From contig JBAYLH010000001.1 in NCBI GenBank assembly GCA_041664165.1, positions 73,469 to 137,468 of the forward strand: a stretch of DNA of 64,000 nt. Direction: 5' to 3'. This DNA comes from Candidatus Buchananbacteria bacterium. GTDB lineage: Bacteria; Patescibacteriota; Patescibacteriia; Buchananbacterales; UBA6539. Positions 1-64,000 of the stretch are shown here, piece after piece (the first letter of the stretch is position 1; every line of letters begins with the position of its first letter). A program made the position numbers and the translations under genes. The notes under the pieces were generated by a model. That model was not told where the DNA came from. It saw only the letters and a program-made list of their open reading frames with translations, and searched no databases.

Positions 1-399
1 AGACGACCATTGCCGGCACGCCGACCTGGCGGGCTAACAAAATGTGTTCCCGAGTCTGAGGCATCGGACCGTCAGTGGCGGCAACGACTAAAATCGCACC
101 ATCCATCTGAGCGGCGCCGGTAACCATATTTTTGACGTAGTCAGCATGACCTGGGCAGTCAATATGGGCATAGTGCCGTTTGTCGGTTTCATACTCAACG
201 TGAGCCGTGGCAATCGTAATACCGCGCTCTCTTTCTTCGGGAGCGTTATCAATTTGATCAACACTTTTGCTCTGCGCTTTGTTGCCTTTTTTATTTAAGT
301 AGGCTAAAATTGCCGCCGTTAAGGTGGTTTTACCATGATCGACGTGACCGATGGTGCCAATGTTTAAGTGCGGCTTTGTTCGTTCAAATTTATCAGCCA
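1..399 (-). CDS. tuf: Elongation factor Tu, N-terminal part (partial; the gene continues past the window start)
   Basis: Reverse complement of 380-399 reads ATGGCTGATAAATTTGAACG (MADKFER...), followed by HVDHGKTT, the GTP-binding P-loop context. It sits at the end of the rpsL-rpsG-fusA-tuf order. Confidence 0.9.
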
Positions 400-627
400 T
401 AATTTTAACTTCTTCCTTCTTTGCGATCTTTTGTGAGCCAGTCAGGCGAAGGATAGCCCGACGGATCGCATTAATTACTTATTAAAAAATTAAAAATAAA
501 AGCACTGTTGAGTATATAACAAATCGTCAGCAGTTGTCAACCCCACATCCTTTTTGCCTGATTTTTTCGCTATCTTTAGTAACATTTTGAAAAAATAAAT
601 TAAAGTTAAAAATTCTCAAAAGCAACG

Positions 628-1005
628 CTAGTCAATTGGTTCAAAGTAGTATTTCTCGTCAGCCGCTTCGGAAACTGCAAAATTATTGGCTTGTTTAAGC
701 GATTTTTCTTCAATAACCGGACTAACCTTAACTCGCTTAACATCTTCAATCGCACTTTCAATCACATCCCAATTATCCAAATTATCCTGCTGCTGAGTCG
801 CTTTCCAGTTGGCAATATCCCGATTAATCTTTTCCAGCAGCTCATTTTCGGTCAACCCAGCCACTTCTGACTTGCCTAAAATCATACTTTCATAGCTGGC
901 AAAACTGACAACAACATAAGTCGGCTCGCCTTTGTGATCCAAAACTATGCAGTTATCCCCAGTCTTTTTCGCCAGCTCAATGATCTTTTCTAAGGCATTA
1001 GACAT
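628..1005 (-). CDS. Phd/YefM-type antitoxin-like domain protein with an acidic C-terminal tail
   Basis: The N-terminal segment IVLDHKGEPTYVVVSFASYESM resembles the Phd/YefM fold signature (..G.P.aVl.s.eeYesl). It lies between fusA and tuf, and no cognate toxin is visible. Confidence 0.45.
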   Translation of the reverse strand: MSNALEKIIELAKKTGDNCIVLDHKGEPTYVVVSFASYESMILGKSEVAGLTENELLEKINRDIANWKATQQQDNLDNWDVIESAIEDVKRVKVSPVIEEKSLKQANNFAVSEAADEKYYFEPID

Positions 1006-1039
1006 AGTAGTTATCTAAACTTTTATTACTTCAGCGTGG

Positions 1040-3148
1040 TTATTTTCTAACTTTTGTATCTTTGGTTTTTATCTGTTCGGCAACGTTATTAGGCACCTCG
1101 GCATAATGGTCAAATTCCATATTGTAGGAAGCGCGGCCTTGAGTCATTGACCGGATTTCCGTGGCATAACCGAACATTTCGGCTAACGGCACTTGGGCGT
1201 CAATTACTTTCGTTTGTCCCCGATCCCGCATTTCGTCAATTTGACCGCGTTTGGAATTAATATTACCAATAATATCGCCCATATATTGTTCCGGAGTAAT
1301 CACTTCAACTCTCATAATCGGCTCAAGTAAAATCGGACTGGCGCGCCTGGCCGCTTCCTGAAAAGCCATCGAACCGGCAATTTTGAAAGCCGCTTCCGAA
1401 GAGTCAACTTCATGAAAAGACCCGTCGTAAACCGTGGCTTCAATGTCAATAATCGTATAACCGGCAACCACTCCCCTGTCCAACGCTTCTTTGATGCCTT
1501 TTTGAATCGCCGGGATATATTCTCTCGGGATCAGTCCGCCTTTAATTTCATCGTTAAAGACAAAGCCTTCGCCGCGAGCCCGAGGCGCCACTCTAATCCA
1601 GCAATGGCCGTATTGGCCGCGGCCGCCGGACTGCCGGATGTATTTGCCTTCGGCTTCAGCCGTGCCTTTGATCGTTTCTTTGTAAGCCACTTGCGGCCGG
1701 CCGACATTGGCTTCCACTTTGAATTCCCGCTTCATTCTTTCGACTAAAACTTCCAAATGAAGTTCGCCCATACCGGCAATAATCGTCTGCATGGTTTCTT
1801 CGTCGCCGTGAACTTTAAAGGTCGGGTCTTCTTCGGCCAATTTAGCCAAAGCCATACCCATTTTTTCCTGGTCGGCTTTGGTTTTCGGCTCAATCGCCAC
1901 AGAAATAACCGTTTCCGGAAAGACAATTGATTCCAAAACAATCGGATGATTTTCGTCGCATAAAGTATGGCCGGTAAAGGTACTTTTTAAACCGACGGCG
2001 GCGGCGATTTCGCCGGCAAAGACTTCTTTGACTTCTTCCCGGTGATTGGCGTGCATCCTAACGATTCGGCCGATTCTTTCTTTGTTGCCGTTTGAAGAGT
2101 TTATAATATACGAACCGGCGCTTAAAGTACCGGCATAAACGCGAAAAAAACAAAGTTTGCCGACAAACGGATCGGCGGCGATTTTAAAAGCTAAAGCGGT
2201 AAAAGGCTGGTCATCGGCCGCTGAACGAACTTCTTCGGTTTCTTTATTTTTGGGATGAAAACCTTTAACCGGCGGGATGTCTAACGGGCTGGGCAAAAAA
2301 TCGCAGACCGCGTCCAAAAGATATTGAACGCCTTTATTTTTCAAAGCGGAACCGCACAAAACCGGCATAATTTCGTTATTGATCGTCGCTTTTCTCAAAA
2401 CTTTTTTCAAATCGGCTAAAGCAATCGCCTCGCCGTTTAAATATTTGTTTAATAAATTTTCATCATGCTGGACAATGGCTTCGATTAATTCATGGCGGTA
2501 TTTTTCCGCCAACTCTTTCAAATCTGCCGGAATTTCCGATTCTTCCATGTCTTTGCCCAAATCGTCTTTGTAAATAAAGGCTTTTTCGACCAACAAATCA
2601 ACAATGCCACTGAAGCCGCCTTCAGTGCCGATCGGCAGCTGAATCGGATAAGCGTTTTTGGTTAGCCTTTCTCTAATACTATCTAGATCACTGTAGAAAT
2701 CGGCACCGGTGCGGTCGAGTTTATTAATAAAACCAAGCAATGGCACCCGAAATTTTTCCGCCTGGTGATAAACGGTTTCGGACTGCGGCTCAACGCCGGC
2801 CACGCCATCAAAAACCACTACCCCGCCGTCCAAAACCCGCAACGAACGCTGAACTTCGGCGGTAAAATCAATATGACCGGGAGTATCGATTAAATTGAGC
2901 CGGCAGGCATTTTCTTCTTCGCCTCGTGGCGCCCAAAAACAGGTCGTCGCGGCGGAAGTAATCGTAATGCCTCTTTCCCGTTCCTGCTCCATCCAGTCCA
3001 TTTCGGCTTCGCCTTCGTGAACTTCGCCGATTTTATGTTTTTTGCCGGTATAAAACAAAATTCGCTCAGATACAGTGGTTTTTCCCGCGTCAATGTGAGC
3101 GATAATTCCGATATTTCTAGTTTTTTCTAAAGAAGATTCTCTTGGCAT
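1040..3148 (-). CDS. fusA: Elongation factor G
   Basis: 702 aa. [10 protein letters not shown]-loop, DTPGHIDF, and the full EF-G domain order are present. Confidence 0.95.
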
Positions 3149-3287
3149 AAAAAATTTAAATTCTAATTTCTAATTTCAAAATTCGAAATAAATTACAAAC
3201 TATAAATTCTAATTTTCCAGATATTTTAAAATTTATAATTTAATAAATTGGAATTTGTTTAGAATTTCGAGTTTCGGGCTTCGAATT

Positions 3288-3752
3288 TTATCTAATGAAA
3301 TGCGCAAAAGCCCGGTTGGCTTCGGCCATTTTGTAAGTATCTTGGCGTTTTTTAATCGCTGCCCCTTCCCGGTTATAAGCGGCCATGAATTCTTCCGCTA
3401 ATTTTTGGCTCATCGGCATGCCTTTTTTCGCCTTGGCCGCGGTGATAATCCAGCGATAAGCTAAGGCTTTCCGGCGAGAGGGAGGCACCGGCACGGGAAT
3501 TTGATAATTACCGCCGCCGATTCTTTTTGATCTGACTTCGACTTCCGGACCAACGTTTTTAATCGCTCCGTCAAAAATTTCTAACGGGTCTTTATTGGTT
3601 TTTTCTTTAATAAAATCAAAGCAATCATAAACTATGCGCTGGGCAGTGGCTTTTTTGCCCCGTTCCATGATTTGGGTGATAAATTTAGCAATATTAACGC
3701 TTTGATATCTAGGATCAGGGATAATTTCTCGTTTTGGAGTCTTGCCTCGCAT
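3288..3752 (-). CDS. rpsG: 30S ribosomal protein S7
   Basis: 154 aa with typical S7 sequence and the expected str-operon position. Confidence 0.95.
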   Translation of the reverse strand: MRGKTPKREIIPDPRYQSVNIAKFITQIMERGKKATAQRIVYDCFDFIKEKTNKDPLEIFDGAIKNVGPEVEVRSKRIGGGNYQIPVPVPPSRRKALAYRWIITAAKAKKGMPMSQKLAEEFMAAYNREGAAIKKRQDTYKMAEANRAFAHFIR

Positions 3753-3769
3753 AATAAGTAGTATTAAAA

Positions 3770-4201
3770 TTATTTCGATTTAGCTTCAGTACCCGTTTTT
3801 GAGCCGTATAAGCTCCGGCCCTGCCGGCGGCCATCAACGCCGACGGTATCATAAACCCCGCGGACAATGTGATACCGGACGCCAGGCAAATCTTTAACCC
3901 GGCCGCCGCGGATCAAAACCACGGAGTGTTCCTGCAGATTATGGCCTTCGCCCGGAATATAGGCGGTTACTTCCATGCCGTTTGATAGCCGAACCCTGGC
4001 AATTTTTCTTAAAGCCGAGTTAGGCTTTTTTGGCGTCATGGTCGTAACTTTAACGCAAACGCCCCGCTTAAAACCGGCACCTTTGGCTAATTCCCGTTTT
4101 TTCCGGCGCAAAGTATTAGAAACCAGCATCAGAGCCGGTGTCTTTGATTTTTTCTTCTGCGATTTGCGCTTTCGCTTGATTAATTGATTGATTGTTGGCA
4201 T
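3770..4201 (-). CDS. rpsL: 30S ribosomal protein S12
   Basis: 143 aa, with the characteristic [10 protein letters not shown] and VRLSNG motifs. Confidence 0.95.
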
Positions 4202-4292
4202 TTTCCTGTTTTCAAGTCTTAAAAACCTGCCTTTAAGGCAGTTAACATAGAGATATCCTAACGAATAATCAAAAAGAAGTCAAGAGATTGGT

Positions 4293-4952
4293 TTAAAGCC
4301 CAAAAAAATTGATGAATAAATTAAAAATAAAATTAAAAATCAGATTAATAAATGGCATAAAAACAAACAGAATTGCAATTGATAAAACCAGGCCGTAGCG
4401 CGCCATAAAAAAGGGATTAGCCAGCGGACTTTTGCTGAATACTTGGGCAATTGGCTTAAAAGTCGTCAAAAAATTAAAGCCGTCAAAACCCGGCAAGGGC
4501 AAGAAATTAAAAACCGCCAAAACAATATTAATCTGCAAAAAGGCCACGAATAAAATCACGCCTAAATTATTAAAATCAAACCCGAGAAATTGAACCGTAA
4601 TTTTTATGACTAAGGCGGCGATTACAGCTAAAACAAAATTAGTCAAAACCCCGGCCAAAGACACCCAGCGGTAAGCGCTGACTCCCCCCTTCAAACGGTA
4701 AGGATTAACCGGCACCGGCTTGGCCCAGCCGAACAAAAAATTGGTTCCGGATAAAAAAAGCAGCCCTGGCACGAGAATTGAACCGATCGGATCAATATGA
4801 ACCAAGGGATTTAAAGACAGCCGGCCGGAAATTTTGGCCGTGTCATCGCCAAAACGATAAGCCACCAAGCCATGGGCAATCTCGTGGAAGATGACCGAAA
4901 AAATAAAGGCCACGATTTGAACTATTGTTTTAACCGCGTCTAAATTATCCAT
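4293..4952 (-). CDS. Membrane zinc metalloprotease, M50 (site-2 protease) family-like
   Basis: Multi-TM protein with HEIAHG (HExxH in a helix) and a later FDGFNFL/LPGFDG motif reminiscent of the M50 LDG motif. Confidence 0.6.
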   Translation of the reverse strand: MDNLDAVKTIVQIVAFIFSVIFHEIAHGLVAYRFGDDTAKISGRLSLNPLVHIDPIGSILVPGLLFLSGTNFLFGWAKPVPVNPYRLKGGVSAYRWVSLAGVLTNFVLAVIAALVIKITVQFLGFDFNNLGVILFVAFLQINIVLAVFNFLPLPGFDGFNFLTTFKPIAQVFSKSPLANPFFMARYGLVLSIAILFVFMPFINLIFNFIFNLFINFFGL

Positions 4953-5035
4953 AATGTCTTAATCATAACACAAAGCCTTGATTTTTTAAAACCAATCTGA
5001 TATGCTACCAACATTACTAAATTAAGTCAGATTCT

Positions 5036-5212
5036 ATGAAAACTTGCGACATTTGCGGCCGACAACCGCTGAAGGCCAACTGGATAAGCCATTCCAACAT
5101 CAAAACGATTCGCCGGCAGAAACTAAATTTGCAGGCCAAAAAAATTGATGGCAAAAAAATGACGATTTGTACCAGTTGCCTAAAAACTCTATCAAAGAAA
5201 AAAACTAAGTAA
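5036..5212 (+). CDS. rpmB: 50S ribosomal protein L28
   Basis: The 58-aa ORF MKTCDICGRQPLKANWISHSNIKTIRRQKLNLQ...CTSCLK matches the L28 pattern (C.ICGK.P..GN.VSHSN.KT.RR..PNLQ). It is not in the ORF track because it is under 60 aa, and a hairpin plus T-run follows it. Confidence 0.7.
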   Translation: MKTCDICGRQPLKANWISHSNIKTIRRQKLNLQAKKIDGKKMTICTSCLKTLSKKKTK

Positions 5213-5254
5213 CAAGTTAGCTTTTAGCTGATAGGAAAGTTACTTAGTTTTTTT
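5205..5254 (+). terminator. Rho-independent terminator after rpmB
   Basis: Stem CTAAGTAAC...GTTACTTAG followed by TTTTTTT. Confidence 0.6.
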
Positions 5255-5280
5255 ATTGAAAAAATTATTGTCACTTGCCT

Positions 5281-5874
5281 CTAAAAATTATTTTTACCAT
5301 TTAAAAAGGGATTTGGCTGGTCAAAAACGATCCGCGGCGTCTGATTATTAATAACATCCAAAGCCACACCATAACGCTTTTGATAAAGCAAATCGGTTGA
5401 ACCAAAAATCGCTTGGGTATAATCAAAACCCAAACTAACGGCCGCGGCTTTGACCAAATTTTCCGCGGCGGCTTCGATTTCGACGAACGGTTCCAAAAAC
5501 GGCCACTCGTCAATCGTAACTTCGGCTTGACCCAAGCGCCAAATTTCCCGCCGATTTTCCTGGTAAGATTTTTGCACGCAGCCGATACTGGCTAAAAATT
5601 TTACCGCTTGGTTATAATCATTAACCGTCAGACAAATTTCTTTTTGATCGGTAATTTTATCGCCCAAAACGGCTTTTAAACTCATGGTAATTTTATCGCC
5701 TTCGTCTCTCACCCGCAGCCAAGCACCGGGAATATCATTTCCCACCGGCAGTAAAAAAACCGTCCGGCGCTGTAAAAATTCTTTTTTCACTAAAACCGCG
5801 CCGGCGTCAAGCAAGCGCTGGGCCATTTCCGCTTTATTAATATTACAAAAAGTGGCTTCGTATTCAATATCCAT
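5281..5874 (-). CDS. CYTH-domain protein (class IV adenylyl cyclase / triphosphatase-like)
   Basis: N-terminal MDIEYEATF resembles the CYTH E.E.K motif, and the ~190-aa size fits. The call is weak. Confidence 0.45.
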   Translation of the reverse strand: MDIEYEATFCNINKAEMAQRLLDAGAVLVKKEFLQRRTVFLLPVGNDIPGAWLRVRDEGDKITMSLKAVLGDKITDQKEICLTVNDYNQAVKFLASIGCVQKSYQENRREIWRLGQAEVTIDEWPFLEPFVEIEAAAENLVKAAAVSLGFDYTQAIFGSTDLLYQKRYGVALDVINNQTPRIVFDQPNPFLNGKNNF

Positions 5875-6100
5875 ATCTGGCTTTATTAATTCCCAATCCC
5901 GATTTTGGATTTTTAGTGTTAATTTCAGCCATAAAACCGAAAAAATCCTTGTGTTTATATTATAACATTATTGAAAGACCGGGCAAAAGCCATCCTGATT
6001 TTTTTGGGCGCGAAATTGACCAGTGGACGAAAATCAAAAAATGAGTATAATTATACCATCAGGGTAAAGGTGCAATTAAAATTAAACTTAGAAATTTTGG

Positions 6101-6177
6101 TCGGGGTATAGCGAAGTTGGCTATCGCGCATGCATGGGGTGCATGAGACCGCGGGTTCGAGTCCCGCTACCCCGACC
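6101..6177 (+). tRNA. tRNA-Pro (anticodon GGG), CCA encoded
   Basis: Hand-folded cloverleaf. The acceptor stem CGGGGTA/TACCCCG and the D arm GCGA-AGTTGGCTA-TCGC are present. The anticodon arm is CATGC-AT GGG GT-GCATG and the T arm is GCGGG-TTCGAGT-CCCGC. The discriminator is A, followed by CCA. Confidence 0.85.
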
Positions 6178-6199
6178 AAAATTTCTAGTCCAAAAAAAT

Positions 6200-6227
6200 G
6201 CTTCAGCTTGACCGAAGCGTTTTTTTT
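6200..6227 (+). terminator. Rho-independent terminator after tRNA-Pro
   Basis: GCTTC-agcttgacc-GAAGC followed by T8. Confidence 0.7.
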
Positions 6228-6290
6228 AAAATTAACAAATTATCTTCATTAACTATAAAAACTCGCTTCCGGACGGATGAAATTTAGCGG

Positions 6291-6332
6291 TAAAAAAAGA
6301 AGCCCGAGAAAATAATCTCTCAGGCTTGATAA
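6291..6332 (-). terminator. Terminator of the aro operon (minus strand)
   Basis: Minus-sense hairpin AGCCTGAGAG...CTCGGGCT followed by a U7 run. Confidence 0.55.
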
Positions 6333-6353
6333 TCGAAACAAAGAACTGGTCAC

Positions 6354-7388
6354 TTAGGCTGCCCGGCCGATAGCATTGGCTACCGCTTTGACCTTGATCA
6401 TCAGCCCGGCAAACTGCTGAGGATTCAACGACTGGGCGCCGTCACAGAGAGCCGAGTCTGGATCGGGATGGACTTCGATTAACAAACCATCCGCACCAGC
6501 AGCCACTGCGGCTAAAGCAATATCTGGCACCAAATCGCGATTGCCGGCGGTGTGCGACGGATCAAATATCACCGGATGATGGGTCAATCCTTTAACAACC
6601 GGAATCGCATCGATGTCCGCGGAATTGCGAGTATGGCCATTATCGAAAGTACGGATGCCGCGAGCGCAAAGAATCACCCGCTGATTACCTTCAGAAACGA
6701 TGTACTCAGCGGCTTGGAGCCACTCATCAATTGTAGCAGCCATCCCCCGCTTAAGAATCACCGGCTTATCAATTCTACCCACCGCCCTCAGCAGCCCGAA
6801 ATTTTGCATATTGCGAGTACCAATCTGCAAAATATCAGCATGCTCGGCAACTAAAGCCACATTTTCCAACGACGTCACCTCCGTCACAATCGGCAAACCG
6901 GTTTCCTGGCGCGCTTGGGCTAAAAACCGTAAGCCCCTTTCTTCTAACCCCTGAAAGAGATGGGGCGAGGTCCGCGGCTTATAGGCGCCACCACGCAAAA
7001 CCACGGCGCCGGCTTGTTTAACGGCGTTCGCTGAAGCCGTAATTTGTTCCAATGACTCAACCGCACAAGGACCGGCCATCACTACCAGCGGCTGATTGCC
7101 ACCAATAGAAATACCATTAATCTGTACAGTGAATTCATCCGGATGAGCTTGGCGAGCAGTTAGCCGAAACGGCGTTTTGGCAAGTTCAACATCAGTCACA
7201 CCAGGCAAGCTCAGAAAAAAATCTTTGAGCCGAAGCTTTTGTTCATGAGAAACTGTACCCAGGCAATTGACAACGCTGACTTCGGTGCCAGCGGTTACGA
7301 TTGCCTTGTTGAACCCGGCGGCCAAAACTTCAGCTTGGACCCGCTTGACATGATCTGACGTCGCGTTTGGACGCATGCAAACAAACAT
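6354..7388 (-). CDS. 3-deoxy-7-phosphoheptulonate (DAHP) synthase, class I-beta type, with N-terminal regulatory domain
   Basis: 344 aa. The GPCAVES motif and the KDO8P/DAHP synthase TIM-barrel core ([22 protein letters not shown]) are present, with an N-terminal extension of about 80 aa. Confidence 0.85.
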
Positions 7389-7391
7389 AAC

Positions 7392-8249
7392 TTACTCCTC
7401 ATCTGTTATGGCGATTGGTTTTGCTTTCGGATAAGAGCCAACCACCATCACCTTATCCGTGAATCGTTCTCTTAGCTGCCCTATTGCCGCCGCGAAAACC
7501 GGATCACTTTCATGACCGTCAACATCAATCCAGAAATTACACTCTCCCAATACCAGCTTAGTAGTGTAAGAGGTAATCCGACTCAGGTTAAGACCCTGAT
7601 AGTAGAATACACCCAATGCATTATACAGTGCCCCGGCTTCGTTTTTAGTGGAGAAAAACAGGGTTGTCTTACTTTGGCCATTGGCCGCTGTCTTGGGTCC
7701 GCCCAAGACAACGAAGCGGGTCACATTATGTTGTGAATCGCCGATGTCGGCAGCTAACACCTGTAAACCATGCTGCTCGGCGGCTTGCTTAGAACCAATC
7801 GCCACAACCGTAGCCACTTCAGACTGAGAAACTAACTCAGCCGCCAGTGCCGTGCTGCTAACCGGTGTCTGTTTCCAATTGCGATCTTGTAAAAATCTTG
7901 AACATTGAGCCAGACCTTGCGAATGCGACAAGACCTTAGTCACCAAAGACAAATCGGTTTGAGACTGGCCTAAAAGCATCTGTCGGATCGGTATCAACAC
8001 TTCTTGAGTAATCCGCAGATTCGGATTGGTCCAGACATGAGCCATCAAAAAATCGACAGTGTCATGGACAACATCGCCCAAGACGTTTTCTATCGGAACA
8101 ATCGCCCGATCAAGCTTGCCTTGAATAAAAGCCTCGAGTAACTGAGTAATTGAAGCAAACCCAATCAGCTCAAATTTGTTGCAGCTCCAAACGATTGCTG
8201 CTTGAGCGGAAAATGTTCCCTCGGGTCCGAGATAACCAAGCCTTAACAT
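7392..8249 (-). CDS. pheA: Prephenate dehydratase with C-terminal ACT domain
   Basis: LGYLGPEGTFS N-terminal PDT signature, and the ESRP motif in the C-terminal ACT region. Confidence 0.85.
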   Translation of the reverse strand: MLRLGYLGPEGTFSAQAAIVWSCNKFELIGFASITQLLEAFIQGKLDRAIVPIENVLGDVVHDTVDFLMAHVWTNPNLRITQEVLIPIRQMLLGQSQTDLSLVTKVLSHSQGLAQCSRFLQDRNWKQTPVSSTALAAELVSQSEVATVVAIGSKQAAEQHGLQVLAADIGDSQHNVTRFVVLGGPKTAANGQSKTTLFFSTKNEAGALYNALGVFYYQGLNLSRITSYTTKLVLGECNFWIDVDGHESDPVFAAAIGQLRERFTDKVMVVGSYPKAKPIAITDEE

Positions 8250-8268
8250 CTTATCTCCTCTTCTCAGC

Positions 8269-8664
8269 TTACGCTGATATTTCGGCCGGTTCTGCTTCCA
8301 ATTTCACTTCCTCAGCAACGAAGCAACCCTCAAGTTGCCCCCGAAGTTGCTCCTGGATCATTTTTCTGTTCTCACTCTCCACCTGCGGGGCAAAAAAGAT
8401 TTCGGCCAGATATTCCCTTCCTGAACCGTCTTTAGCCACTACCTTAAACTTCAAGTAGCCACACTGGACTACTAAAGTTTTTTCATCTGGAAGAATTGCC
8501 ATAAAGCTCCAGCCGACATTCTCATCAGATAAAATCTCAAGCAACTGCCACAAGCAACGAATGGCAGCTTTCCAGTCACAGGTTATCTTCGGCACCTCAT
8601 TCGTGCCGTCGGAATCACTAGCAATTTCTTTGCCATTTTGGCCAATCTGAATAGTAGACAACAT
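8269..8664 (-). CDS. Hypothetical protein, first gene of the GC-rich aro operon
   Basis: 131-aa ORF with a strong AAGGAGG SD 7 nt upstream. No family recognised. Confidence 0.5.
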   Translation of the reverse strand: MLSTIQIGQNGKEIASDSDGTNEVPKITCDWKAAIRCLWQLLEILSDENVGWSFMAILPDEKTLVVQCGYLKFKVVAKDGSGREYLAEIFFAPQVESENRKMIQEQLRGQLEGCFVAEEVKLEAEPAEISA

Positions 8665-9057
8665 CGCCTTTCCTCCTTATCTATTGTGTCAAGGAACCTG
8701 CCTTCTCCATTTGATTTCCATTACTACCCAATTTCTGGCCATAACCGCAAAAACCAAAAATTGAATAATAATCAAAAAACTGACCCCTTGTGGCAGATCA
8801 GTTGCTTGCTTTTTTTGCCTATGATTTGGTCAAACTAAGCCAACTAACCTACCCGGTCAGTAAAGAAATAATAACCAAAAAACCAATTGTTTCCCCCGAG
8901 CGAAGTCGAGGGGTTAGTGATATGTCTTGTCATAGGATAAATTTAGATTATACTATTGGTTTAAGAATGTCAAGAGAGGCGAATTGGATTGCTTCGTCGT
9001 CGGTCACCTCTAGTAACCTCCTCCTCGCAATGACAAAAAATTACGCACGGATAAACC

Positions 9058-9804
9058 CTAAACTTCAATCTTTGAAAATAAATAGCTGCCGATGGCTAAT
9101 AAGACTAAAGTTACTATTGCCAAAACCCCGAGATCAGTCAAAAGCCCGACATGAGCGCCATTAATCAAGGCTCCGCGCAAGCCGTCAACGCCATAAAGCA
9201 AAGGATTCAAGTGCATCGCCGCCACCACCGGTGCCGGAAAACCGTCAATAGGAAATAAGGCGCCAGACAGGAAAAATATCGGCATAATTAAAAAATTAAT
9301 AATGATCGGAAAGGCCTGCATATCTTGCATCCGGGAAGCAATGGCCGTACCAAAAGCGGTAAAAACCAAAGCAATTAAAACCATAAAAACCAAAGCCAAA
9401 GGCAAAAGCAAAATACTAGTTGGCCGAAAACCAACCACTAAAGTCATCAAAAAAACCACAATACCCTGAATGGTGGCTACGGTGGCGCCGCCCAAAGTCC
9501 GGCCGATCATAATGTTAAACCGGGAAGACGGCGCGACCAAAGTTTCTTTCAAAAAACCGAATTGCCGATCCCAGATAATTTCAATACCCGTAAAAATGGC
9601 GGTAAAAATAATCGCCATCGCAATCACGCCCGGCGCCAAAAATTGAATATAGCTGCCGCCACCGGCTTTTTGGTAAATCGGCCCGAAACCAAAACCCAGC
9701 GCGACTAAAAATAATAGCGGCTGGCCGAGCGAACCGATCATTCGAGCTTTAGACCTTGAGTACCTTTTAAGTTGTCTTAGCCACAAAATATAAATAACTT
9801 TCAT
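9058..9804 (-). CDS. ABC-2 family transporter permease
   Basis: 248 aa with 6 predicted TM helices and an ABC-2 type profile. It is immediately downstream of the ABC ATPase. Confidence 0.8.
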   Translation of the reverse strand: MKVIYILWLRQLKRYSRSKARMIGSLGQPLLFLVALGFGFGPIYQKAGGGSYIQFLAPGVIAMAIIFTAIFTGIEIIWDRQFGFLKETLVAPSSRFNIMIGRTLGGATVATIQGIVVFLMTLVVGFRPTSILLLPLALVFMVLIALVFTAFGTAIASRMQDMQAFPIIINFLIMPIFFLSGALFPIDGFPAPVVAAMHLNPLLYGVDGLRGALINGAHVGLLTDLGVLAIVTLVLLAIGSYLFSKIEV

Positions 9805-9830
9805 AGGGGTTAGGGACTAGGGATTAGGGG

Positions 9831-10625
9831 TTAGTGGCGCCAAGCCCTGCGGTGACCGCGCATCCTTTCCGCCGCGCCGGCTTCTTCGTCGCGGATTACT
9901 TTGCCGGTTAGATTCAAAAAGGCATCTTCCAAAGTTTGAGTGCTAGTTTTTTGCTTTAATTCAGCCGGACTGCCGGCGGCAATGATTTTACCATGGTCAA
10001 TAATGGCGACCTGGCCGGCAGCGCGATCCGCTTCTTCCATGTAATGAGTCGTAAAAAACACCGTCATGCCTTCGTCTTTATTTAATTTTTTAATGTAATT
10101 CCAAATATGATTTCGCGTCTGCGGATCAAGTCCCAAAGTCGGCTCGTCTAAAAATAAAATTTTAGGGTGATGAATTAGGCCGCGGGCGATTTCTAACCTT
10201 CTTTTCATCCCGCCGGAAAACTTTTTAACTAGTTCATTTTTACGATCCCAAAGTTCGACGAATTTCAGCATCTCTTCAATCCGCTCGCGCCTGACTTTTT
10301 TTGGCACGCCATAAAGTACGCCGTGAAATTCCAAATTTTCCCAGGCCGTTAATTCATCGTCCAAACTTTGATCCTGAAACACAATGCCAAAAGAATGCCG
10401 AACCGCATCCTGAGCCGTTACCGGATCATAACCGTTAACTGAAATTTTGCCATCAGTCGGCGAAAGCAAAGTCGTCAGCATCTTGATCGTCGTGGTTTTG
10501 CCCGCGCCGTTTGGCCCCAAAAAAGCAAAAATACCCCCTTTTTCCACATTGAAGGAGATATTGTCCACGGCCGTAAAATTACCGAATTTTTTGGTTAAAT
10601 TTGCAACATCAATCATAGTTTGCAT
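9831..10625 (-). CDS. ABC transporter ATP-binding protein (DrrA-like)
   Basis: Walker A GPNGAGKTT, signature FSGGMKRRLEIARGL, and Walker B LFLDEPTLGLD. Confidence 0.9.
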   Translation of the reverse strand: MQTMIDVANLTKKFGNFTAVDNISFNVEKGGIFAFLGPNGAGKTTTIKMLTTLLSPTDGKISVNGYDPVTAQDAVRHSFGIVFQDQSLDDELTAWENLEFHGVLYGVPKKVRRERIEEMLKFVELWDRKNELVKKFSGGMKRRLEIARGLIHHPKILFLDEPTLGLDPQTRNHIWNYIKKLNKDEGMTVFFTTHYMEEADRAAGQVAIIDHGKIIAAGSPAELKQKTSTQTLEDAFLNLTGKVIRDEEAGAAERMRGHRRAWRH

Positions 10626-10701
10626 TTCCTAACTTACAAAAATTATACCATTATCACCCTTGAGTGTAAAACTAAAATTATGCTTAATTGAGAAACATAA
10701 T

Positions 10702-10731
10702 AAAAAAAAGACTGGGTGTAAATCCAGTCTT
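10702..10731 (-). terminator. Rho-independent terminator (minus strand)
   Basis: Minus-sense AGACTGG-atttacac-CCAGTCT followed by U8. Confidence 0.7.
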
Positions 10732-10744
10732 CACAAAGGTCAAT

Positions 10745-11104
10745 CTAGGCCGAAAGAACTCCCTCATCTAAGAAGGCGGCCATAGTTCTAAGACCATCCA
10801 ACTTCTTTTCGAGAATCAATTTTGCATCTTCTGTTTGTTGGTTTAGAAACTGGCGAAATTCACCGGCAAAACTACCCCCCAAGGCAAACCTCACGCTGTA
10901 CTGGCCGCCAGTTGAGCTTGATCCCGAAAAATGGAGAACAAAACTATCATTCCCATTAGTCCCAAATGTTGCCTCATGCCAAACATCTTGAGGAAAGGGT
11001 ATCTGCCACAAGAACTTAACTACCTCCCGGCACTCTGGCGGCAAAGACCCAATGTTATCCTCGGTTACTTCCCCTATCTTTGGAAAAAAAAGTTTGATCC
11101 TCAT
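10745..11104 (-). CDS. Hypothetical small protein (paralog of 12768..13142)
   Basis: 119 aa with a strong SD AAGGAGGGAG. It shares G..F.V..S.SSS, SVRFALGG/SVSFVGGG and the C-terminal LILEKKLDG/LRLEKILG segments with the 124-aa ORF. Confidence 0.55.
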   Translation of the reverse strand: MRIKLFFPKIGEVTEDNIGSLPPECREVVKFLWQIPFPQDVWHEATFGTNGNDSFVLHFSGSSSTGGQYSVRFALGGSFAGEFRQFLNQQTEDAKLILEKKLDGLRTMAAFLDEGVLSA

Positions 11105-11159
11105 TGCACTCCCTCCTTTTACCCATTCGGGTCTAAGTTGTCAAAAAAACTTCGCCGCT

Positions 11160-11262
11160 AATTAAAACAACCTTCCGGGTGGAAGGCCTTGTTTGACTTG
11201 TCAGCTTGCTTTTTGGCTGACTAATTAACTATGGCTAAACCTTCCACCCTGAGGCTGGAGCA
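11160..11262 (-). promoter_or_regulatory. Attenuator-like leader A: terminator hairpin CCUUCC-ACCC-GGAAGG plus U-run, with an upstream complementary GGGUGGAAGG
   Basis: In minus sense the order is CCAGCCUCAGGGUGGAAGG, about 50 nt, GGCCUUCCACCCGGAAGGUUGUUUU, then SD and ATG. The same architecture recurs at 13212..13300. Confidence 0.55.
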
Positions 11263-11339
11263 ACAACAAACCTAACAATAAATTGGTTTGGGTAAAGGTT
11301 AATTTCATAGTGATTTCAGCTTATTGTATCCCGAAAAAA

Positions 11340-11470
11340 TTGTCAACCCGGTAGTAGTCCCTCACTTTCAGATAGAGAAAATGCTTGAACATCTATTATT
11401 ACAAATAAAATAAAAATAATTATTTTTATTTTATTTGATGAAGTGAGGGATCACTACCGGGTCAAATTGC
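11340..11470. repeat. Large imperfect inverted repeat (~24-bp arms, ~70-bp AT-rich spacer containing a perfect 34-bp palindrome)
   Basis: Arm CAACCCGGTAGTAGTCCCTCACTT (11344-11367) pairs with AAGTGAGGGATCACTACCGGGTCA (11441-11464). The centre AAATAAAATAAAAATAATTATTTTTATTTTATTT is palindromic. Confidence 0.7.
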
Positions 11471-11521
11471 CGGTTTGGACTAAAAGAAAAAACCCGCAGT
11501 CAAGACGACTACGGGTCGAAA

Positions 11522-11794
11522 TCAGAGCTTAACGCCGCAATTGGCCAAATCCTCCAACGTCCTGGCGTCAGGCTCAACGCCATGGTTTTCCTTAAGCGCC
11601 CGGATAACAGCCGGAACGCAACGATCGCGCAGATCAGCCAGTCTGGCTTCTCTTCGGCCGTTTTTTTCGCTGCCGGATTGAGATGTTTTTCTCAATTTGC
11701 CTATTAGCCCAAACATCTCCGTGATATGCCATCTTAGCCGCCATTTCAGGCATAAAACATTCGGCAAGACTTTTTCACTACCAGTGCCTGTCAT
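11522..11794 (-). CDS. Hypothetical protein (90 aa, basic)
   Basis: GGAGG SD upstream, in the GC-rich island. No family recognised. Confidence 0.4.
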   Translation of the reverse strand: MTGTGSEKVLPNVLCLKWRLRWHITEMFGLIGKLRKTSQSGSEKNGRREARLADLRDRCVPAVIRALKENHGVEPDARTLEDLANCGVKL

Positions 11795-11810
11795 GAAAGT
11801 ATCCTCCGTT

Positions 11811-12458
11811 TCAAGCTACAGTCGTAGCGCCAATGGCAATCGTTGCAAAATCGTTAAGATCGGGCGTAGCCCAGTCAACCCAGCTTTTACAGCAACTGAC
11901 CGGAAAATCGACAATGATAATCCCGGCCTCAGGATCAACGCGCAAGGCAATCCGATGGTCAGTGGTAATACCACGAAACTGGCAATACCACTCGGGCCAA
12001 TCTTGCAGTTTGACGACATCTCTGCACCAGAAATAACCCCAGCCAAAGTCAGGATACTTACCCTCCGGGTCTTGGCGCTGATAGGCAAAGATCGCAGCAA
12101 TGGCTTCAACGGCCGAAATCGGCTGAAAATTCTCCGGCAGCTGCTCGGCCTGCTGGTCAAAGGTCTGACCGTGAACTTTGCCGCTATCGGCAACGGCCAA
12201 AAAATGACACTGACTAACTGGCGACTGGCGCAAAAATGCCATCTGCCTGTAGCGGCCAAAAAGCGGATGATCCCGAAACTGGCACTCGTTTAGCCACCGT
12301 GGTCGCGAGCCAAAACCCCGCGTCCAACCGGCAATGGAATCCGGTTCACCAACGACTGGCTGAGCCTCAATTGTGACAAAATCTTCACTTGCCAGCCTGC
12401 CAGCGGCCAGCGGCGTATGACCAGTGATCCCCTTGGCTGATTCCAACAATGCTCCCAT
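11811..12458 (-). CDS. Hypothetical protein (215 aa, Trp/Cys-rich)
   Basis: GAAGGAGGG SD upstream and GC-rich codon usage that differs from the flanking genes. No family recognised. Confidence 0.5.
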   Translation of the reverse strand: MGALLESAKGITGHTPLAAGRLASEDFVTIEAQPVVGEPDSIAGWTRGFGSRPRWLNECQFRDHPLFGRYRQMAFLRQSPVSQCHFLAVADSGKVHGQTFDQQAEQLPENFQPISAVEAIAAIFAYQRQDPEGKYPDFGWGYFWCRDVVKLQDWPEWYCQFRGITTDHRIALRVDPEAGIIIVDFPVSCCKSWVDWATPDLNDFATIAIGATTVA

Positions 12459-12704
12459 CGCTTTTGACCCTCCTTCTAATTACGGCCAATCTCCAGACTT
12501 AATAATGACAATGAACCAAAAAACAAAAACTAGTCATTTTAGACTAGGTAATTGCTGCTAATTGCTATTGTTTAAGCCAAACTACCCAGTCTTTTGACCA
12601 GCTACCAATACGGTTCTGCCGTCTAAAATTTGGCAAGCTATAGATTTCATAAATCCAGTTTAACAGACTTAAAAAATATGTCAAACCGACCACTAAAAAC
12701 CTTA

Positions 12705-12745
12705 AAAAAAAGAGGAGTCAACTAACAAAAGCAGTTGACCCCAAC
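12705..12745 (-). terminator. Terminator after the 124-aa paralog
   Basis: Minus-sense GGGGTCAACT...AGTTGACTCC followed by UCUUUUUUUU. Confidence 0.55.
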
Positions 12746-12767
12746 TAATAACTTGATTAGTCCGGTC

Positions 12768-13142
12768 TTAGCCGAGAATCTTTTCAAGCCTCAACTCCGG
12801 TTCGCCATTTTGACGAAGGCCATTGTAACGAATACAAAGAGCAATAAGGATTGCTACTGGTTCGCTACGATCGTTACCAATAGCTTGACCACCGCCAACA
12901 AATGATACCGAGGCTCTTTGGTCTTTGAAGGTATGTTCTTCCACCTCCGGCAAATTTGAACCAGCCGGCAAAATCTGCACTAAGGCCAGTCGTACTGCTT
13001 TAGCCAAACTTAAGTCTCTACTAATGAATTCTTGTTTTGAGCTTGAACATGAAACAGCCACTTCAAATTGTTGCCCCTCCTGACCGCCGGTTACGCGCAT
13101 TTGTTTCCAATTCACATAAATACGGCCATTACCTTGCCTCAT
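12768..13142 (-). CDS. Hypothetical small protein (paralog of 10745..11104); ATG at 13142 preferred over the GTG at 13178 used by the track
   Basis: AGGAGGAG SD precedes the ATG (MRQGNGRIY...), and the GTG extension would contain the SD. See the paralog for the shared motifs. Confidence 0.5.
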   Translation of the reverse strand: MRQGNGRIYVNWKQMRVTGGQEGQQFEVAVSCSSSKQEFISRDLSLAKAVRLALVQILPAGSNLPEVEEHTFKDQRASVSFVGGGQAIGNDRSEPVAILIALCIRYNGLRQNGEPELRLEKILG

Positions 13143-13211
13143 ACTATCACTCCTCCTAGACCAGTTCCCTGACGCCACTCTCAGCTAAGCCTTGTTCTAC
13201 TAAGCAAGACA

Positions 13212-13300
13212 ATTAAAAAAACCTTCCGGGTGGAAGGTCTCTTGTATCGTCTAACTTGGTAGTTTACATACTGCTAAGACTTCCACCCAAAGGCTGGCTA
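13212..13300 (-). promoter_or_regulatory. Attenuator-like leader B (same family as leader A)
   Basis: In minus sense the order is AGCCAGCCUUUGGGUGGAAG, about 50 nt, then CCUUCCACCCGGAAGG followed by U7. Confidence 0.6.
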
Positions 13301-13604
13301 ATGATAATGCCGATAATAATATTGCGCTGGATTGAAGTCATATTTTTAATATTAGTATCTTAAACCATCGGCAAAAATCAGTCAAGACCTAATTATAACT
13401 AATTAAACTACCGATAGTTGCCGCCTGCGCCTGAAAAGCATAAGCCGCCCAGCCGAGAAAAAATAATAAAATCATGATGGAAAGAATGGAAAAACCCAAA
13501 AACAAACCGGCTTCACGCAGACTTTGGACTCGTGATTTCGGCTTAGAGCGATAATTTTTGCTTAAATATGGCATTTTTTATCTCATTAAAAAACCTAACT
13601 AAAC

Positions 13605-13736
13605 TTATTCAATATGATCGTGAATAAACTTAATTAGGTCTTTTTCGAATACGCGATAAGTTTTATGGCCGATTTTTGCCGCCCGCAATTGCTTAGAAGA
13701 AACCCAGCGGTAAACCGTTTTTAGGCTTACTTTCAT
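13605..13736 (-). CDS. Small helix-turn-helix DNA-binding protein (excisionase/MerR-like HTH); an alternative GTG start at 13781 gives 58 aa
   Basis: The translation ...LTLEEVAGIMKVSLKTVYRWVSSKQLRAAKIGHKTYRVFEKDLIKFI has the typical excisionase-family HTH pattern. It is under 60 aa, so it is absent from the track. Confidence 0.45.
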   Translation of the reverse strand: MKVSLKTVYRWVSSKQLRAAKIGHKTYRVFEKDLIKFIHDHIE

Positions 13737-13810
13737 TATCCCGGCAACCTCTTCCAAGGTGAGAATTCGGTAGCTAGACACGTTTTTTGCTTAGTGGCTC
13801 CATGAGTTTA

Positions 13811-13870
13811 ATTGTAAAAGATTTTGTCCATCATTGTCAAGCATAAGTTAATCATTGTCCACCATTGTCC
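13811..13870 (-). promoter_or_regulatory. Putative promoter (minus sense TTGACA-N18-TACAAT) overlapped by three GACAATG direct repeats, upstream of the HTH gene
   Basis: Plus strand has attgta at 13811-16 and tgtcaa at 13835-40. The repeats are catcATTGTCaag, aatcATTGTCcac and ccATTGTCcag. Confidence 0.4.
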
Positions 13871-13969
13871 AGTATGCCGGAATTTAAACTATCATAAAAA
13901 ATGACCTATTAAAGCCATTTTTTATCAATTTATCTAATTTTTTTGGTAACCTATTCAACCACTAGCCAC

Positions 13970-14569
13970 CTAGCCAAACATGACATCCTCGTCGGTCCTT
14001 TTGTAGTTATCCACAATATCAACATTTTTAAACCAAAGCTGTTCTTCATATTTAGCTTCTTCGGGATTGCCGGAAGCATGCATAATATTATGAACGGCTC
14101 GCTTTTTAACATTAGCCAAAGCCGGCGAATCAATCGAAAAATCTCCTCTGATTGTTCCCGGCGTGGCAAAAACCGGCAGAGTATTTCCAGCCAAAGTCCG
14201 GACATTATCAATGGCGTGAACGCCTTCGAGCAAAATCGCCACCACCGGTCCGGAAGTGATAAATTCAACGTTCCATTTATTGACCATTTTGCCGATATCT
14301 TCCGCCGTTAAATCGCCGAATTCTTCTTTCGGATCCCGGCCGTATTTTTCGTAAGTGTCTAAAGTTTTTTGGCCGATTCCTTTCATTAATTCCGTCCGGC
14401 TTTCGGGATAATGTTTGCCGGCTAAAACTTCGTCAACCCAGACTAATTTTAAAGCTTTTATTTTCAAGCCCATTTTCTCAAAGCGGGAAATAACTTCGCC
14501 AATCAAACCGCGCTTAACGCCGTCAGGTTTAATTAAGACAATTGTTCTTTCTAGTTGTAGATCTGACAT
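13970..14569 (-). CDS. ndk: Nucleoside diphosphate kinase with C-terminal extension
   Basis: IVLIKPDGVKRGLIGEVISRFE and the NIMHAS active-site His region are present. The 199 aa is longer than a canonical NDK. Confidence 0.88.
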   Translation of the reverse strand: MSDLQLERTIVLIKPDGVKRGLIGEVISRFEKMGLKIKALKLVWVDEVLAGKHYPESRTELMKGIGQKTLDTYEKYGRDPKEEFGDLTAEDIGKMVNKWNVEFITSGPVVAILLEGVHAIDNVRTLAGNTLPVFATPGTIRGDFSIDSPALANVKKRAVHNIMHASGNPEEAKYEEQLWFKNVDIVDNYKRTDEDVMFG

Positions 14570-14640
14570 ATTTTAGAAATTAGGAATTAGGAATTAGGAA
14601 TTAGGAATTAGGATTAGTTCTACTTCCTACTTCCCAGCCC

Positions 14641-15021
14641 TTACTTGTCCAAATATGATTTAATTTTATCGACGATTTGCGCCGGCGTCATTGAAGCTTT
14701 AACAATATAGCCGTCGGCACCCAATTGCTTGCCTTTTTCAATATCGCTTTCCTGGCCTAAATTAGAAAGCATCAAAATCGGCGTATCTTTGGTTTTAGGA
14801 TTTTTTCTTAATTCGACTAAAACCGCAAAGCCATCCATTTTCGGCATCATGATATCCAATAAAATCACCTGCGGCAATTCTTTCAAGGCCAAGTCCAATC
14901 CAGCCAAGCCGTCAGCCGCCGTTATTAAATTAAGCTGAACTTCTTTAAATTTTAGAGCATACATCTCTAGCAAGGTATCATCATCTTCAACTAGCAAAAT
15001 TTTGGCGCTGATATTACTCAT
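14641..15021 (-). CDS. Stand-alone response regulator receiver domain (CheY-like)
   Basis: 126 aa with LLVEDDD, DIMMPKMDG phospho-acceptor Asp context and a conserved Lys near the C-terminus. Confidence 0.85.
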   Translation of the reverse strand: MSNISAKILLVEDDDTLLEMYALKFKEVQLNLITAADGLAGLDLALKELPQVILLDIMMPKMDGFAVLVELRKNPKTKDTPILMLSNLGQESDIEKGKQLGADGYIVKASMTPAQIVDKIKSYLDK

Positions 15022-15031
15022 ATACTAAATA

Positions 15032-15922
15032 TTATAGCAGATTTCTGATTTTTTTCAAGGGCGTAATTTTTTCAAAATAAAACTGCTGGCCGGTGCTGTA
15101 AAAATATAAATCGCCGTCAAAATCGGTTCGAAAAATTTTCGCGCCAATCGACTGCAGTTCATCAATGGTTTTTTGCTGGGGCAAGCCAAATTTATTATCC
15201 AGGCCGCAAGGAATGACGGCATAAATTGGCTTTACCGCCTGCAAAAATAACGGGTTATTGGCATTGCCCGAGCCATGATGGCCGACTTTTAAAATTTCCG
15301 CCCGCAAGTCAAGATTTTCTCTGACTAAGTCTTCTTCAATTTCCAAATCCCCCGGCAAAAGAACCGCGGTTTGGCCGTAAACCAACTTCAAAACTATTGA
15401 GCTGTCATTTAAATTTTTAATTTTCTCCGTTTTTAAGCTGGTCTCGGGAAATAAAATAAAAAAATTTGTCTTGCTGCCCAATGGCATAATTCCCCGCCGG
15501 TTTAAAATTTCAATTTCAATCTTATTTTGCCGAGCCAAATTGAGAAATAGCTGATACTCAAAAAGCTGGCTTGTAACATCGGTGATTAAAATTTTTTTGA
15601 CTTGGTATCTTTTTAAAACTTCAATCAAACCGACAACATGATCGGCGTGCGGATGGGTTAAAACCATTAGATCAATCTTGCGGTCATAAAAGGGCAAATA
15701 TTTACCCAATCCGTAAATCACCTCGTTATCCGGCCCGCCGTCCACCAAGATATTATGGCGATCCGGGGTGATAATTAAAGTGGCGTCGCCTTGGCCAACC
15801 GCCAAAAAATAAACTGCCAAATTTCTCGGCTGAAGCGCCAAAAATAAAAAAACTGCCAAAATAACAATGCCGGCGATAACTGCCAGATAAAACTTTAAAA
15901 TTCTGTTTTTAATCTTAGACAT
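15032..15922 (-). CDS. ComEC-type metallo-beta-lactamase domain protein (C-terminal module of ComEC as a separate ORF)
   Basis: HPHADHVVG MBL motif and an N-terminal TM anchor. Its start overlaps the stop of the upstream ComEC N-terminal ORF by 4 nt. Confidence 0.75.
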   Translation of the reverse strand: MSKIKNRILKFYLAVIAGIVILAVFLFLALQPRNLAVYFLAVGQGDATLIITPDRHNILVDGGPDNEVIYGLGKYLPFYDRKIDLMVLTHPHADHVVGLIEVLKRYQVKKILITDVTSQLFEYQLFLNLARQNKIEIEILNRRGIMPLGSKTNFFILFPETSLKTEKIKNLNDSSIVLKLVYGQTAVLLPGDLEIEEDLVRENLDLRAEILKVGHHGSGNANNPLFLQAVKPIYAVIPCGLDNKFGLPQQKTIDELQSIGAKIFRTDFDGDLYFYSTGQQFYFEKITPLKKIRNLL

Positions 15923-15925
15923 AAA

Positions 15926-17314
15926 TTATAGGCTAATGGCGGCAAAAGGGATGGCGGCAAAAAATTCCACGACTTTAATTAAATAAGTTAAGCCCAGCCA
16001 AAGCGGGAAAAACAGCGCCGAATAGGAAAAAAATAAGCTTAAAAATAAAACCACAAAACCGGCAATGGTTAAAAACGGCAAAAGTGCTACCACGAATAAA
16101 TTAGTAATCGGGCCAATCAATGACAACCGGCCGAAGTTATAAATAATCAAAGGCAAAGTCGACAGCTGAGCCGCTAAAGTCATTTGCAGCGATTCTTTAA
16201 CTCCCAAAAAATTGGAAAACTTAGAAAACCTATTTTCTAAAAGCGGCAGAAAATAAATCAGACCCAAGACCGCTAAAAATGACAGCTGAAAACCGACGTC
16301 ATCGCGCAAAATTTTGGGATTAATAAAAATCATCGCGGCGGCGGTAAAAATCAAGGCGTTAGCTGCTCGGTTCAGCCGACCCAAATGACGAGCCAGCAGC
16401 GCCAAATAACCCATAATCGCCGCCCGCACCGCTGAGGCCGGCGCCCCGACCAAAATAATATAAAAAATCAGGGCAAAGGTAATCAGCCAAAACGCTTTTT
16501 TCCGAGAAATATAAAAATTCAAAAGTAAGTCAAGCAGCAAGGCGGAAATAATCGTGATATTCATGCCGGAAATCGCGATTAGATGCGTCGTAGCGGTGAT
16601 ATTGAATTTATCCATCAAGGCCTGGGGTAATCCCCTTCTGGCGCCTAAAATTATGGCAGCAAACAAGCTGGCCTGGGGTTCGGGCAAATTGGAATTAATG
16701 ATTTGCAGCAGTTTATTTTTGAAACCAAAAATCTCAGTTAAAAGCCAGTCGCCATTGCCGGCGGCGATTAATTTTATTTTAGGATAAATACATTCGCTAT
16801 AGATACCGTCTTTGGCTAAATAGCGGTCATAGGCAAAATCAGCAAAGCTCTGGGGCGCGGACAAGCGGCAGCTGACCGTCACTAAATCGCCATATTGATA
16901 TTGGGGATACAAATTGGCCGTTACCAAAACTTGGCCGGAAATTTTTGAGTTGCCACTAATTTTTGCTATTTCCAAAACAGAAATTATCAATCTGATCCGG
17001 TTAGTCCTAATATCCGGCTCTTCGGTAACTACTCCGGTAAAATCAATTTTCTGGCTATTATAAAACCAAATTTTTGTTTCATTAGTCACTGGCAAAGACA
17101 GCTGGTAACGGAAAATACCAAAAATAAAAATGATGCCACCGATCAGAATCCACCGATAAAATTGCCTGGGCCAAAGCAACGACAACAAGATTAAAAAAAA
17201 GAGAATAAATAAACCCAGATAAAAATAATCAAAAAAAACAAACGAGGCTAAGCCAACCCCGGCAATAAAACAAAGAAGAAAATAACAAAAAATTTTAGAC
17301 TGGCTATTAAACAT
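15926..17314 (-). CDS. comEC: ComEC/Rec2 N-terminal membrane module (DUF4131 plus Competence domain)
   Basis: 462 aa polytopic membrane protein whose competence-domain segment includes a conserved HLIAISGMN-like motif. Confidence 0.75.
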   Translation of the reverse strand: MFNSQSKIFCYFLLCFIAGVGLASFVFFDYFYLGLFILFFLILLSLLWPRQFYRWILIGGIIFIFGIFRYQLSLPVTNETKIWFYNSQKIDFTGVVTEEPDIRTNRIRLIISVLEIAKISGNSKISGQVLVTANLYPQYQYGDLVTVSCRLSAPQSFADFAYDRYLAKDGIYSECIYPKIKLIAAGNGDWLLTEIFGFKNKLLQIINSNLPEPQASLFAAIILGARRGLPQALMDKFNITATTHLIAISGMNITIISALLLDLLLNFYISRKKAFWLITFALIFYIILVGAPASAVRAAIMGYLALLARHLGRLNRAANALIFTAAAMIFINPKILRDDVGFQLSFLAVLGLIYFLPLLENRFSKFSNFLGVKESLQMTLAAQLSTLPLIIYNFGRLSLIGPITNLFVVALLPFLTIAGFVVLFLSLFFSYSALFFPLWLGLTYLIKVVEFFAAIPFAAISL

Positions 17315-17405
17315 GGTAATGGGACACGGATCAAATAAATTAAACGGATTTGCACGAATCTAATCCGTGCCAATCTATCTCATCCGTGTTTATCCGCGTT
17401 CTATT
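17314..17405. repeat. 92-bp perfect direct repeat, copy 1 (abuts the comEC start codon; encodes the C-terminal 22 aa of the GxxExxY ORF)
   Basis: It is identical, by direct comparison of the two sequences, to 17783..17874. It contains CACGGAT/ATCCGTG sub-repeats. Confidence 0.9.
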
Positions 17406-17780
17406 ATTTTTTATTTTATTATCATAAATTTTCCTTTTAAACTGCGGCTGCTTGCCGAAGTTAAACAACAATCCTACTTCAAACTCGGTTGCTTTTAAAT
17501 AATTCAATAACTGGGCTTCATGTTCTGGGCATAAATTTTCAGCGGCTTTCAGCTCTAAAATAATTTTATCTCCTGCGACAATATCGGCAAAATAATCACC
17601 TACTAAATTCTCATGATAATAAACCTTGATGGGAACCTGCCTACGACATAATAGACCTAGTCTGAATAATTCAATTGCCATTGCATTTTCATAAACTTTT
17701 TCTAGAAATCCATAGCCCAATTCATTATAAACATTGTAGAATGCTCTGATTATTAATTCTGATTCTTGTTCATATTTCAT
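17340..17780 (-). CDS. GxxExxY-family protein (PD-(D/E)XK nuclease-like)
   Basis: 146 aa. The motifs GYGFLEKVYENA and EAQLLNYLKATEFEVGLLFNFG fit the GxxExxY family. Confidence 0.7.
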   Translation of the reverse strand: MKYEQESELIIRAFYNVYNELGYGFLEKVYENAMAIELFRLGLLCRRQVPIKVYYHENLVGDYFADIVAGDKIILELKAAENLCPEHEAQLLNYLKATEFEVGLLFNFGKQPQFKRKIYDNKIKNNRTRINTDEIDWHGLDSCKSV

Positions 17781-17782
17781 AT

Positions 17783-17874
17783 TGGTAATGGGACACGGAT
17801 CAAATAAATTAAACGGATTTGCACGAATCTAATCCGTGCCAATCTATCTCATCCGTGTTTATCCGCGTTCTATT
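17783..17874. repeat. 92-bp perfect direct repeat, copy 2 (immediately upstream of the GxxExxY start)
   Basis: Identical to 17314..17405. Confidence 0.9.
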
Positions 17875-17891
17875 TAATTTAATAATAAAAA

Positions 17892-17915
17892 CGCACTTTT
17901 GATGCGCTATGTTGA
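17892..17915 (-). terminator. Terminator after ahcY
   Basis: Minus-sense AGCGCA-ucaaaag-UGCGUU followed by UUUAUUAUU. Confidence 0.5.
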
Positions 17916-17932
17916 TTAAATTTAAATTTTAA

Positions 17933-19192
17933 TTAAGTGCCGACTTCCCAGCTCGCCAGATACTTTTTCTGTTCTTTTGTTAACTTATCAATATCGACAC
18001 CGGCTGATTTCAATTTCGCCGCCGCAATCCAATTTTCAATTGCTTCCGGAATATAATAAACTTTATTTTCCAGCTTCTGATAATTTTTAACTACGTATTC
18101 AGTGGCCAAAGCCTGAGTAGCAAAACTCATATCCATTACTGACGCCGGGTGGCCTTCGGCCGCGGCCAGATTAATCAAGCGGCCTTCGCCTAACAAATAA
18201 ACTCTCTTGCTGCCGCTCAAAGTATATTCATCGACAAAATTTCGGACATTCTTTTTTATTTTCTTGGCCATTTTTTTCAAGGCCACAATATCAATTTCGA
18301 CGTCAAAATGGCCGGAGTTGCAGACCATCGCGCCGTCTTTCATTTTAGCAAAATGTTCTTTCCTAATAACCCGGATATCACCGGTTAAAGTGCAAAATAA
18401 ATCACCAATGGCGGCGGCTTTACTCATCGGCAAAACGCGAAAACCGTCCATCATTGCTTCAATGGCCTTAATCGGATCAACTTCGGTAACAATAACATTG
18501 GCACCCATGCCGCGCGCCCGGCTGGCAAAACCCCGGCCGCACCAGCCGTAGCCGGCCACGACCACATTTTTGCCGGCGACTAAGATGTCAGTCGCCCGGA
18601 TAATTCCGTCTAAAGTTGATTGGCCTGTGCCATAACGGTTATCAAATAAATTTTTTGTTTTGGCGTCATTAACGGCGACAATCGGCACCAAAAGTTTGCC
18701 CGATCGTTCTAAAGCTTTAAGCCGAATCACACCCGTCGTCGTTTCTTCCATTGAACCTTTAACCTTGGCGGCCTGATTTTTATATTTGGTGTGAAGCAAC
18801 GACAATAAATCCGCGCCGTCGTCCATAGTCACTTCCGGCTGATGTTTAATCGCCGCTACCAGATTGCCATAATAACTTTCTTTATCTTCGCCGCATTTGG
18901 CAAAAACTGAAATACCATATTCTTTAACCAAAGCCGCCGCCACGTCATCTTGGGTTGATAAAGGATTTGACGCCACTAAAACCACGTCAGCCCCGCCGGC
19001 TTTCAGCGTTCGGACTAAATTAGCGGTTTCACAGGTTACGTGAAGGCAGCAAGAAACTTTTAAACCCTTAAGCGGCTTATTTTTAGCAAACCGTTTTTTA
19101 ATTTCACCTAAAACCGGCATATCGTGTTCCGCCCATTCAATCCGTTTTTTGCCTTCAGGAGCTAGTTTTATATTTTTGACGTCGTATTTCAT
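17933..19192 (-). CDS. ahcY: Adenosylhomocysteinase
   Basis: 419 aa with the SAHH NAD-binding and catalytic regions (HVTCETANL..., GYGWCGRG-like Rossmann motif). Confidence 0.9.
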
Positions 19193-19214
19193 AAGGATAA
19201 TGCTAATTTATTTA

Positions 19215-20165
19215 TTATAGCTGCTCTCCAAAATTTTGTCGATACCGCTTTTTTAAATCCGGCCAGGTAAACCGATGCGTCTGCGTCCCATATTTTTCGA
19301 CCGTATAAACCGAAATTAAACCAGCAAAGCGGCCAACTTTTCCTAGCGGCCAATTCTTCAGCCAGCCATAAATTAAGCCAGCCCGATAAGCATCACCAGC
19401 TCCGGTCGGGTCAGAAGTGTTCCGTGGTCTAGCTGGCGGGATTTTATAAACCTTGTCACCTTGCTTAATGATTGAACCTTTCTCGCCGAGCGTGGTAACT
19501 AAAATTCCGGTTTTTTTAACTAATACACCATTGATCCAGCCAGTTTTTTTACTGATCAGATTAATTTCATAGTCATTGCCGATTAAAACCTGGCTGCCCA
19601 AAATTGCTTTTTTAAGCTGATTGCCCGAAAGCGAAGTAGTCTGCTGGCCGGGGTCAAAGATATAAGGGATTTTTCGCTGTTTAAAAAGTTTAGGAAAATT
19701 GACCATGTCAATCGGATTTTGAGGAGATATAATCGCAATGTCAGCTTTTAGGTTATAGGTTTTAGGTTTTAGTCGCTTGGTGAGTGGGGTTGACATGGCG
19801 CCGGGATAAAAACCGGCGATTTGATTATCCGCCTGATCAGTGATGATATAAGCGCTGGCCGTATGTTGGCCGGGTAAAATTTTAGTTTGGCTCAAATCAA
19901 TATTATTCTTTTTCAGCCAGGCTTGGTATAAAGCGAAGTCTTTAGCACCAACATTAGTCAAGATTGTCGGCCTTAAACCAACTAAGGCTAAATTGTAAGC
20001 AATGTTACCGGCGGTACCGCCGAAACTTTCTTTTAGCTCTTTGACTAAAAAAGAGACATTTAAAATATGAATTTTTTCCGGCAAAATCTGATCCTTAAAA
20101 TGCCCAGGGAAATCCATAATCCGGTCATAGGCAATGCTACCAGTAACTAATACTTTTTTGATCAT
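19215..20165 (-). CDS. PfkB-family carbohydrate/nucleoside kinase (adenosine kinase candidate by context)
   Basis: DPTGAGDAYRAG, the C-terminal PfkB signature, plus an N-terminal GG motif region. It sits between ahcY and the MTA phosphorylase. Confidence 0.8.
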   Translation of the reverse strand: MIKKVLVTGSIAYDRIMDFPGHFKDQILPEKIHILNVSFLVKELKESFGGTAGNIAYNLALVGLRPTILTNVGAKDFALYQAWLKKNNIDLSQTKILPGQHTASAYIITDQADNQIAGFYPGAMSTPLTKRLKPKTYNLKADIAIISPQNPIDMVNFPKLFKQRKIPYIFDPGQQTTSLSGNQLKKAILGSQVLIGNDYEINLISKKTGWINGVLVKKTGILVTTLGEKGSIIKQGDKVYKIPPARPRNTSDPTGAGDAYRAGLIYGWLKNWPLGKVGRFAGLISVYTVEKYGTQTHRFTWPDLKKRYRQNFGEQL

Positions 20166-20503
20166 AATTTATTAAATCCTTCAAAATGAATTTTATCGTC
20201 ATTAAAAACTTCAACTACTTTATGTTTTCCTTTAGTGTAAGCTTTATCGTTGTCTAAAAAATGACTCGCTTCTAAAATAATTACACTGGCTTTTGTCCGA
20301 GACAAAACACTATCTCCCTTTGTTGCCAATAAAGGAATTTCACCAAATAGCCAGTAGTTTCTCTGACCGGACTTTAAAAAAGGATAAATTCTCCCCACTT
20401 CCAGATTCGCCGGAATACATTCTTCTTCTTTTCTGTTTCCAGCTTTAAATTCAGAGATATTTCTTAAGGCCAGGTCTGGATTGTATTCAACTTGGATACC
20501 CAT
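20162..20503 (-). CDS. Hypothetical protein (113 aa) co-transcribed with the salvage genes
   Basis: It overlaps the PfkB start by 4 nt. No family recognised. Confidence 0.4.
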   Translation of the reverse strand: MGIQVEYNPDLALRNISEFKAGNRKEEECIPANLEVGRIYPFLKSGQRNYWLFGEIPLLATKGDSVLSRTKASVIILEASHFLDNDKAYTKGKHKVVEVFNDDKIHFEGFNKL

Positions 20504-20682
20504 ATAAGCTTTTTCTTGTCATTCCCACCCCGCATCAGGTGCGGGGTAAACTCCAGCGGGAATCTAGGAGTATTAATTAAGCTACTGGATCCCGCATCAA
20601 ATATGCTTATACCAGACAAGTGCGGGATGACAAACCAGGATTAAACTTTAACTTCCGTCGTTATGCCTTAACAATTACGATC

Positions 20683-21453
20683 TTAAAATTTAATTTTAGG
20701 AATGACTTCTAACAAAAGTTTTTTGACGTTATCAACATTTTTACTAAAAATGTCTAAAATTTCTTCCCAAGTGACTGGTTTTTCATCTTCTTTCCAACAG
20801 TCATAATCAGTTGACATCGCAATCGCAGCATAAGGAATATTAACTTCGTTAGCTAAAATCGCTTCCGGCGCGATGCTCATATTAATCACATCGCCGCCCC
20901 AACCGCGAAACATGTGCGATTCCGCCCGGGTGGAAAACCGCGGCCCTTCAATTGTAACTACTGTCCCCTTTTTGTGGTGACTGAGATTCAAATTTTTACA
21001 AGCCTCGATTAATAACTTTCTTAGTCCGGCGGAAAACGGATCGGCCATGGCCGTATGTTTAGCATTACCAGCACCACCAGGAAATTCTTCAAAAAAAGTA
21101 ATCGGCCGGTGCCGGGTAAAATCAATAAACTGGTCCAAAATAATTAAATCACCCCGCTTAATTTCTTCCTTTAAGCTACCACAAGCTGTGGTCGCTAAAA
21201 TATGAGTACAACCTTGATCTTTTAAAGCGGCAATGTTACCCCGGAAATTGACCGCTGTTGGCGGAATCTTATGTTCCCGGCCGTGTCGGGCGATAATACA
21301 AACATCAACTCCTTTTAGTTTGCCAGCGGTTAAAATCGAAGTTGGCTTGCCAAAAGGGGTATCAACTTCCAGTTCTTCAAAATCATCCAATAATTTCGGA
21401 TCATCAAGACCGGACCCGCCGATAATGCCAATTTTTATTGCTTGGTTAGACAT
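20683..21453 (-). CDS. mtnP: S-methyl-5'-thioadenosine phosphorylase / purine nucleoside phosphorylase family
   Basis: IGIIGGSGL N-terminus and the PNP/MTAP fold motifs. Confidence 0.85.
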   Translation of the reverse strand: MSNQAIKIGIIGGSGLDDPKLLDDFEELEVDTPFGKPTSILTAGKLKGVDVCIIARHGREHKIPPTAVNFRGNIAALKDQGCTHILATTACGSLKEEIKRGDLIILDQFIDFTRHRPITFFEEFPGGAGNAKHTAMADPFSAGLRKLLIEACKNLNLSHHKKGTVVTIEGPRFSTRAESHMFRGWGGDVINMSIAPEAILANEVNIPYAAIAMSTDYDCWKEDEKPVTWEEILDIFSKNVDNVKKLLLEVIPKIKF

Positions 21454-21517
21454 AGAAATAGCTTTTAGCTGTTAGCTTATAGCGATTAGAAATTTCTAAA
21501 AGCTATAAACCCACAAA

Positions 21518-22063
21518 CTATTTTATTTCTTCGTTATTATAATCAATCAAATAGTGAACTGGAAAACCTTGCTCCTGCAACTTAACTAACCCTGGTAAAA
21601 ATGACAAATTAATAATGAAATCAATCCCGACAATTTCACCACCCAGCTGCTTGACTAAATCAATCGTGGCTAGCATCGTGCCGCCGGTGGCTAACAAATC
21701 ATCGGCAATAATTACTTTTTCGCCCGGCTTAATCGTGTCTTCGTGCATTTCAATAATATCCGACCCGTATTCTTTTTCGTAGCTGGCTTGTTTAGTCTTA
21801 TGCGGCAACTTGCCTTTCTTTCTGACCACCGAAATTCCAGCCCCTAATTTGTAAGCCATGGTTGAAGCCAGTAAAAACCCCCGAGCGTCAATGCCGATAA
21901 CTTTATCAATTTTTTGGCCAACATAAGGTTGGCACAGTTCATCAATCATTTTTTTAAAACACTCGGCATCTTCAAAAAGCGTCGTCACGTCATAAAATAA
22001 AATCCCAGCTTTGGGAAAATTGGGAATTTTTCTGATTCTTTGGTCTAAATAAGCTTTATCCAT
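21518..22063 (-). CDS. apt: Adenine phosphoribosyltransferase
   Basis: 181 aa with the PRPP-binding motif VIIADDLLATGGT. Confidence 0.9.
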   Translation of the reverse strand: MDKAYLDQRIRKIPNFPKAGILFYDVTTLFEDAECFKKMIDELCQPYVGQKIDKVIGIDARGFLLASTMAYKLGAGISVVRKKGKLPHKTKQASYEKEYGSDIIEMHEDTIKPGEKVIIADDLLATGGTMLATIDLVKQLGGEIVGIDFIINLSFLPGLVKLQEQGFPVHYLIDYNNEEIK

Positions 22064-22130
22064 AATTTTGTAATTATTGCTTAATTAACATAATTATTAT
22101 AGTCGTTTAACGCCAAAAATTCAACCCCAC

Positions 22131-22162
22131 CAAAAAATCGCCTATTCGGCGATTTTTTAAAA
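22131..22162. terminator. Bidirectional terminator (perfect palindrome)
   Basis: AAAAAATCGCC-tatt-CGGCGATTTTTT. Confidence 0.7.
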
Positions 22163-22186
22163 TTATTTTTGGAATTTCTTTTTTAC

Positions 22187-23053
22187 TTATTGATTTTCTT
22201 CTGTCTCTAACTCACTCTTCAATGCAATGGCTTCCTTTGCTTGCTTTAGACGATCGGGAAAAACACAATAACCGGTTACTGAAAATAATTTATCGGCTTT
22301 TTCTGCCCGATTTTGCCTGACTAAAACTACATAATTAGGAATATTAGTCCCATAAACGGTTCCATCATGGCGAGAGTCTTTAATCCATTCGCTATCTTGA
22401 CCGGCAATCTCGTCGCTATGTATTCTTCCTTTACGGAGACTGACATTTTGAAAATAGGCCTGATAATCAGGATCTTGAGGACTTAATTCTTGTTCTGCTC
22501 CGACTGCTGATTTAAGCAACTCAACATCTCTTTCTTCTAACCCTGACAAGACGTGAAAATCGATGGCAGCATTACCGCCAACATCCCCGACCACTTTATT
22601 TCTAAGATGAAGATTTCTATCCTGTTTTAATTCTTCAGGAGTTAAGACTTTTTCTGTATGTTCGCCCCGGACTATTTTGCCGCCTCTGACTTGAACTTCC
22701 AAAAAACCAGGATGATAGCGAGAATCAAGTTTCATTCCAGGATCTTTTACCAACCGGTTTGCCATTTCTACGCCAACCGCTGATAAAGTCAGCCAATCAG
22801 CAATTTTTTTAATACTATCGCGATTGGAACGCATCTCCGTTAAAACGCTGGAACATCCTTCTGGATTAAAACCGCCTTGATCGCCGGTTATTGATTGCTG
22901 TTTTTTTTCAATTTCTTGCCATAAAGCACGCCGCCGTTTCTGATCATCGGGCGACCAATCTCCCAAATTTTCTTCAATTTTTTTTAGGATACCCCGAGAA
23001 CTGCTCTCATCTTGTTCTGGGTCTTGAATTACTTCCGGACTCAGTTTTCGCAT
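22187..23053 (-). CDS. Hypothetical protein (288 aa, charged)
   Basis: Long ORF with native AT-rich codon usage. No family recognised. Confidence 0.5.
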   Translation of the reverse strand: MRKLSPEVIQDPEQDESSSRGILKKIEENLGDWSPDDQKRRRALWQEIEKKQQSITGDQGGFNPEGCSSVLTEMRSNRDSIKKIADWLTLSAVGVEMANRLVKDPGMKLDSRYHPGFLEVQVRGGKIVRGEHTEKVLTPEELKQDRNLHLRNKVVGDVGGNAAIDFHVLSGLEERDVELLKSAVGAEQELSPQDPDYQAYFQNVSLRKGRIHSDEIAGQDSEWIKDSRHDGTVYGTNIPNYVVLVRQNRAEKADKLFSVTGYCVFPDRLKQAKEAIALKSELETEENQ

Positions 23054-23133
23054 ATTTTTTAATTAGGTATTTATTATCTATACTATTTTAGCATAATTTA
23101 GTAAAAAAATCAATGGTTGTGGCACCAGGCGCT

Positions 23134-23178
23134 AAAAAAACCAGCCCCGCCGCTCACAAGCGGCGGGGCTGGTTTGTA
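23134..23178 (-). terminator. Terminator after glnA
   Basis: 13-bp GC-rich stem CCAGCCCCGCCGC/GCGGCGGGGCTGG followed by U7 in minus sense. Confidence 0.8.
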
Positions 23179-23187
23179 TTCTCGATA

Positions 23188-24513
23188 TTACAAATCTAAA
23201 TATCTTTTTAGTTCTCTAGGCGTTACCTCCGTTTTTTGCTCTTCAATTTCAATTTGTTTAGCGCTGATAAATCTATCTAGGGTATGTTGAGTAATAGCGC
23301 CCTTAACCACTTCATCTTTATTTAATTCACTAATCGCTTCTGGCAGTGAACCCGGCAAACTGGATATTTTTAGCTCTTGCTTTCTGTTATCATCTAAATG
23401 ATAAATATCTTCCTCGATGGCCGGCGATAACGGCATATCTTTTTCAATGGCATCGAGTCCCGCCGCCAAGATCGCGGCAAAGGCCAAATAAGGATTGCAC
23501 GACGGATCTGGGGATCGGAGTTCGACTCTGGTTGATTGCTCACGGCCCGGCGTAAACCGCGGAATTCGGATCAGTGCTGACCGATTCATTTGAGCCCAGC
23601 AGATATTGACCGGGGCTTCATAGCCAGGTATCAGTCTCTTAAAAGAATTAGTAGTCGGATTGGTCAAGGCAGTAAAACCTCGGCTATGATGCAGTAAACC
23701 AGCAATAAACTGATAAGCGATTTTTGACAGCTTATAGCCATTGTTGTCTTCATAAAACAAATTATTGCCTTTTAAATCAAACAGGCTTAAATGCACGTGC
23801 ATACCTGATCCGTTTATGCCACCAAATGGTTTTGGCATAAATGTCGCATTGATACCATAACTTTGGGCAATTGCTTTGATGGTAGTTTTTAGAGTTATGA
23901 TATTATCTGCCGTATTTAAGGCATCGGCATAACGAAAATCAATTTCATGCTGCCCTGCTGCAACTTCATGATGACCGGCCTCAATTTTTATATTTAATTC
24001 AGATGAAGCTTTGATTACATCCTCCCTGATTTTTGAGGCGACATCGAAAGGAGAAAAATCAAAATAGCCGCCATAATCATGGGGAACAGGTGCCATACTG
24101 CTATCTTTTTGCAAAAGAAAAAATTCCAGTTCTGCCCCAACGTTCAAAATCAATCCTTTATCTTCGGCTTTTTTCATCATCTGTTTTAAAATGTAACGCG
24201 GATCGCCGATGAATGGTTTTAAGTCTGGACCATAAACATCACAAATTATTCTAGCAGCTTTATTTTCTTTTAAACTCCAAGGCAAAGTGCAGTAAGTTTT
24301 TACATCTGGCATCAGTAGCTGATCACTTTCGGCAATTCTGGCAAACCCCTCAATCGAGGAACCGTCAAACCAGATGCCTTTTTCCAAAGCGCCGGACAAT
24401 TGTTCGGTTGGGATTACAACATCTTTGGGTATACCCAAGATGTCGGTAAACTGCAGATGAATGTACTTAACGTTATCTTTATTTACCTTTTCTAAAAGTG
24501 TTTCTTTGCTCAT
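23188..24513 (-). CDS. glnA: Glutamine synthetase type I (ATG at 24513 preferred over the track's upstream TTG at 24543)
   Basis: GS catalytic motifs (GINGSGMHVHLSLFD, NPYLAFAAILAAGLDA). The real start is judged to be MSKETLLEKV. Confidence 0.9.
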   Translation of the reverse strand: MSKETLLEKVNKDNVKYIHLQFTDILGIPKDVVIPTEQLSGALEKGIWFDGSSIEGFARIAESDQLLMPDVKTYCTLPWSLKENKAARIICDVYGPDLKPFIGDPRYILKQMMKKAEDKGLILNVGAELEFFLLQKDSSMAPVPHDYGGYFDFSPFDVASKIREDVIKASSELNIKIEAGHHEVAAGQHEIDFRYADALNTADNIITLKTTIKAIAQSYGINATFMPKPFGGINGSGMHVHLSLFDLKGNNLFYEDNNGYKLSKIAYQFIAGLLHHSRGFTALTNPTTNSFKRLIPGYEAPVNICWAQMNRSALIRIPRFTPGREQSTRVELRSPDPSCNPYLAFAAILAAGLDAIEKDMPLSPAIEEDIYHLDDNRKQELKISSLPGSLPEAISELNKDEVVKGAITQHTLDRFISAKQIEIEEQKTEVTPRELKRYLDL

Positions 24514-24544
24514 AGTTAATTTTTTTGTTAAGTTTAAAATCAAA

Positions 24545-24607
24545 CAAAAAAGGCGTCAAAAATTATTTTGGACGTCTTTGTCGAGTCTTTTTAGTACGCC
24601 TTTGTAC
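24545..24607 (-). promoter_or_regulatory. Candidate ANTAR-target dual hairpin plus terminator in the glnA leader
   Basis: Minus sense has GUAC-AAAGGC-GUAC and GAC-AAAGAC-GUC (hexaloops with A1 and G4) 11 nt apart. A GACGCC U7 tract follows, with GGCGU available upstream for a terminator stem. Confidence 0.45.
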
Positions 24608-24652
24608 TAATCATAGTGTAGCACAAACCAAAAAAAAGTCAACTGTGGATAT

Positions 24653-25360
24653 TTAAGCCATAACATCCTGGGCTAAAATAATGGCTTCGGCTACTTCTTT
24701 GAGCGATTTTCGTTTATCCATGCTCTTTTTAACCAAAAGCCGATGAGCCTCTTGCTCGGTTAAGCCGCCGGCTTTAATCAAAATTGCTTTAGCCTTATTG
24801 ATAATTTTTTGGGTTTCCAACGCTTCTTTCAAAACATTAGTTTCGGAAATCAGTCGAGACACTTCCAAAATTCCGCCAATTTGTTTGGCAATCGTTTCTA
24901 AAAAATTAATTTCTTTTCTTGGATATCTTTTTGATTTTTTATGCTGAACATTAATTACGCCGATGACATGATTACGAAAAATTATCGGCACCGATAAAAA
25001 CCCTTCAAATTTGTCTTCCGGCAAACTGGAAAAAAGCTTAAAGCGCTTATCTTCATAAGCTTTTTTGGAAATGGCGACTGACTTTTTCGTTTCCGCTACC
25101 CAGCCGGTAATGCCTTCGCCGACTTTCATTTTAACTCGGGAGAGATTAGAGTGATGGGGATTTTGGGACGCTTTCAAAATTACCTCTTCGCCGGAAATCA
25201 AATAAATGAAGCAGGAATCAGCTTTGGTAATTTTGCCGATAATTTTAGCGATGTTATCCAAAATTTCCCGCAAATCAAAGTTGTTGCTGGCGGTTTCAAT
25301 AATTTCCTGCAAAATCAATAAATTATTTTTGACGTCTAAATTTTGATTTTTGGTGGCCAT
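24653..25360 (-). CDS. GAF-ANTAR RNA-binding antitermination regulator
   Basis: An N-terminal GAF-like domain, and a C-terminal ANTAR helix region LTEQEAHRLLVKKSMDKRKSLKEVAEAII. Confidence 0.75.
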   Translation of the reverse strand: MATKNQNLDVKNNLLILQEIIETASNNFDLREILDNIAKIIGKITKADSCFIYLISGEEVILKASQNPHHSNLSRVKMKVGEGITGWVAETKKSVAISKKAYEDKRFKLFSSLPEDKFEGFLSVPIIFRNHVIGVINVQHKKSKRYPRKEINFLETIAKQIGGILEVSRLISETNVLKEALETQKIINKAKAILIKAGGLTEQEAHRLLVKKSMDKRKSLKEVAEAIILAQDVMA

Positions 25361-25362
25361 AA

Positions 25363-26283
25363 TTATTTTCCCTTAAACCAATCGGCGGTCTTTTTAATCC
25401 CCTCTTCTAACTTAACTTCCGGCTGCCAACCTAACTCTTTTTTAATTTTGCCAGAGTCAAGACAGCTTCTTTGCTGTTCAACGGCTTTGGCCTCGCCGTG
25501 GGTAAATTCTAAGTCCGTTTTAAAATTACCTTTGATTAAATCAGCCAATTGATTAACATCGGTTTCAATGCCGGTACCGACATTATAGATGACATTACTA
25601 GCTTTATCTAAAGCAAGCAGATTGGCCCAAACCACATCGCTGACATAAGTATAATCCCGGGTTTGTTTGCCGTCGCCGTTAATTACTGGCACTTGACCAG
25701 CCAATAATTTATCACAAAAAATTGCCACCACCCCGGCTTCGCCTTTGGCATTTTGCCGCGGACCATAGACATTGGCATAGCGTAAAATTACATAAGCCAA
25801 GCCAAAAATTTCTTGGTAATAATATAAATATTTCTCAATGGCTAGTTTCGCAATGCCATAAGGCGAAAGCGGCTGTTCGGCGTGATTTTCTTTAGTCGGG
25901 ATATCGGTTGTATCGCCATAAATTGCCCCGCCGGTTGAAGCAAAGATAAATTTTTTAACCCCAAAATTTTTGCAGTTTTCTAAAAGATTAAGCGAACCCA
26001 AGATGTTTTGGTTGGCATCCCAAACCGGATTTTCCGCCGATTTGCGAACATCAATTTGGGCGGCAAAATGAAAAACTACTTCCGGTTTTTCAATCGCAAA
26101 AATATCAGCCAATTTTTGATCGGTAATATCTAAATTAAAAAATTTAGCTTGGGGGTTTAAATTTTCTTTAAATCCAGTCGCCAGATTATCAATTACTAAA
26201 ACTTCATGATTTTTGGCAATCAAGGCATCAGTAAGATTACTCCCGATAAACCCGGCACCACCTGTTACCAAAATTTTACTCAT
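25363..26283 (-). CDS. NAD-dependent epimerase/dehydratase (UDP-glucose 4-epimerase-like)
   Basis: [17 protein letters not shown] Rossmann motif and the YxxxK region. Confidence 0.85.
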   Translation of the reverse strand: MSKILVTGGAGFIGSNLTDALIAKNHEVLVIDNLATGFKENLNPQAKFFNLDITDQKLADIFAIEKPEVVFHFAAQIDVRKSAENPVWDANQNILGSLNLLENCKNFGVKKFIFASTGGAIYGDTTDIPTKENHAEQPLSPYGIAKLAIEKYLYYYQEIFGLAYVILRYANVYGPRQNAKGEAGVVAIFCDKLLAGQVPVINGDGKQTRDYTYVSDVVWANLLALDKASNVIYNVGTGIETDVNQLADLIKGNFKTDLEFTHGEAKAVEQQRSCLDSGKIKKELGWQPEVKLEEGIKKTADWFKGK

Positions 26284-26438
26284 ATACTAATTTTAAAGTA
26301 ATAAAACATAATTAGCTAATAATCATTTAATTGATCCAACAGGTGTGCGGGTAAATTTGGTAATTAAGTTTTCAGCGAGATAAGCGAGATAAGTTAGGTC
26401 TTGTACTTATCTTGCTAAAAACTTAAAACTTATCTTGC

Positions 26439-27368
26439 TCAAATTACTTGTTTAAAATATTCTATTGTCTTGTCTAACCCTTCATCTAATTTAACACTGG
26501 GCTGCCAAGTCAAATTTTGTTTCGCCAAACTGATGTCTGGCCGACGCTGTTTGGGGTCATCGGCCGGCAAAGGCTGATAAACCAATTTACTCGTACTGCC
26601 GGTTTTTGTCAATATTTTTTCGGCTAATTCATTCATGGTAAATTCTTCGGGATTGCCTAAATTAACCGGGCCAGTCCAACCATCGGAATTCATCATTTGA
26701 TATAAGCCTAAAACCATATCAGAAACATAGCAAAAAGACCGGGTCTGCTTGCCGTCGCCGTAAATTGTCATCGCCTCCCCCTTGAGAGCCTGGGTGATAA
26801 AATTAGAAACTAATCGGCCATCATCCCAAGACATATTCGGGCCATAAGTGTTAAAAATCCGGACGACTTTAATGGGAATTTTTGCTTCCCGGTGGTAGTC
26901 AAAAAATAAAGTCTCGGCACAACGCTTGCCTTCGTCGTAACAGGCTCGCGGACCGATCGGATTAACATTACCATGATAGCTTTCCGGCTGAGGATGAACT
27001 TCCGGGTCGCCGTAAACTTCCGAAGTCGAAGCCTGCAAAACCTTAATCCCGCCTAATTTTTTTGATAACTCTAAACAATTAATCGCCCCCAAGACACTAG
27101 TTTTAACCGTTTCAACTGGCGTTTTTTGGTAATGAACCGGTGATGCCGGACAAGCTAAGTTATAAATCTGATCGACTTTAACTTTGAAGGGTTCGGTAAT
27201 GTCATGTTTCAAAAGCGTAAATTTCCGATTATTTAAAAAAGGCTGGATATTTCTTTTTTGGCCAGTAAAAAAATTATCAAGACAAACGACTTGATTACCT
27301 TTATCTAATAAAAATTGGCAGAGGTGTGAACCGATGAAGCCGGCTCCGCCGGTAACGAGTATGCGCAT
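26439..27368 (-). CDS. UDP-glucuronate decarboxylase (UDP-xylose synthase)-like SDR
   Basis: [41 protein letters not shown] closely follows the UXS N-terminal pattern. Confidence 0.8.
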
Positions 27369-27412
27369 AAATTTATACCTAAGTCTGCAGCAAAATAAGC
27401 AACTTATCTCGC

Positions 27413-28529
27413 TTAATACTTATCTCGCTTATCTTGCTTATTAATGTATCTTAAATAATTTTCGATAAAAGAGTCAAGGTCGCCGTCCAAAACCGCTCCG
27501 GGATCGGCAGTTTCAAACTTAGTCCGGTGGTCTTTAACCAATTTATACGGCTGCAAAACATACGACCTGATCTGGTTGCCCCATTCAGCCGCTAAGACTT
27601 CGCCCCGAATTTCCGCCAGTTCTCTGCCTTTAGCCGACTCTTGCAAACTGGCTAACTTGGCCTGTAAAAGCTTCAAAGCTGTTTTCCGGTTTTGCAGCTG
27701 CGATCTTTCGTTTTGGCATTTAACCACAATTCCCGTGGGCAAATGAGTAATCCGCACGGCTGAGTCAGTTGTATTGACGCTTTGGCCGCCATGGCCGCCG
27801 GCTCGAAAAACTTCAATTTTCAAATCGCTTTCTTTAATCGGCAATTCTTGCGTTGGCGGCAATTCGGGCATTACTTCGACTAAAGCAAAAGAAGTGTGGC
27901 GCATTTTTTCCGCGTCAAAAGGCGAAATCCGGACCAAGCGGTGAACGCCGGCTTCAGCTTTCAAATTACCATAGGCATACGCGCCTAAAATTTCCACCGT
28001 CACGCTTTTAACCCCCGCTTCCTGGCCGCGGGTCGAATCAACGACTTTGGCGGTAAAACCTTTTTTTTCGCAATACCTCAAATACATCCGCAAAAGCATC
28101 TCCGCCCAGTCTTGAGCTTCCGTGCCGCCGGTGCCGGCGTGAATCGCTAAAATCGCATTGGCGCTGTCGTAATCACCGGAAAACAAGACTAAAAATTCTA
28201 AATCGTTAAATTGTTTTTCTAAGCGATCAAACTCCTTTTTCAATTCCGCTTCTAAATTTGAATTTTTTTCTTTTTCCGCCTCTTCGGCTAATTCCAGATT
28301 ATCGTTAACTTCTTTGGTTAAATTTTCCCAAGAGTTAAAAACCGTTTTAATACTCTCGCTGTGCTGACTAATTTCTTTAGCCTTAAGCTGATCCTGCCAG
28401 AAATCCGGCTGGTTCATAACTTTTTCCAATTTTTTTATTTCTAAAGCCAGACCGTCTGAGTCAAAGTAACCTCCGCGTGGCGGAAATTTTTTGTTTCAGC
28501 GCTTTTAATTTTTGGATTAATTCTTTCAT
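27413..28529 (-). CDS. prfB: Peptide chain release factor 2 with programmed +1 frameshift
   Basis: SPF and GGQ motifs. The upstream frame-0 [25 protein letters not shown] ends at CTT TGA C (28460-28466) with a GGAGG SD-like element (plus-strand CCTCC at 28471-75) upstream of the slippery site. The +1 frame continues as [18 protein letters not shown]. Confidence 0.85.
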
Positions 28530-28644
28530 AATCAACTATTGACAAAATAATCTATTTAATTAACAATACTATTACACTAAATTGCAGTAACTACTGACTA
28601 GGTTGTATTGATATACCAGGATATTCCGGAAAGGAAAAAGGTAA

Positions 28645-28845
28645 ATGACTATAGTAATCCCGACGATACTCTTGAGTTTATGGAAATGGGCTATTATCCC
28701 ACTAGTCATACTCTCTCTAGTAGGGTTTCTCAACAAAATCCAGGAAGGCGGGCCAGAAAAAGGATCCCAGATTTGGGCTCCAATCGCTTGGATATTTACG
28801 GTTGCCTGGATACTGATCTTTGTCATCAAGGGGGTCTCTTTCTGA
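28645..28845 (+). CDS. Small two-TM membrane protein (66 aa), the plus-strand gene
   Basis: GGAAAGGAAAAAGG RBS before the ATG, two hydrophobic helices, and a canonical terminator following it. Confidence 0.5.
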   Translation: MTIVIPTILLSLWKWAIIPLVILSLVGFLNKIQEGGPEKGSQIWAPIAWIFTVAWILIFVIKGVSF

Positions 28846-28886
28846 CAGTTGGCAATCCTGCCAGCACACTACATCTTTATTTTCCC

Positions 28887-28912
28887 ATCTTCCGAAAGGA
28901 AGATTTTTTTTG
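28887..28912 (+). terminator. Rho-independent terminator
   Basis: ATCTTCC-gaaa-GGAAGAT followed by T8. Confidence 0.7.
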
Positions 28913-28923
28913 TTTATTTAATA

Positions 28924-29322
28924 TTATTTACTGACACAGCCCCGGGTTTTATCAAAAATATCGCCGGCGGCGCAAAGACAAAAATTACCGAGTTTGTTGC
29001 GGTACCAGCGGCCGTTGCTTTGCAGGCAAATATTTTTTTGCTGGGCGGTTTCGCCTAAAACTTTAACCGGAATGCGCTGGCAGTTTTTAAACTCCAAATC
29101 CTGACAAGTCGGGCAGCTGGGACCGTAAATTCCCTGGCAAAAATCTCGGCTGAAACATTCATCTTCGTTGGTGATATTGCCGCAGTTGGTAATTTTAGCG
29201 ATATATTGCTTTAATAAAATATCCGTTTTACTGCGATAAAAATAAATATACGCGCTGGCAGCCAAGACAAACAAGATAAAAATTGAAAAAATTAAAATTG
29301 TCCGACGTGAAACTTTAAGCAT
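28924..29322 (-). CDS. Cys-rich membrane-anchored hypothetical protein
   Basis: 132 aa with an N-terminal TM and 11 Cys in the extracytoplasmic part. Confidence 0.5.
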   Translation of the reverse strand: MLKVSRRTILIFSIFILFVLAASAYIYFYRSKTDILLKQYIAKITNCGNITNEDECFSRDFCQGIYGPSCPTCQDLEFKNCQRIPVKVLGETAQQKNICLQSNGRWYRNKLGNFCLCAAGDIFDKTRGCVSK

Positions 29323-29349
29323 ATTTTTGAAATTACTATTAATTGCTAG

Positions 29350-29724
29350 CTAATGACCGGCATTATTTTTTAAATTTTGCTGAGCTGGCGAATTAATCAA
29401 TGATTTAACCTGATCAAGTACTGTCGCGCCGGATTCACCCTGGTTCAAATTAATCACGTCAATATAAGGCTTAATAAATTTATTAATTAAGGCCGGCAAA
29501 TAAATCAAGCTAATAATTAAAGGAATGACAATGATTAAGAATTTAACCGCCGTCCAAACTTTGTTCCAGAAAATCCAGCGCTTAATTTCCATTACCATTT
29601 CCCGAGTTTCCCGAGAAATTTTTAGATTTTCCGCTAAAAGTTTCTGCAGCTCCTTTTGACTAAAAACATCGGCACCAACCTTTTGGTCCGAATTAGCCTT
29701 GGGATTATTAGCTTGGTCAGCCAT
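29350..29724 (-). CDS. Hypothetical membrane protein
   Basis: 124 aa with a central TM helix. Confidence 0.45.
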   Translation of the reverse strand: MADQANNPKANSDQKVGADVFSQKELQKLLAENLKISRETREMVMEIKRWIFWNKVWTAVKFLIIVIPLIISLIYLPALINKFIKPYIDVINLNQGESGATVLDQVKSLINSPAQQNLKNNAGH

Positions 29725-29847
29725 ACTTAATTATTATACTATATTTAGCCAAACCCCGCACCTTAATGGCTGCCATTTCCTAATTTCTATCGGTTGAAGG
29801 CAAAACAAAAAAGACCTGTTTCCAAGTCTTTTTTGCTTATTTTATCC

Positions 29848-31443
29848 TTACAAACCCTTGTCTGTATTGATGTCGGGTGAACTGTTTTTAATTGAATCTT
29901 TGCTATACTCGGTAACGGCCGTAATTTGGCTGCCGGTTTTATAGTTAACAAAGAAAGCATCGGAAATATCATCTACTAAGGTAGTCGCCCAGCTGGCGCC
30001 GTAAAGAGCAGCGGCGATGTCAGCGGTGGTAACCCATCTCAAAGTGCCATCACCGGCAACGGCGTAAACTTTCGGATCCGTGTTGATTTTAACTAATTTT
30101 ACACCGGGCCGATAAGTCGCGTTGCCACCAATCAGGTACTTGGCTAAATCAGCGGCGCTAATGGTTTTAACGGTGGAAAAATCGCTATACCAAGTCTTGT
30201 AAGTTTTTTCATTCGGAAAAACATAGCGTTTGCCATCTTGGCCAAGATAATAGACTGCCTTGCAGGGATCATTAACACCAGCGTTGGCAGCACAAGCTAA
30301 CTTGACTAAATCGCCGCCGGCCGCAATTTTTTCGCCAATGACCGCAAACTTAGTGAAATGAGCGGTTGTAGCCGTGATTTTATTGCCAGCGGAGTCAATA
30401 GTACCGCCCAAACTGAGCCATTTCTTGGTCGCTTCGTCCCAATAGTTGACCGCTAAAGTCGATTCATTAATCCCTTTAATATTTTCGTCGGAGTAGGTAA
30501 AAGTCAAAGTCAACAACTTGTCAAAGGTGGTTATTGCCTGTCCGCCGACCGTGGCCGAAAAGTCATAAACTTGATTGCCAACCACTCCTTTGGCGCTTTC
30601 CGGAGCAGTATAACTGGCAGTTGGCGTAATCGTTATTTCCCCGCTGCCGCTGAAAGCGCCGCTTGGGATTGTAATCGCCGCTTTATTATCCGTTAAAGAA
30701 ACTAAACCCCCTTCGGTGCCGGTAATGGCTTTGGTAATCTTAGCTGCCGGCGCGATTAATTCGATGGTGTCGCTAACCGCTGCCGATTCACCGCCGCCGG
30801 TTGACCGAAACTTAACATAGACAGTCTTAACGCCCAAGCCGGAGACTAAAGTCCAGCTGGCTGAAGTTGCATAATTTTGCCAGCTGCCGGCATCGGAAAA
30901 ATCAGCTTTATTGGCAATTAACATAGTAGCGGCGTTTGTCGCTGATAAAGTAAGCGTGATACCGGTACTTTCCGTCTGAATGTTGCCGCTATCAATTGCT
31001 ACCGCAGCATTGGTAGGCGTAACTACTACCGGTGCCGCACCGCCGCCACCTCCACCGCCGCCACCGCTGCCCGGAGCACTACACTTGTCGCCGCTAATAG
31101 TTAAAGTAACATCTTGACTTGATCCCGAAGTTATACTGATTGACGAAGCCGTGCCGGAACAGCCATCTTGGGCAATTTCCGGTGAAACTTTCATTCGCCA
31201 GCCGTCGGCTGCTTGAAAGGTAATATTTGAATCACTGGCCAAACTAATAGTCAAAGTGGAATCTGCATTAATAATAATTGACTCGGCTAAACTGTCGTTG
31301 GTAATCGTTAAATTTTTACCATTAGGCAGTAAAAGATTAGTTTCGGCATTAAACGTCAGTGTCGCCGCGGCAGCCAAACCTGGGATGCCGACAGCAAGAG
31401 AAAATATTACCAACCCGACTCCTATAAAAAATATTTTCCGCAT
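29848..31443 (-). CDS. Secreted cell-surface protein with Gly-rich linker
   Basis: Signal peptide, a GSGGGGGGGGGAAP linker, and Thr/Ser-rich beta-rich segments. Confidence 0.6.
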   Translation of the reverse strand: MRKIFFIGVGLVIFSLAVGIPGLAAAATLTFNAETNLLLPNGKNLTITNDSLAESIIINADSTLTISLASDSNITFQAADGWRMKVSPEIAQDGCSGTASSISITSGSSQDVTLTISGDKCSAPGSGGGGGGGGGAAPVVVTPTNAAVAIDSGNIQTESTGITLTLSATNAATMLIANKADFSDAGSWQNYATSASWTLVSGLGVKTVYVKFRSTGGGESAAVSDTIELIAPAAKITKAITGTEGGLVSLTDNKAAITIPSGAFSGSGEITITPTASYTAPESAKGVVGNQVYDFSATVGGQAITTFDKLLTLTFTYSDENIKGINESTLAVNYWDEATKKWLSLGGTIDSAGNKITATTAHFTKFAVIGEKIAAGGDLVKLACAANAGVNDPCKAVYYLGQDGKRYVFPNEKTYKTWYSDFSTVKTISAADLAKYLIGGNATYRPGVKLVKINTDPKVYAVAGDGTLRWVTTADIAAALYGASWATTLVDDISDAFFVNYKTGSQITAVTEYSKDSIKNSSPDINTDKGL

Positions 31444-31479
31444 AACATTATAGTTTAAGGGTAATTAATTTTCTCTTTT

Positions 31480-32028
31480 TTAATTACAGCGACCAGCCGA
31501 GCAAACTAAGCTAGGGGTGGCAACATCAATATAACAATTATAATAAGCACCGTTGCTGGCAGCTAATTCTAAACAGCCATTAGTAACCGGAGCGGCGCTG
31601 CCGTCGTTAATATCGCCGATACTGACTGTTGAAGTCGAGCTAGTCCGATCCCGAGAAAATATTCCCGGCGTAGTTGTCGGAGCAGAACTCGTTGATAAAT
31701 CAAAAATTGTCCCGCCGGCCTTTATATAGCTGCCGACTGTCAGACTGCCTCCGGCGCTAACGGCACCCTGAGTGTAAAGCCCGCCGGTCGATGAAGCGTT
31801 GCCGATAACCGTCAAATCATTACTGGCATACAAAGAAGTCGTGGTCGCGCTGCCGCCAACTGATAAATTGCCGCTGGTAAGAGTGATGTCGCCCGAACCG
31901 ACAGTAATGCTACTGCCGATAGTCGTTGCCGCGTAAACAACCGTCATAACAAAAAGCGATGCGATCAGCACCACCATTACACTTTTAAGAAACGATGACC
32001 ATTTTGAAAATTGTTTCTTAATCTCCAT
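31480..32028 (-). CDS. Secreted Ser/Thr/Gly-rich protein with Cys-rich C-terminus
   Basis: N-terminal signal anchor, and a GCLELAASNGAYYNCYIDVATPSLVCSAGRCN tail. Confidence 0.5.
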   Translation of the reverse strand: MEIKKQFSKWSSFLKSVMVVLIASLFVMTVVYAATTIGSSITVGSGDITLTSGNLSVGGSATTTSLYASNDLTVIGNASSTGGLYTQGAVSAGGSLTVGSYIKAGGTIFDLSTSSAPTTTPGIFSRDRTSSTSTVSIGDINDGSAAPVTNGCLELAASNGAYYNCYIDVATPSLVCSAGRCN

Positions 32029-32120
32029 AATTTTTTGGATTAAAAAATTAATTAAATTAAATTATATATAAAAATGTTTTTGTTTCATCCATATTATACC
32101 AAAAAAAGTAAAAAAAGTAA

Positions 32121-32162
32121 AAATACAAAAAGCTGTGGATATCTCTAGCCACAGCTTTTCCC
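32121..32162. terminator. Bidirectional terminator ending the putative B12-uptake operon
   Basis: AAAAGCTGTGG-atatctcta-CCACAGCTTTT. Confidence 0.75.
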
Positions 32163-32178
32163 TATTTTATTGAGTATT

Positions 32179-32718
32179 TTAACTATTTTTGACGGTTAAA
32201 GCCTTTAATTGCCTAAAATTTGCCAAAAACTTAATTCCTTCATAAGCCCCAACAAAGATGCCGGTATAGAATAAATCCCCCAACAAAGTGGCTCGGAAAA
32301 AAGGAATCGCCGCGATGAAACAGTCAACTAAGCCAAGCAAATCTTTGGTGTACCAGGAGGCAAACTGCCAAACTGCAAAATTAGTGGCGATAAAAAACAA
32401 AACCGAGGCAAAAATACTGGCTGCCATCACCACTTCAACATTCTTATGTTTTTTGATTAAGCTGGCAACTAAGCCCGTAATAACGTAGCTGCCATAAACT
32501 ACCAGCATCAAAGGCAGCGAATAAAAACCGATGAACAGATCGCCTAAAGCCATGGCGGCAATCGGCAAAAAAACGGCATAGCTCCGACCCAAATAAAAAC
32601 CGGCAAAAATAGCAATGGCGGCAATCGGCGCAAAGTTGCCAAGATGAGGTAAAATTCGACAAGCCACCCCCAGGGCGATCAAAATGATTGAAATAATGAT
32701 TTTTGTTGTTTTGTCCAT
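32179..32718 (-). CDS. Small polytopic membrane protein (ECF S-component-like / BtuM-like candidate cobalamin transporter)
   Basis: 179 aa with 5-6 TM helices. It is the last gene of an operon with DUF4430-like and alpha/alpha-toroid proteins behind a candidate B12 riboswitch. Confidence 0.5.
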   Translation of the reverse strand: MDKTTKIIISIILIALGVACRILPHLGNFAPIAAIAIFAGFYLGRSYAVFLPIAAMALGDLFIGFYSLPLMLVVYGSYVITGLVASLIKKHKNVEVVMAASIFASVLFFIATNFAVWQFASWYTKDLLGLVDCFIAAIPFFRATLLGDLFYTGIFVGAYEGIKFLANFRQLKALTVKNS

Positions 32719-32724
32719 ACAATT

Positions 32725-33186
32725 TTAATGTTTTATCAAATTAAATTGGTTTGAAACATATTTCCACTCGACAATATCTCCCGCTTTTAATTGATAGTTG
32801 CTGGCACCGATCTCCGCATAAACATTATTGACCCAATAATGCCAAAACCGATTAGTCTTATTATTGTTAGCAATTTTATTGATTGATTCGACTAAAACCC
32901 CGAGTTCGCCGCCATAGTCCTTGTAGCTAAACTCCAGCTTATTTTCGGCGGTAATTTTTTTTAGCAACTCAAAAACCGAACTATTCTCGGCTAAAGCGAT
33001 GCTATTGAAAGTCTGGACTTCACCGTTACCGAAATCAAGCATTAAATTGACCTTAATTTCTTGGTTTGCCTGGTTTTTTGGCTGTTTATTGATCCAGCCA
33101 TCGGCCGGAGCCAAAACCTGCTGGCCAAAATAAAAACCGGCAAAAAAGATAGCCAGGGCTAATATAATTTTAGCAATCAGTTTCAT
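32725..33186 (-). CDS. DUF4430-like (transcobalamin C-terminal beta-domain-like) secreted protein
   Basis: Signal peptide. The C-terminal WHYWVNNVYAEIGASNYQLKAGDIVEWKY matches the DUF4430 W.Y.VN......G......L..GD.I.W.Y pattern. Confidence 0.6.
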   Translation of the reverse strand: MKLIAKIILALAIFFAGFYFGQQVLAPADGWINKQPKNQANQEIKVNLMLDFGNGEVQTFNSIALAENSSVFELLKKITAENKLEFSYKDYGGELGVLVESINKIANNNKTNRFWHYWVNNVYAEIGASNYQLKAGDIVEWKYVSNQFNLIKH

Positions 33187-33187
33187 C

Positions 33188-33694
33188 TTAGTTAGCTTTA
33201 ATTTTATTGCGACTTATTAATAATTTTACTGCAAAAAAGGCAAATAAGCAAACAATTATCCCGGCTAAAATTTCCGCCCAAAGCGGCAAACCCCAGACAT
33301 AAAGCGTCAGCGGGATCTTTACGCCCGTAGCCGCTGCTAATCCCCCGCTCGCCAAAGGCCGGGCCACGACCGAAAGATTAGTGCTAAATATCCCCGGCCG
33401 TTTCGGGTTAACGATAACTTTGATCAGCTGGCTGCCGTCGGGATCAAGCCGAAAATCAGCCGGACTGATTTTAATTTCCGAATTCAAGCCGTCGGGATAA
33501 ACCTGATACAGCGCCGGTTCGGAACTGACGTTAAAAATCAAAACTTCCGTTTCCGTTGAAAAATTTACCAGGGCTTTGAAACTAAGCTCATTCGGCTTGA
33601 CCCCGATGCCGATGGCTTGCGCCGACTGGCTGACCATCAAACTAAAAAACAGAGCTAGCGCTAATACTACAAATTTTTGGCAGAACCAAATCAT
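33188..33694 (-). CDS. Secreted protein with C-terminal TM anchor
   Basis: Signal peptide plus a C-terminal hydrophobic helix and basic tail. Confidence 0.5.
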   Translation of the reverse strand: MIWFCQKFVVLALALFFSLMVSQSAQAIGIGVKPNELSFKALVNFSTETEVLIFNVSSEPALYQVYPDGLNSEIKISPADFRLDPDGSQLIKVIVNPKRPGIFSTNLSVVARPLASGGLAAATGVKIPLTLYVWGLPLWAEILAGIIVCLFAFFAVKLLISRNKIKAN

Positions 33695-33707
33695 AGCCTA
33701 AAGTAAA

Positions 33708-35570
33708 CTATTGAACCTGGGCCCAAAAAATTACTTCCCCGGTTTTGATGCCAAAACCCAGGTAATTGCCCGGCACTGCCAAAACGACATCCTGGTTTTT
33801 ACTTTCCTGGCTGGCCAAGTTTAAAAAGTAGCCGGACCATAGACTGCTGCCAATTGAAACATTTCGAGTAAAAACCGGGTCGCCGGTAACTGACGAAGTA
33901 ATTCTTAAGTTAACCGTACCCAAATTATTTAAAGTGATGGTTTGGCTGGCACTTTTTCCCGGCTGGACTTTGCCGAAATCAAGCTGGCTGGGAGTAACTT
34001 CAAAAATGATCGCTTCCCCGCCGATCCGGCCGCGGCCGCCCTGGTCAACTTCGACTTGCAAACCGACATTTTGCGAAACGCCGCTGCCAACCGAAATTAT
34101 TGCCTGATTGCTCCGGATGTAATTTTCCTTTTCCGCCGCTAAAGTGTAATAACCCGCCGGCAGCGCCATCACCACCTGGCCGGAAACGTCAGTTTGGTAT
34201 TCTTTATCGCCGCCGAAAACTATCGCGCCGGAAATCGGCTGCCAGTCCGACTGGCTGAAATATTTTACCGTTACGGTAATGCTTTCTCCCGGGTCAGTCT
34301 GATTTTTGCTGACAGTCAGGCTCAAGGGCTTATCGTAATCCGGATAAGCCGGAGCGTTGGTGTCGACATCATAATAAATTAAAACTTCGTCATTAGCCTG
34401 CAGATTATATTGCTCCAAACCGGAATCCGAAGGCTTATTATTTATCAAATACATCCAATAAGCCGGCGAACTGCCCGCCACGCCATTGATTGAATCAAGA
34501 AAAAAAGTGCCATAAGTCCGGTTGCCGGCAAAATTGTAATGACAAGAGACTGAACCGGCGACTAATAAATCATAAGCCGTCAAACCATTTAAAAACTTAT
34601 CGCAAATTGCCCCAGTCTGGCCTTCGATCCGAAAATGATATTGACCGGTTGGCTCTTGGCTGTCGCCGCTAGCACCAGCGTTAAAATGAGCTAAAGGCAA
34701 AGTCCGGCCCGATAAGGCCAAAACCGCATCCTGCGTCGCCAGCAAATTAGCGCCGGCATTAGTTTCGGTTCGGCCAAAAGAACCGTCGGCATTTTGCCGG
34801 GCGGAAATATAGCTAATCGGATTATTGTTTCCTTTGACCCATTGCTCCGGATTTTGACCGGCTTTGCGGATCGCCCAAACCACCCAGCTGGTTGAATTGG
34901 CATCGGATGAATTGTCAGCCGCCCAGCCAAAACCGCCGTCAGCATTTTGGGCTGAAGTTAAATAGCTTAAAGCATTAGTAACAGTCGAATTGCTGGCATT
35001 AACGCCGGCTTCCAGCAAAGCGATAGTAACGATAGCGGTGCTGTTGGTATCGCTGTCAATGCCGATGTTATAGCCCCAGCCGCCGTCAGGATTTTGTTTT
35101 GACAGCAAATAATTTTTGGCGCCGACAATTTCCGTACCCGTTAAACTCTGGCCGGCGGAAGATAAAGCTAAAATGCCAAAACTATCGTCCATCAGCATTT
35201 GACTGTCGCCAATTTGGCTATTTTGGTAAAAGCCTTTCAAGGCGGCAACGTAATCAATATTGCCGAAATCAGCCGGATTTTGACCCAGCGCCGAAACGGC
35301 CAAAATGGTTTTGGCGTAGTCTAACGGCGTATTGTCAGTTGATTTGAGGTAATCCGAAGCGATGTCGGAAGCGCCGGCCGCCACCAAAGCCATGGTCACC
35401 CAAGGCGCCTGGCTTGATTGTTTTAAATAAGTGATTGAATCTTGGCTGATGTCAGCCGAGACAATGGCCGGCTGAAAAACCGATAAAACCACGGCCGCAG
35501 CCAATAAAATAGTAATGATTTTGTTTTTCATATAAACAAAAAATCTCCCGTTTCGAGAGAGTTTGGTCAT
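33708..35570 (-). CDS. Secreted alpha/alpha-toroid (prenyltransferase/terpene-cyclase-like repeat) protein with C-terminal Ig-like domains
   Basis: Repeated segments of the type QNPDGGWGY, QNADGGFGW and QNADGSFG are typical of alpha/alpha-toroid repeats. An N-terminal signal peptide is present. Confidence 0.6.
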   Translation of the reverse strand: MTKLSRNGRFFVYMKNKIITILLAAAVVLSVFQPAIVSADISQDSITYLKQSSQAPWVTMALVAAGASDIASDYLKSTDNTPLDYAKTILAVSALGQNPADFGNIDYVAALKGFYQNSQIGDSQMLMDDSFGILALSSAGQSLTGTEIVGAKNYLLSKQNPDGGWGYNIGIDSDTNSTAIVTIALLEAGVNASNSTVTNALSYLTSAQNADGGFGWAADNSSDANSTSWVVWAIRKAGQNPEQWVKGNNNPISYISARQNADGSFGRTETNAGANLLATQDAVLALSGRTLPLAHFNAGASGDSQEPTGQYHFRIEGQTGAICDKFLNGLTAYDLLVAGSVSCHYNFAGNRTYGTFFLDSINGVAGSSPAYWMYLINNKPSDSGLEQYNLQANDEVLIYYDVDTNAPAYPDYDKPLSLTVSKNQTDPGESITVTVKYFSQSDWQPISGAIVFGGDKEYQTDVSGQVVMALPAGYYTLAAEKENYIRSNQAIISVGSGVSQNVGLQVEVDQGGRGRIGGEAIIFEVTPSQLDFGKVQPGKSASQTITLNNLGTVNLRITSSVTGDPVFTRNVSIGSSLWSGYFLNLASQESKNQDVVLAVPGNYLGFGIKTGEVIFWAQVQ

Positions 35571-35574
35571 AAAG

Positions 35575-35760
35575 TCTGCCTAAATTAGCGACTTTCACCT
35601 GCTCTTAGCCTCGAAGAGTTTAGTGAATTAATCAGTTTTGATTTTCGCGACCTGGCTTAGTCTTGGCACTAGCCTTGACTTCACAGTTGCGGGTCAGCGG
35701 AGGATTGGTTAGAAACAAGTAGTTTAGTAACATGTAACATGTTTCTTGTCACTTGTCTCT
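35575..35760 (-). promoter_or_regulatory. Candidate cobalamin riboswitch with terminator expression platform
   Basis: Minus sense ...CCAAUCCUCCGCUGACCCGCAACUGUGAAGUCAAGG... matches the conserved cobalamin-aptamer core (compare E. coli btuB GAAUCUGGAGCUGACGCGCAGCGGUAAGG). An AGCCAGG B12-box-like element lies downstream. A UCUCUCG-aaa-CGGGAGA hairpin with U6 sits immediately before the ATG. Confidence 0.45.
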
Positions 35761-35914
35761 AAATTTACCTCACTTCGGAAAATCAAAACTCTTTGTTAAA
35801 GGTAGCTTAAGTTTAGACGGCAAAAATTTTAATGTCAAATCTGACTGTGGATAAATAGAAAAACTCTAAATCCTAATACCTACCTTTGGTATGAAGGATT
35901 TCGTGCTTAGAATT

Positions 35915-36436
35915 TTAGTCCTCTATCCCTTTCCTGGCTAATAAACCGGCTTGATACGGGTGTTTAATTTCTTTCATTTCCGTCACGTAGTCGGCCAGCT
36001 TGATTAATTCTTTTGGTGCCCGGCGGCCGGTCAAAACTAATTCAACGCCAGCCGGCTTACTTTTCATCAGTTGAACTATTTCTTTAACCGAAATTAATTT
36101 AAAAAATAACGCCAAAAAAATTTCATCCAAAATCACCAAGTCAAACTTACCGGATTTGAATATCTTTTTTGCCCAATTCAGCGCTCTTTTGGCTAAAATT
36201 TTATCTTGAGCCGTGCCTTTTTGGTAAATATAAGTCTTTTGGCCAAAGCGCTTAATTGTTACTTCCGGTAATCGTTTTAAGCTATCCAGCTCACTATACT
36301 GCTGGGCTTTGAGAAACTGAACCAGATAAACCTGATAACCGGCGCCAATCGCCCGCAAAGCCAAGCCTAAAGCGGCCGTGGTTTTGCCCTTGCCGTCGCC
36401 GGTATAAATATGGATTTTGCCTAATTGAGATTTCAT
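35915..36436 (-). CDS. cobO: Cob(I)alamin adenosyltransferase (CobA/CobO/BtuR family)
   Basis: IHIYTGDGKGKTTAALGLALRAIGAGYQVYLVQFLK P-loop region. The 173-aa size fits. Confidence 0.85.
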   Translation of the reverse strand: MKSQLGKIHIYTGDGKGKTTAALGLALRAIGAGYQVYLVQFLKAQQYSELDSLKRLPEVTIKRFGQKTYIYQKGTAQDKILAKRALNWAKKIFKSGKFDLVILDEIFLALFFKLISVKEIVQLMKSKPAGVELVLTGRRAPKELIKLADYVTEMKEIKHPYQAGLLARKGIED

Positions 36437-36701
36437 ATCTTAACTATAAGGAGAATTGACAACTCTTAACAAGAATGCTAGCCTATAGTTGCATTAATCG
36501 TTCTTTGTTTTGTATATCCCAGGATTTGTTCCTAATAAGGATCTTATTTTCAAGCTGGGCTGGTTAAAACAAACCAGAATGCAAACTTTCGATGCCTTCG
36601 TTTACTAAACGGAATGCAGCGAGGTATAAAATTCGTCTCTATCTCTTGGGCAGGTCTTTCAAAGGCCGATCCGAGAGAGGGACGAATTTTTTTTATAAAA
36701 A

Positions 36702-37160
36702 CTACAAGTCATCTTCGGTAATCACCTTGATCCCATTTTGCAAAAGCAATGCCGTCAAAACACCGTTGCCGTTAACTAAAGTTTTGGCGAATGTGCCGTC
36801 ATACGTTTTGCCGCAACCGCAAGACGGGCTTTTGGCTTTTAAAATTGCCGATTTGGCTCCGCTTAATTTGGCAATTTCTAAAATTTCTTTGGCCCCGGAA
36901 ATAAATTTTGAAGAAACGTCGCTGCCGTCCGGCTCAATTACCTTTGTTTCGCCGCTTAAAACTTTTTCCCCCAACCCGCCTAAAATTTCGGCATCCGGCC
37001 GCGGCGTGGCAAAACCGCCGTAAATTTCCGGACAAACCGGAATAAAACCTTTGCCTTTCAAAAAAACCAAAACTTTTTGGTTTAAGCGATTGCCGCCTTT
37101 GTAATCGCAATTAAGACCCAAAAGGCAGGCACTGACTAAAATTTTTTCTTTTTTTACCAT
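36702..37160 (-). CDS. DUF523 (TudS-like) family protein
   Basis: ILVSACLLGLNCDYKGG N-terminal Cys cluster, and an AGGGAGG SD. Confidence 0.7.
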   Translation of the reverse strand: MVKKEKILVSACLLGLNCDYKGGNRLNQKVLVFLKGKGFIPVCPEIYGGFATPRPDAEILGGLGEKVLSGETKVIEPDGSDVSSKFISGAKEILEIAKLSGAKSAILKAKSPSCGCGKTYDGTFAKTLVNGNGVLTALLLQNGIKVITEDDL

Positions 37161-37185
37161 ACCTCCCTATTATAGACAAACGGCC

Positions 37186-37210
37186 ATAAGAAAACAAATC
37201 CCCGCCTAAA
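37186..37210. repeat. 26-bp direct repeat, copy 1 (ATAAGAAAACAAATCCCCGCCTAAAA), left boundary of the GC-rich cassette
   Basis: 25 of 26 positions identical to copy 2 at 39552..39577. Confidence 0.85.
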
Positions 37211-37297
37211 AACCTAGTTTTTAACATCGCCATTTGGCTTATCTAAAAGTGCAAAATGTGTATGTTGCACTTCGGACCAGAATGCAGGTACATAAGC

Positions 37298-37326
37298 TTG
37301 ACAAAAAAATAAAAAACTTGTATTAT
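37298..37326 (+). promoter_or_regulatory. Sigma70-like promoter of the cassette (TTGACA-N18-TATTAT)
   Basis: TTGACA at 37298-37303 and TATTAT at 37321-37326. The only strong consensus promoter I noticed on the plus strand here. Confidence 0.5.
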
Positions 37327-37481
37327 CTAATATCAGTTCTTTGATAATAAAATGGCTAATTTTACCGACTTAAGGCTTAATTCCTTGAATAGTTCAGGAA
37401 ACTAAGCCCTTAGCCGGTGAAATTGGTTTCATCGGAAATACTGAGGGTTTTTCTCTAAAAATCACGGCAGGAGAGGAGGAA

Positions 37482-37505
37482 ATGGTAATAACGCCGCCTA
37501 TTTGA
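37482..37505 (+). CDS. 7-codon uORF MVITPPI in the cassette leader
   Basis: ATGGTAATAACGCCGCCTATTTGA is preceded by GGAGAGGAGGAA 5 nt upstream. A Pro-Pro-Ile-stop ending makes it a potential stalling peptide. Confidence 0.35.
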   Translation: MVITPPI

Positions 37506-37566
37506 AGGTTTCAAAGAGAGAAAGACTGCGAGAGAGAGTGAGAGATTTAGAGAGAGGAGTACGGCT

Positions 37567-38439
37567 ATGTCGTACCAAAAGAAGCTCGAGAGAGCAGAAG
37601 CGATAGTCGCAGAACACAACGAAAGTGCCGGCGACGAAGGCAAAGTGGATTGGGAAAGTTTCCTGGCCAAGCTGAAAGGGACGGGCGGCACAACCGAGGC
37701 AACCTTAAACAGTTGCACCTGGGAAGACTTACAGGAATGCGGCCTGCCCAAGATGCTGGCGCGAGCGGTTGCCAAGGTTTTCCGCACTGAAGAAGGCGAG
37801 GGTAAGAAAACGCTGATCACGGTAAATAAGGCTCAAGCCATGCCCGTCGCGGAATTGGTCGAGCACTATGACCCGCGTGAGGCGGACAATCCCGTAGGCA
37901 AGCGGCTGGCCGAAATAACGAAAGACCAGCCCTGCATCGTCTTCAACGCGGACGGCACGGTCAACGTCGAAGCATCAACACAGCTCGTGAATGAGCTGCG
38001 GGACAATCTCCCAGCGAGGGAAACCTTCGTCGTTGATGGACGGCCCCAAAAGGTCTTTCGCATCGGCGAACGGCCGGATCAGGTGGCGGATGAAAACCCG
38101 CTTTGGCCGGGTCGAATGTTGCGACCGAACGGTGACTGCGACCAAACCAACCGGAGTTGGACTGGCGTTCCCGACGAAGTGCGTGCCTTGATCTACTTGG
38201 CGCGCACCGAGACGAACGAACTCAATTCCGTGGGTGTGATGGAAGCCAATGCGGTTTTGGATCTGGCAACCGGCGACAACGCCGCGGATAAGATTCGCCA
38301 GCACTTTCCTAAAGCGTCGGTCAAGTACGACGAGCTGAAAGCGATTGGCAACCTGCCATCGCTCAAGCTTGCCCGGACCGGTAGCAGCGGTAGTAGTGCA
38401 GCAAATCAGCCGTTTACCCACAGGAACCGGATATTCTAA
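37567..38439 (+). CDS. Hypothetical protein A of the GC-rich cassette (290 aa)
   Basis: GAGAGGAG SD upstream. The composition is acidic and GC-rich. No family recognised. Confidence 0.6.
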   Translation: MSYQKKLERAEAIVAEHNESAGDEGKVDWESFLAKLKGTGGTTEATLNSCTWEDLQECGLPKMLARAVAKVFRTEEGEGKKTLITVNKAQAMPVAELVEHYDPREADNPVGKRLAEITKDQPCIVFNADGTVNVEASTQLVNELRDNLPARETFVVDGRPQKVFRIGERPDQVADENPLWPGRMLRPNGDCDQTNRSWTGVPDEVRALIYLARTETNELNSVGVMEANAVLDLATGDNAADKIRQHFPKASVKYDELKAIGNLPSLKLARTGSSGSSAANQPFTHRNRIF

Positions 38440-38515
38440 GGGACGGCCACAACCGGCAGGGGGGGGACGAGTTTATTCTTCGTCCTCTCCCCTGCCAACT
38501 GAAAGGAGTTCTGCG

Positions 38516-39484
38516 ATGAACACAAACGACCCATTTACGGGGTTTAGTGGCAACCCCATAATGAGAATCAATGACTTGGCCTGTACGCTGAATATGCCGC
38601 GCCGACTACAACAACGATTCAGCGCGGATCAGCGGGAAGTTGCTCAAAGTTTGCCGGAACGCAATCGGCGAGCGGCTTTCGTAGTCGACGAATACCCGGC
38701 TTGTCCCGACAACTGGATGCGCGGTTCAGCCAAAGAAGCCAGCTACTTCGTGCCGGTTTTAGCCGATCACGGTCTGTGGCTAGATTTCAACGACAACAAA
38801 GATCACAGCCACCACGTGGCGGCAGTGATCTCGATTCAGGGAGTCAACGCCATCACCGGCCAGCCGACCAGCGACATGTACCTTGAGCAGTACCGAGACA
38901 ATTGCCCGGTACACCAGATTCCGTTCGGACACGAACGCTTCTGTGAGAAGTGCGGATACAAATGGGAAGCCCAGAACTATCTGGCCGGCAATGCTCAATC
39001 CAATGGCTACTTCTGGTTGGATGGCTTTCGGGCCAAGGACGGAGAGACCAGGCAGTTTTACTTCACCGAAGAGACACTCCGTGGAGTTGCGGCCCAAATC
39101 CTCGGCAGTGAGAGAGTTTTTGCCATCGGCATCGCCTTTTTCCTCAGCAAGGAACCAAAGCCGCAGCCAGTGGTAGCTGACGCCTACGGTTATTTAGGCG
39201 GCGGCGCGATGCGAGGCTTCCTTTCGTCCTTCAATGAAAGAACGTTGGGTATACCTGATTTCCAGGAACGGACTTTGGAAATTGCTGCCGGAGCCAAAAT
39301 CAATCAACGGATCCACCCTGATCCAGAGAGCCTGGATTTTTGGCAGCCTGAACCCGCCGGAGTAATCTACGTCAACTACGTGGATGCCGAAACCGGCTGG
39401 CAAATCGTTACTGCCGGTAAACGCGACCTCGAGGCTCAAGGCGAAGGGTTCATGAGTACTCTCAAGGTTGGCGTGCAAACCTAG
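38516..39484 (+). CDS. Hypothetical protein B of the GC-rich cassette (322 aa) with a CxxH...CxxC putative metal-binding motif
   Basis: AAAGGAG SD 7 nt before the ATG at 38516. The track's longer frame from 38345 lacks an RBS. The motif is CPVHQIPFGHERFCEKCG. Confidence 0.6.
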   Translation: MNTNDPFTGFSGNPIMRINDLACTLNMPRRLQQRFSADQREVAQSLPERNRRAAFVVDEYPACPDNWMRGSAKEASYFVPVLADHGLWLDFNDNKDHSHHVAAVISIQGVNAITGQPTSDMYLEQYRDNCPVHQIPFGHERFCEKCGYKWEAQNYLAGNAQSNGYFWLDGFRAKDGETRQFYFTEETLRGVAAQILGSERVFAIGIAFFLSKEPKPQPVVADAYGYLGGGAMRGFLSSFNERTLGIPDFQERTLEIAAGAKINQRIHPDPESLDFWQPEPAGVIYVNYVDAETGWQIVTAGKRDLEAQGEGFMSTLKVGVQT

Positions 39485-39507
39485 TAGAACCATCAGTATT
39501 AAATTAA

Positions 39508-39546
39508 AGGGGTGCTTTGGCATAAGCTAGCACCCCTGTTTTTTTT
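39508..39546 (+). terminator. Strong rho-independent terminator of the cassette
   Basis: AGGGGTGCT-ttggcataagct-AGCACCCCT followed by T8-9. Confidence 0.8.
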
Positions 39547-39551
39547 AAACA

Positions 39552-39577
39552 ATAAGAAAACAAATCCCCGCCTAGAA
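39552..39577. repeat. 26-bp direct repeat, copy 2 (ATAAGAAAACAAATCCCCGCCTAGAA), right boundary of the cassette
   Basis: See copy 1. Confidence 0.85.
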
Positions 39578-39620
39578 GGATTTGTCTCTTTGTTAATTAA
39601 TTCTTATCCTAAAACTAGGA

Positions 39621-41960
39621 TTAGCCGCATTTAGAAAAACCGCAAGACCGGCACTTGAGACAGCCTTCCGCAATCTCTAGGATATTGCCACATTCCGGGC
39701 ATTCCGGCGCTTCGCCGTAATCAGCAATGGTGCGCTTAATATTCAAGCCGTTGCCATTTTTGGCGGCTGGCACCGCTTTATTCATTGAATCTTTGGAAAC
39801 ATGGCTGCCGTTATGAAATTCCAAGCCTAAGGCCGGCTGGTTTTGCGTGATATGGCGTTCTAAAATCTGGGCAATCGCGTCAGGCAGCGATAAAATCATG
39901 CCGCCTTCGCTCCACGACGGCATCGGCCCGCGAATGCCTTTGATTTGTTTGATAACCTCTTCCGGCGGAATTCCGGCCCGCAAAGCCAAAGAAATTAAGC
40001 GGCAGACCGCTTCCGATTTGGCCGAGAAAAATCCGCCCGCTTTACCGATGGTGGCAAAAACCTCAAACGGCCGACCGGTTTCATCGTCATTAATCGTAAC
40101 GTATAAATCGCCGTAAGAAGTATTGATCTTATAAGTCGTGCCTCGCATCGCCATTGGCCGTTCCCGCTTATAAAAAGGCTTGGCCGCGGCTTCTTCTTTG
40201 GGCTTGGCCGCGGTGCCGGCGGTTAAAACTTGAACGTCGCGGCTGCCGTCGCGATAAATCGTTATCCCCTTGCAGCCGGTTTCATAAGCCAAAAGGTAAG
40301 CCTTGGCAATATCTTCCACCGTCGCGCTGTGCGGAAAATTAATGGTTTTCGAAACCGCGTTATCGATATATTTTTGAAAAATACTCTGCATCCGGATATG
40401 CCATTCCGGGCTGATATCATGAGCCGTCACAAAAATTCTTTTGACTTCGTCGGGCACTTCGGAAAATTCATTGATCGAACCGGCTTTAGAAATTTTTTCC
40501 ATCAATTCTTTGGAATAAAAACCCCTTTCTTTGGCAATAGCTTCAAAATAAGGATTAACTTCCATTAATTCAACCCAGTCGTCACCTTTGCGGCCGATAT
40601 GAGACTTGCGGATATAGGCTAGGGCAAAAAGCGGCTCGATGCCGGAAGAACAAGAAGCAATAATGCTTAAAGTGCCGGTTGGCGCAATGGTCGTCCGGGT
40701 CGCGTTTCTAATTCCCTGGCTTTCCGGCGTATCGTAAATACTGCCTTCAAAATTGGGAAAAACGCCTTTTTCTTTGGCTAAAGCAATGGAAGTAACGTCA
40801 GCGGTGTCTTTGATAAATTTCATCACTTTTTCCGCCAAATTGATCGCTTCGGAAGAATTGTAAGCAATACCCAAATCAACCAGCAGGTCGGCCCAGCCCA
40901 TCACGCCCAGCCCGATTTTGCGGTTGCTGCGAGTCATGTCGGCAATCTCTTTGATCGGGTACTGATTCATGTCGATGACATCATCGAGGAACCGAACAGC
41001 GGTTTTAACCACTTCGCCGAGCCTCTCCCAGTCAATTTTTCCTTCGTTAATGAATTTGGCCAGATTAATCGAGCCTAAATTGCAGGATTCATACGGTAAC
41101 AGCGGCTGTTCACCGCAAGGATTGGTGCTTTCAATGGCGCCGACATGAGGCGTTGGATTAAGCTTGTTAATCGAATCAATAAAAACCACGCCGGGATCGC
41201 CATTTTTCCAGGCATGGTTGACGATTTTATCCCAAACTTCCTTAGCTTTCAATTTTTTCGCCACCTGGCCGTCATGCGGATTAATCAATTCATATTCATC
41301 GTCTTTATCCAAAGCCTGCATGAATTTATCAGTGATGGCCACGGACAAATTGAAATTATTAAGCTTATCGCTTTGCTCTTTGGCGGAAATAAAAGCTAAA
41401 ATATCGGGATGATCAACCCGTAAAATTCCCATGTTGGCCCCGCGGCGAGTTCCGCCCTGCTTAATCGTTTCCGTGGCGGCGTCAAAAACCGTCATGAAAG
41501 AAATCGGACCGGAAGCTAAGCCGCTGGTTGACCGCACCGGGTCTTTCGCCGGCCGGAGCCGGGAAAAAGAAAAACCCGTGCCGCCGCCGGATTTATGAAT
41601 CAAAGCCGTATTTTTAATCGCGCCGAAAATTCCTTCCATTGAGTCGTCAACCGGCAAAACAAAGCAGGCGGAAAGCTGGCCGAGTTTGGTGCCGGCGCCG
41701 GAAAACGTCGGGCTGTTGGGCAAAAACTCCAAATTTACCATGATTTCCAAAAAAGCCCGCTCTAATTCCTCTTTTTTCTCTTTAGAAACGCTAGTGTATT
41801 TATCCTCAGCTTTAATAATGTAACCGGAAACCCGCTTGAACATCTCCATCGGCTTTTCCACCACCTTGCCTTCGTCATCTTTCAAAAGATAACGGCTTTC
41901 CAGCACTTTTAAAGCATTTTTAGTTAATTTTAATTTTGGTTCACCAATGCCTAAAATCAT
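39621..41960 (-). CDS. nrdJ: Adenosylcobalamin-dependent ribonucleoside-diphosphate reductase (class II, NrdJ)
   Basis: 779 aa with RNR class II core motifs and a C-terminal CPECGN...[13 protein letters not shown] zinc-ribbon tail. Confidence 0.88.
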
Positions 41961-42171
41961 AAAAATTCAATATTTTAACCGCTTTTTAAGCGAACAAAAA
42001 ATAAGACATAGTCTTGCCTTATTTAAAATTTTAAAACCAGCCGCCTCTTTTTATTTTTTCCGCTTTTATTTTTTCCGCCGGTAGGCGGGCTTTTTATTTG
42101 GCTTTTATATTTTACTTTTAAATTTTATTTTTGTCTAATTTCTTGCCTTGACTCCTCTATTTCGGCCGCTA

Positions 42172-42320
42172 TTTCATCTTTTTCCGAATGAAGGCGGGCC
42201 TGCCCCGCCGAAATCCACTAAACTTCACTTACTTCATCTTTTTCCGAATGAAGGCGGGCTTACCGCGCCGAAATCCACTAAAACTTCAATTACTTCATCT
42301 TTTTCCGAATGAAGGCGGGA
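42172..42320. repeat. Tandem ~61-bp repeat (2.5 copies) spanning the ftsZ 3' end
   Basis: The unit TTCATCTTTTTCCGAATGAAGGCGGGC-N-CGCCGAAATCCACTAAA(A)CTTCA-TTAC occurs at 42172, 42233 and 42294. Each copy encodes PAFIRKKMK-stop on the minus strand. Confidence 0.85.
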
Positions 42321-43456
42321 ATTTCCAATTCCTCTTCTTCCGCGGATTTTTCCGGCTCTTTGACAAAAAGCTTTCGAACCGGTTTTTTCGAAATTCGGGC
42401 AACATCGCTTAGCTCTTCTTTCTGAGTCTGAGTTTCGATAAAGTCGCTGGGAACATAGGCTGACTCGCGGTTTCTCACGACATCAGAAGCCACTTTATTT
42501 TCCCGCTCCGAAAAGCCGGTCGCAATCACGGTAATTTTAACCTCATCTTTCATCTCATCATCAATCACTGCTCCAAAAATTATTTTAGCGCCGGAATCGG
42601 CGGATTGGGTAATGATTTTGGCGGCTTCGTTGACTTCATGCATCCCTAAAGACGGTCCGCCGACAATGGTAAACAAAATTCCCTTGGCTCCGTCGATAGA
42701 AAGCTCAAGCAAGGGGCTAGAAATCGCCTGTTTGGCCGCCTGGGTCGCCCGGTTATCGCCGCTGCCTTGGCCAATACCCATCAAAGCCGAACCGGTTTCT
42801 TTCATAATCGCCTTAACATCGGCAAAATCAACATTAATCAAGCCGGGAACCGTAATAATTTCAGCAATCCCCTGGACTCCCTGGCGTAAAACGTCATCAC
42901 AAATTTTAAAAGCTTCCAAAAGCGAAGTTTTTTTATCAATAATTTGCAGCAGCCGGTCGTTAGGAATAGTAATAATCGCATCGACTTTATCTTTAAGTTC
43001 GCGCAAACCGGCTTCGGCAATTTCCCGGCGCTGAGCGCCTTCAAAAGTAAAAGGCTTGGTCACGACCGCCACGGTTAGCGCGCCCATTTCTTTGCCCAGC
43101 TGAGCGACAATCGGCGCGGCGCCAGTCCCGGTTCCGCCGCCTAAGCCGCAAGTAACAAAAACCATGTCAGCGCCTTTAATCAAATCCCTGATTTCATTTT
43201 GATTTTCTTCGGCGGATTTGGCGCCGACTTCCGGATCCATACCTGCGCCTAAGCCGCGGGTGGTCGTTTTGCCAATATGCAATTTAGTGTTGGCCTGAGA
43301 ATGATGCAAGGCCTGAACGTCAGTATTAATGGCTAGAAAATCAACGCCCTTAATTTTTGAGCGGACCATCCGATTAATCGCCGAGCCGCCGGAGCCGCCA
43401 ACGCCAACCACTTTAATTTTAGCAAAAGTTTCTATTTCTGGTTTAATTTCGGCCAT
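42290..43456 (-). CDS. ftsZ: Cell division protein FtsZ
   Basis: [13 protein letters not shown] tubulin signature, and the conserved C-terminal IPAFIRKK tail. Confidence 0.95.
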
Positions 43457-43459
43457 AGA

Positions 43460-44713
43460 TTAAGGAATTATCTTTTTAAACCACTTCTTAGTTTGTTTAG
43501 TAACGCCTTTAAAATTAGAAAAATAATTTAATAGTTTGCCAAAGCCTTTCTTTCCCCGGCTGCTTTGGAGCTGGCTGCCCCAAATGACCAAGCCAATGGC
43601 CGTCGAAAAAGACGGATCATTAACTTTATCAATCGCACTGGTGATATTCAACGGCCGGCCGATGCTGGCTGGCAGCCGCAATTTGCTTTTGGCGGCTTCG
43701 GTTAAATTATTGAGCTTGGCGCCGCCGCCGGTTAGGACTACGCCTGCGGGTAGCTTACCACTTTTATCAACCTTTTTCAATTCAGCATCGATCTTTTCAA
43801 AAATTTCTTCCACCCGGGCTTCCGTGATTTCGGCGACATATTTCCGGGAGACAAAATTGCTCTCCGAGCCTTCCAATTCGCCGATATCAATTTCGTCTTT
43901 TTTGCCGATATTTTGGGAAAAAGCCGTGCCGTATTCCAATTTTATTTTTTCCGCCGTGTCGATAGGAATTCTTAAACCAATAGCGATGTCTGACGTAATA
44001 TGGTCGGAACCGACCGGCAAAACTGCCGTGTGTAAAATATCTCCTTCTTCAAAAACCGCCAGGCTGGTGGTTGAACCGCCGATATTAATCACCGCAACGC
44101 CGAGCTCTTTTTGCCGGTTAGTTACCACGGCTTCTGACGTGGCTAAAACCGATAAAACCAAATCTTCAATATTGACGCTGGTGCGGTAAATCGCTTTGGT
44201 TAAATTTTTAATCTGGGAACTTAAGCCCTGAATAATCTGGGTATCGACTTCCAGTCTGACGCCGGTCATCCCTAGCGGATCTTTAATGCCGATTTGCCCG
44301 TCAACGGTAAAACTTTTTGGAATAACGTGTAAAATTTCATAATTAGGCGGCGTGGCCACGGTTCGGGCAGCTTCAATTGAACGCTCAATGTCATCTTCGG
44401 AAATTTCTCCGTCCGAGCGGGCAACGGCAATCACGCCCCGGCTTTCCTGAGAAATGATATGACTGCCGGAAATTCCGACCCAGGCATTTTGAACCGGAAC
44501 GCCGACCATTCTTTCGGCTTTTTCCAGACAGGCTGAAATCGAAGAAACCGCATCTTCAATGCTGCTGATGATGCCTTTGCTAATGCCGTCGGCCGGCACT
44601 TCGGCCGCGGCGATAATATGGATTTTTTCCAAATCGCCGACGCTTTGGCCGACAGCCAGCCGAATCGTATTTGAGCCGATATCTAAACCGGTGATTAATT
44701 CTTGTTCTGCCAT
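43460..44713 (-). CDS. ftsA: Cell division protein FtsA
   Basis: Actin-like ATPase fold motifs (GLDIGS, DIGGGTT). It lies immediately upstream of ftsZ. Confidence 0.9.
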   Translation of the reverse strand: MAEQELITGLDIGSNTIRLAVGQSVGDLEKIHIIAAAEVPADGISKGIISSIEDAVSSISACLEKAERMVGVPVQNAWVGISGSHIISQESRGVIAVARSDGEISEDDIERSIEAARTVATPPNYEILHVIPKSFTVDGQIGIKDPLGMTGVRLEVDTQIIQGLSSQIKNLTKAIYRTSVNIEDLVLSVLATSEAVVTNRQKELGVAVINIGGSTTSLAVFEEGDILHTAVLPVGSDHITSDIAIGLRIPIDTAEKIKLEYGTAFSQNIGKKDEIDIGELEGSESNFVSRKYVAEITEARVEEIFEKIDAELKKVDKSGKLPAGVVLTGGGAKLNNLTEAAKSKLRLPASIGRPLNITSAIDKVNDPSFSTAIGLVIWGSQLQSSRGKKGFGKLLNYFSNFKGVTKQTKKWFKKIIP

Positions 44714-44859
44714 AAAGTTAGCTTGTAGTTTTTAGTTATTAGCTATTAGTTTACAGGAGGATAAACTCCCTAGTAAAACTATTCACTAAACTATTACTTA
44801 CTAAATATTTTAACATAAAAGCGGCAAACCGACAACCACCTCGATCAAGTCCTAAATTC

Positions 44860-44955
44860 TAATACCTAAATCCTAAACAAATTCTAAATCATAAATTCCA
44901 ATTTTCCAAACGGTTTAGGATTTGTGATTTTGGAAATTGTAATTTGTTTATGATT
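44860..44955. repeat. AT-rich imperfect palindrome / AATYCTAA motif array upstream of ftsA
   Basis: AAATTCTAA, AAATCCTAA and TTAGGATTT units in both orientations, symmetric about ~44925. Confidence 0.6.
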
Positions 44956-45395
44956 TAGGATTTAATGCTTAGGATTTTACTCTCCAGCTGCCTCATTACC
45001 TCACTTTCCTTGGGCTTTTCGTGATTATAGCCCAAAAGGTGCAAAAAACCATGGGTGACCAAAAGTTGCAGCTCCTTTTCCAAAGCCTGGCCGGCTTGCC
45101 GCGCCTGAATTTGAGCCTGAGGCAGGCAAATAATGATTTCCCCTAAATAGCTGTCATCGCCGAAATTAAATTTGTCGCGGCTGTCTTTTTCGCCGAAACT
45201 CAAGACGTCGGTAACTTTATTAATTTTGCGGTAAATCAAATTAAGCTTTTTCATTTCTGACCGGCCGACTAAGCCGACGGAAAGCTCCAGCCGTTTTTTG
45301 ATTTTTAAAGATTTCTCAATTTTTTTAAACCACTGCCGCCAGAAGCAATTTTTAATCCCCTTGCCGATTTTCTGATTGACCAAAAAATTAATCAT
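44955..45395 (-). CDS. ybeY: rRNA maturation endoribonuclease YbeY
   Basis: HGFLHLLGYNHE zinc-binding motif. Confidence 0.85.
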   Translation of the reverse strand: MINFLVNQKIGKGIKNCFWRQWFKKIEKSLKIKKRLELSVGLVGRSEMKKLNLIYRKINKVTDVLSFGEKDSRDKFNFGDDSYLGEIIICLPQAQIQARQAGQALEKELQLLVTHGFLHLLGYNHEKPKESEVMRQLESKILSIKS

Positions 45396-45398
45396 CGC

Positions 45399-46373
45399 TT
45401 AAGGCGTTAATCTAAAACTTTTTACCATAATCTGAAAAGTCGTAAAGAAATTTGTCTCCGTAAAGCTGCCGGTATTATAAGTCAGGATGTAAACTCGGCT
45501 ATTATCGCCGTCTTTCATCAGATAATAACTCAAATTATCGGGGCTGCGCAAGCCTGAAGCATCATTAACCCTGATGTTAGTAACAGTAGCCGGATCAATT
45601 TCCGGAAATTGCTTTTTATACCAATCAATTGAGGCGAGATTTTCTGAATTAGAAATGACTAAAACTTCAATGAACTCCCCGGTAGCCGACACAAATAAAA
45701 CTTCGCTTTTTTGAGGGTCTTGCTCCCGAACCGTCCAGTTTACCGGATAAACAATTGAGTAAAACTGGTGGCTGTAAGCCGAAAATAAATTTGAGGCGGC
45801 TAAGCTGCCGGCAATTTTAGTCGGATCGTAGCCATTCAAAAGTTCCGAACCGTCGGCATAACCGTCGCCGTCAGTATCCGCGACGGCCGAATTGGTACCA
45901 TATAAGCTTTCTTCAGCGGCGGTTAAACCGTCGTTGTCGCTATCCAAAGCGGTCGGCAGCGGCTGAGGCCGGGAATAATTGGTATTAAGATTGGCGTTAC
46001 TGTTCAAATTGGCAGTAGTGCTGGGGGTTTCGTTAGTATTAGCATTGGCTGCCTCATTGGTATTCAGGTTGGCGTTACTGTTTAAATTTTCGTTAAGGGG
46101 CGGATTATTGGTGTTGCTATTGGCGTTTTGATTTTCTGAGTTGGCATTAACCATCGGCTGGAGCCGGTTTTTCTTCAAATTTTCATTTAGATAAAAAGCC
46201 GCGACGGCCAAACCGCCAATGACTAAAATGCCGATAATGATAATGATGATTAAGCCGGAGTTTTTCTTTTTCGGCGCCACATAAAACCGTTCCGGCATGA
46301 CGTGAATCTGTTTGATTAATTCAGGATCGGCGGTAAAATTTTTATTTAATTTTTGTTTTTTTTCTTTAAACAT
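45399..46373 (-). CDS. Membrane-anchored Asn-rich protein with thrombospondin type-3-like Ca-binding repeats
   Basis: N-terminal TM, an N/S-rich low-complexity region, and DSDNDGLTAAEE...DTDGDGYADGSE repeats. Confidence 0.55.
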   Translation of the reverse strand: MFKEKKQKLNKNFTADPELIKQIHVMPERFYVAPKKKNSGLIIIIIIGILVIGGLAVAAFYLNENLKKNRLQPMVNANSENQNANSNTNNPPLNENLNSNANLNTNEAANANTNETPSTTANLNSNANLNTNYSRPQPLPTALDSDNDGLTAAEESLYGTNSAVADTDGDGYADGSELLNGYDPTKIAGSLAASNLFSAYSHQFYSIVYPVNWTVREQDPQKSEVLFVSATGEFIEVLVISNSENLASIDWYKKQFPEIDPATVTNIRVNDASGLRSPDNLSYYLMKDGDNSRVYILTYNTGSFTETNFFTTFQIMVKSFRLTP

Positions 46374-46420
46374 AAAAACCGGTTGCTTTAGTCAATTGCG
46401 CCTAATTAGTTTAGCACCAA

Positions 46421-47134
46421 TTACGGAACTTTCAAAAATTTACCCGGACCTTTGGGATCATAGCCGTTCCTCACTTCATCGCCGTCTTTAAAGCCATCGC
46501 CGTCAGTGTCGGGATTATTCGGGTCAGTTTCAAAAACTTTGACTTCATCCCGGTCGGTTAAGCCGTCTTTATCCGTATCAACTTCATTGGGGTTGGTGCC
46601 ATACATTCTTTCTTCTTCGTCGGTCAGACCGTCATAATCAGAATCCACGGCCGCAACTGGCTGATTGATATCGGTTCCGGAATTGCCACTAGCTGGCTGG
46701 TTAGTATTAACTGGATTGCTATTTCCCGCCGGCTGATTTTGATTGCCCGCGGTTTGGCCGGACGGCGTTGCCGCTTTCGGCTGAGTCATTAATTTATAGC
46801 CATAAAACCCGGCCGCGCTAACCGCGCCGCCAATCAGCAAAACCAGCAAAACTAAAACAATAACTTTTTTATACTGCTTGAAAAACGGCTCTTTACTAAC
46901 AGCTTTGGCGGCCGGTTTAATCGCCGGCGGGACTGGAATTTGCGCGCCTAAAACCGGCGCCGCTTTTGGCTCGGCCGGACCCCGGAAAGCCGGTTCGATT
47001 TTTTCCAAATCAGCTAAAATATCTTCGGGTTCGCTTGGCTTTAACGGCACTGGATCGTTAATCGGCGAAACCGGACTGCCCGTTGGCAAATTTTGCGGCG
47101 GTAATCCCGCGTTAGCTGGTTTTTGATCAAACAT
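46421..47134 (-). CDS. Membrane-anchored protein with thrombospondin type-3-like repeats (paralog of 45399..46373)
   Basis: DSDYDGLTDEEE, DTDKDGLTDRDE and DTDGDGFKDGDE repeats. Confidence 0.55.
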   Translation of the reverse strand: MFDQKPANAGLPPQNLPTGSPVSPINDPVPLKPSEPEDILADLEKIEPAFRGPAEPKAAPVLGAQIPVPPAIKPAAKAVSKEPFFKQYKKVIVLVLLVLLIGGAVSAAGFYGYKLMTQPKAATPSGQTAGNQNQPAGNSNPVNTNQPASGNSGTDINQPVAAVDSDYDGLTDEEERMYGTNPNEVDTDKDGLTDRDEVKVFETDPNNPDTDGDGFKDGDEVRNGYDPKGPGKFLKVP

Positions 47135-47154
47135 AGATTTCTAAATTATTTTAA

Positions 47155-50100
47155 TTAATGGGTAAATTTATAACGGCAAAACGTATGGCTGCTAGTATAT
47201 CCCGGAGTAACCGGACCGGCCCAAATTGTTCTGGGCTGCCAGCCGACATTGGAATATTTTGGCAAGTATAATCGGTTAAAAATCTGCTGAGTGGCGCCGG
47301 CGGCATAACTTATCCCCCAGGAACTGTCGTCAAAACCAACTCCTTTCCAATCCCCTATGCCCAGCGGTTCGGCGCTAATATCGGAATTTTCAATTAACCA
47401 GCAAGTAACCGGAAACGGCAAATCAGAGGCGCTATGGCCGAACGACGAAAGAGTCCGATTGGGTCCGGAAATAGCAGTACAAAGGCCGCTGTCCAAAAAA
47501 TTAGCAATCGCCCCTCGAACTTCCCGAGTCGTGCTCGGCGCCATGCGGTGATAAGCTTCAATGGCAATGACGTTTTGGCCGGACAAGAGATAATCATTAA
47601 GATTAAACAAAACGCCGCCTTTGCTTGAATCGCTTTGATTGGGCTGATTTTGGGAAGCCAAAGTCTGATCCGGAGTAATCGGCACCGCCGTCGGATTATA
47701 GGCCGGATCGGTCGGCAAATATAAATTACCCGTTACCAAGCGGCCGTTGATATAAACATTAAAATAATCTTGAGCACCGAAAATCGCCAAACAACTGTTG
47801 GTAGCATTACAGCTGCCGCCCTGGCAGGTATCATAGGTTACGGTGCTACCGGTGCCACAAATCCAACCATTGGTTTTACTGCCGGTATGCGAAGAACCGG
47901 AGGTACAGCCAACGGCGCAAATATTATCGCCGTCAAAATCATTATCCGGATCATAAGGGCAAAAATCCATATTGTCGCACAAGCCGTCTTTGTCCGCATT
48001 GGCGCAGGAAACGCAAACGCCGGAATTGTCGCAGACACAGCTATTGCCGGTACAACCGACATTATCATCGCGGCACTGATCAGCGCCATTAGTATCCGGC
48101 TGAAAACCGGTAATTTGGTTACATTGATAATTCGTGCCGCTCAAAGCCGTACATTGCTGACATTTCGGACAAGGATCGGTTGACGGTACGACGCAGTTAT
48201 AAACATTCCCCTGCTGGCTACAAGTCGCACACGAACCACAGCTGCCGCCGGACTGGCAGGCATAAGTCGTGCCGTTGCACAAACCGCAGCTGCCGCAGAC
48301 ATTATTATCGGGAGTATATTGGCAAATCTTACTGGCCGAACAAGTGGCAATGGCACAAACGCCCGGCAAAGAACAATCGTTGGCGTTTTGGCAGCAGGTT
48401 CCGCCTGACCCGGGCTGACCGGCACAAACCGGATTAGCGCAGCTTTTATTGCAATCGATATTAAAATTAGCCGTCACTTTCAGGCCGCCGATAGTCGTCA
48501 TCGGCAAACTGCAGTCATTAGTGGTACCGGCGCAAATTCCCGTTGGCACGCCGGCAAAAGTAGTAACATACCAGCCGGTAAACTTGGAATCGGCAATGGC
48601 GGCAGCCGCGTGTAAAGTAACATTATCCCCGTAGTTATAAGCATAAGAACAAGTGCTGCCGCAATTAAGATGAGTATCGGCGGAAGTAACTGTCCCGGTA
48701 CCCGTGCCAGTTTTATAAATATTCAAAGGCGTACTCAGAGTTGAAAAATTGGCCGTTACCGTCGTATTACCGGTAATTACAATATCGCAAGGATTGGCCG
48801 TAGTACAGCCGCCGCCGACCCAGCTGCTAAAGCTGTAGCCAGTACTGGCGATCGCCGTTAAATTGATATGAGTTCCGGAGGTAATATTACTTTGGCTGCA
48901 AACCGTGTTGCCCTGGCCGCAATTGATTAATCCGCCCAAAATCAAAACCTGGCCGGCGGCTAGCGGATTAGTTACCGTCAAAGTAAAGGTCGGCTGCACT
49001 CCGGTCGTGCTGGTGAAAGTATCGGAAACCCCGCCGATGGTTAAAACCGTATTGGTCTGGGTACTGTAAGCAGCGGCAGAAGTCTGGCGGACTTTGACTG
49101 TGTCGCCGTTATTAATACTGCCCGCCACCGTTGTCCAGCTGCCCGCGCCAACCTGGTATTGCCCGCCCGTGATGCTAATTGGCGCTGGCGCGTTGATGCC
49201 GGAAACGGTTATGGCGTTGGAGGTCATGACGGTGCTGAGAGCGACATTGGTTTGGTCAGTGAAGGTAAAAGCATCAGGCGCGGTATCGGCAGCCACAAAA
49301 GTCGCGGCCACGGTTTTAACCGCATCCAAAGTAACGTTGCAAACGCCGGTGCCAGCGCACGCTCCGGACCAGCCGGTAAAAATAAAGCCAGCCGCCGGAT
49401 AAGCCGTTAAAACAATACTGGTTCCGGCCGGATAAGCGTGAGAACAAGTGCTGCCGCAATCAATGGTCTGAGGAGCATCGCTGGAAGTAATTGAATTACT
49501 GCCAGTCGGCGGCGTTACCGTCAAAGTAAAGGTCGGCTGCACTCCGGTCGTGCTGGTGAAAGTATCAAAAACCCCGCCAATAATTAAAACCGTATTGGTC
49601 TGGGTACTGTAAGCAGCGGCAGAAGTCTGACGAACTTTGACTGTGTCGCCGTTATTAATACTGCCCGCCGCCGTTGTCCAGCTGCCCGCGCCAACCTGGT
49701 ATTGCCCGCCCGTGATGCTGATTGGCGATGGCGCGTTGATGCCGGAAACGGTTATGGCGTTGGAAGTCATAACGGTACTGAGAGCGACATTGGTTTGGTC
49801 AGTGAAGGTAAAAGCATCAGGCGCGGTATCGGCTCCGGGCGGAACACAGCTGCCCGAAGCATTGCAAAAATTCGGGGGCAGACATTGACCCGGGCCGGAA
49901 GTATCTTCATCGGTATAATGATTTAAAATTGAACAGGTGTCGTTAGCCGTGCCGCTACAGACATGACAGGCGGCGGTACACTCCGTATCATCGTTAACCG
50001 CTCGAGCGCCGCAAACGCCGCCGACCACGCAGGAACTGCACGAGCCGGTGCAGCCGACTCCTTCGTCGGAAACCCGAGGCCGGCACTGGTAATCATTAGG

Positions 50101-53100
50101 CAAAGCCGAACCAAAATCAGCCGGCGCCAAACAGCGCTCGCAAGTGTTGCAATAAGCCGCGCTATCGGCATCAGAATTAAAACTGCCGTCCCAGCAGCAT
50201 TTAGAGCCAGCCGGGCCGGTTTGGCCTTTACAGGCGAAGTCCGCACAGTCAGCAAAGCCATTGCCGTCTTCGTCGCCAGGCGTATTACAAATTTCAACCG
50301 CGGCCGGACAGTCGCTGTCAGTGGCGTTATTACAGCCGAGACCGCAGCAGCTATTCCCGGACTGACAGCCGCAGTCGGGATCATCACTGGCCGCACAGCC
50401 GGCCGGACAATTACCGTTACAGCCATTAGGCGTACAGGTAACAGCGCAGTCGCTGTCTAAGGCGTCAGTTTGGCCGTCGCAGTCATTATCCAAACCATCT
50501 AAGCAATGGCCGGCTTCCGAAACATAATGGCCGGAAATAGTTGAGTAGTCACAGCCCGGCCATTGACCCAAGATAGAACAAGTTTCTTTGGCTCCGGCGC
50601 AAACTCCCTGCTGGTTAGAGCAATCCCGTTTGGCTCCGGCAGTACAAGCCGGCGCCGCCGTTGAAGCCGTGCAATACTGGTCAATCCAGGTCGGCGAACC
50701 TAAAATTTTTGGCGTCATCGCCACGGTAAAATCAGCCGGCTTGGTTTCTTTGGCTAATTTGACCGGCTGGCTAAGCGGCTGGTTGAAAAAATTTGCCAGC
50801 CTGGCAATTGTGGTTTTTAAAAATGAAAAGATTCCCTTAATCCCATTACTATCCTGGACTAAATTGGTTGGCGCGGCCACTCTCGGCGGCGGTATCGGCG
50901 TGCAGGAAGGCGGAACCGAAGGGAAAGAAGAACAGTAGTTAAATTCAAAACTATTAAAGGTTACGACCACCCCGGCGGGTAAATCTCTGACGGCAAAACC
51001 ATGAGCCGCAGCGGCACAAAAATTAGTCGGCAAATTGAGATCCACTGTAAAATCAGCACCCGAGGCACCGCCGGCTCTGATACTGTCATAATCAAAATTT
51101 AAGCCTTGCTCCGGCGTAGTCAGCGTACCGCTAATATCAACCGTGAATTTCACGTCCAAGGCCTGCTTAATTTTATTAATAATATCAGTATATAAGAGTG
51201 GCAAATTGCTTGAATTATCATCCGGCTTGAGATAACAATAATGAGCATTATCACAGCCAGGAACCGGGGTTAAAGTCGTATTGGAAGATAATAAATTCAT
51301 TTCGTTGACCGTACCGAAAGCGGCTGAATAAATGGTAATGCCATTATTTTTAGCCAAATCGGCATCGCTGTCTATCGCTGGTGTATTGTTCGGATAAACA
51401 GCAGAGCAGGAAAAATCATATCTATCCTCACCACAAGGCCAGCAAAGCTGCCAACCACCAAAATTGCATGTTTGAGCTGTAGTGTGACAACCATTAGGAA
51501 TAGCACTTTCGCAATAATTAAGTTTGGTGTCAGCTTCGCCATCACTCATCACTATCATAATTTTATTAGGCGAGCCTGAGCCTGTTAGCATCTGAGTTGC
51601 CTTTATAACCGCGGCGCTAGTATTGGTGCCGCCAATAGTTGCATAACTATTAATAACCCCGTGCAAGTTCCCTTCGTTCCGGCTAAAGTTATAAGAATTT
51701 ACAATTGAATTTGTACGGCCGATAGCATCATAAGTTAAACCAAAGCTCACCAGGCCAACTTTAATATTATAATCAGAATTAGAGAGCAGATTAGTCACTG
51801 CCATCCGTAAAGCAGTTAGCAAGGCAAGGTTGGGGTCACAGCTTTGAGGCTCGCTGGAGTTGATGCCATTGCAGGCCTCATTCATACTGACTGACAAATC
51901 AGTTACCAAAACAACCGCGGTTTCCGGTGCCGCATCGGATCGTCTAATATTTAAATGCGCTTTGACTTTATTTTCCGAAATCTGGCAAAGCGGCGAAGTC
52001 AAAGTGCTGGTTTGAGCCGGAGGAAAAGAAAGATTGGCCAGGGTTACCCCGCCATGGCCGGTGTAATTACTGGCCGTACATTGCCACTTGCAATTAGCCG
52101 TACACTCCGCGCCAAAATTGTCAGTTCCATAATCGCATTCTTCCGCCGAACCGCCGCCAGTATCAATTTGGCAATTGCCGCAATATAAGCCGCCCACGGT
52201 TACAATTTTGCAGGTATTATCGCAATACTGGCAGCTGCCGTTATAAGCCGGGTTGCAAGGCACGCCGTTTGACGCCGCACCAACGCATACGCCGGCCGGG
52301 TTGGTACTGTCAATCGGATTAGTCCCTCTATAGACAGCACTTTTGCAATCGCAGTTTTCCCAAGGCTGATTATCATCCGGCCCTTTTTCAATAATCCCGT
52401 TGCCGCAAGCCCCGCCGGTTTCCGTTACCACTTTTGAACAATTATTGGCGCACCATTGGCATGAAGCTAAAGTGTTAGGGTCATCGCTTTGGGTCGGATT
52501 GCACCGCTCGTTATTTTTGGTCGACCAGGGCCGCTTGACCAGCGAAGCATTATCGCCGGCATCGCAGACTTCCGAAGCGATAACCAGGCCGTCGCCGCAG
52601 CGAGCCGGCTGATCGCAGATATCGCCGATGTTATTATGGTTATAATCAGTCTGGCTGGAATTGCTGCAGGAAATCTGGATGCCAAAATTGTCCTTGCAAA
52701 CCGGTCCGTAAGGCCCGCCCGGACAGTTGTCTAAATCCGTAATTTTCGGCCGGATTTCAAAACCGACAAAACCGACATTGGCATCGCAGTTAACCGTAAA
52801 GGAGCCGGGAACCGGACAGCCAGTACTACATCGGCACCAATCGTTTAACCAATTAAACTTAATGGCATGAGAGCCGGCGGCCAACTGGCCTAAAGATATT
52901 ATCCCCTCCTGAGGATGACTAATATCAAAAGGATAATTAATAATTTTATCCGACCTGGCTTGGCCGTCAATTTCAACTTGAATTTTAAAGCCATTATAAT
53001 TTTTCTCCGCGTCAAATCTGGTCGGATCTAATTCAATTCGGCTGGCCAAATCAGCGCCCGTGCCGAAACCGACGGCATTGTAGGTTTTAACTTTAACAAA

Positions 53101-56100
53101 ATACTCACCGGCGATACTGACGGTAAAATTATGATCCCCGCCTAAGGCGCCTGGGTTCTGATAGGTTTGATTGACCGAGACGTTAGCAATCGCGTAATCA
53201 AACTCTTCAAAACTGCCGGCATTGCCCTGGCAGCCCTGAAAATGCTCTTTTTGGCCGAGCGTTAAGTTGGCCGTGCTGACTGGAGTGGAAGTATTGGTAT
53301 AAAAAGAATAATCGCCCAAACCGTCTTTATCAAAATCCAAACATTGATCGCAGATATAACCGATATTATCATTGTCGTAATCTTCCTGGTAAGGATTGTA
53401 GCTGGCAAAATCGCCAAAACCGTTGCCGCAATAACCGGTGTCGTTGCAATTCCGATCAGCACTGCTGTTAACTCCCCCGCTCCGGCAAGGCTTGCTGGCA
53501 GCTGGCTTGCCATTGGCATCTTTACAATAAAAATTATGGTCAGAGGAAATCCAGGTAGCCAGACCGCTGGTTTGATAATTGGTAAACGGCGGGCAGTTGT
53601 CTTTGGGGCAGACATTAATATCGTTAGCGCCGGTATCAATATCCCAAAAACCATCGCTATCCAAATCAGTGCAGGGGTCGCAAACATCGCCGAGATGATC
53701 GCTGTCGGAATCGGCCTGGTCGCGATTAGCAACCGTCGGACAATTATCTTGTTGGTCGCAAATGCCGTCGTAATCGGAATCACCCGAACAACCGGTATCA
53801 CAGACATTGCCTGTCCCGTTGCCATTACTGTCTTGCTGATCAGGGTTATAACAATTTGCCGGATTGCCGCATAACCGACCCGGACAATTATCTTTGCCGG
53901 CGATTATTCCCGAGCCGATGCCGTCGCAAACGCCATCGCTATCGGTGTCGCCGCCCTGAGCGCTGCAGTCAACGACATTAGCCGCTGGATTCAAATTCGT
54001 CTGGTGGATTTCAAAATTTAATCTTTGACAAGCCGCCGGCAACGGGTATTGGCCGGTCGCCCAAGTGCCTGGGTTAGTGTATTCAAAATTACTATATAAT
54101 CCGTAATCCAAGCCGCTATTAGCCGAACCGTAAGCATAAACAAACATCTGCTGCGGACAGGCGAAAGTTTTGCTGATTTCATCCCAGCAGGTTTTTTCCT
54201 GATCCGGATCCGCCGGCTGGCAGAGTATCGGCTGGTTGCCGCAGGCCGTTAAATTGCCTAAAACGCAAGCCGTTGTTTCGTCGCTTTCAATTTTACCGTT
54301 ACCGTTGCTATCGCAATAATAAGCCGTACAGCCGATAAACCGGTTAAGCGGATCGATAAATAAAGCTTTGCCGGTTTCCGCCGCTAAAGTCTGCTGCCAA
54401 GACGGCCAGACCGAAAATGTCGTACCGGAAATATAGCTGCCCGCCGATAAAACCGGATAACGGCCTTTGGTTGGGAAATAATTTTTGAAAACCAATTGCA
54501 TCTCCCGCAAATCAGCATAGCGTTTACTGTCGCGAACGACCTGCTCTTTTTCGGCGTCACAGCTTAAATTCGGGCAGTCAAAATTATTGGCGCAATAAAT
54601 CGGCTGGCAAATTTTAGCCTGGCAGGAATTAGTCACTTCCGACCAGAAACAGCCGAGTTCTTTAAGTTTGTCTTCGCAGGCGCTGATAGTTTGGTACGTA
54701 ACGCATTGGGAATGGTTAGACGTGCCGATTTCAATGCTGCCGGTTGCCGCGGCCGGACCGCAGACAAAGTCGGTCTCGGCATAACGGCCATAATCATCGC
54801 AAACCCGATAATTGCTGACATTGGTATTAAATGACCAAACGCCGTTTTGGCCGGTCGGATCCAAAAGCCGATTAAAGATTTCCTGCGTTTGGCTGCTGGC
54901 GTTTTGGCTGTAAGAAAGTAAATAAATATTAGAGTAAAGAGTAGTCGCGCTGACACCTCGGTCCAAATTCGTGGCACCGACATAAATCGTCCGGCCGTCA
55001 CGAATCGCCTGGTAGCCGTCGGTTTTAATTTCCTGCGGCGAGCCGACTGTCGGAACATTCATCTGGCAGCGCCCGTAAAGCTGCAAGTCATCAATATCAA
55101 CCGTGCTGCTGCCGGCCTGGCGCAGCCGGACATAAAACTGAACCTTCGTCGGCGTGGTTAAAGTAAAATTGCAAGCAACCGGCTGCCAGGTAGCTGGCGT
55201 ATTGCCGCTGGCACATTTAGCGCCGGTTTTTCCGGAAATCAAACAATTAGGCGTATTGTCGCAGAGGCTCTGCCAATTCCCGGCCGTAACTTCCTTTTCG
55301 GCGCCGACAACAACTTCGGCTTCTGATTTGACATAAGCCGTATAAGAGTAACTGCCGGCCGAAAGAGTCAAAGCGGATTTAACCGGATCATTGCGTAATT
55401 GTCCCCAGCCGGTAGTACCGCTAGTTACGGCTAGCCGAGCGGCTCGGCCAGTCCGGCCGGCGTCAGAAACCGCCGTCAAACCGGCGGCAAAATTACCGCT
55501 AAGCTGCAAATTCCAAGACCAAGTGGCCGGAGTGTCTTGCTCAAAATTGCCATTGGCGAACAGGTTATTATTTTTACAATCCGTATCTTTGAAGCAAAGC
55601 TGATCGAAATCACCCTGGCCGCCGCACAAACCCGACTGATACCAGGTTTTCGGCGACAAGTGCAAAGGGTTGGACAAAATCCGGATGCCTAAAGCGTCGC
55701 CGGTCGGCGCACCTTCCACTTTTAACAGCCTCAAGTTTTCAATTAATAAATTCGAATCTGGCACCGGAGTCAGTGAAGGATCAGACCAGTCGTTTCTCCA
55801 GGTAATAGTAACTGTATGACTGCCGCTGGCTAATTTACCGAGAAATAAGGTTCCGGTTTGGCTCGCCGTTGAAGCTAAATTATCGATATTACCTTTGGCG
55901 ACATTATCAACTTTAATTTCCAGCCGCTGGCTGACCGAAGCCAGACAAGTCCCGGTGCCGCAAGCATTAGCCGCACCCGGATTGCAAACTGTTTTTTCAC
56001 CGGCTCTTAGGATACCGTCATTATTTTCATCACAATAGGCAATGCTGGTTAAGTCATTGCCGAAGTTATGGGTTTTAATTTCCAAAGAATAATCGCCGGC

Positions 56101-59100
56101 CGTTACCGCCGCAAAATTGTAGCTCCAAACCGGAAGATTATTGTTGCCGTCGCCCAAACAATAAGAAAAATTTCCAAGCGTCGCCGGGCTGGGCGTTGGG
56201 TTGGGACAGCTAGTGCCGACGGAATATTCATTGCCATTTTTACTGCCGGCCGGGGTCTGGTTGCTCTCGCCGACTGGGAAAATAAAGTCTTTTAAGATGC
56301 CAAGCCGGGTACCTAAAACCGTGGGATTAACCGACAAGGCCGGCAAATCGTCATCCGTAGTATTTTCTTGGCCGGCATCGCGGCAATAGTACAATTTAAA
56401 ATGAGTATCTCTGCAGATGCCGGAAGTGCAGTTGCCTTGGTTATCCCGATAAACATCAGCTAGCGAAGGCCAGGGGTTATTGCAGATAAAATTAGTAACA
56501 TTAGCATCCTGAGAAGATTCCGACGTCAATCGGCACTGGGCCGTGGCCGCGCACTGATTAGCCAGCTGCGGATTGCAGAATTCGTTAGTATCGCTGCAAC
56601 GGTACTGGCCGCCGAAAACCCGGACAACCGCTTCGCCATTTATTCCCTTAGTTACCGGCGGCGCGACTAAGTTGCCGTTAGCGTCATGGTCTTGCCCTGG
56701 CGTAACCAAATTTTGATAATTATAATTATCAACAGCGCAAATACCGCCGGAGCACTCCGAATCAAGATTGCATTTTTTTGAATTATCAACCGAACAAACT
56801 TTGTCCGCGTAATCGCTTAAATAAATAATTCCTTTTTGATCATTAGCCGGATCAATCTCGGACCACTGAAAACCAACACCCGACGGACTGATCGGCGTTA
56901 TCGCCCCGACGATGGTGGTCAAATCATAGCACTGAGCCTGGTATAAATGCTGATTGCCGGCCAAAGCGTAATCAAAGTCATCGTCAAGCAGATTGGTTGG
57001 CGAATTCTTGCCGCAAAAATTGCCGGCGCAGGCGAATAAATCATTAATTGTCAGATTGCCGGCCGAAGTCGGTTTGACCAAAACCCCGACATAGTCGCAT
57101 TGGCAGAAATCTTCGCTGGTGCCAAAAGTCCAAACCGAAGTATAGTCTCCGGTTTGAGGCAATGAGTCAGCATCGCTAATAATATCTTTAACGCCGCTGA
57201 CGTCAACTTGGTAAGTGGCATTAGACTCTAAAAACCCGGAAGTTAAGCCGGTAACCGTCAGCCGGCTGCCCAAACAATCATTATCGGCCTGACAGCGGCT
57301 GTTGGTCAAAAGCCCGGCATCAGCCAGCGGATAAACACAACTATTTCTGACGCACTGGCCGGCCACGGTTTCATACAAATAAGACTTTACTAAATTGGGA
57401 TTAGTCCCGCAGGAATTTTTGCAGACTTTTAAACTATCTAAAATCGTACTTGGCTTTAAAGTTTTGGAAAATACCGCCCAAATGGCAACGTTGCGGCATT
57501 GATTGGCCGCGTTAATTTTCGGTTGATGGCCGATAACATAAAATGGCACTTCCGATCCGGCCACCACGGTCAATTCACCAACACCGGCAGTTTGGGGCTG
57601 TAGCGCGCTCCAGGCTAAAATTTCTTCCCTGGCTTGACTCAAGCGGGTCGGTAGCCGGTCAATCGTTTGAACAATTTGATAAGGATCCAAGCGGTTATCG
57701 GCAACCGTGGAGCTGTTAACGGTGCAATTTCGGCTGCAGCCGTCGGAAATACACTGGCCGCCAGTACCGCAAGGACTGCCGATGCTATTACAAGGATTAT
57801 TATCGGCAGAACAAAAGCCTTCGTAAGTAGTACAACCTGAGCCGGCCTTGCATTGTGAATAATTTAAACTGGTACAGCCGACCCATTGGTCAGCGCTATT
57901 TTGGCATAATCCCCCATCATCGCATTTTTCGCCGGTTTCTTTAAAGCCGTTGCCGCAAACCGATAAGCCCCAATTGTCATTGCCAATTACACCGTTCAAC
58001 GATCGAGGTTCGTAGCCGACGGGACAGCTGAGAGGGTTAGCGCCGTTGGTAAAATCAAAAACATTAGTTTGAACATTGCGGCAGATATTAAGATTTCGAT
58101 TCTCTAAAAGACAAGGCCGGGTGCCGCATTGATTGCCAGTCCAGTAGCAGAGGCCGGTATGGCAATTGGCTAAGTTCGAAAAATCGATTCTTTGGCAATC
58201 AACCTGGTTAACTGTTCCAGCCGGACTATAATTAATTCCCGTGCAGCCATCGCCGGAAGCGGGCTGGCCGCCGCGAGCCAAATCGCCGTTATCACATTCT
58301 TCGCCCAAACCGATCAGATTATCGCCGCAAAGCGCGTTAACGCCGGCAATTGAACCGGCAAAAGTACAAATATCCGTGCAGCCATCCGTATCATCGCCGT
58401 TAGGCTCGGTGCCGGTATCGCATTCTTCGCCGGTTTCGACAATGCCGTTGCCGCAGACTTCCTGATTATAATTGGTATTGCCAATTAGCAAACACCGCTC
58501 ATTACAATAATAATTTGTTGACAGCTTCATTATTTCCGATGGCGACAAAGCTCGGCTGTAAATTCTGATTTCATCCAAAGCCCCGGCTAGATTAGCGCCG
58601 GTTTGCCGGCCGCCAAAAGTCAATTTTTTGCCGACGGCTGAAATATCGCCGCCCCGCAAAGATGTCGGGTCAGTCTCGCCGACCAACCGGCCATCTAAAT
58701 AAGCTTTTAAGCCGCGGCCGCTGTCGCGGTTAACGGTAAAAGCGACGAAATGCCAGCCAGAAATCGCTAAATCAACCTGAGCCGAATTGACCATCCGGCT
58801 GCCGTCGCCAATTGCCAAATGAATTTTTTTATCGCTGTCGCTGACAATTTTAAACCCGGATTCGGCACCATTTTCCGCGCCCTTGCCTAAAAGCAGCTGA
58901 CCGGCCGCGCTGTCGATTCCGTTGACCCAAAAGGCCAGGGAAAAACCTCTGACTGCCAGCTGTAAATTTTGATTATCATTAACTTCAACGTAGCCGGTGG
59001 TGCCGTTAAAACTAATTCCTTGGCCGATTTTACCGCCGACAAAGCTAAGGCCGCCGAAACCGGCGCCATTATTTTGATTAATTAAATCATTGGCATTGCT

Positions 59101-62100
59101 TTCCAATGGATACCAGCCGATTAAGCCGGTTTTATTAAATTCGCATTCCTCGCCCGGTTCAATCCGGCTATTGCCACAGCAATTGCTGCCGGTCGCAACT
59201 AAACAAGTATTTTTGCCGGCCCATTTGCAAGTCAGCGAATCGCAGTCGGGCACCGACAGCCAGCCCGGATCGCAGTCTTCGCCTTTTTCCACCACGCCGT
59301 TGCCGCAGCCGTCTTTGAATGGCGTAACAAAATTAGCCGCCGTGACGCCATCCAAATCCCGTTTGTCCCAGCGCCAATCATAAGAATAAGGATTTAAACG
59401 CTGGCCCCGCGCGTCGCACTGATCCGATATTGACCAAGGCTGGGAGAAATACCGGTATTTAATTTCGCCTTCCGGCAGAGTTAATTTTTCCGGAATCACC
59501 TGAACATGATCTAGGGCGCATAAATTATTTTCCGGTTTGGTTTTAAATACCCAGGAATAGGCATTTTGCGTCCCGGCGACATAACTGGGCGCGGTAAAAT
59601 CTTCAAAATTCAAATAATCAAGCTGCTGCTTGCCGTCAGCCGTCGCCACTCCGTTTCTGACTACCACCCGATAAACCGTATTGGGAATTAAAGTCGGAAT
59701 CATCGGCGTTAACGGATTTTGGTCGTTATCAATCGGGTTGTAAGTTTGGGGCAAGCTAAGATCAAAAGTATCGGGCGCCGAATCGGCCGGATTAGAATGA
59801 GGAATAATAATCCGGGTGGTAACGGTAATGGCAATCGGCGTTTTGCCCGCGATATCGCAGATTTCGTCGCTGCCGCAGTCGTAAAGAAAAATATTATCAG
59901 GGTTTAAAGTAAGAGCATCGGCGTATTTATTAAACCGGCCGCCAATCGCCGCATTAATACAAGCCCAGTTGCAGTCCGGCCATTTCTCAACCAAGCCGAA
60001 AGCGCCGTCGGGCAAAAAGTTACCGACGGTTAAATGGCCCTGACCCAATGGCCCGCCAGTAGCCGGGGTATAATTTTTTAACCATGACTGGATATGAGTT
60101 TCGCCGTCGGCCAAAGTCATCACTAATTGATACGGCCCAACCGTCGGCGGATTATTCAATGGCGTATCCAAATAGGAACCGGCGTTGATGCATTTGTCAG
60201 TGCAGCCAAACTGATTTTGTGGCCTACAAGTGGCCGTCCAGGGATCAGCGCAATTATAAAGCGACTTAGTGGTGCAGTAATCGCCATTGTCGCTGCAAAT
60301 ACCGCCCAAGTCACACTCTTCGCCGGTTTCAACCAAACCATTGCCGCAAACCGAGCCGGAATTATTATTGCCCGGCACCGAGTTTAAAGGCAGACAATCA
60401 TAATTGGCCGGACAGCTCCCGCTGCCAGCGCATTCCCCTAGCCTAAAGTCGAATAAATTAGTTTTTTCAGAACGGCAGAAACCGTGGCTGCGGTCTTCAA
60501 TTAAACAACTGCTGCTGCAGCCGTCGCCGTCAACCGGCTTTCCCCCTAAAACCAATTCACTGCCGTCGCATTCCTCGCCTAAGCCGATCTGGCCGTCACC
60601 GCAGCGGGAACTGCCCAAAACCGAACCGGTATATAAACAAGTAGCGGAGCAGCCGGCGCCGGATGAGTCGCACTCTTCGGTTCTTTCAATTAAGCCGTTG
60701 CCGCAGACATCAAATTGGTTGCTGTTGCCTAAATCAGCATCATTTTCATCTAAACAATTATTATTGCACCCATCGCCGTTATTCAAATTACCGTCGTCGC
60801 AGTCTTCGCCGGTTTCAATGACGCCATTACCGCAGCCGTCCCGTAGCGGCGTGACTAAATCAGCCACGGTCGGCTGGCTTGACTGCCAGTCGAAGTCCCA
60901 AGTATAAGGATTAAGTCTTTGGCCGAAAACCGGATCGCAGCTGTCCGGCGCCGTCCGCGGCCTGGCGGCATAAAAAATATTAACCCCGATATCAGCGTGT
61001 TTCTCCGCCGGCGCGACGTCAATTTTTCCCGGCAGACACAAACCGTAATCAGTCTGGGTTTTGAAAATCCAGGAATATGAATCTTTTATCAAATCATTAT
61101 TTTGATCAAAATTTAATCCGGCCAAAGGCTTATGTTCGTTTTGACTTCTAACCTGGCTGTCAATAACGACTCGATAATAAGTATTAGGCACTAAGCAATA
61201 ATCGTCCTTGCCGTCGTTATTAAAATCATAGCAAGGCACGTAGCCGGTATAAGTGTTGGCCGCTTCCGCCGGATCCAATATCACGGAATTGGTAAAACTG
61301 GCAACGACTTCGGCCGCACTCAAATTGCAGCTTGGATCGTCGTAACAGATATAAAGCTTCATTTTGTCTTTGACTGAAAAGCCGGCGGTTTCATCCATGG
61401 CCTTGCTGAAAGTCGCCCCGATTTTGGCGTTCAAACAAGCCGTACCGCAGTTTGGGAAATGATCAATAACGTAAGGCGAGGAAAAATCAATATACAAATT
61501 GCCATGGCCAAAAACTGAAGGCAGGGGCGTAAGTTTACATTCCGCTTCAACTTTGGCAAAAGGATTAGGCGCGTCGTTGATGGTTTCGCCCAAAGCCGTG
61601 GCCTTGGCGGTATTGGCAATGGCTTTTTGTTCAACTGAAACTTTGGCTGGTTTATCCGTTCCCCAGCCCCAGCCGGCCGTACAGCTTTCCGGCCGAATAT
61701 CAACGCAATAATTATCTTCCGAAACCGGCTGAGCAAAATAATCATCGCGAATCGCACCGGCATAATATAAATAGGCAGTCGCCGGACTGACGGCCACGCA
61801 GCCGACCGTGCTTAATTCGTCGCTGTCTTTAGTTTTAAAAAGCCAGGCATAATGGCTTAAGCCGATATCGTTAGCCGCTAGCCGGACGCCGTTTCGGCCG
61901 AATATTTTGGCTGAGTCCAAATCAACTTTGTAATAAGTATTTTTTGCCAATAAACTATTAGGCACCAAGGTTAGCTGACCGGTATTTTGATCGTTATACC
62001 AGCCGTTATTGGCCGCGATAATCGTAAAAGCATTGGTTACGTCGGTATTGCAGTTTGCCGGGTCAGCACATTGATAAACTTTGACCGTGGCATCGGTTAA

Positions 62101-64000
62101 AGAAGGCAGATACATCGGCGAATTAAACAGCGCTTTGACTGTGGCATCGATTTTTACTTCGCTGTCGTCGGTTCGAATATAGCTAACCCGATAGCCGGCT
62201 TGTTCGGTTCCCCGGCGGTTAAACGGCGTCGGACTGGCCAAGCTTAAAAAATCGCAAGTCGCCGTCCGATTACAATTTTCCACGACTCTTGGCCCGAAAG
62301 ATTCCGTCGTAAATAACCAGGTAAAAGTTGATTCCGTGGCAATCCCGAGTTTAGGCTGGCACAAGCAAGTCTCGTTATCGCAAGCGTAACCCAAAGGATC
62401 GCAAATTGACTGGTTCGGTTCGCAAGCCGGCGTGGCGACATTGCCGTCGCAGACAATTCCCGGATAGCAATAGCAGGAAAGTTTATTGGGATCGTAACCG
62501 GCATCCCCCAGCTTGCTGTTATAACAATAATAATTAAGGTTAGCCGAATTGCAAGTTTCCGTTCCCGGACAATCCGATTGGCAAGTTTCGCTAGCCGGAC
62601 AAGTTGACGGCGAGGCGGTTAAACTACAAGGCTGGCCGCTTTGGCTGCAGCTGCCCCAGTTGAGCCGGCAGACATTGCCGGAAGTACTGCATTTGCCGAC
62701 GCTGCACATGCTTTGCAAAGGATCGCAGATATTATTAGTCCCATCGGCATCGCAGGCAATTAACGGCTGGCACTGGCAACCGTCATTGCAGAATTGGCCT
62801 TGCGGACAATTTTGCACCGGCGTACAAGACTGATGAGTCGGATCAGTCGTACAAGTATAAGCCGTTATTTGTTTACAATCACAAGTAGCGGGATCGCAAA
62901 TTTGATTGATGCCGCAAAGAGTGTTATCCGGTTTGCAGACCCCGGCTTCGGTACTGCAAGCCCCGGGTTGTTTGCCGGTCTGAAACGACCAGTTATAAGT
63001 TGATTCCGTCAAAACGCCGCCGGTTTGCTGGCAAGTACAGTTGCTTTGCGGATCGCAGACATAACCGGTCGGACATTTGGCATTATCCGGCCGACAAGAC
63101 GGATTATCGGCATCGGCTGACGAAGTCGGATTATCGCAAGAAGCTGTTTGATAACAATAACAAGGCAGCTTAGTTGAATCAGGCGTATGCAAAGTCGTAT
63201 CGTAGCAATACCAGCCCGCCGGACATTTTGCCTGGGTCGGACTGTTGCATTGAGCCGGACTATTGTCGCTGTCGCAAGCCTGGCGCGGTTCGCACTTGCA
63301 TTGGCTGTTGCAGAAATGATCCGCTGAACATTTGGTTTGGTCGACGGAACAACTGTTAGCATTGCTGCTGCATTCAAAAGCCGTCGGCCCGCTTTCCGGA
63401 TCAACCCGAAAAGATTTAGGATTACTGAATTCGGCATTAACCTTGACTCGGTTGCCGATATTAATCGACTGAGCCAGGGGTACAAAAATACCATCGCGAT
63501 TAGTCGTGCCAAAAGCCGGCACTTTGGCATTGGTAATCTCAGCGGCGCTAATAACCGGCGTACCACCGGCAAGCATGGCACCAAAATATACCGAACTTTG
63601 GCCAGCCGCAAACCGAATGCCTTCAAAAGTTACTGAAGTATCAATAATGCCAAAAGTTGGATTGAGCGTGCAAAGACCGGGCCGGACTGTTTCATTAATG
63701 ACAAAGTTACCGAGCCGGCTGCCGACATTGTCATCAGTCTGATCAGCTAAGCCATCGGCTCTGACGACTTTGATAGCGCCGTCTTTGGCTCCGGTTGGAA
63801 TAGTTACGATAATTTCCCGATCATTCCACACATCAGTACAGGCCGGATTGGCCGCGCTGGCTAACGAAGCAATAACCTCCGGCTGGCCGGAGACGCCGGT
63901 AAATAAAACCTGGCCGGAAGCAGTATTGAAATGGCGGCCGTGAATCGTAATCAAATTGCCCTCGGCGCCGTCCAGCGGTGAAACCCATTCAATCACCGGC
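47155..64000 (-). CDS. Giant multidomain cell-surface protein (more than 5600 aa in the window; the N-terminus lies beyond the window end)
   Basis: One uninterrupted frame. It contains a vWA domain with DLSVS MIDAS, a LamG/ConA-like domain (DEIRIYSRALS), many Cys-rich CGNGxxExGEECDDG 'Myxococcus-type' repeats, thrombospondin type-3 repeats and Ig-like repeats. Confidence 0.8.
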   Translation of the reverse strand, partial: PVIEWVSPLDGAEGNLITIHGRHFNTASGQVLFTGVSGQPEVIASLASAANPACTDVWNDREIIVTIPTGAKDGAIKVVRADGLADQTDDNVGSRLGNFVINETVRPGLCTLNPTFGIIDTSVTFEGIRFAAGQSSVYFGAMLAGGTPVISAAEITNAKVPAFGTTNRDGIFVPLAQSINIGNRVKVNAEFSNPKSFRVDPESGPTAFECSSNANSCSVDQTKCSADHFCNSQCKCEPRQACDSDNSPAQCNSPTQAKCPAGWYCYDTTLHTPDSTKLPCYCYQTASCDNPTSSADADNPSCRPDNAKCPTGYVCDPQSNCTCQQTGGVLTESTYNWSFQTGKQPGACSTEAGVCKPDNTLCGINQICDPATCDCKQITAYTCTTDPTHQSCTPVQNCPQGQFCNDGCQCQPLIACDADGTNNICDPLQSMCSVGKCSTSGNVCRLNWGSCSQSGQPCSLTASPSTCPASETCQSDCPGTETCNSANLNYYCYNSKLGDAGYDPNKLSCYCYPGIVCDGNVATPACEPNQSICDPLGYACDNETCLCQPKLGIATESTFTWLFTTESFGPRVVENCNRTATCDFLSLASPTPFNRRGTEQAGYRVSYIRTDDSEVKIDATVKALFNSPMYLPSLTDATVKVYQCADPANCNTDVTNAFTIIAANNGWYNDQNTGQLTLVPNSLLAKNTYYKVDLDSAKIFGRNGVRLAANDIGLSHYAWLFKTKDSDELSTVGCVAVSPATAYLYYAGAIRDDYFAQPVSEDNYCVDIRPESCTAGWGWGTDKPAKVSVEQKAIANTAKATALGETINDAPNPFAKVEAECKLTPLPSVFGHGNLYIDFSSPYVIDHFPNCGTACLNAKIGATFSKAMDETAGFSVKDKMKLYICYDDPSCNLSAAEVVASFTNSVILDPAEAANTYTGYVPCYDFNNDGKDDYCLVPNTYYRVVIDSQVRSQNEHKPLAGLNFDQNNDLIKDSYSWIFKTQTDYGLCLPGKIDVAPAEKHADIGVNIFYAARPRTAPDSCDPVFGQRLNPYTWDFDWQSSQPTVADLVTPLRDGCGNGVIETGEDCDDGNLNNGDGCNNNCLDENDADLGNSNQFDVCGNGLIERTEECDSSGAGCSATCLYTGSVLGSSRCGDGQIGLGEECDGSELVLGGKPVDGDGCSSSCLIEDRSHGFCRSEKTNLFDFRLGECAGSGSCPANYDCLPLNSVPGNNNSGSVCGNGLVETGEECDLGGICSDNGDYCTTKSLYNCADPWTATCRPQNQFGCTDKCINAGSYLDTPLNNPPTVGPYQLVMTLADGETHIQSWLKNYTPATGGPLGQGHLTVGNFLPDGAFGLVEKWPDCNWACINAAIGGRFNKYADALTLNPDNIFLYDCGSDEICDIAGKTPIAITVTTRIIIPHSNPADSAPDTFDLSLPQTYNPIDNDQNPLTPMIPTLIPNTVYRVVVRNGVATADGKQQLDYLNFEDFTAPSYVAGTQNAYSWVFKTKPENNLCALDHVQVIPEKLTLPEGEIKYRYFSQPWSISDQCDARGQRLNPYSYDWRWDKRDLDGVTAANFVTPFKDGCGNGVVEKGEDCDPGWLSVPDCDSLTCKWAGKNTCLVATGSNCCGNSRIEPGEECEFNKTGLIGWYPLESNANDLINQNNGAGFGGLSFVGGKIGQGISFNGTTGYVEVNDNQNLQLAVRGFSLAFWVNGIDSAAGQLLLGKGAENGAESGFKIVSDSDKKIHLAIGDGSRMVNSAQVDLAISGWHFVAFTVNRDSGRGLKAYLDGRLVGETDPTSLRGGDISAVGKKLTFGGRQTGANLAGALDEIRIYSRALSPSEIMKLSTNYYCNERCLLIGNTNYNQEVCGNGIVETGEECDTGTEPNGDDTDGCTDICTFAGSIAGVNALCGDNLIGLGEECDNGDLARGGQPASGDGCTGINYSPAGTVNQVDCQRIDFSNLANCHTGLCYWTGNQCGTRPCLLENRNLNICRNVQTNVFDFTNGANPLSCPVGYEPRSLNGVIGNDNWGLSVCGNGFKETGEKCDDGGLCQNSADQWVGCTSLNYSQCKAGSGCTTYEGFCSADNNPCNSIGSPCGTGGQCISDGCSRNCTVNSSTVADNRLDPYQIVQTIDRLPTRLSQAREEILAWSALQPQTAGVGELTVVAGSEVPFYVIGHQPKINAANQCRNVAIWAVFSKTLKPSTILDSLKVCKNSCGTNPNLVKSYLYETVAGQCVRNSCVYPLADAGLLTNSRCQADNDCLGSRLTVTGLTSGFLESNATYQVDVSGVKDIISDADSLPQTGDYTSVWTFGTSEDFCQCDYVGVLVKPTSAGNLTINDLFACAGNFCGKNSPTNLLDDDFDYALAGNQHLYQAQCYDLTTIVGAITPISPSGVGFQWSEIDPANDQKGIIYLSDYADKVCSVDNSKKCNLDSECSGGICAVDNYNYQNLVTPGQDHDANGNLVAPPVTKGINGEAVVRVFGGQYRCSDTNEFCNPQLANQCAATAQCRLTSESSQDANVTNFICNNPWPSLADVYRDNQGNCTSGICRDTHFKLYYCRDAGQENTTDDDLPALSVNPTVLGTRLGILKDFIFPVGESNQTPAGSKNGNEYSVGTSCPNPTPSPATLGNFSYCLGDGNNNLPVWSYNFAAVTAGDYSLEIKTHNFGNDLTSIAYCDENNDGILRAGEKTVCNPGAANACGTGTCLASVSQRLEIKVDNVAKGNIDNLASTASQTGTLFLGKLASGSHTVTITWRNDWSDPSLTPVPDSNLLIENLRLLKVEGAPTGDALGIRILSNPLHLSPKTWYQSGLCGGQGDFDQLCFKDTDCKNNNLFANGNFEQDTPATWSWNLQLSGNFAAGLTAVSDAGRTGRAARLAVTSGTTGWGQLRNDPVKSALTLSAGSYSYTAYVKSEAEVVVGAEKEVTAGNWQSLCDNTPNCLISGKTGAKCASGNTPATWQPVACNFTLTTPTKVQFYVRLRQAGSSTVDIDDLQLYGRCQMNVPTVGSPQEIKTDGYQAIRDGRTIYVGATNLDRGVSATTLYSNIYLLSYSQNASSQTQEIFNRLLDPTGQNGVWSFNTNVSNYRVCDDYGRYAETDFVCGPAAATGSIEIGTSNHSQCVTYQTISACEDKLKELGCFWSEVTNSCQAKICQPIYCANNFDCPNLSCDAEKEQVVRDSKRYADLREMQLVFKNYFPTKGRYPVLSAGSYISGTTFSVWPSWQQTLAAETGKALFIDPLNRFIGCTAYYCDSNGNGKIESDETTACVLGNLTACGNQPILCQPADPDQEKTCWDEISKTFACPQQMFVYAYGSANSGLDYGLYSNFEYTNPGTWATGQYPLPAACQRLNFEIHQTNLNPAANVVDCSAQGGDTDSDGVCDGIGSGIIAGKDNCPGRLCGNPANCYNPDQQDSNGNGTGNVCDTGCSGDSDYDGICDQQDNCPTVANRDQADSDSDHLGDVCDPCTDLDSDGFWDIDTGANDINVCPKDNCPPFTNYQTSGLATWISSDHNFYCKDANGKPAASKPCRSGGVNSSADRNCNDTGYCGNGFGDFASYNPYQEDYDNDNIGYICDQCLDFDKDGLGDYSFYTNTSTPVSTANLTLGQKEHFQGCQGNAGSFEEFDYAIANVSVNQTYQNPGALGGDHNFTVSIAGEYFVKVKTYNAVGFGTGADLASRIELDPTRFDAEKNYNGFKIQVEIDGQARSDKIINYPFDISHPQEGIISLGQLAAGSHAIKFNWLNDWCRCSTGCPVPGSFTVNCDANVGFVGFEIRPKITDLDNCPGGPYGPVCKDNFGIQISCSNSSQTDYNHNNIGDICDQPARCGDGLVIASEVCDAGDNASLVKRPWSTKNNERCNPTQSDDPNTLASCQWCANNCSKVVTETGGACGNGIIEKGPDDNQPWENCDCKSAVYRGTNPIDSTNPAGVCVGAASNGVPCNPAYNGSCQYCDNTCKIVTVGGLYCGNCQIDTGGGSAEECDYGTDNFGAECTANCKWQCTASNYTGHGGVTLANLSFPPAQTSTLTSPLCQISENKVKAHLNIRRSDAAPETAVVLVTDLSVSMNEACNGINSSEPQSCDPNLALLTALRMAVTNLLSNSDYNIKVGLVSFGLTYDAIGRTNSIVNSYNFSRNEGNLHGVINSYATIGGTNTSAAVIKATQMLTGSGSPNKIMIVMSDGEADTKLNYCESAIPNGCHTTAQTCNFGGWQLCWPCGEDRYDFSCSAVYPNNTPAIDSDADLAKNNGITIYSAAFGTVNEMNLLSSNTTLTPVPGCDNAHYCYLKPDDNSSNLPLLYTDIINKIKQALDVKFTVDISGTLTTPEQGLNFDYDSIRAGGASGADFTVDLNLPTNFCAAAAHGFAVRDLPAGVVVTFNSFEFNYCSSFPSVPPSCTPIPPPRVAAPTNLVQDSNGIKGIFSFLKTTIARLANFFNQPLSQPVKLAKETKPADFTVAMTPKILGSPTWIDQYCTASTAAPACTAGAKRDCSNQQGVCAGAKETCSILGQWPGCDYSTISGHYVSEAGHCLDGLDNDCDGQTDALDSDCAVTCTPNGCNGNCPAGCAASDDPDCGCQSGNSCCGLGCNNATDSDCPAAVEICNTPGDEDGNGFADCADFACKGQTGPAGSKCCWDGSFNSDADSAAYCNTCERCLAPADFGSALPNDYQCRPRVSDEGVGCTGSCSSCVVGGVCGARAVNDDTECTAACHVCSGTANDTCSILNHYTDEDTSGPGQCLPPNFCNASGSCVPPGADTAPDAFTFTDQTNVALSTVMTSNAITVSGINAPSPISITGGQYQVGAGSWTTAAGSINNGDTVKVRQTSAAAYSTQTNTVLIIGGVFDTFTSTTGVQPTFTLTVTPPTGSNSITSSDAPQTIDCGSTCSHAYPAGTSIVLTAYPAAGFIFTGWSGACAGTGVCNVTLDAVKTVAATFVAADTAPDAFTFTDQTNVALSTVMTSNAITVSGINAPAPISITGGQYQVGAGSWTTVAGSINNGDTVKVRQTSAAAYSTQTNTVLTIGGVSDTFTSTTGVQPTFTLTVTNPLAAGQVLILGGLINCGQGNTVCSQSNITSGTHINLTAIASTGYSFSSWVGGGCTTANPCDIVITGNTTVTANFSTLSTPLNIYKTGTGTGTVTSADTHLNCGSTCSYAYNYGDNVTLHAAAAIADSKFTGWYVTTFAGVPTGICAGTTNDCSLPMTTIGGLKVTANFNIDCNKSCANPVCAGQPGSGGTCCQNANDCSLPGVCAIATCSASKICQYTPDNNVCGSCGLCNGTTYACQSGGSCGSCATCSQQGNVYNCVVPSTDPCPKCQQCTALSGTNYQCNQITGFQPDTNGADQCRDDNVGCTGNSCVCDNSGVCVSCANADKDGLCDNMDFCPYDPDNDFDGDNICAVGCTSGSSHTGSKTNGWICGTGSTVTYDTCQGGSCNATNSCLAIFGAQDYFNVYINGRLVTGNLYLPTDPAYNPTAVPITPDQTLASQNQPNQSDSSKGGVLFNLNDYLLSGQNVIAIEAYHRMAPSTTREVRGAIANFLDSGLCTAISGPNRTLSSFGHSASDLPFPVTCWLIENSDISAEPLGIGDWKGVGFDDSSWGISYAAGATQQIFNRLYLPKYSNVGWQPRTIWAGPVTPGYTSSHTFCRYKFTH
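48965..49828. repeat. Internal near-identical tandem duplication within the giant gene (543-bp period; about 320 bp present twice at ~97% identity)
   Basis: ACCGTCAAAGTAAAGGTCGGCTGCACTCC... occurs at ~48974 and ~49517. Protein segment ADTAPDAFTFTDQ...TFTLTVT occurs twice. Confidence 0.85.

Follow-up and report, generated by a model that had tools for sequence, protein, structure and literature searches.

Patescibacteria (CPR) seldom carry genes for amino-acid biosynthesis, and to our knowledge the capacity for it is generally absent from them. What, then, are two enzymes of the phenylalanine route, those of its entry and its exit, doing side by side in the chromosome of one of their number? 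The locus that raises this question lies in a Buchananbacteria-related Patescibacteria metagenome-assembled genome (MAG), within a 64-kb stretch of DNA, analysed in full and here called the window. An earlier note, which had correctly placed the genes in a reduced (CPR) genome, read them as a GC-rich fragment of a pathway acquired horizontally at a tRNA hotspot. The answer that we judge probable is a different one: a canonical enzyme pair held in one unit, constituting an old feature of its clade that has been exchanged within that clade, and accompanied by a small accessory gene, orf131.

The probable transcription unit and its enzymes

The three minus-strand ORFs were confirmed with exact coordinates (344, 285 and 131 aa), and the NCBI annotation already names them as DAHP synthase (DAHPS), prephenate dehydratase (PDT) and a hypothetical protein (MFA6215044-46). 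In the direction of reading, orf131 is followed by PDT and then by a type I-beta DAHPS:

8778..8803, minus strand: terminator-like hairpin that closes the upstream ABC-transporter genes and forms the 5' limit of the unit
8269..8664, minus strand: orf131, a small fast-evolving protein and the first gene of the unit, its ATG preceded at 7 nt by the ribosome-binding site AGGAGG
7392..8249, minus strand: prephenate dehydratase of the pheA type, lacking a chorismate-mutase domain and ending in an ACT-like domain
6354..7388, minus strand: type I-beta DAHP synthase of the Thermotoga type, with an N-terminal ferredoxin-like regulatory domain assigned by sequence
6300..6327, minus strand: terminator-like hairpin with a 12-pair stem and a T run, lying 27 nt beyond the DAHPS stop codon

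Intergenic gaps within the unit measure 19 nt and 3 nt, a Shine-Dalgarno motif lies 6-7 nt ahead of every start, and the hairpin beyond DAHPS probably marks the 3' end. Positions 6300-8800 of the minus strand would form a self-contained transcription unit, from orf131 through the pheA-type PDT to the aroF-type I-beta DAHPS, whose three genes are probably co-transcribed. A consensus promoter was not found between hairpin and orf131 (minus strand, 8665-8777). Rfam (gathering threshold and E <= 1) returned the tRNA alone, with no T-box or other riboswitch leader ahead of orf131.

The identity of the DAHP synthase is borne out by PF00793 (E 3.6e-78; 262.6 bits against a cut-off of 25.5), TIGR01361 (370.5 against 267.75) and NF006421 (439.5 against 335). 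Its likeness to the DAHPS of T. maritima (1rzm, 1vr6, 3pg9) runs through residues 1-341: PDB entry 1rzm aligns end to end, N-terminal domain included (E 2e-87), and the window protein, like that of T. maritima, would place the regulatory domain first and the TIM barrel after it. The metal ligands Cys102, His272, Glu298 and Asp309 (T. maritima numbering) are the same in both and invariant in all eight CPR copies; a KPRTSP motif is likewise identical to that of T. maritima, and the Lys-Pro-Arg phosphate/PEP motif (T. maritima K131-P132-R133) is identical in the window DAHPS and seven CPR relatives. The two proteins differ in that residues 1-75, which align to the N-terminal domain of 1rzm, score 26.5 bits with PF18152 (FXD), just under the cut-off of 27, and in that one host is a free-living thermophile whereas the other is a CPR bacterium.

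For the PDT, PF00800 (E 2.7e-51; 174.4 bits against 25.2) and NF008865 (230.2 bits against 219) again uphold the first identification, and the protein aligns to PDB entries 3mwb, 4lub and 2qmx. The TRF motif bearing the catalytic threonine reads N-V-T-R-F in the window copy and N-x-TRF in all eight CPR copies. Its ACT domain scores 18.9 bits with Pfam, below the cut-off of 27, and retains the GAL motif; the ESRP motif is replaced by TSYT in the window, L005 and L093 and by TSFT in L083, the same position holding ASRP, TSRT or DSRT in other PDTs of the clade. The window protein thus lacks the GAL(V)/ESRP combination of phenylalanine-binding motifs expected of such an ACT domain, its regulatory site being altered and its catalytic domain unaffected. 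Synonymous sites are saturated in most CPR pairs, and the dN/dS values given here, ~0.08 for DAHPS and ~0.11 for PDT, are those of the window against L005. Taken at the level of sequence, intact catalytic residues and purifying selection are shown for both enzymes, whose activities are most likely the canonical ones: DAHPS is predicted to form DAHP by condensing PEP with erythrose-4-phosphate, at the regulated entry to the shikimate pathway, and PDT to make phenylpyruvate from prephenate, at the committed exit to phenylalanine.

Might the pair nevertheless do something else, acting on other substrates in, for example, a specialised-metabolite route, with orf131 as a novel component such as a replacement for chorismate mutase? 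The TSYT change, fixed in one subclade, could be read in this way, as could the strong translational signal of orf131, its tight coupling to PDT and the occurrence of a distant homologue at the same position in L083. We nonetheless hold such a function to be highly unlikely, since both enzymes exceed equivalog/subfamily cut-offs and have canonical active sites, and the BagF/FevY-type exception model scores just 356.7, far under its cut-off of 700. The behaviour of orf131 also speaks against it. The 131-aa protein matched no family in Pfam or NCBIfam (E <= 0.01) or in PHROGs, and a search of 5.8 billion proteins retrieved itself alone. Its one true homologue, P0242 (E 1.7e-13), is the neighbour of a type I restriction-modification system, and its profile matched (E 5e-6) an ORF of 137 aa that immediately precedes PDT in L083, so that the family occupies this position in two of the eight lineages carrying the pair and is absent from it in L005, L008, L085, L088, L093 and L095. 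A sequence search of the PDB (E <= 10) gave just bL9 and peptide deformylase, with no chorismate mutase. The single-sequence AlphaFold model (pLDDT 57.5; beta-alpha-beta4-alpha topology) is too uncertain to exclude a fold, and Foldseek with this low-confidence model found nothing in the PDB at E <= 0.001 and no chorismate mutase in the top 50. The proposal of a chorismate-mutase substitute thus has no support from family or sequence matches, from a fold match to this uncertain model, or from conservation with the pair; orf131 would instead be a real, rapidly evolving accessory gene in a variable slot, and no pathway enzyme. A separate candidate, that orf131 and a 119-aa ORF (10745-11104) are paralogues, was rejected (BLASTP E 22, and the orf131-family HMM missed the 119-aa ORF).

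Descent, exchange and the neighbouring tRNA

The argument for horizontal acquisition rested in part on the tRNA that adjoins the unit, which was confirmed and is the sole tRNA of the window:

6102..6178, plus strand: tRNA-Pro(GGG), whose place beside DAHPS is conserved in the clade and whose orientation is inverted relative to the relatives
6089..6187, no strand: perfect 20-nt inverted repeat (arms 6089-6108 and 6168-6187) that lengthens the acceptor stem by 13 nt per side

The repeat may have been the substrate for inversion of the tRNA. In L005, L008, L083, L085 and L093 tRNA-Pro(GGG) follows DAHPS, and in several relatives PDT, DAHPS and this tRNA share a common chromosomal site, NDK ... 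M50-rpsL-rpsG-fusA. In L005, L008 and L085/L094 the pair is flanked by NDK/ABC genes on one side and M50-rpsL-rpsG-fusA on the other, and in the distant lineage L095 it adjoins NDK, five lineages having it in the NDK/str-operon neighbourhood. Every related lineage recovered has the pair, with no presence/absence polymorphism seen; it is the allele that varies. In neighbour-joining trees the 12 CPR PDTs form a single clade, and of the 12 CPR DAHPSs 11 group likewise, the exception being L085, the divergent Rifle copy, whose best BLAST matches are nonetheless CPR copies. L005 and L008 have EF-G proteins 94% identical, whereas their PDTs are 46% and their DAHPSs 65% identical with saturated synonymous divergence, a disparity which shows, so far as sequence comparison can, that the cassette has been replaced between close relatives by exchange within the clade. 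The pair would be a long-standing possession of a small CPR clade, inherited vertically at a fixed chromosomal site, with versions of the cassette probably swapped among its members through homologous replacement. Relatives also have cimA-like and leuA genes just upstream of the pair, and these the window lineage has lost; a search of the window for LeuA/CimA pseudogene remnants (tblastn, proteins of seven relatives) gave a best E of 0.16.

A recent arrival from outside the CPR, as a genomic island associated with tRNA-Pro, was the first reading of the locus. It could appeal to the 3' end of the tRNA abutting the 3' end of DAHPS in the window genome, to a raw GC of DAHPS that is 4th highest among 50 genes, to nearest non-CPR DAHPSs in Bacillota and Chloroflexota (55-57% identity) and to the demonstrable exchangeability of the cassette. 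It is already largely refuted, and we would now give it very little chance. The pair is found at one and the same site across several CPR lineages, one of them with an NDK just 52% identical; no integrase or recombinase was found among called genes 10 kb either side, and no att-like direct repeat of the tRNA or copy of its 3' end in 5200-14000, where the only repeat is the inverted one around the tRNA itself. The shared site and the lack of integrase and att repeat therefore argue against recent insertion. In the relatives, moreover, the tRNA is on the DAHPS strand and downstream, the wrong geometry for integration at a tRNA 3' end, and PDT identity is 46-78% inside the clade but no higher than 43% to non-CPR proteins.

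Composition points the same way. The cassette had been said to differ from its neighbours in GC-rich codon usage, a claim that does not hold: GC3 is 0.51 for DAHPS, 0.476 for PDT and 0.485 for orf131 (z-scores of 0.8, 0.3 and 0.45), each less than 1 SD from the window mean of 0.453 (SD 0.07). GC in 1-kb bins is 0.49 at 6-8 kb against 0.40 at 4-6 kb, within a span of 0.34-0.56 for the window, and the GC excess of DAHPS is an effect of amino-acid composition, because it sits in codon position 1 (GC 0.63). By synonymous-codon chi-square PDT ranks 8th, DAHPS 18th and orf131 22nd among 49 genes. The composition of the cassette is native. The true codon-usage outliers of the window are two ORFs at 37567-39484. 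Of the claim of horizontal acquisition at a tRNA hotspot, recent foreign insertion falls to the same-site synteny, the native composition and the missing integrase and att repeat; what stands is a weaker form, the swapping of the cassette among lineages of the clade seen in L005 and L008.

The rest of the pathway

As the earlier note had observed, no other shikimate-pathway gene is visible in the window, no such Pfam family occurring among its called genes. No further shikimate, chorismate-mutase or aminotransferase gene was found in these 64 kb, drawn from a contig of at least 257 kb, or in the ~20-kb neighbourhoods of eight related lineages. Other genes of the same genome, or else a partner organism, would presumably provide the intervening steps (aroB to aroC, chorismate mutase, aminotransferase).

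How much such a local absence can tell is best judged against bacteria in which the same two genes also adjoin. DAHPS and PDT are adjacent in ~20 clostridial loci (e.g. L015, L016, L021-L046; Clostridia, Oscillospiraceae and Lachnospiraceae MAGs), where a DAHPS with the FL domain likewise adjoins a PDT-ACT protein. The clostridial bicistron differs in order, DAHPS preceding PDT there and PDT preceding DAHPS in the CPR clade, in having neither the small upstream ORF nor a linked tRNA-Pro, and in its proteins, which are just 45-50% (DAHPS) and 35-39% (PDT) identical to the CPR pair. In L021 the two genes stand alone, with no other aro gene within 5 kb. A possible second small-genome case, L097 (PDT match of 39% identity, 924-kb contig), was set aside as unrelated, its gene content looking archaeal. 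The nearest non-CPR relatives of the DAHPS, which have the same domains, sit in other company: trpEGDCFBA-aroF-tyrA-aroA in Desulfofundulus and DAHPS-aroA in L171. Such canonical aromatic supra-operons place DAHPS amid EPSP synthase, prephenate dehydrogenase and trp genes, whereas in the CPR clade it is accompanied by PDT alone.

It is against this background that a further reading has to be weighed, in which the steps from DAHP to prephenate are truly missing and the two enzymes are orphans, either serving a pathway in which a host or community also takes part or surviving as remnants nearing loss. CPR genomes are typically auxotrophic, no sampled neighbourhood holds a further pathway gene, and the feedback-regulated cimA-like, leuA, pheA and aroF genes cluster without leuBCD, ilv or aroB-C nearby, a grouping of gatekeepers unlike the canonical operons just described; cimA and leuA have also been lost in mosaic fashion across lineages, and their loss from the window lineage, together with the very divergent copies in relatives, could point to a whole set of genes in decay or put to some other use. 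Decay is opposed by the purifying selection and intact active sites of both enzymes in all eight lineages, and sharing by the need to pass DAHP or prephenate between cells, for which no transporter has been demonstrated here. The stand-alone pair also occurs in Clostridia, where full pathways are to be expected, and local absence of other pathway genes is therefore uninformative. We regard the orphan condition as possible but doubtful. Improbable, to our minds, is its more specific form, in which the clade keeps and swaps a tRNA-Pro(GGG)-linked cassette of gatekeepers only, as part of a shared pathway or as amino-acid-sensing modules, the intervening steps being missing. The members of such a cassette are citramalate-synthase-like protein, isopropylmalate synthase, prephenate dehydratase and DAHP synthase; in its shared-pathway version DAHP, prephenate or keto-acid intermediates would be handed off to host or community.

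Nested insect endosymbionts such as Tremblaya and Moranella have split, patchwork amino-acid pathways, and the present locus would resemble them only if the intervening steps were truly absent, a subset of enzymes being kept in a reduced genome while a partner supplies the rest. Unlike them, CPR bacteria are episymbionts and not intracellular.

Meaning for the clade

On the reading that we favour, of a canonical and long-retained pair exchanged within its clade, there is nothing unusual about the enzymes, whose existing annotation is correct; it is the host that is rare. Full-text searches of the literature on aromatic or isopropylmalate-synthase genes in Buchananbacteria, Patescibacteria or CPR found nothing relevant. 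The locus offers a test case, a CPR clade in which the enzymes at the entry and exit of the phenylalanine route are intact and have been exchanged repeatedly, as have, in relatives, those that open the leucine and isoleucine routes. It can show how far anabolic autonomy extends in some CPR lineages and in what way metabolic genes pass between members of the radiation; should the rest of the pathway prove absent, it would indicate a hand-off of metabolites between episymbiont and host.

Anatomy of the unit and integrity of its enzymes

Three consecutive minus-strand ORFs of 131, 285 and 344 aa occupy 6354-8664, exactly as the earlier note had placed them, and Pfam and NCBIfam profile scores bear out its naming of the two longer products. 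The longer of these, at 344 aa, is a type I-beta DAHP synthase (DAHPS; PF00793, E 3.6e-78; NF006421, 439.5 bits, cut-off 335; TIGR01361, 370.5, cut-off 267.75) and the 285-aa protein a prephenate dehydratase (PDT; PF00800, E 2.7e-51; NF008865, 230.2 bits, cut-off 219). By exact sequence matching the window falls on a 257,585-bp contig of a 'Patescibacteria group bacterium' MAG, and the NCBI annotation already names both enzymes and lists the 131-aa ORF, orf131, as hypothetical protein WC768_00585. The tRNA-Pro that the same note had seen beside them is also present.

Features of the unit and its borders
6102-6178 (+): tRNA-Pro(GGG), the sole tRNA in the window
6327-6300 (-): 12-bp hairpin and T run, 3' of the DAHPS stop
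6354-7388 (-): DAHPS
7392-8249 (-): PDT
8269-8664 (-): orf131, first gene of the unit
8803-8778 (-): hairpin ending the upstream ABC-transporter genes

Because the gaps are short (19 nt between orf131 and PDT, 3 nt between PDT and DAHPS), an AGGAGG or GAGGAG motif lies 6-7 nt 5' of every start and hairpins stand on both sides, we infer that 8800-6300 is a single, co-transcribed unit; Rfam searches found no T-box or riboswitch for it. DAHPS aligns end-to-end with the Thermotoga maritima enzyme 1rzm (E 2e-87), N-terminal ferredoxin-like regulatory domain included, and neither its four metal ligands nor Lys-Pro-Arg vary across the window protein and seven relatives from the candidate phyla radiation (CPR). 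The catalytic N-x-TRF motif of PDT is kept in all eight copies from the same set; in the window subtype the ESRP motif of its ACT domain has become TSYT, so feedback control may be altered. Where synonymous sites are unsaturated, dN/dS is ~0.08 for DAHPS and ~0.11 for PDT, and both genes are under purifying selection.

Composition, synteny and residence of the pair

Raw GC is 0.49 at 6-8 kb against 0.40 at 4-6 kb, within window bins spanning 0.34-0.56, and the GC excess of DAHPS sits at codon position 1. The GC-rich codon usage, unlike that of the neighbours, that had been attributed to these genes does not hold: GC3 (DAHPS 0.51, PDT 0.476, orf131 0.485) lies near the window mean of 0.453 (SD 0.07), and by synonymous-codon chi-square PDT, DAHPS and orf131 rank 8th, 18th and 22nd among 49 genes. 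Composition, as GC bins, GC3 and codon chi-square, thus gives no sign of recent foreign origin for the three.

PDT-DAHPS stands between NDK/ABC-transporter genes and M50-rpsL-rpsG-fusA in the window, in L005 (a 922-kb CPR contig), in the CPR locus L008 and in the Rifle Buchananbacteria genome (L085/L094); in another CPR locus, L095, the NDK is just 52% identical, yet the pair again lies 3' of it. No integrase was found among the genes around the unit, and no repeat of the tRNA-Pro end near it. DAHPS has a small group of close relatives at 63-79% identity, followed by Bacillota and Chloroflexota at 55-57%. For PDT the relatives share 46-78%, two carrying the label Candidatus Buchananbacteria, before identity falls to 43% or less. 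Neighbour-joining trees place all 12 CPR PDT sequences in a single clade, and likewise 11 of the 12 for DAHPS; the divergent L085 copy falls outside, though BLAST matches it best to CPR copies. The shared site, the missing integrase and tRNA-end repeat and the CPR clades together argue that the pair is an old resident of this clade, with no recent insertion. Of the horizontal acquisition proposed earlier, recent foreign insertion is accordingly not supported, the native composition also speaking against it, and what stands is cassette exchange within the clade, as between L005 and L008.

The tRNA-Pro(GGG) lies 3' of DAHPS on the same strand in five CPR loci (L005, L008, L083, L085, L093) and is inverted in the window, where it sits inside a perfect 20-nt inverted repeat (6089-6187) that lengthens its acceptor stem by 13 nt each side. 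Its flanks in L005 (about 11586-11683), L008, L083 and L093 are other sequences, by eye again mutually complementary (covarying); relative to all relatives, the window tRNA looks as if flipped between repeat arms.

Elsewhere in the window, intergenic 11325-11484 holds a long hairpin (22-nt arms, 11346-11367 and 11441-11462) enclosing a 36-nt AT palindrome (11402-11437), with sub-threshold Rfam matches to unrelated hairpin RNAs. A 30-nt direct repeat, 93% identical (11160-11189 and 13211-13240), contains a CCTTCC-GGGT-GGAAGG hairpin and is probably a shared terminator-like element. Two adjoining ORFs at 37567-39484 (+), opposite in strand to nearly all else and with no Pfam match, are the strongest codon-usage outliers (GC 0.55-0.57, GC3 0.59-0.67) and make a stronger case for foreign DNA than the DAHPS unit does. 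A giant ORF (47155-63996, minus strand) runs past the window end; its full 6028-aa protein has weak T4SS-pilin, Laminin_G_3 and Flg_new_2 matches.

Cassette exchange and the leading ORF

L005 and L008 are close in EF-G (94.2%; dS 0.69), S12 (98.6%) and M50 (92.1%), whereas their DAHPS and PDT are just 64.8% and 45.6% identical, with synonymous sites saturated. Their DNA flanks align at 86-87%; between L005 8556-12324 and L008 9016-11784 alignment is limited to part of DAHPS, at 72%. The nearest PDT to that of L005 is the window copy (77%), despite L005-window EF-G at 80%, while L008 DAHPS is nearest the window (73.5%) and L008 PDT nearest L085 (56.5%). The PDT and DAHPS gene trees are thus at odds with genome relationships and with each other, an incongruence which, at the level of sequence comparison, shows replacement of cassette versions by recombination among clade members.

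orf131 has no family match in Pfam, NCBIfam or PHROGs and only a self-match in a 5.8-billion-protein search. Exhaustive searching added a single genuine homologue, the 284-aa P0242 (E 1.7e-13, with 38% identity across residues 5-108); it adjoins a type I restriction-modification system, and no aro genes lie close by. A profile built from both sequences matches a 137-aa ORF directly 5' of PDT in L083 (E 5e-6), and no further member was found in a set of 26,126 ORFs drawn from 172 loci; the slot holds an unrelated 151-aa ORF in L005 and is empty in L008. orf131 is probably a real gene, a fast-evolving one only loosely tied to the cassette. Nothing supports its suggested role as a chorismate-mutase substitute: no such enzyme came up among PDB sequences at E <= 10, and Foldseek of a low-confidence single-sequence AlphaFold model (pLDDT 57.5; beta-alpha-beta4-alpha topology) gave nothing in the PDB at E <= 0.001, its 50 best matches including no chorismate mutase.

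Pathway context and role of the pair

Full-text searches found no paper describing this locus or its two enzymes in Patescibacteria. LeuA-superfamily genes lie shortly 5' of PDT in several CPR relatives, one in L005 and two each in L083/L093, L085/L094 and L088.

LeuA-superfamily genes 5' of PDT
L005: 1737-3341
L083: 3645-5264 and 6874-8550
L085: 3455-5155 and 7264-8931
L088: 3083-4639 and 6369-8045

One is citramalate-synthase-like (TIGR00977, 334-415 bits, under the cut-off of 450); the other, in most such relatives, is a 2-isopropylmalate synthase whose subfamily differs between lineages, and positional counterparts share ~30% identity. Both are missing from the window and L008 loci, and tblastn with the relatives' proteins detected no remnants in the window. 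No further aro, leu or ilv genes were seen in the sampled neighbourhoods (the 64-kb window; 20-kb pieces of relatives). Apart from the pair, only one gene of amino-acid-related anabolism was seen in the window, a glutamine synthetase with a GAF-ANTAR regulator after it (23188-25360, minus strand). At 33708-35570 and 35915-36436 (minus strand), a 620-aa protein combines DUF4430 with prenyltransferase/squalene-hopene-cyclase-like repeats; close to it are more proteins with DUF4430 or DUF6580 and an adenosyltransferase of the CobA/BtuR type, possibly a cobalamin-related cluster.

The nearest non-CPR DAHPS genes, unlike the CPR pair, belong to canonical aromatic operons that also carry EPSP synthase, prephenate dehydrogenase and trp genes. 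About 20 clostridial loci have DAHPS directly adjoining PDT, as in CPR but in the opposite order, and in one, L021, the pair stands alone; that other pathway genes are missing locally therefore says little about the whole genome. A YbaK-type tRNA_edit gene lies shortly 3' of DAHPS both in a non-CPR DAHPS-aroA locus (L171 8001-10886, after aroA) and in L005 (10001-12343, after tRNA-Pro), a placement that could be chance or a remnant of common neighbourhood ancestry.

The main rival to a canonical function is that DAHPS and PDT are true orphans that serve a shared pathway or are heading for loss; such a reading agrees with the 'gatekeeper-only' clustering and with the mosaic pattern in which cimA and leuA were lost, and is weakened by the clear purifying selection on both genes. 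The best explanation of the sequence evidence remains that the two would act in their canonical roles, with about seven steps between them, DAHPS as the regulated entry enzyme and PDT as the committed exit enzyme to phenylalanine. On this reading they are kept in a small CPR clade as a bicistron-like cassette, inherited vertically at a fixed site and now and then swapped between lineages.

Follow-up and report, generated by a model that had tools for sequence, protein, structure and literature searches.

Two leader elements on the minus strand of the window (the whole 64-kb stretch of DNA that was analysed) are very probably ribosome-mediated, leader-peptide transcription attenuators of the trp/leu/ilv kind, one with a run of isoleucine codons and the other with a run of leucine codons. 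This reading, derived from sequence comparison and RNA folding, is carried by the anatomy of the elements, their conservation, the match in related genomes between the amino-acid type of a leader and the gene downstream of it, and the thermodynamic plausibility of the alternative helices. Both leaders contain a conserved short ORF, a run of cognate codons, a predicted intrinsic terminator, and an antiterminator together with a sequestering region 1. Genes of the cognate pathway (cimA-like and leuA) are the targets in relatives, whereas in the window the leaders are followed by orphan ORFs. The mechanism is a known one; what is new is the family itself, the phylum in which it occurs and the link of its members to orphan genes.

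Anatomy of the Ile and Leu leaders

In each leader (125-145 nt), a separate promoter precedes a short ORF that lacks a Shine-Dalgarno sequence (Table 1). The ATG lies 15 nt after the end of the -10 box in the Ile leader and 9 nt after it in the Leu leader. The Leu leader promoter was absent from the list returned by a consensus promoter scan of the window, and homologs of this leader carry TAAGCT, TAACCT or TAATCT at the same position. The initial annotation had suggested looking for a leader peptide, and the outcome was positive, as the short ORFs encode seven Ile or eight Leu residues.

Table 1. Leader elements and the genes behind them in the window.
Feature	Position	Strand	Details
Ile leader promoter	13357..13385	-	TTGACT, 17 nt, TAAGAT; no Shine-Dalgarno; position common to all Ile-type homologs
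Ile leader peptide ORF	13264..13341	-	MTSIQRNIIIGIIISQPLGGSLSSM, then stop; 7 Ile, 6 of them in IIIGIII
Ile leader region 1	13327..13339	-	GACUUCAAUCCAG, codons 1-5; pairs with region 2
Ile leader regions 0 and 2	13277..13297	-	CCAGCC 13297..13292 (Q-P codons); GGGUGGAAGUCU 13288..13277
Ile leader predicted intrinsic terminator	13215..13240	-	region 3 AGACCUUCCACCC 13240..13228; region 4 GGAAGG 13227..13222; U7 13221..13215
Ile-type outer helix	13205..13254	-	spacer 5' of terminator (…UUAGACGAUA) pairs with AAUUGUCUUG… 3' of U-tract
124-aa orphan ORF	12768..13142	-	behind Ile leader; AGGAGG about 13157..13152; terminator 12742..12714
Third leader, Val-type	12525..12684	-	promoter TTGACA..TAAACT 12684..12657; ORF MKSIACQILDGRTVLVAGQKTG, then stop, 12650..12582
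Val-type leader regions	12603..12525	-	region 0 AGCUGGUCA 12603..12595; region 2 AGACUGGGUAG 12592..12582; region 3 CCUAGUCU 12548..12541; region 4 and U-tract 12536..12525
215-aa gene and 90-aa gene	12458..11811; 11794..11522	-	behind Val-type leader; terminator 11517..11491
Leu leader promoter	11318..11346	-	TTGACA, 17 nt, TAAGCT; no Shine-Dalgarno
Leu leader peptide ORF	11225..11308	-	MKLTFTQTNLLLGLLLLQPQGGRFSHS, then stop; 8 Leu, 0 Ile, 0 Val
Leu leader region 1	11290..11300	-	AACCUUUACCC, codons 3-6; pairs with region 2
Leu leader regions 0 and 2	11238..11258	-	CCAGCC 11258..11253; GGGUGGAAGGUU 11249..11238
Leu leader predicted intrinsic terminator	11164..11188	-	region 3 GGCCUUCCACCC 11188..11177; region 4 GGAAGG 11176..11171; UUGUUUU 11170..11164
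119-aa orphan ORF	10745..11104	-	behind Leu leader; AGGAGG 8 nt before ATG; terminator 10732..10707
Fourth leader, aromatic type	8774..8973	-	promoter TTGACA..TATAAT 8973..8947; ORF MTRHITNPSTSLGGNNWFFGYYFFTDRVG, then stop, 8933..8844
Aromatic leader predicted terminator	8801..8774	-	CUGAUC…GGGUCAG + U6

Four regions make up the predicted RNA switch. Region 1 is formed by codons 2-5 of the short ORF, region 2 by GGGUGGAAG(N), which comprises the Gly-Gly-x codons, region 3 by CCUUCCACCC, and region 4 by GGAAGG and the U-tract after it. The pairing alternatives are 1:2, 2:3 and 3:4, as in a four-region attenuator of the trp/leu type. In the Ile leader, GGGUGGAAGUCU encodes G-G-S-L and is at the same time the 5' strand of the antiterminator.

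The initial annotation had described a CCAGCC..GGGUGGAAG block and a CCUUCC-ACCC-GGAAGG terminator with U-tract that recur in both leaders, and the two leaders do carry exact minus-strand copies of them: CCAGCCTNNGGGTGGAAG at 13297..13280 and 11258..11241, and CCTTCCACCCGGAAGG at 13237..13222 and 11186..11171. With up to three mismatches allowed, each of these patterns matched the window three times (the two exact copies and one match with three mismatches), compared with means of 0.23 (CCAGCCTNNGGGTGGAAG) and 0.43 (CCTTCCACCCGGAAGG) matches in 100 shuffles of the window, none of which reached three. The conserved block and the terminator block are separated by 42 nt in the Ile leader and 54 nt in the Leu leader. 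Both hairpins were picked up by a terminator scan of the window; a U-tract lies directly 3' of each, followed by AGGAGG and then by the ATG at 13142 (Ile leader) or 11104 (Leu leader).

Also as initially described, GGGUGGAAG(G) is complementary to the 5' arm and loop of the terminator, being the exact complement of CUUCCACCC, with duplex energies of -19.6 and -20.2 kcal/mol as compared with about -8 to -9.5 for shuffled partners. The competing 1:2 duplex was calculated at -14.5 kcal/mol in the Ile leader (shuffled, -7.9) and at -14.1 kcal/mol in the Leu leader (shuffled, -8.6), and the minimum free energy (MFE) fold of the Ile leader contains both the 1:2 and the 3:4 helices. Duplex and masked-fold computations support the mutually exclusive terminator and antiterminator structures that had been read as conditional termination. 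In the Leu leader of the window, the 1:2 pairing is AAC-C-UU : GGAAG-G-UU, with U:A at that pair in the other Leu leaders, and the G of region 2 is matched by a C both in region 1 and in region 3.

An outer helix that encloses the terminator is specific to the Ile type. In the window it has an energy of -16.0 kcal/mol (z = -4.7), seven of nine Ile-type leaders have z <= -2.3, and in L021 the helix is retained although its sequence differs (CAUCGCGAUC / GAUCGCGAUG).

A family of leaders in related Patescibacteria

Seventeen further Ile/Leu leader copies were found on nine other contigs from metagenome-assembled genomes (MAGs) of related Patescibacteria, so that 19 leaders, including the two of the window, were compared. 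The module that the initial annotation regarded as duplicated does consist of two like leaders; a simple recent duplication is not supported, because the two copies represent the Ile and Leu specificity classes of an older family that also occurs on nine or more further metagenomic contigs. In all copies the ATG lies 6-15 nt after the -10 box and the stop codon falls in a common alignment column. The distance from the ATG to GGNGGA takes six lengths, from 51 to 87 nt, and is a multiple of 3 in every leader. Leaders of the Ile type, including eight homologs with the run at the same site as in the window, contain 6-8 Ile and at most one Leu or Val before region 2; those of the Leu type, including nine homologs, contain 6-9 Leu and at most one Ile or Val. 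Since ATT, ATC and ATA interchange among the Ile-type copies and all six Leu codons occur across the Leu-type runs, selection appears to act on the identity of the amino acid rather than on the nucleotides that encode the run.

The genes downstream agree with this specificity. A citramalate-synthase-like gene follows five of the nine Ile-type leaders (L010, L013, L016, L017 and L019); all five products have HMGL-like and LeuA_dimer domains and citramalate synthase as best NCBIfam match, at 392-503 bits, which is under the curated equivalog cut-offs. A 2-isopropylmalate synthase gene follows three of the eight readable Leu-type leaders, this enzyme being the best match in each case, with scores of 554.7 in L010 (cut-off 532), 504.1 in L019 (cut-off 500) and 488.7 in L016.

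A database pattern that specified nothing but the terminator retrieved five loci; although it demanded neither promoter nor short ORF nor region 2, all five loci had them. Across 18 leaders, the 1:2 duplex averaged -14.4 kcal/mol (shuffled, -6.9) and the 2:3 duplex -19.3 kcal/mol (shuffled, -7.7). Masking of the 5' part yielded the antiterminator in 13 of 15 leaders, and masking of the stretch that a ribosome halted at the stop would cover yielded the terminator hairpin in 11 of 15. Between the Ile and Leu types, U-A and A-U pairs of the 1:2 helix are replaced by A-U and G-C, and the Ile leader of L017 has a different terminator (UCCGCC/GGCGGA) with which region 2 is still able to pair. Covariation in the core helices of the Ile/Leu leaders was not significant, with one double change per helix and shuffle controls not exceeded, because this core is almost invariant. 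A further pairing, of CCAGCC with GGAAGG and the U-tract (0:4), is present in the MFE folds of Leu-type leaders, with a duplex z of about -1, and is kept as a possibility only.

An nhmmer search of the window with the leader profile returned the Ile and Leu copies only, and expansion of the locus set through a conserved 61-aa neighbour added just two short contigs. In the collection scans, four of nine metagenome matches and three of eight genome matches were chance matches to unrelated, mostly GC-rich sequence. The single match of the terminator pattern in viral contigs lay inside a coding region and was likewise due to chance.

The comparison also bears on the leading idea of the initial annotation, a metabolite-binding riboswitch in which a small molecule would choose between antiterminator and terminator. 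The mutually exclusive helices and the highly conserved 18-nt block would fit such an element, but the conserved blocks are either in-frame codons of the conserved short ORF (Q-P-x-G-G) or strands of the switch helices. The variable element is instead the identity of the Ile or Leu codon run, the apparent signal, which tracks the downstream pathway, and the stretch between regions 2 and 3 varies in both length and sequence and therefore offers no conserved pocket. Rfam riboswitches and T-boxes gave no match to the leaders even at E = 10. Altogether, a riboswitch is extremely improbable here.

That the initial annotation recognised no known riboswitch class in the element agreed with an Rfam scan of the window, in which one tRNA was the only match at the gathering threshold. 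A scan of 10700..13450 by E-value gave sub-threshold noise and weak matches to Phe_leader (RF01859; 22.5 bits against a gathering threshold of 55, E = 1.1, on both leaders, with the whole model spanned). Phe_leader, itself a leader-peptide attenuator, was the only family that matched both leaders and the best-scoring one on either, while Leu_leader (RF00512) gave no match on the leaders at E up to 10.

Val-type and aromatic leaders in the window

A Val-type leader between the other two has the same architecture as the Ile/Leu leaders and unrelated helix sequences. Its antiterminator is 98% paired within the family, three of its eight pairs are changed on both sides, and its covariation score of 0.252 (shuffled, 0.170 +/- 0.022) was reached by none of 500 shuffles; one column of region 3 covaries both with its region-2 partner and with its region-4 partner. 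The peptides are Val-rich in six homologs. The window copy has lost the greater part of its Val run, which is degenerate with two Val only, evidence that decay is possible in this genome. Homologs of the 215-aa and 90-aa genes behind it both follow Val-type leaders in L017 and L019, homologs of the 90-aa family are additionally found in L007, L011 and L016, and a Pfam search with both proteins gave no match. These two genes (GC of 0.54 and 0.51, respectively) account for most of the 'GC-rich island' of the initial annotation, which is a real but modest rise (0.45-0.525 at 11000-12500, compared with about 0.40 in the flanks).

The fourth leader encodes a peptide rich in W, F and Y (WFFGYYFF). 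Downstream of it lie a 131-aa ORF (8664..8269) and genes for prephenate dehydratase and DAHP synthase. The presence of this bona fide operon within the window counts in favor of the attenuator reading. A simple automated scan of the window for more leader peptides gave no further convincing ones.

Orphan genes behind the Ile and Leu leaders

The 124-aa and 119-aa proteins each matched only themselves in a search of 5.8 billion proteins, and Pfam gave no match for either. AlphaFold2 (AF2) single-sequence models had mean pLDDT values of 40.7 (124-aa) and 62 (119-aa), which is too poor for a fold search. A 207-aa ORF in L013 provides, with its N-terminal part, the only credible relative of the 119-aa protein (z = 8.5). 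A HMMER search with the 119-aa protein against 1.8 billion representatives gave only multi-stretch matches to long, apparently repetitive proteins, which were read as compositional; three of these, when scanned, showed mostly overlapping sub-threshold Pfam matches, one of them with GBS_Bsp-like repeats. The paralogy of the two proteins proposed in the initial annotation is weak and borderline, and the best alignment is in another register than the shared blocks then listed. BLASTP gave 23% identity over 47 residues with E = 0.004 (single comparison), and the local score of 47 compares with 25.8 +/- 4.3 for shuffled sequences (p about 0.0005-0.01, depending on gap costs).

The orphan genes have no link to branched-chain amino acids, and no LeuA/CimA homolog is present in the 64-kb window. 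The leaders might thus be relics, left over after the loss of cimA/leuA and without useful regulation, with the two ORFs spurious or young. The orphan status and poor AF2 models of both ORFs are consistent with this scenario, as are the room behind the Ile leader (about 0.5 kb, compared with about 1.6 kb for cimA in relatives) and the adjoining Val-type leader without its Val run. Nevertheless, the promoters, starts, seven Ile and eight Leu codons, stops and all helices of the two leaders are intact, and a change in region 1 of the Leu leader is matched by one in region 2. Both ORFs have a well-placed AGGAGG, terminators of their own and positive codon-usage scores (for the 124-aa ORF as a log-likelihood), comparable to those of conserved small genes. 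Leaders before non-synthase genes recur in relatives (L007, L009, L011, L013, L017 and L021), and no trace of synthase sequence was found: tblastn, run both ways, yielded no match above the chance level, and the ORFs were rejected as remnants of cimA or leuA. The relic scenario is accordingly considered unlikely. If the leaders do function as attenuators, the 124-aa protein would be switched on by Ile starvation and the 119-aa protein by Leu starvation, a sense of regulation that is drawn, for this window, solely from the relatives.

Proposed mechanism

Under the attenuator reading, transcription would start a few nt before the short SD-less ORF with its 6-8 Ile (ATG at 13341) or 8 Leu (ATG at 11308) codons. 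With the cognate charged tRNA plentiful, the ribosome would reach the stop codon, 21 nt past the start of region 2, where it would cover the 3' half of region 2, or else depart and allow 1:2 to form; after either outcome 3:4 would form and RNA polymerase would terminate. With Ile-tRNA or Leu-tRNA scarce, the ribosome would stall in the codon run and mask or separate region 1, leaving region 2 free to pair with region 3, while CCAGCC may also pair with region 4. Pairing of 2:3 would preclude the terminator, and the downstream gene would be transcribed. Stalling, transcription-translation coupling and termination itself are steps that we infer from the features described above. Region 1 precedes the regulatory codons and does not overlap them as in trp; masking would therefore require either a stall at one of the first few codons of the run or a ribosome placed between regions 1 and 2.

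The small peptides could, in another reading, be functional in themselves, as Gly-Gly-processed secreted signals, SHP/Phr-like peptides or type I toxins, with the hairpin merely serving as their terminator. Their conserved ends (GGRFTSV, GGSLSSM) and the hydrophobic core after a basic residue point in this direction, and a precedent exists in Sinorhizobium, where the attenuator leader peptide peTrpL and the released RNA rnTrpL act in trans (PMC7298713, PMC6614838). The conservation of the ends is nevertheless explained by their exact coincidence with RNA regions 1 and 2, the hydrophobic stretch, made up of one amino acid, spans only 7-9 residues, the adjacent genes include no cognate receptor or transporter, and the type of run tracks cimA versus leuA. 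Such peptides in place of an attenuator are very improbable; a trans role could exist besides attenuation, not replacing it.

Relation to known systems

Leader-peptide attenuation requires tight transcription-translation coupling, and most descriptions of it come from Proteobacteria, Firmicutes and Actinobacteria. Our literature search found no paper on this type of regulation in Patescibacteria/CPR. The leaders resemble trpL, leuL, ilvL/ivbL, pheL, hisL and thrL of E. coli/Salmonella in the short, putatively translated ORF with its cognate codon run, in the four-segment 1:2/2:3/3:4 RNA and in the intrinsic terminator before the first structural gene, and the Patescibacteria relatives also share the target, the first committed enzyme of the pathway (leuA). 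They differ from these classical attenuators in sequence and covariance-model membership, in their host phylum, in the start of an SD-less leader ORF so close to the -10 box, in the position of region 1, in the extra CCAGCC that may pair with region 4, in a separate Ile-only leader for citramalate synthase, and in the orphan targets of the window.

Control of branched-chain amino acids by leader peptides outside proteobacteria is exemplified by the leucine-rich attenuator peptide of Staphylococcus aureus ilv-leu (PMC5794164) and the ilv attenuator of Listeria (PMC5864092). There, one leader serves the whole ilv-leu operon together with CodY (PMC5794164, PMC5864092), whereas here Ile, Val-like and Leu leaders stand in series, each with a promoter and a one- or two-gene unit. 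In Actinobacteria, comparative genomics revealed ilvB leader peptides and a LEU element 5' of leuA (Seliverstov et al. 2005, PMC1262725), an RNA-level control of leuA/ilv that is similar in kind and in some cases involves leader peptides with terminators. The element before actinobacterial leuA forms a pseudoknot and has no classical leader peptide (PMC1262725), unlike the Patescibacteria family, which has the complete layout of a classical attenuator and a different sequence. T-boxes also sense tRNA charging and choose an antiterminator over a terminator, and their motif likewise contains GGGUGG; the leaders, in contrast, have no Stem I, specifier loop or bulged UGGN, their antiterminator is fully paired, and they are only 125-145 nt long.

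Implications

The leaders make up a compact family that covers several amino-acid specificities (Ile, Leu, Val-type and aromatic), including an Ile-specific attenuator for a citramalate-synthase-like gene. If ribosomes stall as proposed, very small and probably symbiotic bacteria would monitor the charging of individual tRNAs. The leaders would also mark orphan genes that are otherwise unannotatable as 'induced by Ile or Leu starvation', which would provide a handle on their function, and the annotation of CPR genomes would profit from a covariance model of the family.

It is possible, as a tentative proposal, that a reduced Patescibacteria lineage kept its Ile, Val-like and Leu starvation sensors after the loss of the biosynthetic genes and re-used them to turn on fast-evolving, lineage-specific small proteins upon shortage of a given amino acid or, alternatively, that the released RNAs or leader peptides act in trans. 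In the case of re-use, the small proteins could scavenge from, or interact with, a host cell. In the alternative case, attenuator RNAs or leader peptides of these bacteria would act like rnTrpL and peTrpL.

Leader anatomy in the window

The initial annotation had described two terminator/antiterminator leader RNAs, here called the Ile and Leu leaders, and this RNA part of its account is correct, since the block CCAGCCUNNGGGUGGAAG and a perfect terminator hairpin are exact in both leaders, the 5' arm plus loop of the terminator (CUUCCACCC) is exactly complementary to GGGUGGAAG(G), and shuffled windows held only 0.2-0.4 matches on average, even with 3 mismatches allowed. A leader peptide, for which a test had been proposed, was found in each leader as a short ORF lacking a Shine-Dalgarno sequence and beginning 9-15 nt past a promoter. 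The two peptides correspond position by position, save that Ile in one is Leu in the other throughout. The conserved RNA block proved to be the in-frame Q-P-x-G-G codons of this ORF, and the suggested riboswitch was not borne out; riboswitch, T-box and peptide-gene readings were all rejected. An Rfam scan, also suggested earlier, returned no family matching the Ile/Leu leaders.

Coordinates of leader elements and neighbouring features in the window
Feature	Position	Strand	Remarks
Ile-leader promoter	13385..13357	minus	TTGACT-17-TAAGAT, sigma-70-like
Ile leader ORF	13341..13264	minus	MTSIQRNIIIGIIISQPLGGSLSSM-stop
Leu-leader promoter	11346..11318	minus	TTGACA-17-TAAGCT, sigma-70-like
Leu leader ORF	11308..11225	minus	MKLTFTQTNLLLGLLLLQPQGGRFSHS-stop
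Conserved block CCAGCCUNNGGGUGGAAG	13297..13280 and 11258..11241	minus	exact in both leaders
Hairpin CCUUCC-ACCC-GGAAGG	13237..13222 and 11186..11171	minus	then U-tract, AGGAGG, ATG
Predicted Ile-specific attenuator	13341..13215	minus	
Predicted Leu-specific attenuator	11308..11164	minus	
Ile-type outer helix	13205..13254	minus	encloses terminator
Val-type leader	12650..12525 (with promoter 12525..12684)	minus	before 215-aa and 90-aa genes
Val-type leader promoter	12684..12657	minus	
Val-type -10 box to ATG	12651..12662	minus	ATG 6 nt after -10 box
Aromatic leader	8933..8774 (region 8774..8973)	minus	ORF MTRHITNPSTSLGGNNWFFGYYFFTDRVG-stop
HTH_17 (excisionase/MerR-like) protein, 58 aa	13605..13781	minus	upstream of Ile leader
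Membrane protein, 61 aa	13389..13574	minus	upstream of Ile leader
Long imperfect inverted repeat	11346..11462		22-nt arms, 91% complementary, 73 nt apart
AT-rich perfect palindrome, 18 nt	11402..11437		centre of inverted repeat

The inverted repeat occurs only once in the window. It sits between the 90-aa gene's terminator and the promoter of the Leu leader, with one arm overlapping the -35 region, and gave weak hairpin-type Rfam matches on both strands.

Conservation of the leaders in related genomes

A search pattern restricted to the terminator (CTTCCACCCGGAAGGTTNTTT) matched nine metagenome loci. In five of these (L007, L009, L010, L011 and L013), the promoter, short ORF and GGGUGGA block are present as well, none of them required by the pattern. 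A two-block pattern run on GTDB species genomes added five further real copies (L014, L016, L017, L019 and L021), the leader of L014 being the same as that of L007. Searches with regular expressions and an nhmmer profile, together with visual inspection, brought the set to 19 distinct Ile/Leu leaders, of which 9 are Ile-type and 10 are Leu-type; only two lie in the window. By label, the records are Patescibacteria MAGs, except for two 'Gammaproteobacteria' MAGs and one MAG of an unclassified bacterium; the neighboring HTH_17 gene is also present at L014, L017 and L021.

The peptide consensus is MT(F/S)..(N/D)IIIGIIIISQPxGGSLSxx-stop for the Ile type and MKSF(T/A)KQSSLLLLGLLLLQPLGGRFTSV-stop for the Leu type. 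Ahead of region 2, the second of four pairing segments, Ile-type peptides contain 6-8 Ile and at most one Leu or Val, and Leu-type peptides 6-9 Leu and at most one Ile or Val. Each of the six Leu codons is used somewhere in the Leu-type runs, and the Ile runs exchange ATT, ATC and ATA for one another; therefore, the conserved feature of the run is the amino acid decoded. The Leu-type leader of L011 (660..800, minus strand) has a one-base deletion in the terminator 5' arm (CCTTC-ACCC), reflecting decay or an assembly error.

RNA folding and covariation

Region 1 (leader codons 2-5) reads AAAUCUUUCACC in leaders of the Leu type and GACUUUCACC in those of the Ile type, the window copies having AACCUUUACCC and GACUUCAAUCCAG; it pairs with region 2 (GGUGGAAGAUUU or GGUGGAAGUC). 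Region 3, which consists of the terminator 5' arm and loop plus type-specific extensions, pairs with region 2 as antiterminator or, alternatively, with region 4 (GGAAGG) as terminator. The peptide termini (MKSFT.., ..GGRF / ..GGSL) look conserved because they are encoded by helix strands. Across 18 leaders, mean duplex energies were -14.4 kcal/mol for 1:2 (shuffled, -6.9) and -19.3 kcal/mol for 2:3 (shuffled, -7.7). In constrained folding, masking of the 5' part to mimic a stalled ribosome gave the antiterminator in 13/15 leaders, and masking of a stop-codon ribosome footprint gave the terminator hairpin in 11/15. The stop codon lies 21 nt past the start of GGNGGA so that, given the size of the ribosome footprint, a terminating ribosome would cover the 3' half of region 2. 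A possible extra pairing, CCAGCC with GGAAGG+UU, is present in MFE folds and is statistically weak.

The covariation check proposed in the initial annotation yielded no excess over shuffles for the Ile/Leu core helices (87% and 93% paired, one double change each); these helices are almost invariant, and covariation support is not claimed there. Specific matched changes nevertheless support the helices, as does the Val-type sister family with its different helix sequences. In the window Leu leader, a region 2 G accompanies a region 1 C; between Ile and Leu types, U-A and A-U in the 1:2 helix become A-U and G-C; and the L017 Ile leader has a rebuilt terminator (UCCGCC/GGCGGA) to which region 2 is still complementary.

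In Ile-type leaders, the pre-terminator spacer also pairs with sequence past the U-tract (-16 kcal/mol in the window). This outer helix is found in L010, L011, L013, L016, L019 and L021, in the last with a different sequence, and might serve in processing or stabilizing read-through mRNA.

Additional leaders in the window

A third, Val-type leader encodes MKSIACQILDGRTVLVAGQKTG-stop, the end of which (AGACUGGG) is complementary to the 5' arm of its terminator (CUAGUCU…GACUAG + U5). Six homologs encode Val-rich peptides, such as MKSIARTTVVLTVVVLVSQTG-stop and MKSIATKTVVVNVVVLVTKTR-stop. The antiterminator is 98% paired, with both-side changes in 3/8 pairs and a covariation score of 0.252 vs 0.170 +/- 0.022, reached by 0/500 shuffles; one region 3 column covaries with both its region 2 and region 4 partners. 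In the window copy the helices are retained and just two Val codons are present, so that the predicted sensing function may be decaying. Leader ORFs of all types lack Shine-Dalgarno sequences, whereas structural genes have strong AGGAGG sites. The Val-type ATG follows the -10 box by only 6 nt (also in L007, L013 and L016), pointing to leader peptides that are translated in leaderless or nearly leaderless fashion.

A fourth leader encodes an aromatic-rich stretch (…NNWFFGYYFFTDRVG-stop) with alternative antiterminator and terminator folds, followed by a 131-aa ORF, prephenate dehydratase and DAHP synthase. This genome is therefore predicted to control a genuine biosynthetic operon, 2 kb away, by leader-peptide attenuation.

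Genes downstream of the leaders

The syntenic order is response regulator, NDK, HTH_17, 61-aa membrane protein, Ile leader, gene, Val-type leader, one or two genes, Leu leader, gene(s), ABC ATPase and ABC-2 permease. Five related loci share the HTH_17 gene (72-81% identity) and six share the 61-aa gene (36-75%).

In L010, L013, L016, L017 and L019, the Ile leader precedes a 514-611-aa protein with HMGL-like and LeuA_dimer domains, which among NCBIfam models scores best against citramalate synthase (392-503 bits, under the curated equivalog cut-offs). The Leu leader precedes 2-isopropylmalate synthase in L010 (554.7 bits, cut-off 532), L019 (504.1, cut-off 500) and L016 (488.7, below the cut-off of 500). 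Isoleucine synthesis by the citramalate route is committed at citramalate synthase, and leucine synthesis at isopropylmalate synthase; thus, the codon run matches the pathway, which is a signature of classical attenuation. A conserved ORF of ~60 aa, with a single membrane helix and a zinc-ribbon-like CxxC…CxxC tail, separates the Leu leader from leuA or the next ORF in L007 (2955..3131), L013 (oriented 5107..5304), L016, L017 and L019, coming before the synthase gene in L016 and L019; it is absent from the window.

The 124-aa and 119-aa proteins behind the window Ile and Leu leaders are unlike these synthases, contain no Pfam domain, and had no homologs save themselves among 5.8 billion sequences; no LeuA or CimA homolog was found in the 64-kb window. 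An exhaustive HMMER scan matched only long, apparently repetitive proteins, and AF2 single-sequence models were unreliable (pLDDT 62 and 40.7). The elements here could accordingly be read as relics, which we consider unlikely: both genes look coding (codon-usage log-likelihood ratio 0.13-0.27 per codon, similar to the conserved 58- and 61-aa neighbors and above most shadow ORFs, i.e., ORFs in other frames of long genes), and both have strong Shine-Dalgarno sites and their own terminators. Small, poorly conserved ORFs also follow leaders in L007, L009, L011, L013, L017 and L021; thus, coupling to non-biosynthetic genes is recurrent in the lineage. The two proteins had been called paralogous, which is not established, as they match each other at a borderline level (E = 0.004, z about 4.7) and align best in a register other than that of the sequence blocks originally cited. 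In L013, the N-terminal part of a 207-aa ORF resembles the 119-aa protein (z = 8.5).

Proposed mechanism and significance

Altogether, the Ile and Leu leaders very probably act by classical ribosome-mediated attenuation, each specific for its amino acid, given their anatomy, the conservation of ORF and codon run, the cimA/leuA match in relatives and the thermodynamic plausibility of the folds. Ribosome stalling, transcription-translation coupling and termination would be the operative steps. The mechanism is textbook and the leader family is new to Rfam. Non-proteobacterial precedents include a Leu-rich attenuator of S. aureus (PMC5794164) and actinobacterial elements (PMC1262725); our literature search found no report of attenuators in Patescibacteria/CPR or of a leader peptide controlling citramalate synthase. 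The notable points are thus the host phylum, the serial Ile/Val/Leu arrangement and the orphan targets, whose expression, on the reading we favor, would be induced by amino acid starvation.

Follow-up and report, generated by a model that had tools for sequence, protein, structure and literature searches.

A GxxExxY gene between ahcY and comEC bracketed by two identical copies of a palindromic end module

Three genes, ahcY, a GxxExxY/PDDEXK_3 gene, and comEC, follow one another on the minus strand of the window (the whole 64-kb stretch of DNA that we analyzed). The GxxExxY gene lies between two 92-nt direct repeats (17314-17405 and 17783-17874) that are 100% identical; the window contains this repeat twice, and the expectation from shuffled sequence (100 shuffles) is none. 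Identity breaks off sharply at either repeat end, and a looser 98-nt alignment requires a 2-nt indel. Each repeat is one unit of a module that we call LR, with an L arm and an R arm. The features, in the direction of transcription, are the following:

17933..19192, minus strand: ahcY (S-adenosylhomocysteine hydrolase; Pfam AdoHcyase and AdoHcyase_NAD), the conserved upstream neighbor of the slot
17880..17908, minus strand: ahcY intrinsic terminator (stem 17908..17890 and a T run), which carries the CAACATAGCGC box typical of the lineage
17783..17874, minus strand: LR unit copy 2, upstream of the GxxExxY gene and ending 2 nt before its ATG
17874..17829, minus strand: L arm of copy 2, AATAGAAC and then GCGGAT, CACGGAT, ATAGAT, and CACGGAT
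17828..17787, minus strand: R arm of copy 2, ATTCGTG, ATCCGT, ATTTAT, and ATCCGTG, then TCCCATT
17786..17783, minus strand: ACCA tail of copy 2
17340..17780, minus strand: GxxExxY/PDDEXK_3 ORF, 146 amino acids, intact
17314..17405, minus strand: LR unit copy 1, downstream of the gene, overlapping the ORF tail and abutting the comEC start codon
17405..17360, 17359..17318, and 17317..17314, minus strand: L arm, R arm, and ACCA of copy 1
15926..17314, minus strand: comEC (DUF4131 and Competence domains), the conserved downstream neighbor

This layout agrees with the one described by the earlier, sequence-only reading. Two perfect copies, the only ones in 64 kb, bracket the gene; the last base of copy 1 is the A of the comEC ATG, and the ORF takes its last 22 codons from this copy; copy 2 sits just upstream of the GxxExxY ATG, so that comEC and the GxxExxY gene have identical upstream sequence; and CACGGAT/ATCCGTG subrepeats are present in both orientations, 6 of their 10 occurrences in the window falling inside the two copies. 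The cassette starts a few bases past the ahcY terminator. comEC retains its native start codon (MFN...), and its homologues align over 100% of its length. The sequences flanking the units read ...AAATTA-unit-ATATG and ...AAAATA-unit-TGTTT; neither LR copy is surrounded by a direct duplication of the kind that a MITE or insertion sequence has at its target site. LR itself is palindromic, and its termini are well defined. At gathering thresholds, the sole Rfam match in the whole window is a tRNA at 6102-6175, and a search of the region at E ≤ 10 returned no family, only chance matches to generic hairpin models.

LR is a discrete palindromic module, in which a AATAGAAC terminus and four GAT iterons are followed by a mirror-image R arm that closes with a GTCCCATT terminus. 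Each arm thus consists of a AATAGAAC-type terminus and four tandem iterons of 9 to 10 nt that end in GAT, and the limits of the direct repeat coincide exactly with the termini of the element. Because LR is an imperfect palindrome, its two direct copies double as inverted repeats, and complementary arms therefore enclose the gene, as in the intervening sequences (IVSs) of 23S rRNA. Inverted similarity of the flanks across the gene scores 30 at this locus, versus a control maximum of 26. As sense RNA, the stretch that contains copy 1 (17305-17415) folds with −35.1 kcal/mol (z, −5.7) and the one that contains copy 2 (17774-17890) with −31.0 kcal/mol (z, −4.2); as antisense RNA, the copy 1 stretch reaches −30.2 kcal/mol (z, −4.9). 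In a test for RNA-level constraint on arm pairings, G:T and A:C mismatches were symmetric (96 versus 105; 43 versus 45) and transversions were also common; thus, we see no sign of RNA-stem selection on either strand. Inside the LR unit, a scan with the promoter consensus detected no promoter-like hexamer pair. Promoter-like matches in the region (n = 7, versus 4.1 ± 1.9 in shuffled sequence) are not clearly above expectation; the one that touches LR (17319..17292) places only a −35-like hexamer in copy 1, the −10-like one falling within comEC. We considered and dropped a likeness of the iterons to DnaA boxes or CsrA sites, because the iterons of many lineages (CGCTGAT, TTATGAT, and ACGAAT) lack those cores.

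The encoded protein is a clear full-length member of the GxxExxY family (TIGR04256/Pfam PDDEXK_3) with all of its conserved motifs. It scores 134 bits against PF13366 (cutoff, 22) and 129.5 bits against TIGR04256 (cutoff, 35), with the PDDEXK_3 domain at residues 5 to 116 (17768..17433). Its motifs are G24xxE27xxY30 and D66...E76-x-K78; in a 30-sequence alignment, G24, E27, Y30, D66, and K78 show no variation and E76 shows very little (≥90% conserved). The core of the AF2 model has a pLDDT of >90 and the tail <50, and the best fold matches of this model are the PD-(D/E)XK folds of Cas4, Hjc, and lambda exonuclease. As modeled, the fold is that of a minimal PD-(D/E)XK nuclease whose catalytic residues are conserved, and we refer to the protein as a predicted nuclease. 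For residues 125 to 146, the ORF reads copy 1, namely its L arm and the first part of its R arm; these last 22 codons represent read-through into the L arm and are nonstructural, being disordered in the model. Tails that correspond to the L arm in frame, NRTRI or NTD..HG, end 13 of 30 close homologues. A PDB sequence search with the protein gave no match, nor did PADLOC and PHROGs searches, which leaves an origin in a defense system or a phage unsupported. Annotation of the family says only "protein of unknown function," and we found no description of LR in the searchable literature.

Modules of the same build adjoin GxxExxY genes in ∼80 loci from many phyla, and the neighbors of these LR-flanked genes (ruvB, permeases, and others) are unrelated between genomes. 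In most of these loci, the gene stands between an L arm before it and an R arm after it. A minority, encountered repeatedly, has LR, gene, LR, as found here, with copies that are only 70 to 94% identical (L029, 92% over 142 nt; L069, 94% over 71 nt; L016, 85% over 107 nt; L023, 82% over 129 nt; L031, 82% over 84 nt; L015, 77% over 117 nt); such diverged pairs occur in unrelated lineages and on a finished plasmid. Upstream and downstream inverted similarity exceeds the control 95th percentile for 68 of 78 GxxExxY genes and the control maximum for 59, and for 38 of the 78 the direct repeats in the flanks also score above the control 95th percentile. The consensus of 80 arms is AATAGAAC with GAT at +9, +18, +27, and +37. 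A strict form of the arm pattern matched 104 times in 676 kb of loci, versus 0 in shuffled sequence, and 90 of these matches lie within 300 nt of a GxxExxY gene or of a gene for the four-helix 23S rRNA IVS protein (IVP). Iteron variants tend to match between the two arms of an element: L and R share them at 48 of 69 loci, versus 21 expected (0 of 1,000 shuffles reached this value). LR also occurs without a gene: we found LR units standing alone, as well as a tandem LR array of 2.5 copies, with no GxxExxY gene nearby, and a metagenome scan with the unit center, over a collection that did not include the source sample, yielded 16 related solo LR units, all from other samples. No further arms turned up when the 64-kb window and plasmid pZRK30-1 were scanned for iteron clusters.

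Six relatives keep the synteny of ahcY, slot, and comEC (L082, L084, L086/L087, L088, L113, and L114), with ahcY preceding the slot in each. The CAACATAGCGC box and hairpin after ahcY recur in L082, L084, L086, L088, and L114, and in L082 and L084, as here, comEC starts ATGTTTAAT. In L086/L087 and L114, the slot is occupied by an IVP gene that has inverted iteron arrays of its own; in L082, L084, and L113, it holds other small ORFs. None of the six relatives has LR-like sequence before comEC. The sequence-only reading had proposed to look in related genomes for an uninterrupted ahcY-comEC junction; the slot is empty in one of the six relatives (L088), but no species-level relative with the exact empty site was found. 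Since comEC has no homologue more than 63% identical among 5.8 billion proteins, the comparison is confined to family-level synteny. The iterons of the IVP-type cassettes are unrelated in sequence to those of LR; we therefore liken the LR and IVP arms to each other and do not claim homology.

Among described elements, the IVSs of 23S rRNA are the nearest relatives of LR elements. In classical IVSs, RNase III cuts the terminal inverted repeats, and heptamers (GACAGAT) lie in tandem beside the ORF (PMC4990558); the Coxiella IVS has AGAAGA and then three GACAGAT heptamers (PMC4990558). IVSs (of Coxiella, Leptospira, and others, with an S23p/four-helix ORF) and the element described here both enclose a small ORF in long-stem inverted repeats, both have tandem 7- to 10-nt repeats directly beside the ORF (here, ATAGAAC-ACAGAT-GACACAGAT), both exist in ORF-less, hairpin-only versions, and both show a sporadic, apparently horizontal distribution (PMC4990558). 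In addition, it is an IVS-protein gene with inverted iteron arrays that occupies the same ahcY-comEC slot in relatives. However, an IVS sits in a 23S helix (9, 25, or 45) and carries a four-helix bundle protein, whereas the element here lies between protein-coding genes and carries a PD-(D/E)XK (GxxExxY) protein. Unlike those of IVSs, the arms here are marked by a conserved AATAGAAC terminus and by GAT iterons that recur every 9 to 10 nt, and both flanks are whole palindromes, identical to each other and in direct orientation.

We think it probable that the region is a small, horizontally acquired GxxExxY cassette, which sits in a variable slot and carries two copies of the palindromic end module of its family, LR. 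The inserted gene is small, foreign, and probably selfish, as the sequence-only reading had proposed; the GC content of the cassette and its gene is 33.9%, versus 45% for the window (3rd percentile). That reading had also argued for recent duplication, and the perfect identity of the flanks, compared with 70 to 94% at comparable loci, does point to recent copying or to gene conversion. We infer from distribution only that the cassette is mobile; no transposase or integrase was found at the locus. Identical flanks could have arisen if gene and LR were inserted together at a resident LR, if the module was duplicated, or if gene conversion took place between two copies. The arms, with their conserved terminus and iterons of about one helical turn, are putative recognition sites at the DNA level for an enzyme that would copy or move the module. 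A candidate is the encoded PD-(D/E)XK nuclease, which might act on its own flanks or on LR in hairpin or cruciform form. In transcripts, each LR is predicted to fold into a hairpin of ∼40 bp that may be an RNase III substrate, as in IVSs, letting the element sit harmlessly between genes; given the lack of RNA-strand bias noted above, the RNase III idea stands on analogy alone.

More tentatively, LR and the GxxExxY nuclease may together represent an undescribed class of nuclease-associated palindromic mobile element that spans phyla, whose nuclease recognizes the arms of its own element, and that has recently been active here, a broader proposal that we regard as possible but doubtful. If it is true, the class would comprise autonomous forms (L, gene, R and LR, gene, LR) as well as gene-less forms, the LR-GxxExxY element would be a non-rRNA counterpart of 23S rRNA IVSs, and the perfect match between the two flanks at this locus would be the sign of a recently active copy.

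The arrangement also recalls REPIN-RAYT systems, in which a single small gene for a nucleic acid enzyme is likewise flanked by palindromic units of ∼90 to 100 nt that are found gene-less in intergenic regions as well. On such a model, the LR palindromes would be the replicating units, mobilized in trans by a single-copy GxxExxY nuclease, and they would flank its gene simply through seeding beside it. The gene-less LR units in ordinary intergenic regions and the tandem LR array fit this model, as do extra LR units 1 to 2 kb from GxxExxY genes (for example, L030, 1444-1537) and the finding that the gene can lie within a unit (L, gene, R) as well as beside whole units (LR, gene, LR); conservation of the terminus and GAT iterons across phyla suggests recognition by a conserved protein. 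We nevertheless consider it rather unlikely, because the protein is a PD-(D/E)XK enzyme, not a Y1/HUH transposase like that of REPIN-RAYT, and because LR, with two copies in the 64-kb window, shows no dispersed population in that window or in plasmid pZRK30-1, unlike the large one of REPIN-RAYT. Moreover, four-helix IVP genes, which lack the nuclease fold, occupy analogous arms, and inner iterons differ between close homologues of the protein. LR arms also differ from REPIN-RAYT units in being iteron arrays, whereas REPIN-RAYT uses a single REP.

Like an integron cassette, the locus has a small promoterless gene with an imperfect palindromic site at each end, and its layout is readable as gene plus site in circular permutation. 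A circle of gene and LR would in that case have recombined with a resident LR before comEC by means of a recombinase supplied in trans; the arrangement corresponds to 1.2 turns of a 469-bp circle. At L089, the order is gene, LR, next gene, with the upstream arm absent, and at several loci the cassette gene and the next host gene each have an R arm or LR unit directly before the start. Integron cassettes, however, have attC cores, an integrase with attI, and arrays. Here, the termini ATAGAAC and GTCCCATT do not match the attC cores RYYYAAC and GTTRRRY, no tyrosine or serine recombinase is encoded within ∼10 kb on each side, and no cassette arrays were seen, the downstream genes being large housekeeping genes. 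Identical LRs would, in addition, demand that the resident and incoming sites were identical. We judge this origin improbable.

It is more improbable still that the duplication is an assembly artifact or reflects a mixed population, in which the chromosome would read ahcY, LR, comEC and a 469-bp loop of gene plus LR would derive from a subpopulation or a small circle. A 92-nt exact repeat is shorter than a typical read and forms loops in a de Bruijn graph, and both public records appear to share one source sample; against this, the ORF continues in frame from unique sequence into copy 1, and diverged LR, gene, LR arrangements, which repeat collapse cannot create, are found in many independent assemblies and on a finished plasmid. 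The suggestion in the sequence-only reading that the 92 nt are the 5′ region or promoter of comEC, duplicated by slippage or captured with the gene, is hardly tenable, for even though copy 1 abuts the comEC ATG, the upstream sequence of both genes is the same, and a direct repeat extends toward both start codons in L015, L029, and L030, syntenic relatives lack such sequence before comEC, LR is a generic flank of GxxExxY genes beside unrelated neighbors in unrelated genomes, the unit contains no promoter-like hexamer pair (regional matches being near chance), and slippage at an arbitrary site would not yield repeat limits that match the element termini.

Taken as a horizontally acquired cassette with LR ends, the locus bears on two very abundant small protein families linked to IVSs, the four-helix IVS proteins and the GxxExxY proteins. 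We know of no function or mechanism of spread that has been established since ∼1990 for rRNA-gene IVSs or for either of these protein families. That GxxExxY genes carry an end module conserved across phyla, with a defined terminus and phased iterons, that LR occurs without a gene, and that one intergenic slot holds different cassettes, or none, across related genomes together offer something concrete and testable on which to ask how such elements move and what their proteins do. For this window alone the outcome is more modest, namely, one further and apparently young family member in an uncultured bacterium. As for annotation, the odd C-terminal tails of many such proteins (NRTRI, NTD..HG, KSVKSV, and QRKSA) are translated arm sequence, and genes of this type located inside operons, including cas operons, are likelier to be insertions than functional partners.

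A Patescibacteria (CPR) MAG is the source of the window, in which a GxxExxY (PDDEXK_3) nuclease-family gene lies between ahcY and comEC, bracketed by two exact 92-nt direct repeats (region 16900-18300 inspected). In gene orientation the order is ahcY, intrinsic terminator, copy 2, 2 nt, the GxxExxY ORF, copy 1, and comEC.

Features of the ahcY-comEC region in the window
19192..17933, minus strand, ahcY
17908..17890, minus strand, intrinsic terminator, then a T run, between ahcY and repeat copy 2
17783-17874, repeat copy 2
17780..17340, minus strand, GxxExxY/PDDEXK_3 ORF, 146 aa (PF13366, 134 bits; TIGR04256, 129.5 bits)
17314-17405, repeat copy 1
17314..15926, minus strand, comEC
Minus strand, separate metallo-beta-lactamase ORF

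Copy 1 encodes the final 22 codons of the GxxExxY ORF, and its final base is the A of the comEC ATG, confirming the sequence-only reading on these points; identity breaks off exactly at both ends of the repeat. The proposed search for further copies found only these two in the 64-kb window (≤3 mismatches permitted; none expected by chance), with related solo units present in other samples. GC content of the cassette gene is 33.9%, compared to a window mean of 45% (3rd percentile among equal-sized windows). This cassette is a new member of a widespread family of cassettes resembling 23S rRNA intervening sequences (IVSs), with a minority flanking layout. The family-level end module appears to have been undescribed until now, and this gives the finding moderate interest.

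The repeat unit, which we call LR, consists of a terminus and four tandem iterons (period, 9 to 10) and then a reversed repeat of the same; its halves are the L and R arms. In gene orientation, the L half reads AATAGAAC GCGGAT aaa CACGGAT gag ATAGAT tgg CACGGAT tag and the R half reads ATTCGTG caa ATCCGT tta ATTTAT ttg ATCCGTG TCCCATT ACCA. Both copies lie in stretches predicted to form long hairpins: 17305-17415 for copy 1 (sense RNA, −35.1 kcal/mol, z −5.7; antisense RNA, −30.2 kcal/mol, z −4.9) and 17774-17890 for copy 2 (sense RNA, −31.0 kcal/mol, z −4.2). Rfam contains no family matching the unit. A consensus scan detected no promoter-like hexamer pair inside it, so the earlier proposal of promoter capture by slippage is not supported; the hexamers of one match (17319..17292) are divided between copy 1 (the first) and comEC (the second), and matches across the region were not clearly above chance.

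LR arms recur at GxxExxY genes elsewhere. We sampled 80 GxxExxY loci from Bacteroidota, Ignavibacteriota, Chloroflexota, Acidobacteriota, Proteobacteria, Patescibacteria, and other groups. CACGGAT was strongly enriched in the 150 nt upstream (31 of 83 genes; 0.02 expected per 150 nt), as was ATAGAAC (26 of 83), and their reverse complements were enriched downstream. Of 78 genes, 68 had inverted similarity between upstream and downstream sequence above the 95th percentile of controls, and 59 were above the highest control value. Alignment of 80 arms on their termini yielded AATAGAAC with GAT at +9, +18, +27, and +37. A strict arm pattern matched 104 times in 676 kb of loci and never in shuffled sequence; 90 matches lay ≤300 nt from a GxxExxY gene or a four-helix gene ("23S rRNA IVS protein"). 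Inner iterons are lineage dependent (CACGGAT, CGCGGAT, CACAGAT, CGCTGAT, TTATGAT, or ACGAAT), and both arms of an element shared a variant at 48 of 69 loci, compared to 21 expected, a value reached by none of 1,000 shuffles. The tails NRTRI, NRTRMNTDATDKHG, and TRINTDDTDWVGL end distant GxxExxY homologues, such tails being present in 13 of 30 aligned sequences; NRTRI (AAT AGA ACG CGG ATA) is the in-frame translation of the L-arm terminus. These sequence comparisons identify the LR unit as characteristic of the flanks of the GxxExxY gene family.

The commonest layout among these loci is L arm, gene, R arm, with the L terminus 44 to 59 nt upstream of the ATG and the R terminus 49 to 63 nt beyond the domain end. 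In a recurrent minority, the R terminus lies directly upstream of the ATG (8 loci) and/or the L terminus directly past the gene (16 loci), so that, as in the window, whole LR units lie outside the gene. Two direct copies of LR, an imperfect palindrome, double as inverted repeats, which places the window gene between complementary arms, as at the other loci (inverted score, 30; control maximum, 26). Long direct repeats also flank the gene in unrelated lineages, diverged in every case (comparison loci L029, 92% over 142 nt; L069, 94% over 71 nt; L016, 85% over 107 nt; L037, 83% over 174 nt; L023, 82% over 129 nt; L031, 82% over 84 nt; L015, 77% over 117 nt); their neighbors are large ordinary genes, with no additional cassettes. 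Three layouts are seen among the nearest homologues of the window protein: gene-LR-ruvB (L089), L-gene-R (L092), and L-gene-LR (L095). On the finished plasmid pZRK30-1, the gene has an LR unit and an extra R arm on its upstream side and an R arm on its downstream side; both the gene-nearest R arm and the downstream R arm lead into the next gene's ribosome-binding site and start.

LR units also occur without the gene. Scanning metagenomes other than the source sample with the unit center found 16 LR palindromes of the same build, all between ordinary ORFs and with no GxxExxY gene in the sequence examined (up to 14 to 15 kb in some loci). One of them (L103) shares 78% identity with the window unit across 89 aligned nt. 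A tandem array in a high-GC bacterium (L109, 12270-12496; 2.5 copies, 90-nt period, 94% matches) likewise lies between ordinary genes, with the GxxExxY gene absent from the 15 kb examined. At L030, LR units at 1444-1537, 2880-2994, and 3358-3463 fill three successive intergenic spaces and bracket the GxxExxY gene as well as an ordinary gene of 442 aa; thus, LR units are not restricted to positions directly beside the cassette gene.

The order ahcY-slot-comEC-MBL-response regulator-NDK is kept in six relatives, although the closest comEC homologues are only 56 to 63% identical. The sequence-only reading took the repeat for a duplicated comEC 5' region; LR-like sequence is absent upstream of comEC in all six, so the repeat is not a native comEC leader. 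The uninterrupted junction that it suggested looking for exists in L088, whose empty slot is 66 nt, comprising the terminator and 13 nt to the comEC ATG. L082, L084, and L113 carry unrelated small ORFs on the other strand, and L086/L087 and L114 carry a four-helix gene (TIGR02436) between inverted arrays built from other iterons (GCTGAAT/ATTCAGC in L086; TAAGTAAAT/ATTTACTTA in L114).

Small slot ORFs (104 to 136 aa) and post-ahcY tandem repeat arrays in relatives
L082, 4514-4924, minus strand, small ORF
L084, 4523-4837, minus strand, small ORF
L113, 2595-2924, minus strand, small ORF
L114, 2590-2928, minus strand, small ORF
L082, 4416-4450, array
L084, 4437-4475, array
L088, 4935-4962, array
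L114, 2041-2090, array

These small ORFs, apparently of higher GC content, have no family match (products of L082 and L084 checked against NCBIfam) and may represent a further type of small insertion; no match exists between the L082 product and the L084 product. The arrays, between the ahcY stop codon and the terminator, consist of 3 to 5 tandem copies of 8- to 9-nt repeats (CAGTAAATC..., AGTAAGAAA..., AAGAGNNT..., and TNAGTAAAT). In L114 the array is the left arm of the four-helix cassette, whose right arm lies past the gene; those in L082 and L084 appear to be solo arms left behind, which suggests that cassettes were gained and lost repeatedly at this slot. Upstream of ahcY, L086 has a second, divergent GxxExxY gene (2640-3180; 33% identical to the window protein), flanked by inverted TTGTAGA/TCTACAA arrays (ATCTACAAAT / ATTTGTAGAT) with a different iteron and without the AATAGAAC terminus.

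Among described elements, the 23S rRNA IVSs come closest. The Coxiella IVS carries a four-helix ORF directly preceded by AGAAGA and three tandem GACAGAT heptamers, and RNase III cuts its 28-bp terminal inverted-repeat stem; where it came from and whether it moves are described as unclear (PMC4990558). However, the window element does not lie in rRNA, the defining feature of an IVS, and has different cargo; we therefore treat it as an IVS-like cassette rather than an IVS. Integron cassettes and REPIN-RAYT systems were rejected on their defining features; a MITE/IS element also appears not to fit, no direct duplication flanking either repeat copy. In the searchable literature, GxxExxY is named by just three papers, none with a description of the flanks. 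Four-helix genes within cas operons were interpreted as functional partners (PMC3936711); insertion is the simpler reading.

In an AlphaFold model of the GxxExxY protein, residues 1 to 124 are confident and the repeat-encoded residues 125 to 146 disordered. Its best structural matches are minimal PD-(D/E)XK nucleases (Cas4 SSO0001, the archaeal Holliday-junction resolvase Hjc, and lambda-type exonucleases), with TM-scores of only 0.4 to 0.5; PADLOC, PHROGs, and PDB sequences gave no match. Across 30 aligned sequences, the invariant residues include G24, E27, and Y30 of the motif and, in the catalytic triad, D66 and K78; E76 is nearly invariant.

As for mechanism, which we infer from the observed architecture and distribution of LR/GxxExxY elements, the conservation of the terminus, together with an iteron spacing close to one helical turn, points to sequence-specific recognition of DNA. 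Arm-pairing mismatches show no sign of selection for a one-strand RNA stem, since G:T and A:C are equally frequent (96 and 105 across genes; 43 and 45 within units) and transversions are common. The encoded nuclease would be the obvious candidate to act on the arms; because four-helix cargo genes occupy analogous arms of unrelated sequence, a trans-acting factor is a second possibility. Transcribed LR hairpins could serve as RNase III substrates, by analogy with IVSs. The evidence supports the earlier view of a young selfish insertion. The two copies are perfectly identical, compared to 70 to 94% elsewhere, which points to a recent copy event or gene conversion. An assembly artifact is unlikely, because the same architecture with diverged copies occurs in many independent assemblies.

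Further features deserve mention. In this lineage, ComEC is divided between two ORFs, one Competence/DUF4131 and the other metallo-beta-lactamase (window 15032-17314, minus strand), and the space between them is a second variable slot: it holds an unannotated ∼260-aa opposite-strand ORF in L088 (6418-7203) and L114 (4436-5212) and is a 447-nt gap in L086 (6383-6830). In addition, the 5' half of an intrinsic terminator hairpin, located ahead of a T run, consists of a conserved box, (A)TCAACATAGCGC, which recurs behind different genes (ahcY and ndk) and in several related CPR genomes.

Occurrences of the (A)TCAACATAGCGC box
Window, 17880-17915, minus strand
L088, 4965-4992 and 9150-9180
L086, 4540-4570
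L082, 4455-4485
L084, 4475-4505
L114, 2118-2145

The box resembles a stereotyped terminator used across the lineage or, alternatively, a repeated element of small size. Another terminator-like hairpin with a T run (window 17243-17261, minus strand) lies in the 5' part of the comEC ORF, ∼55 nt past its start, and may be a chance match or an attenuator.
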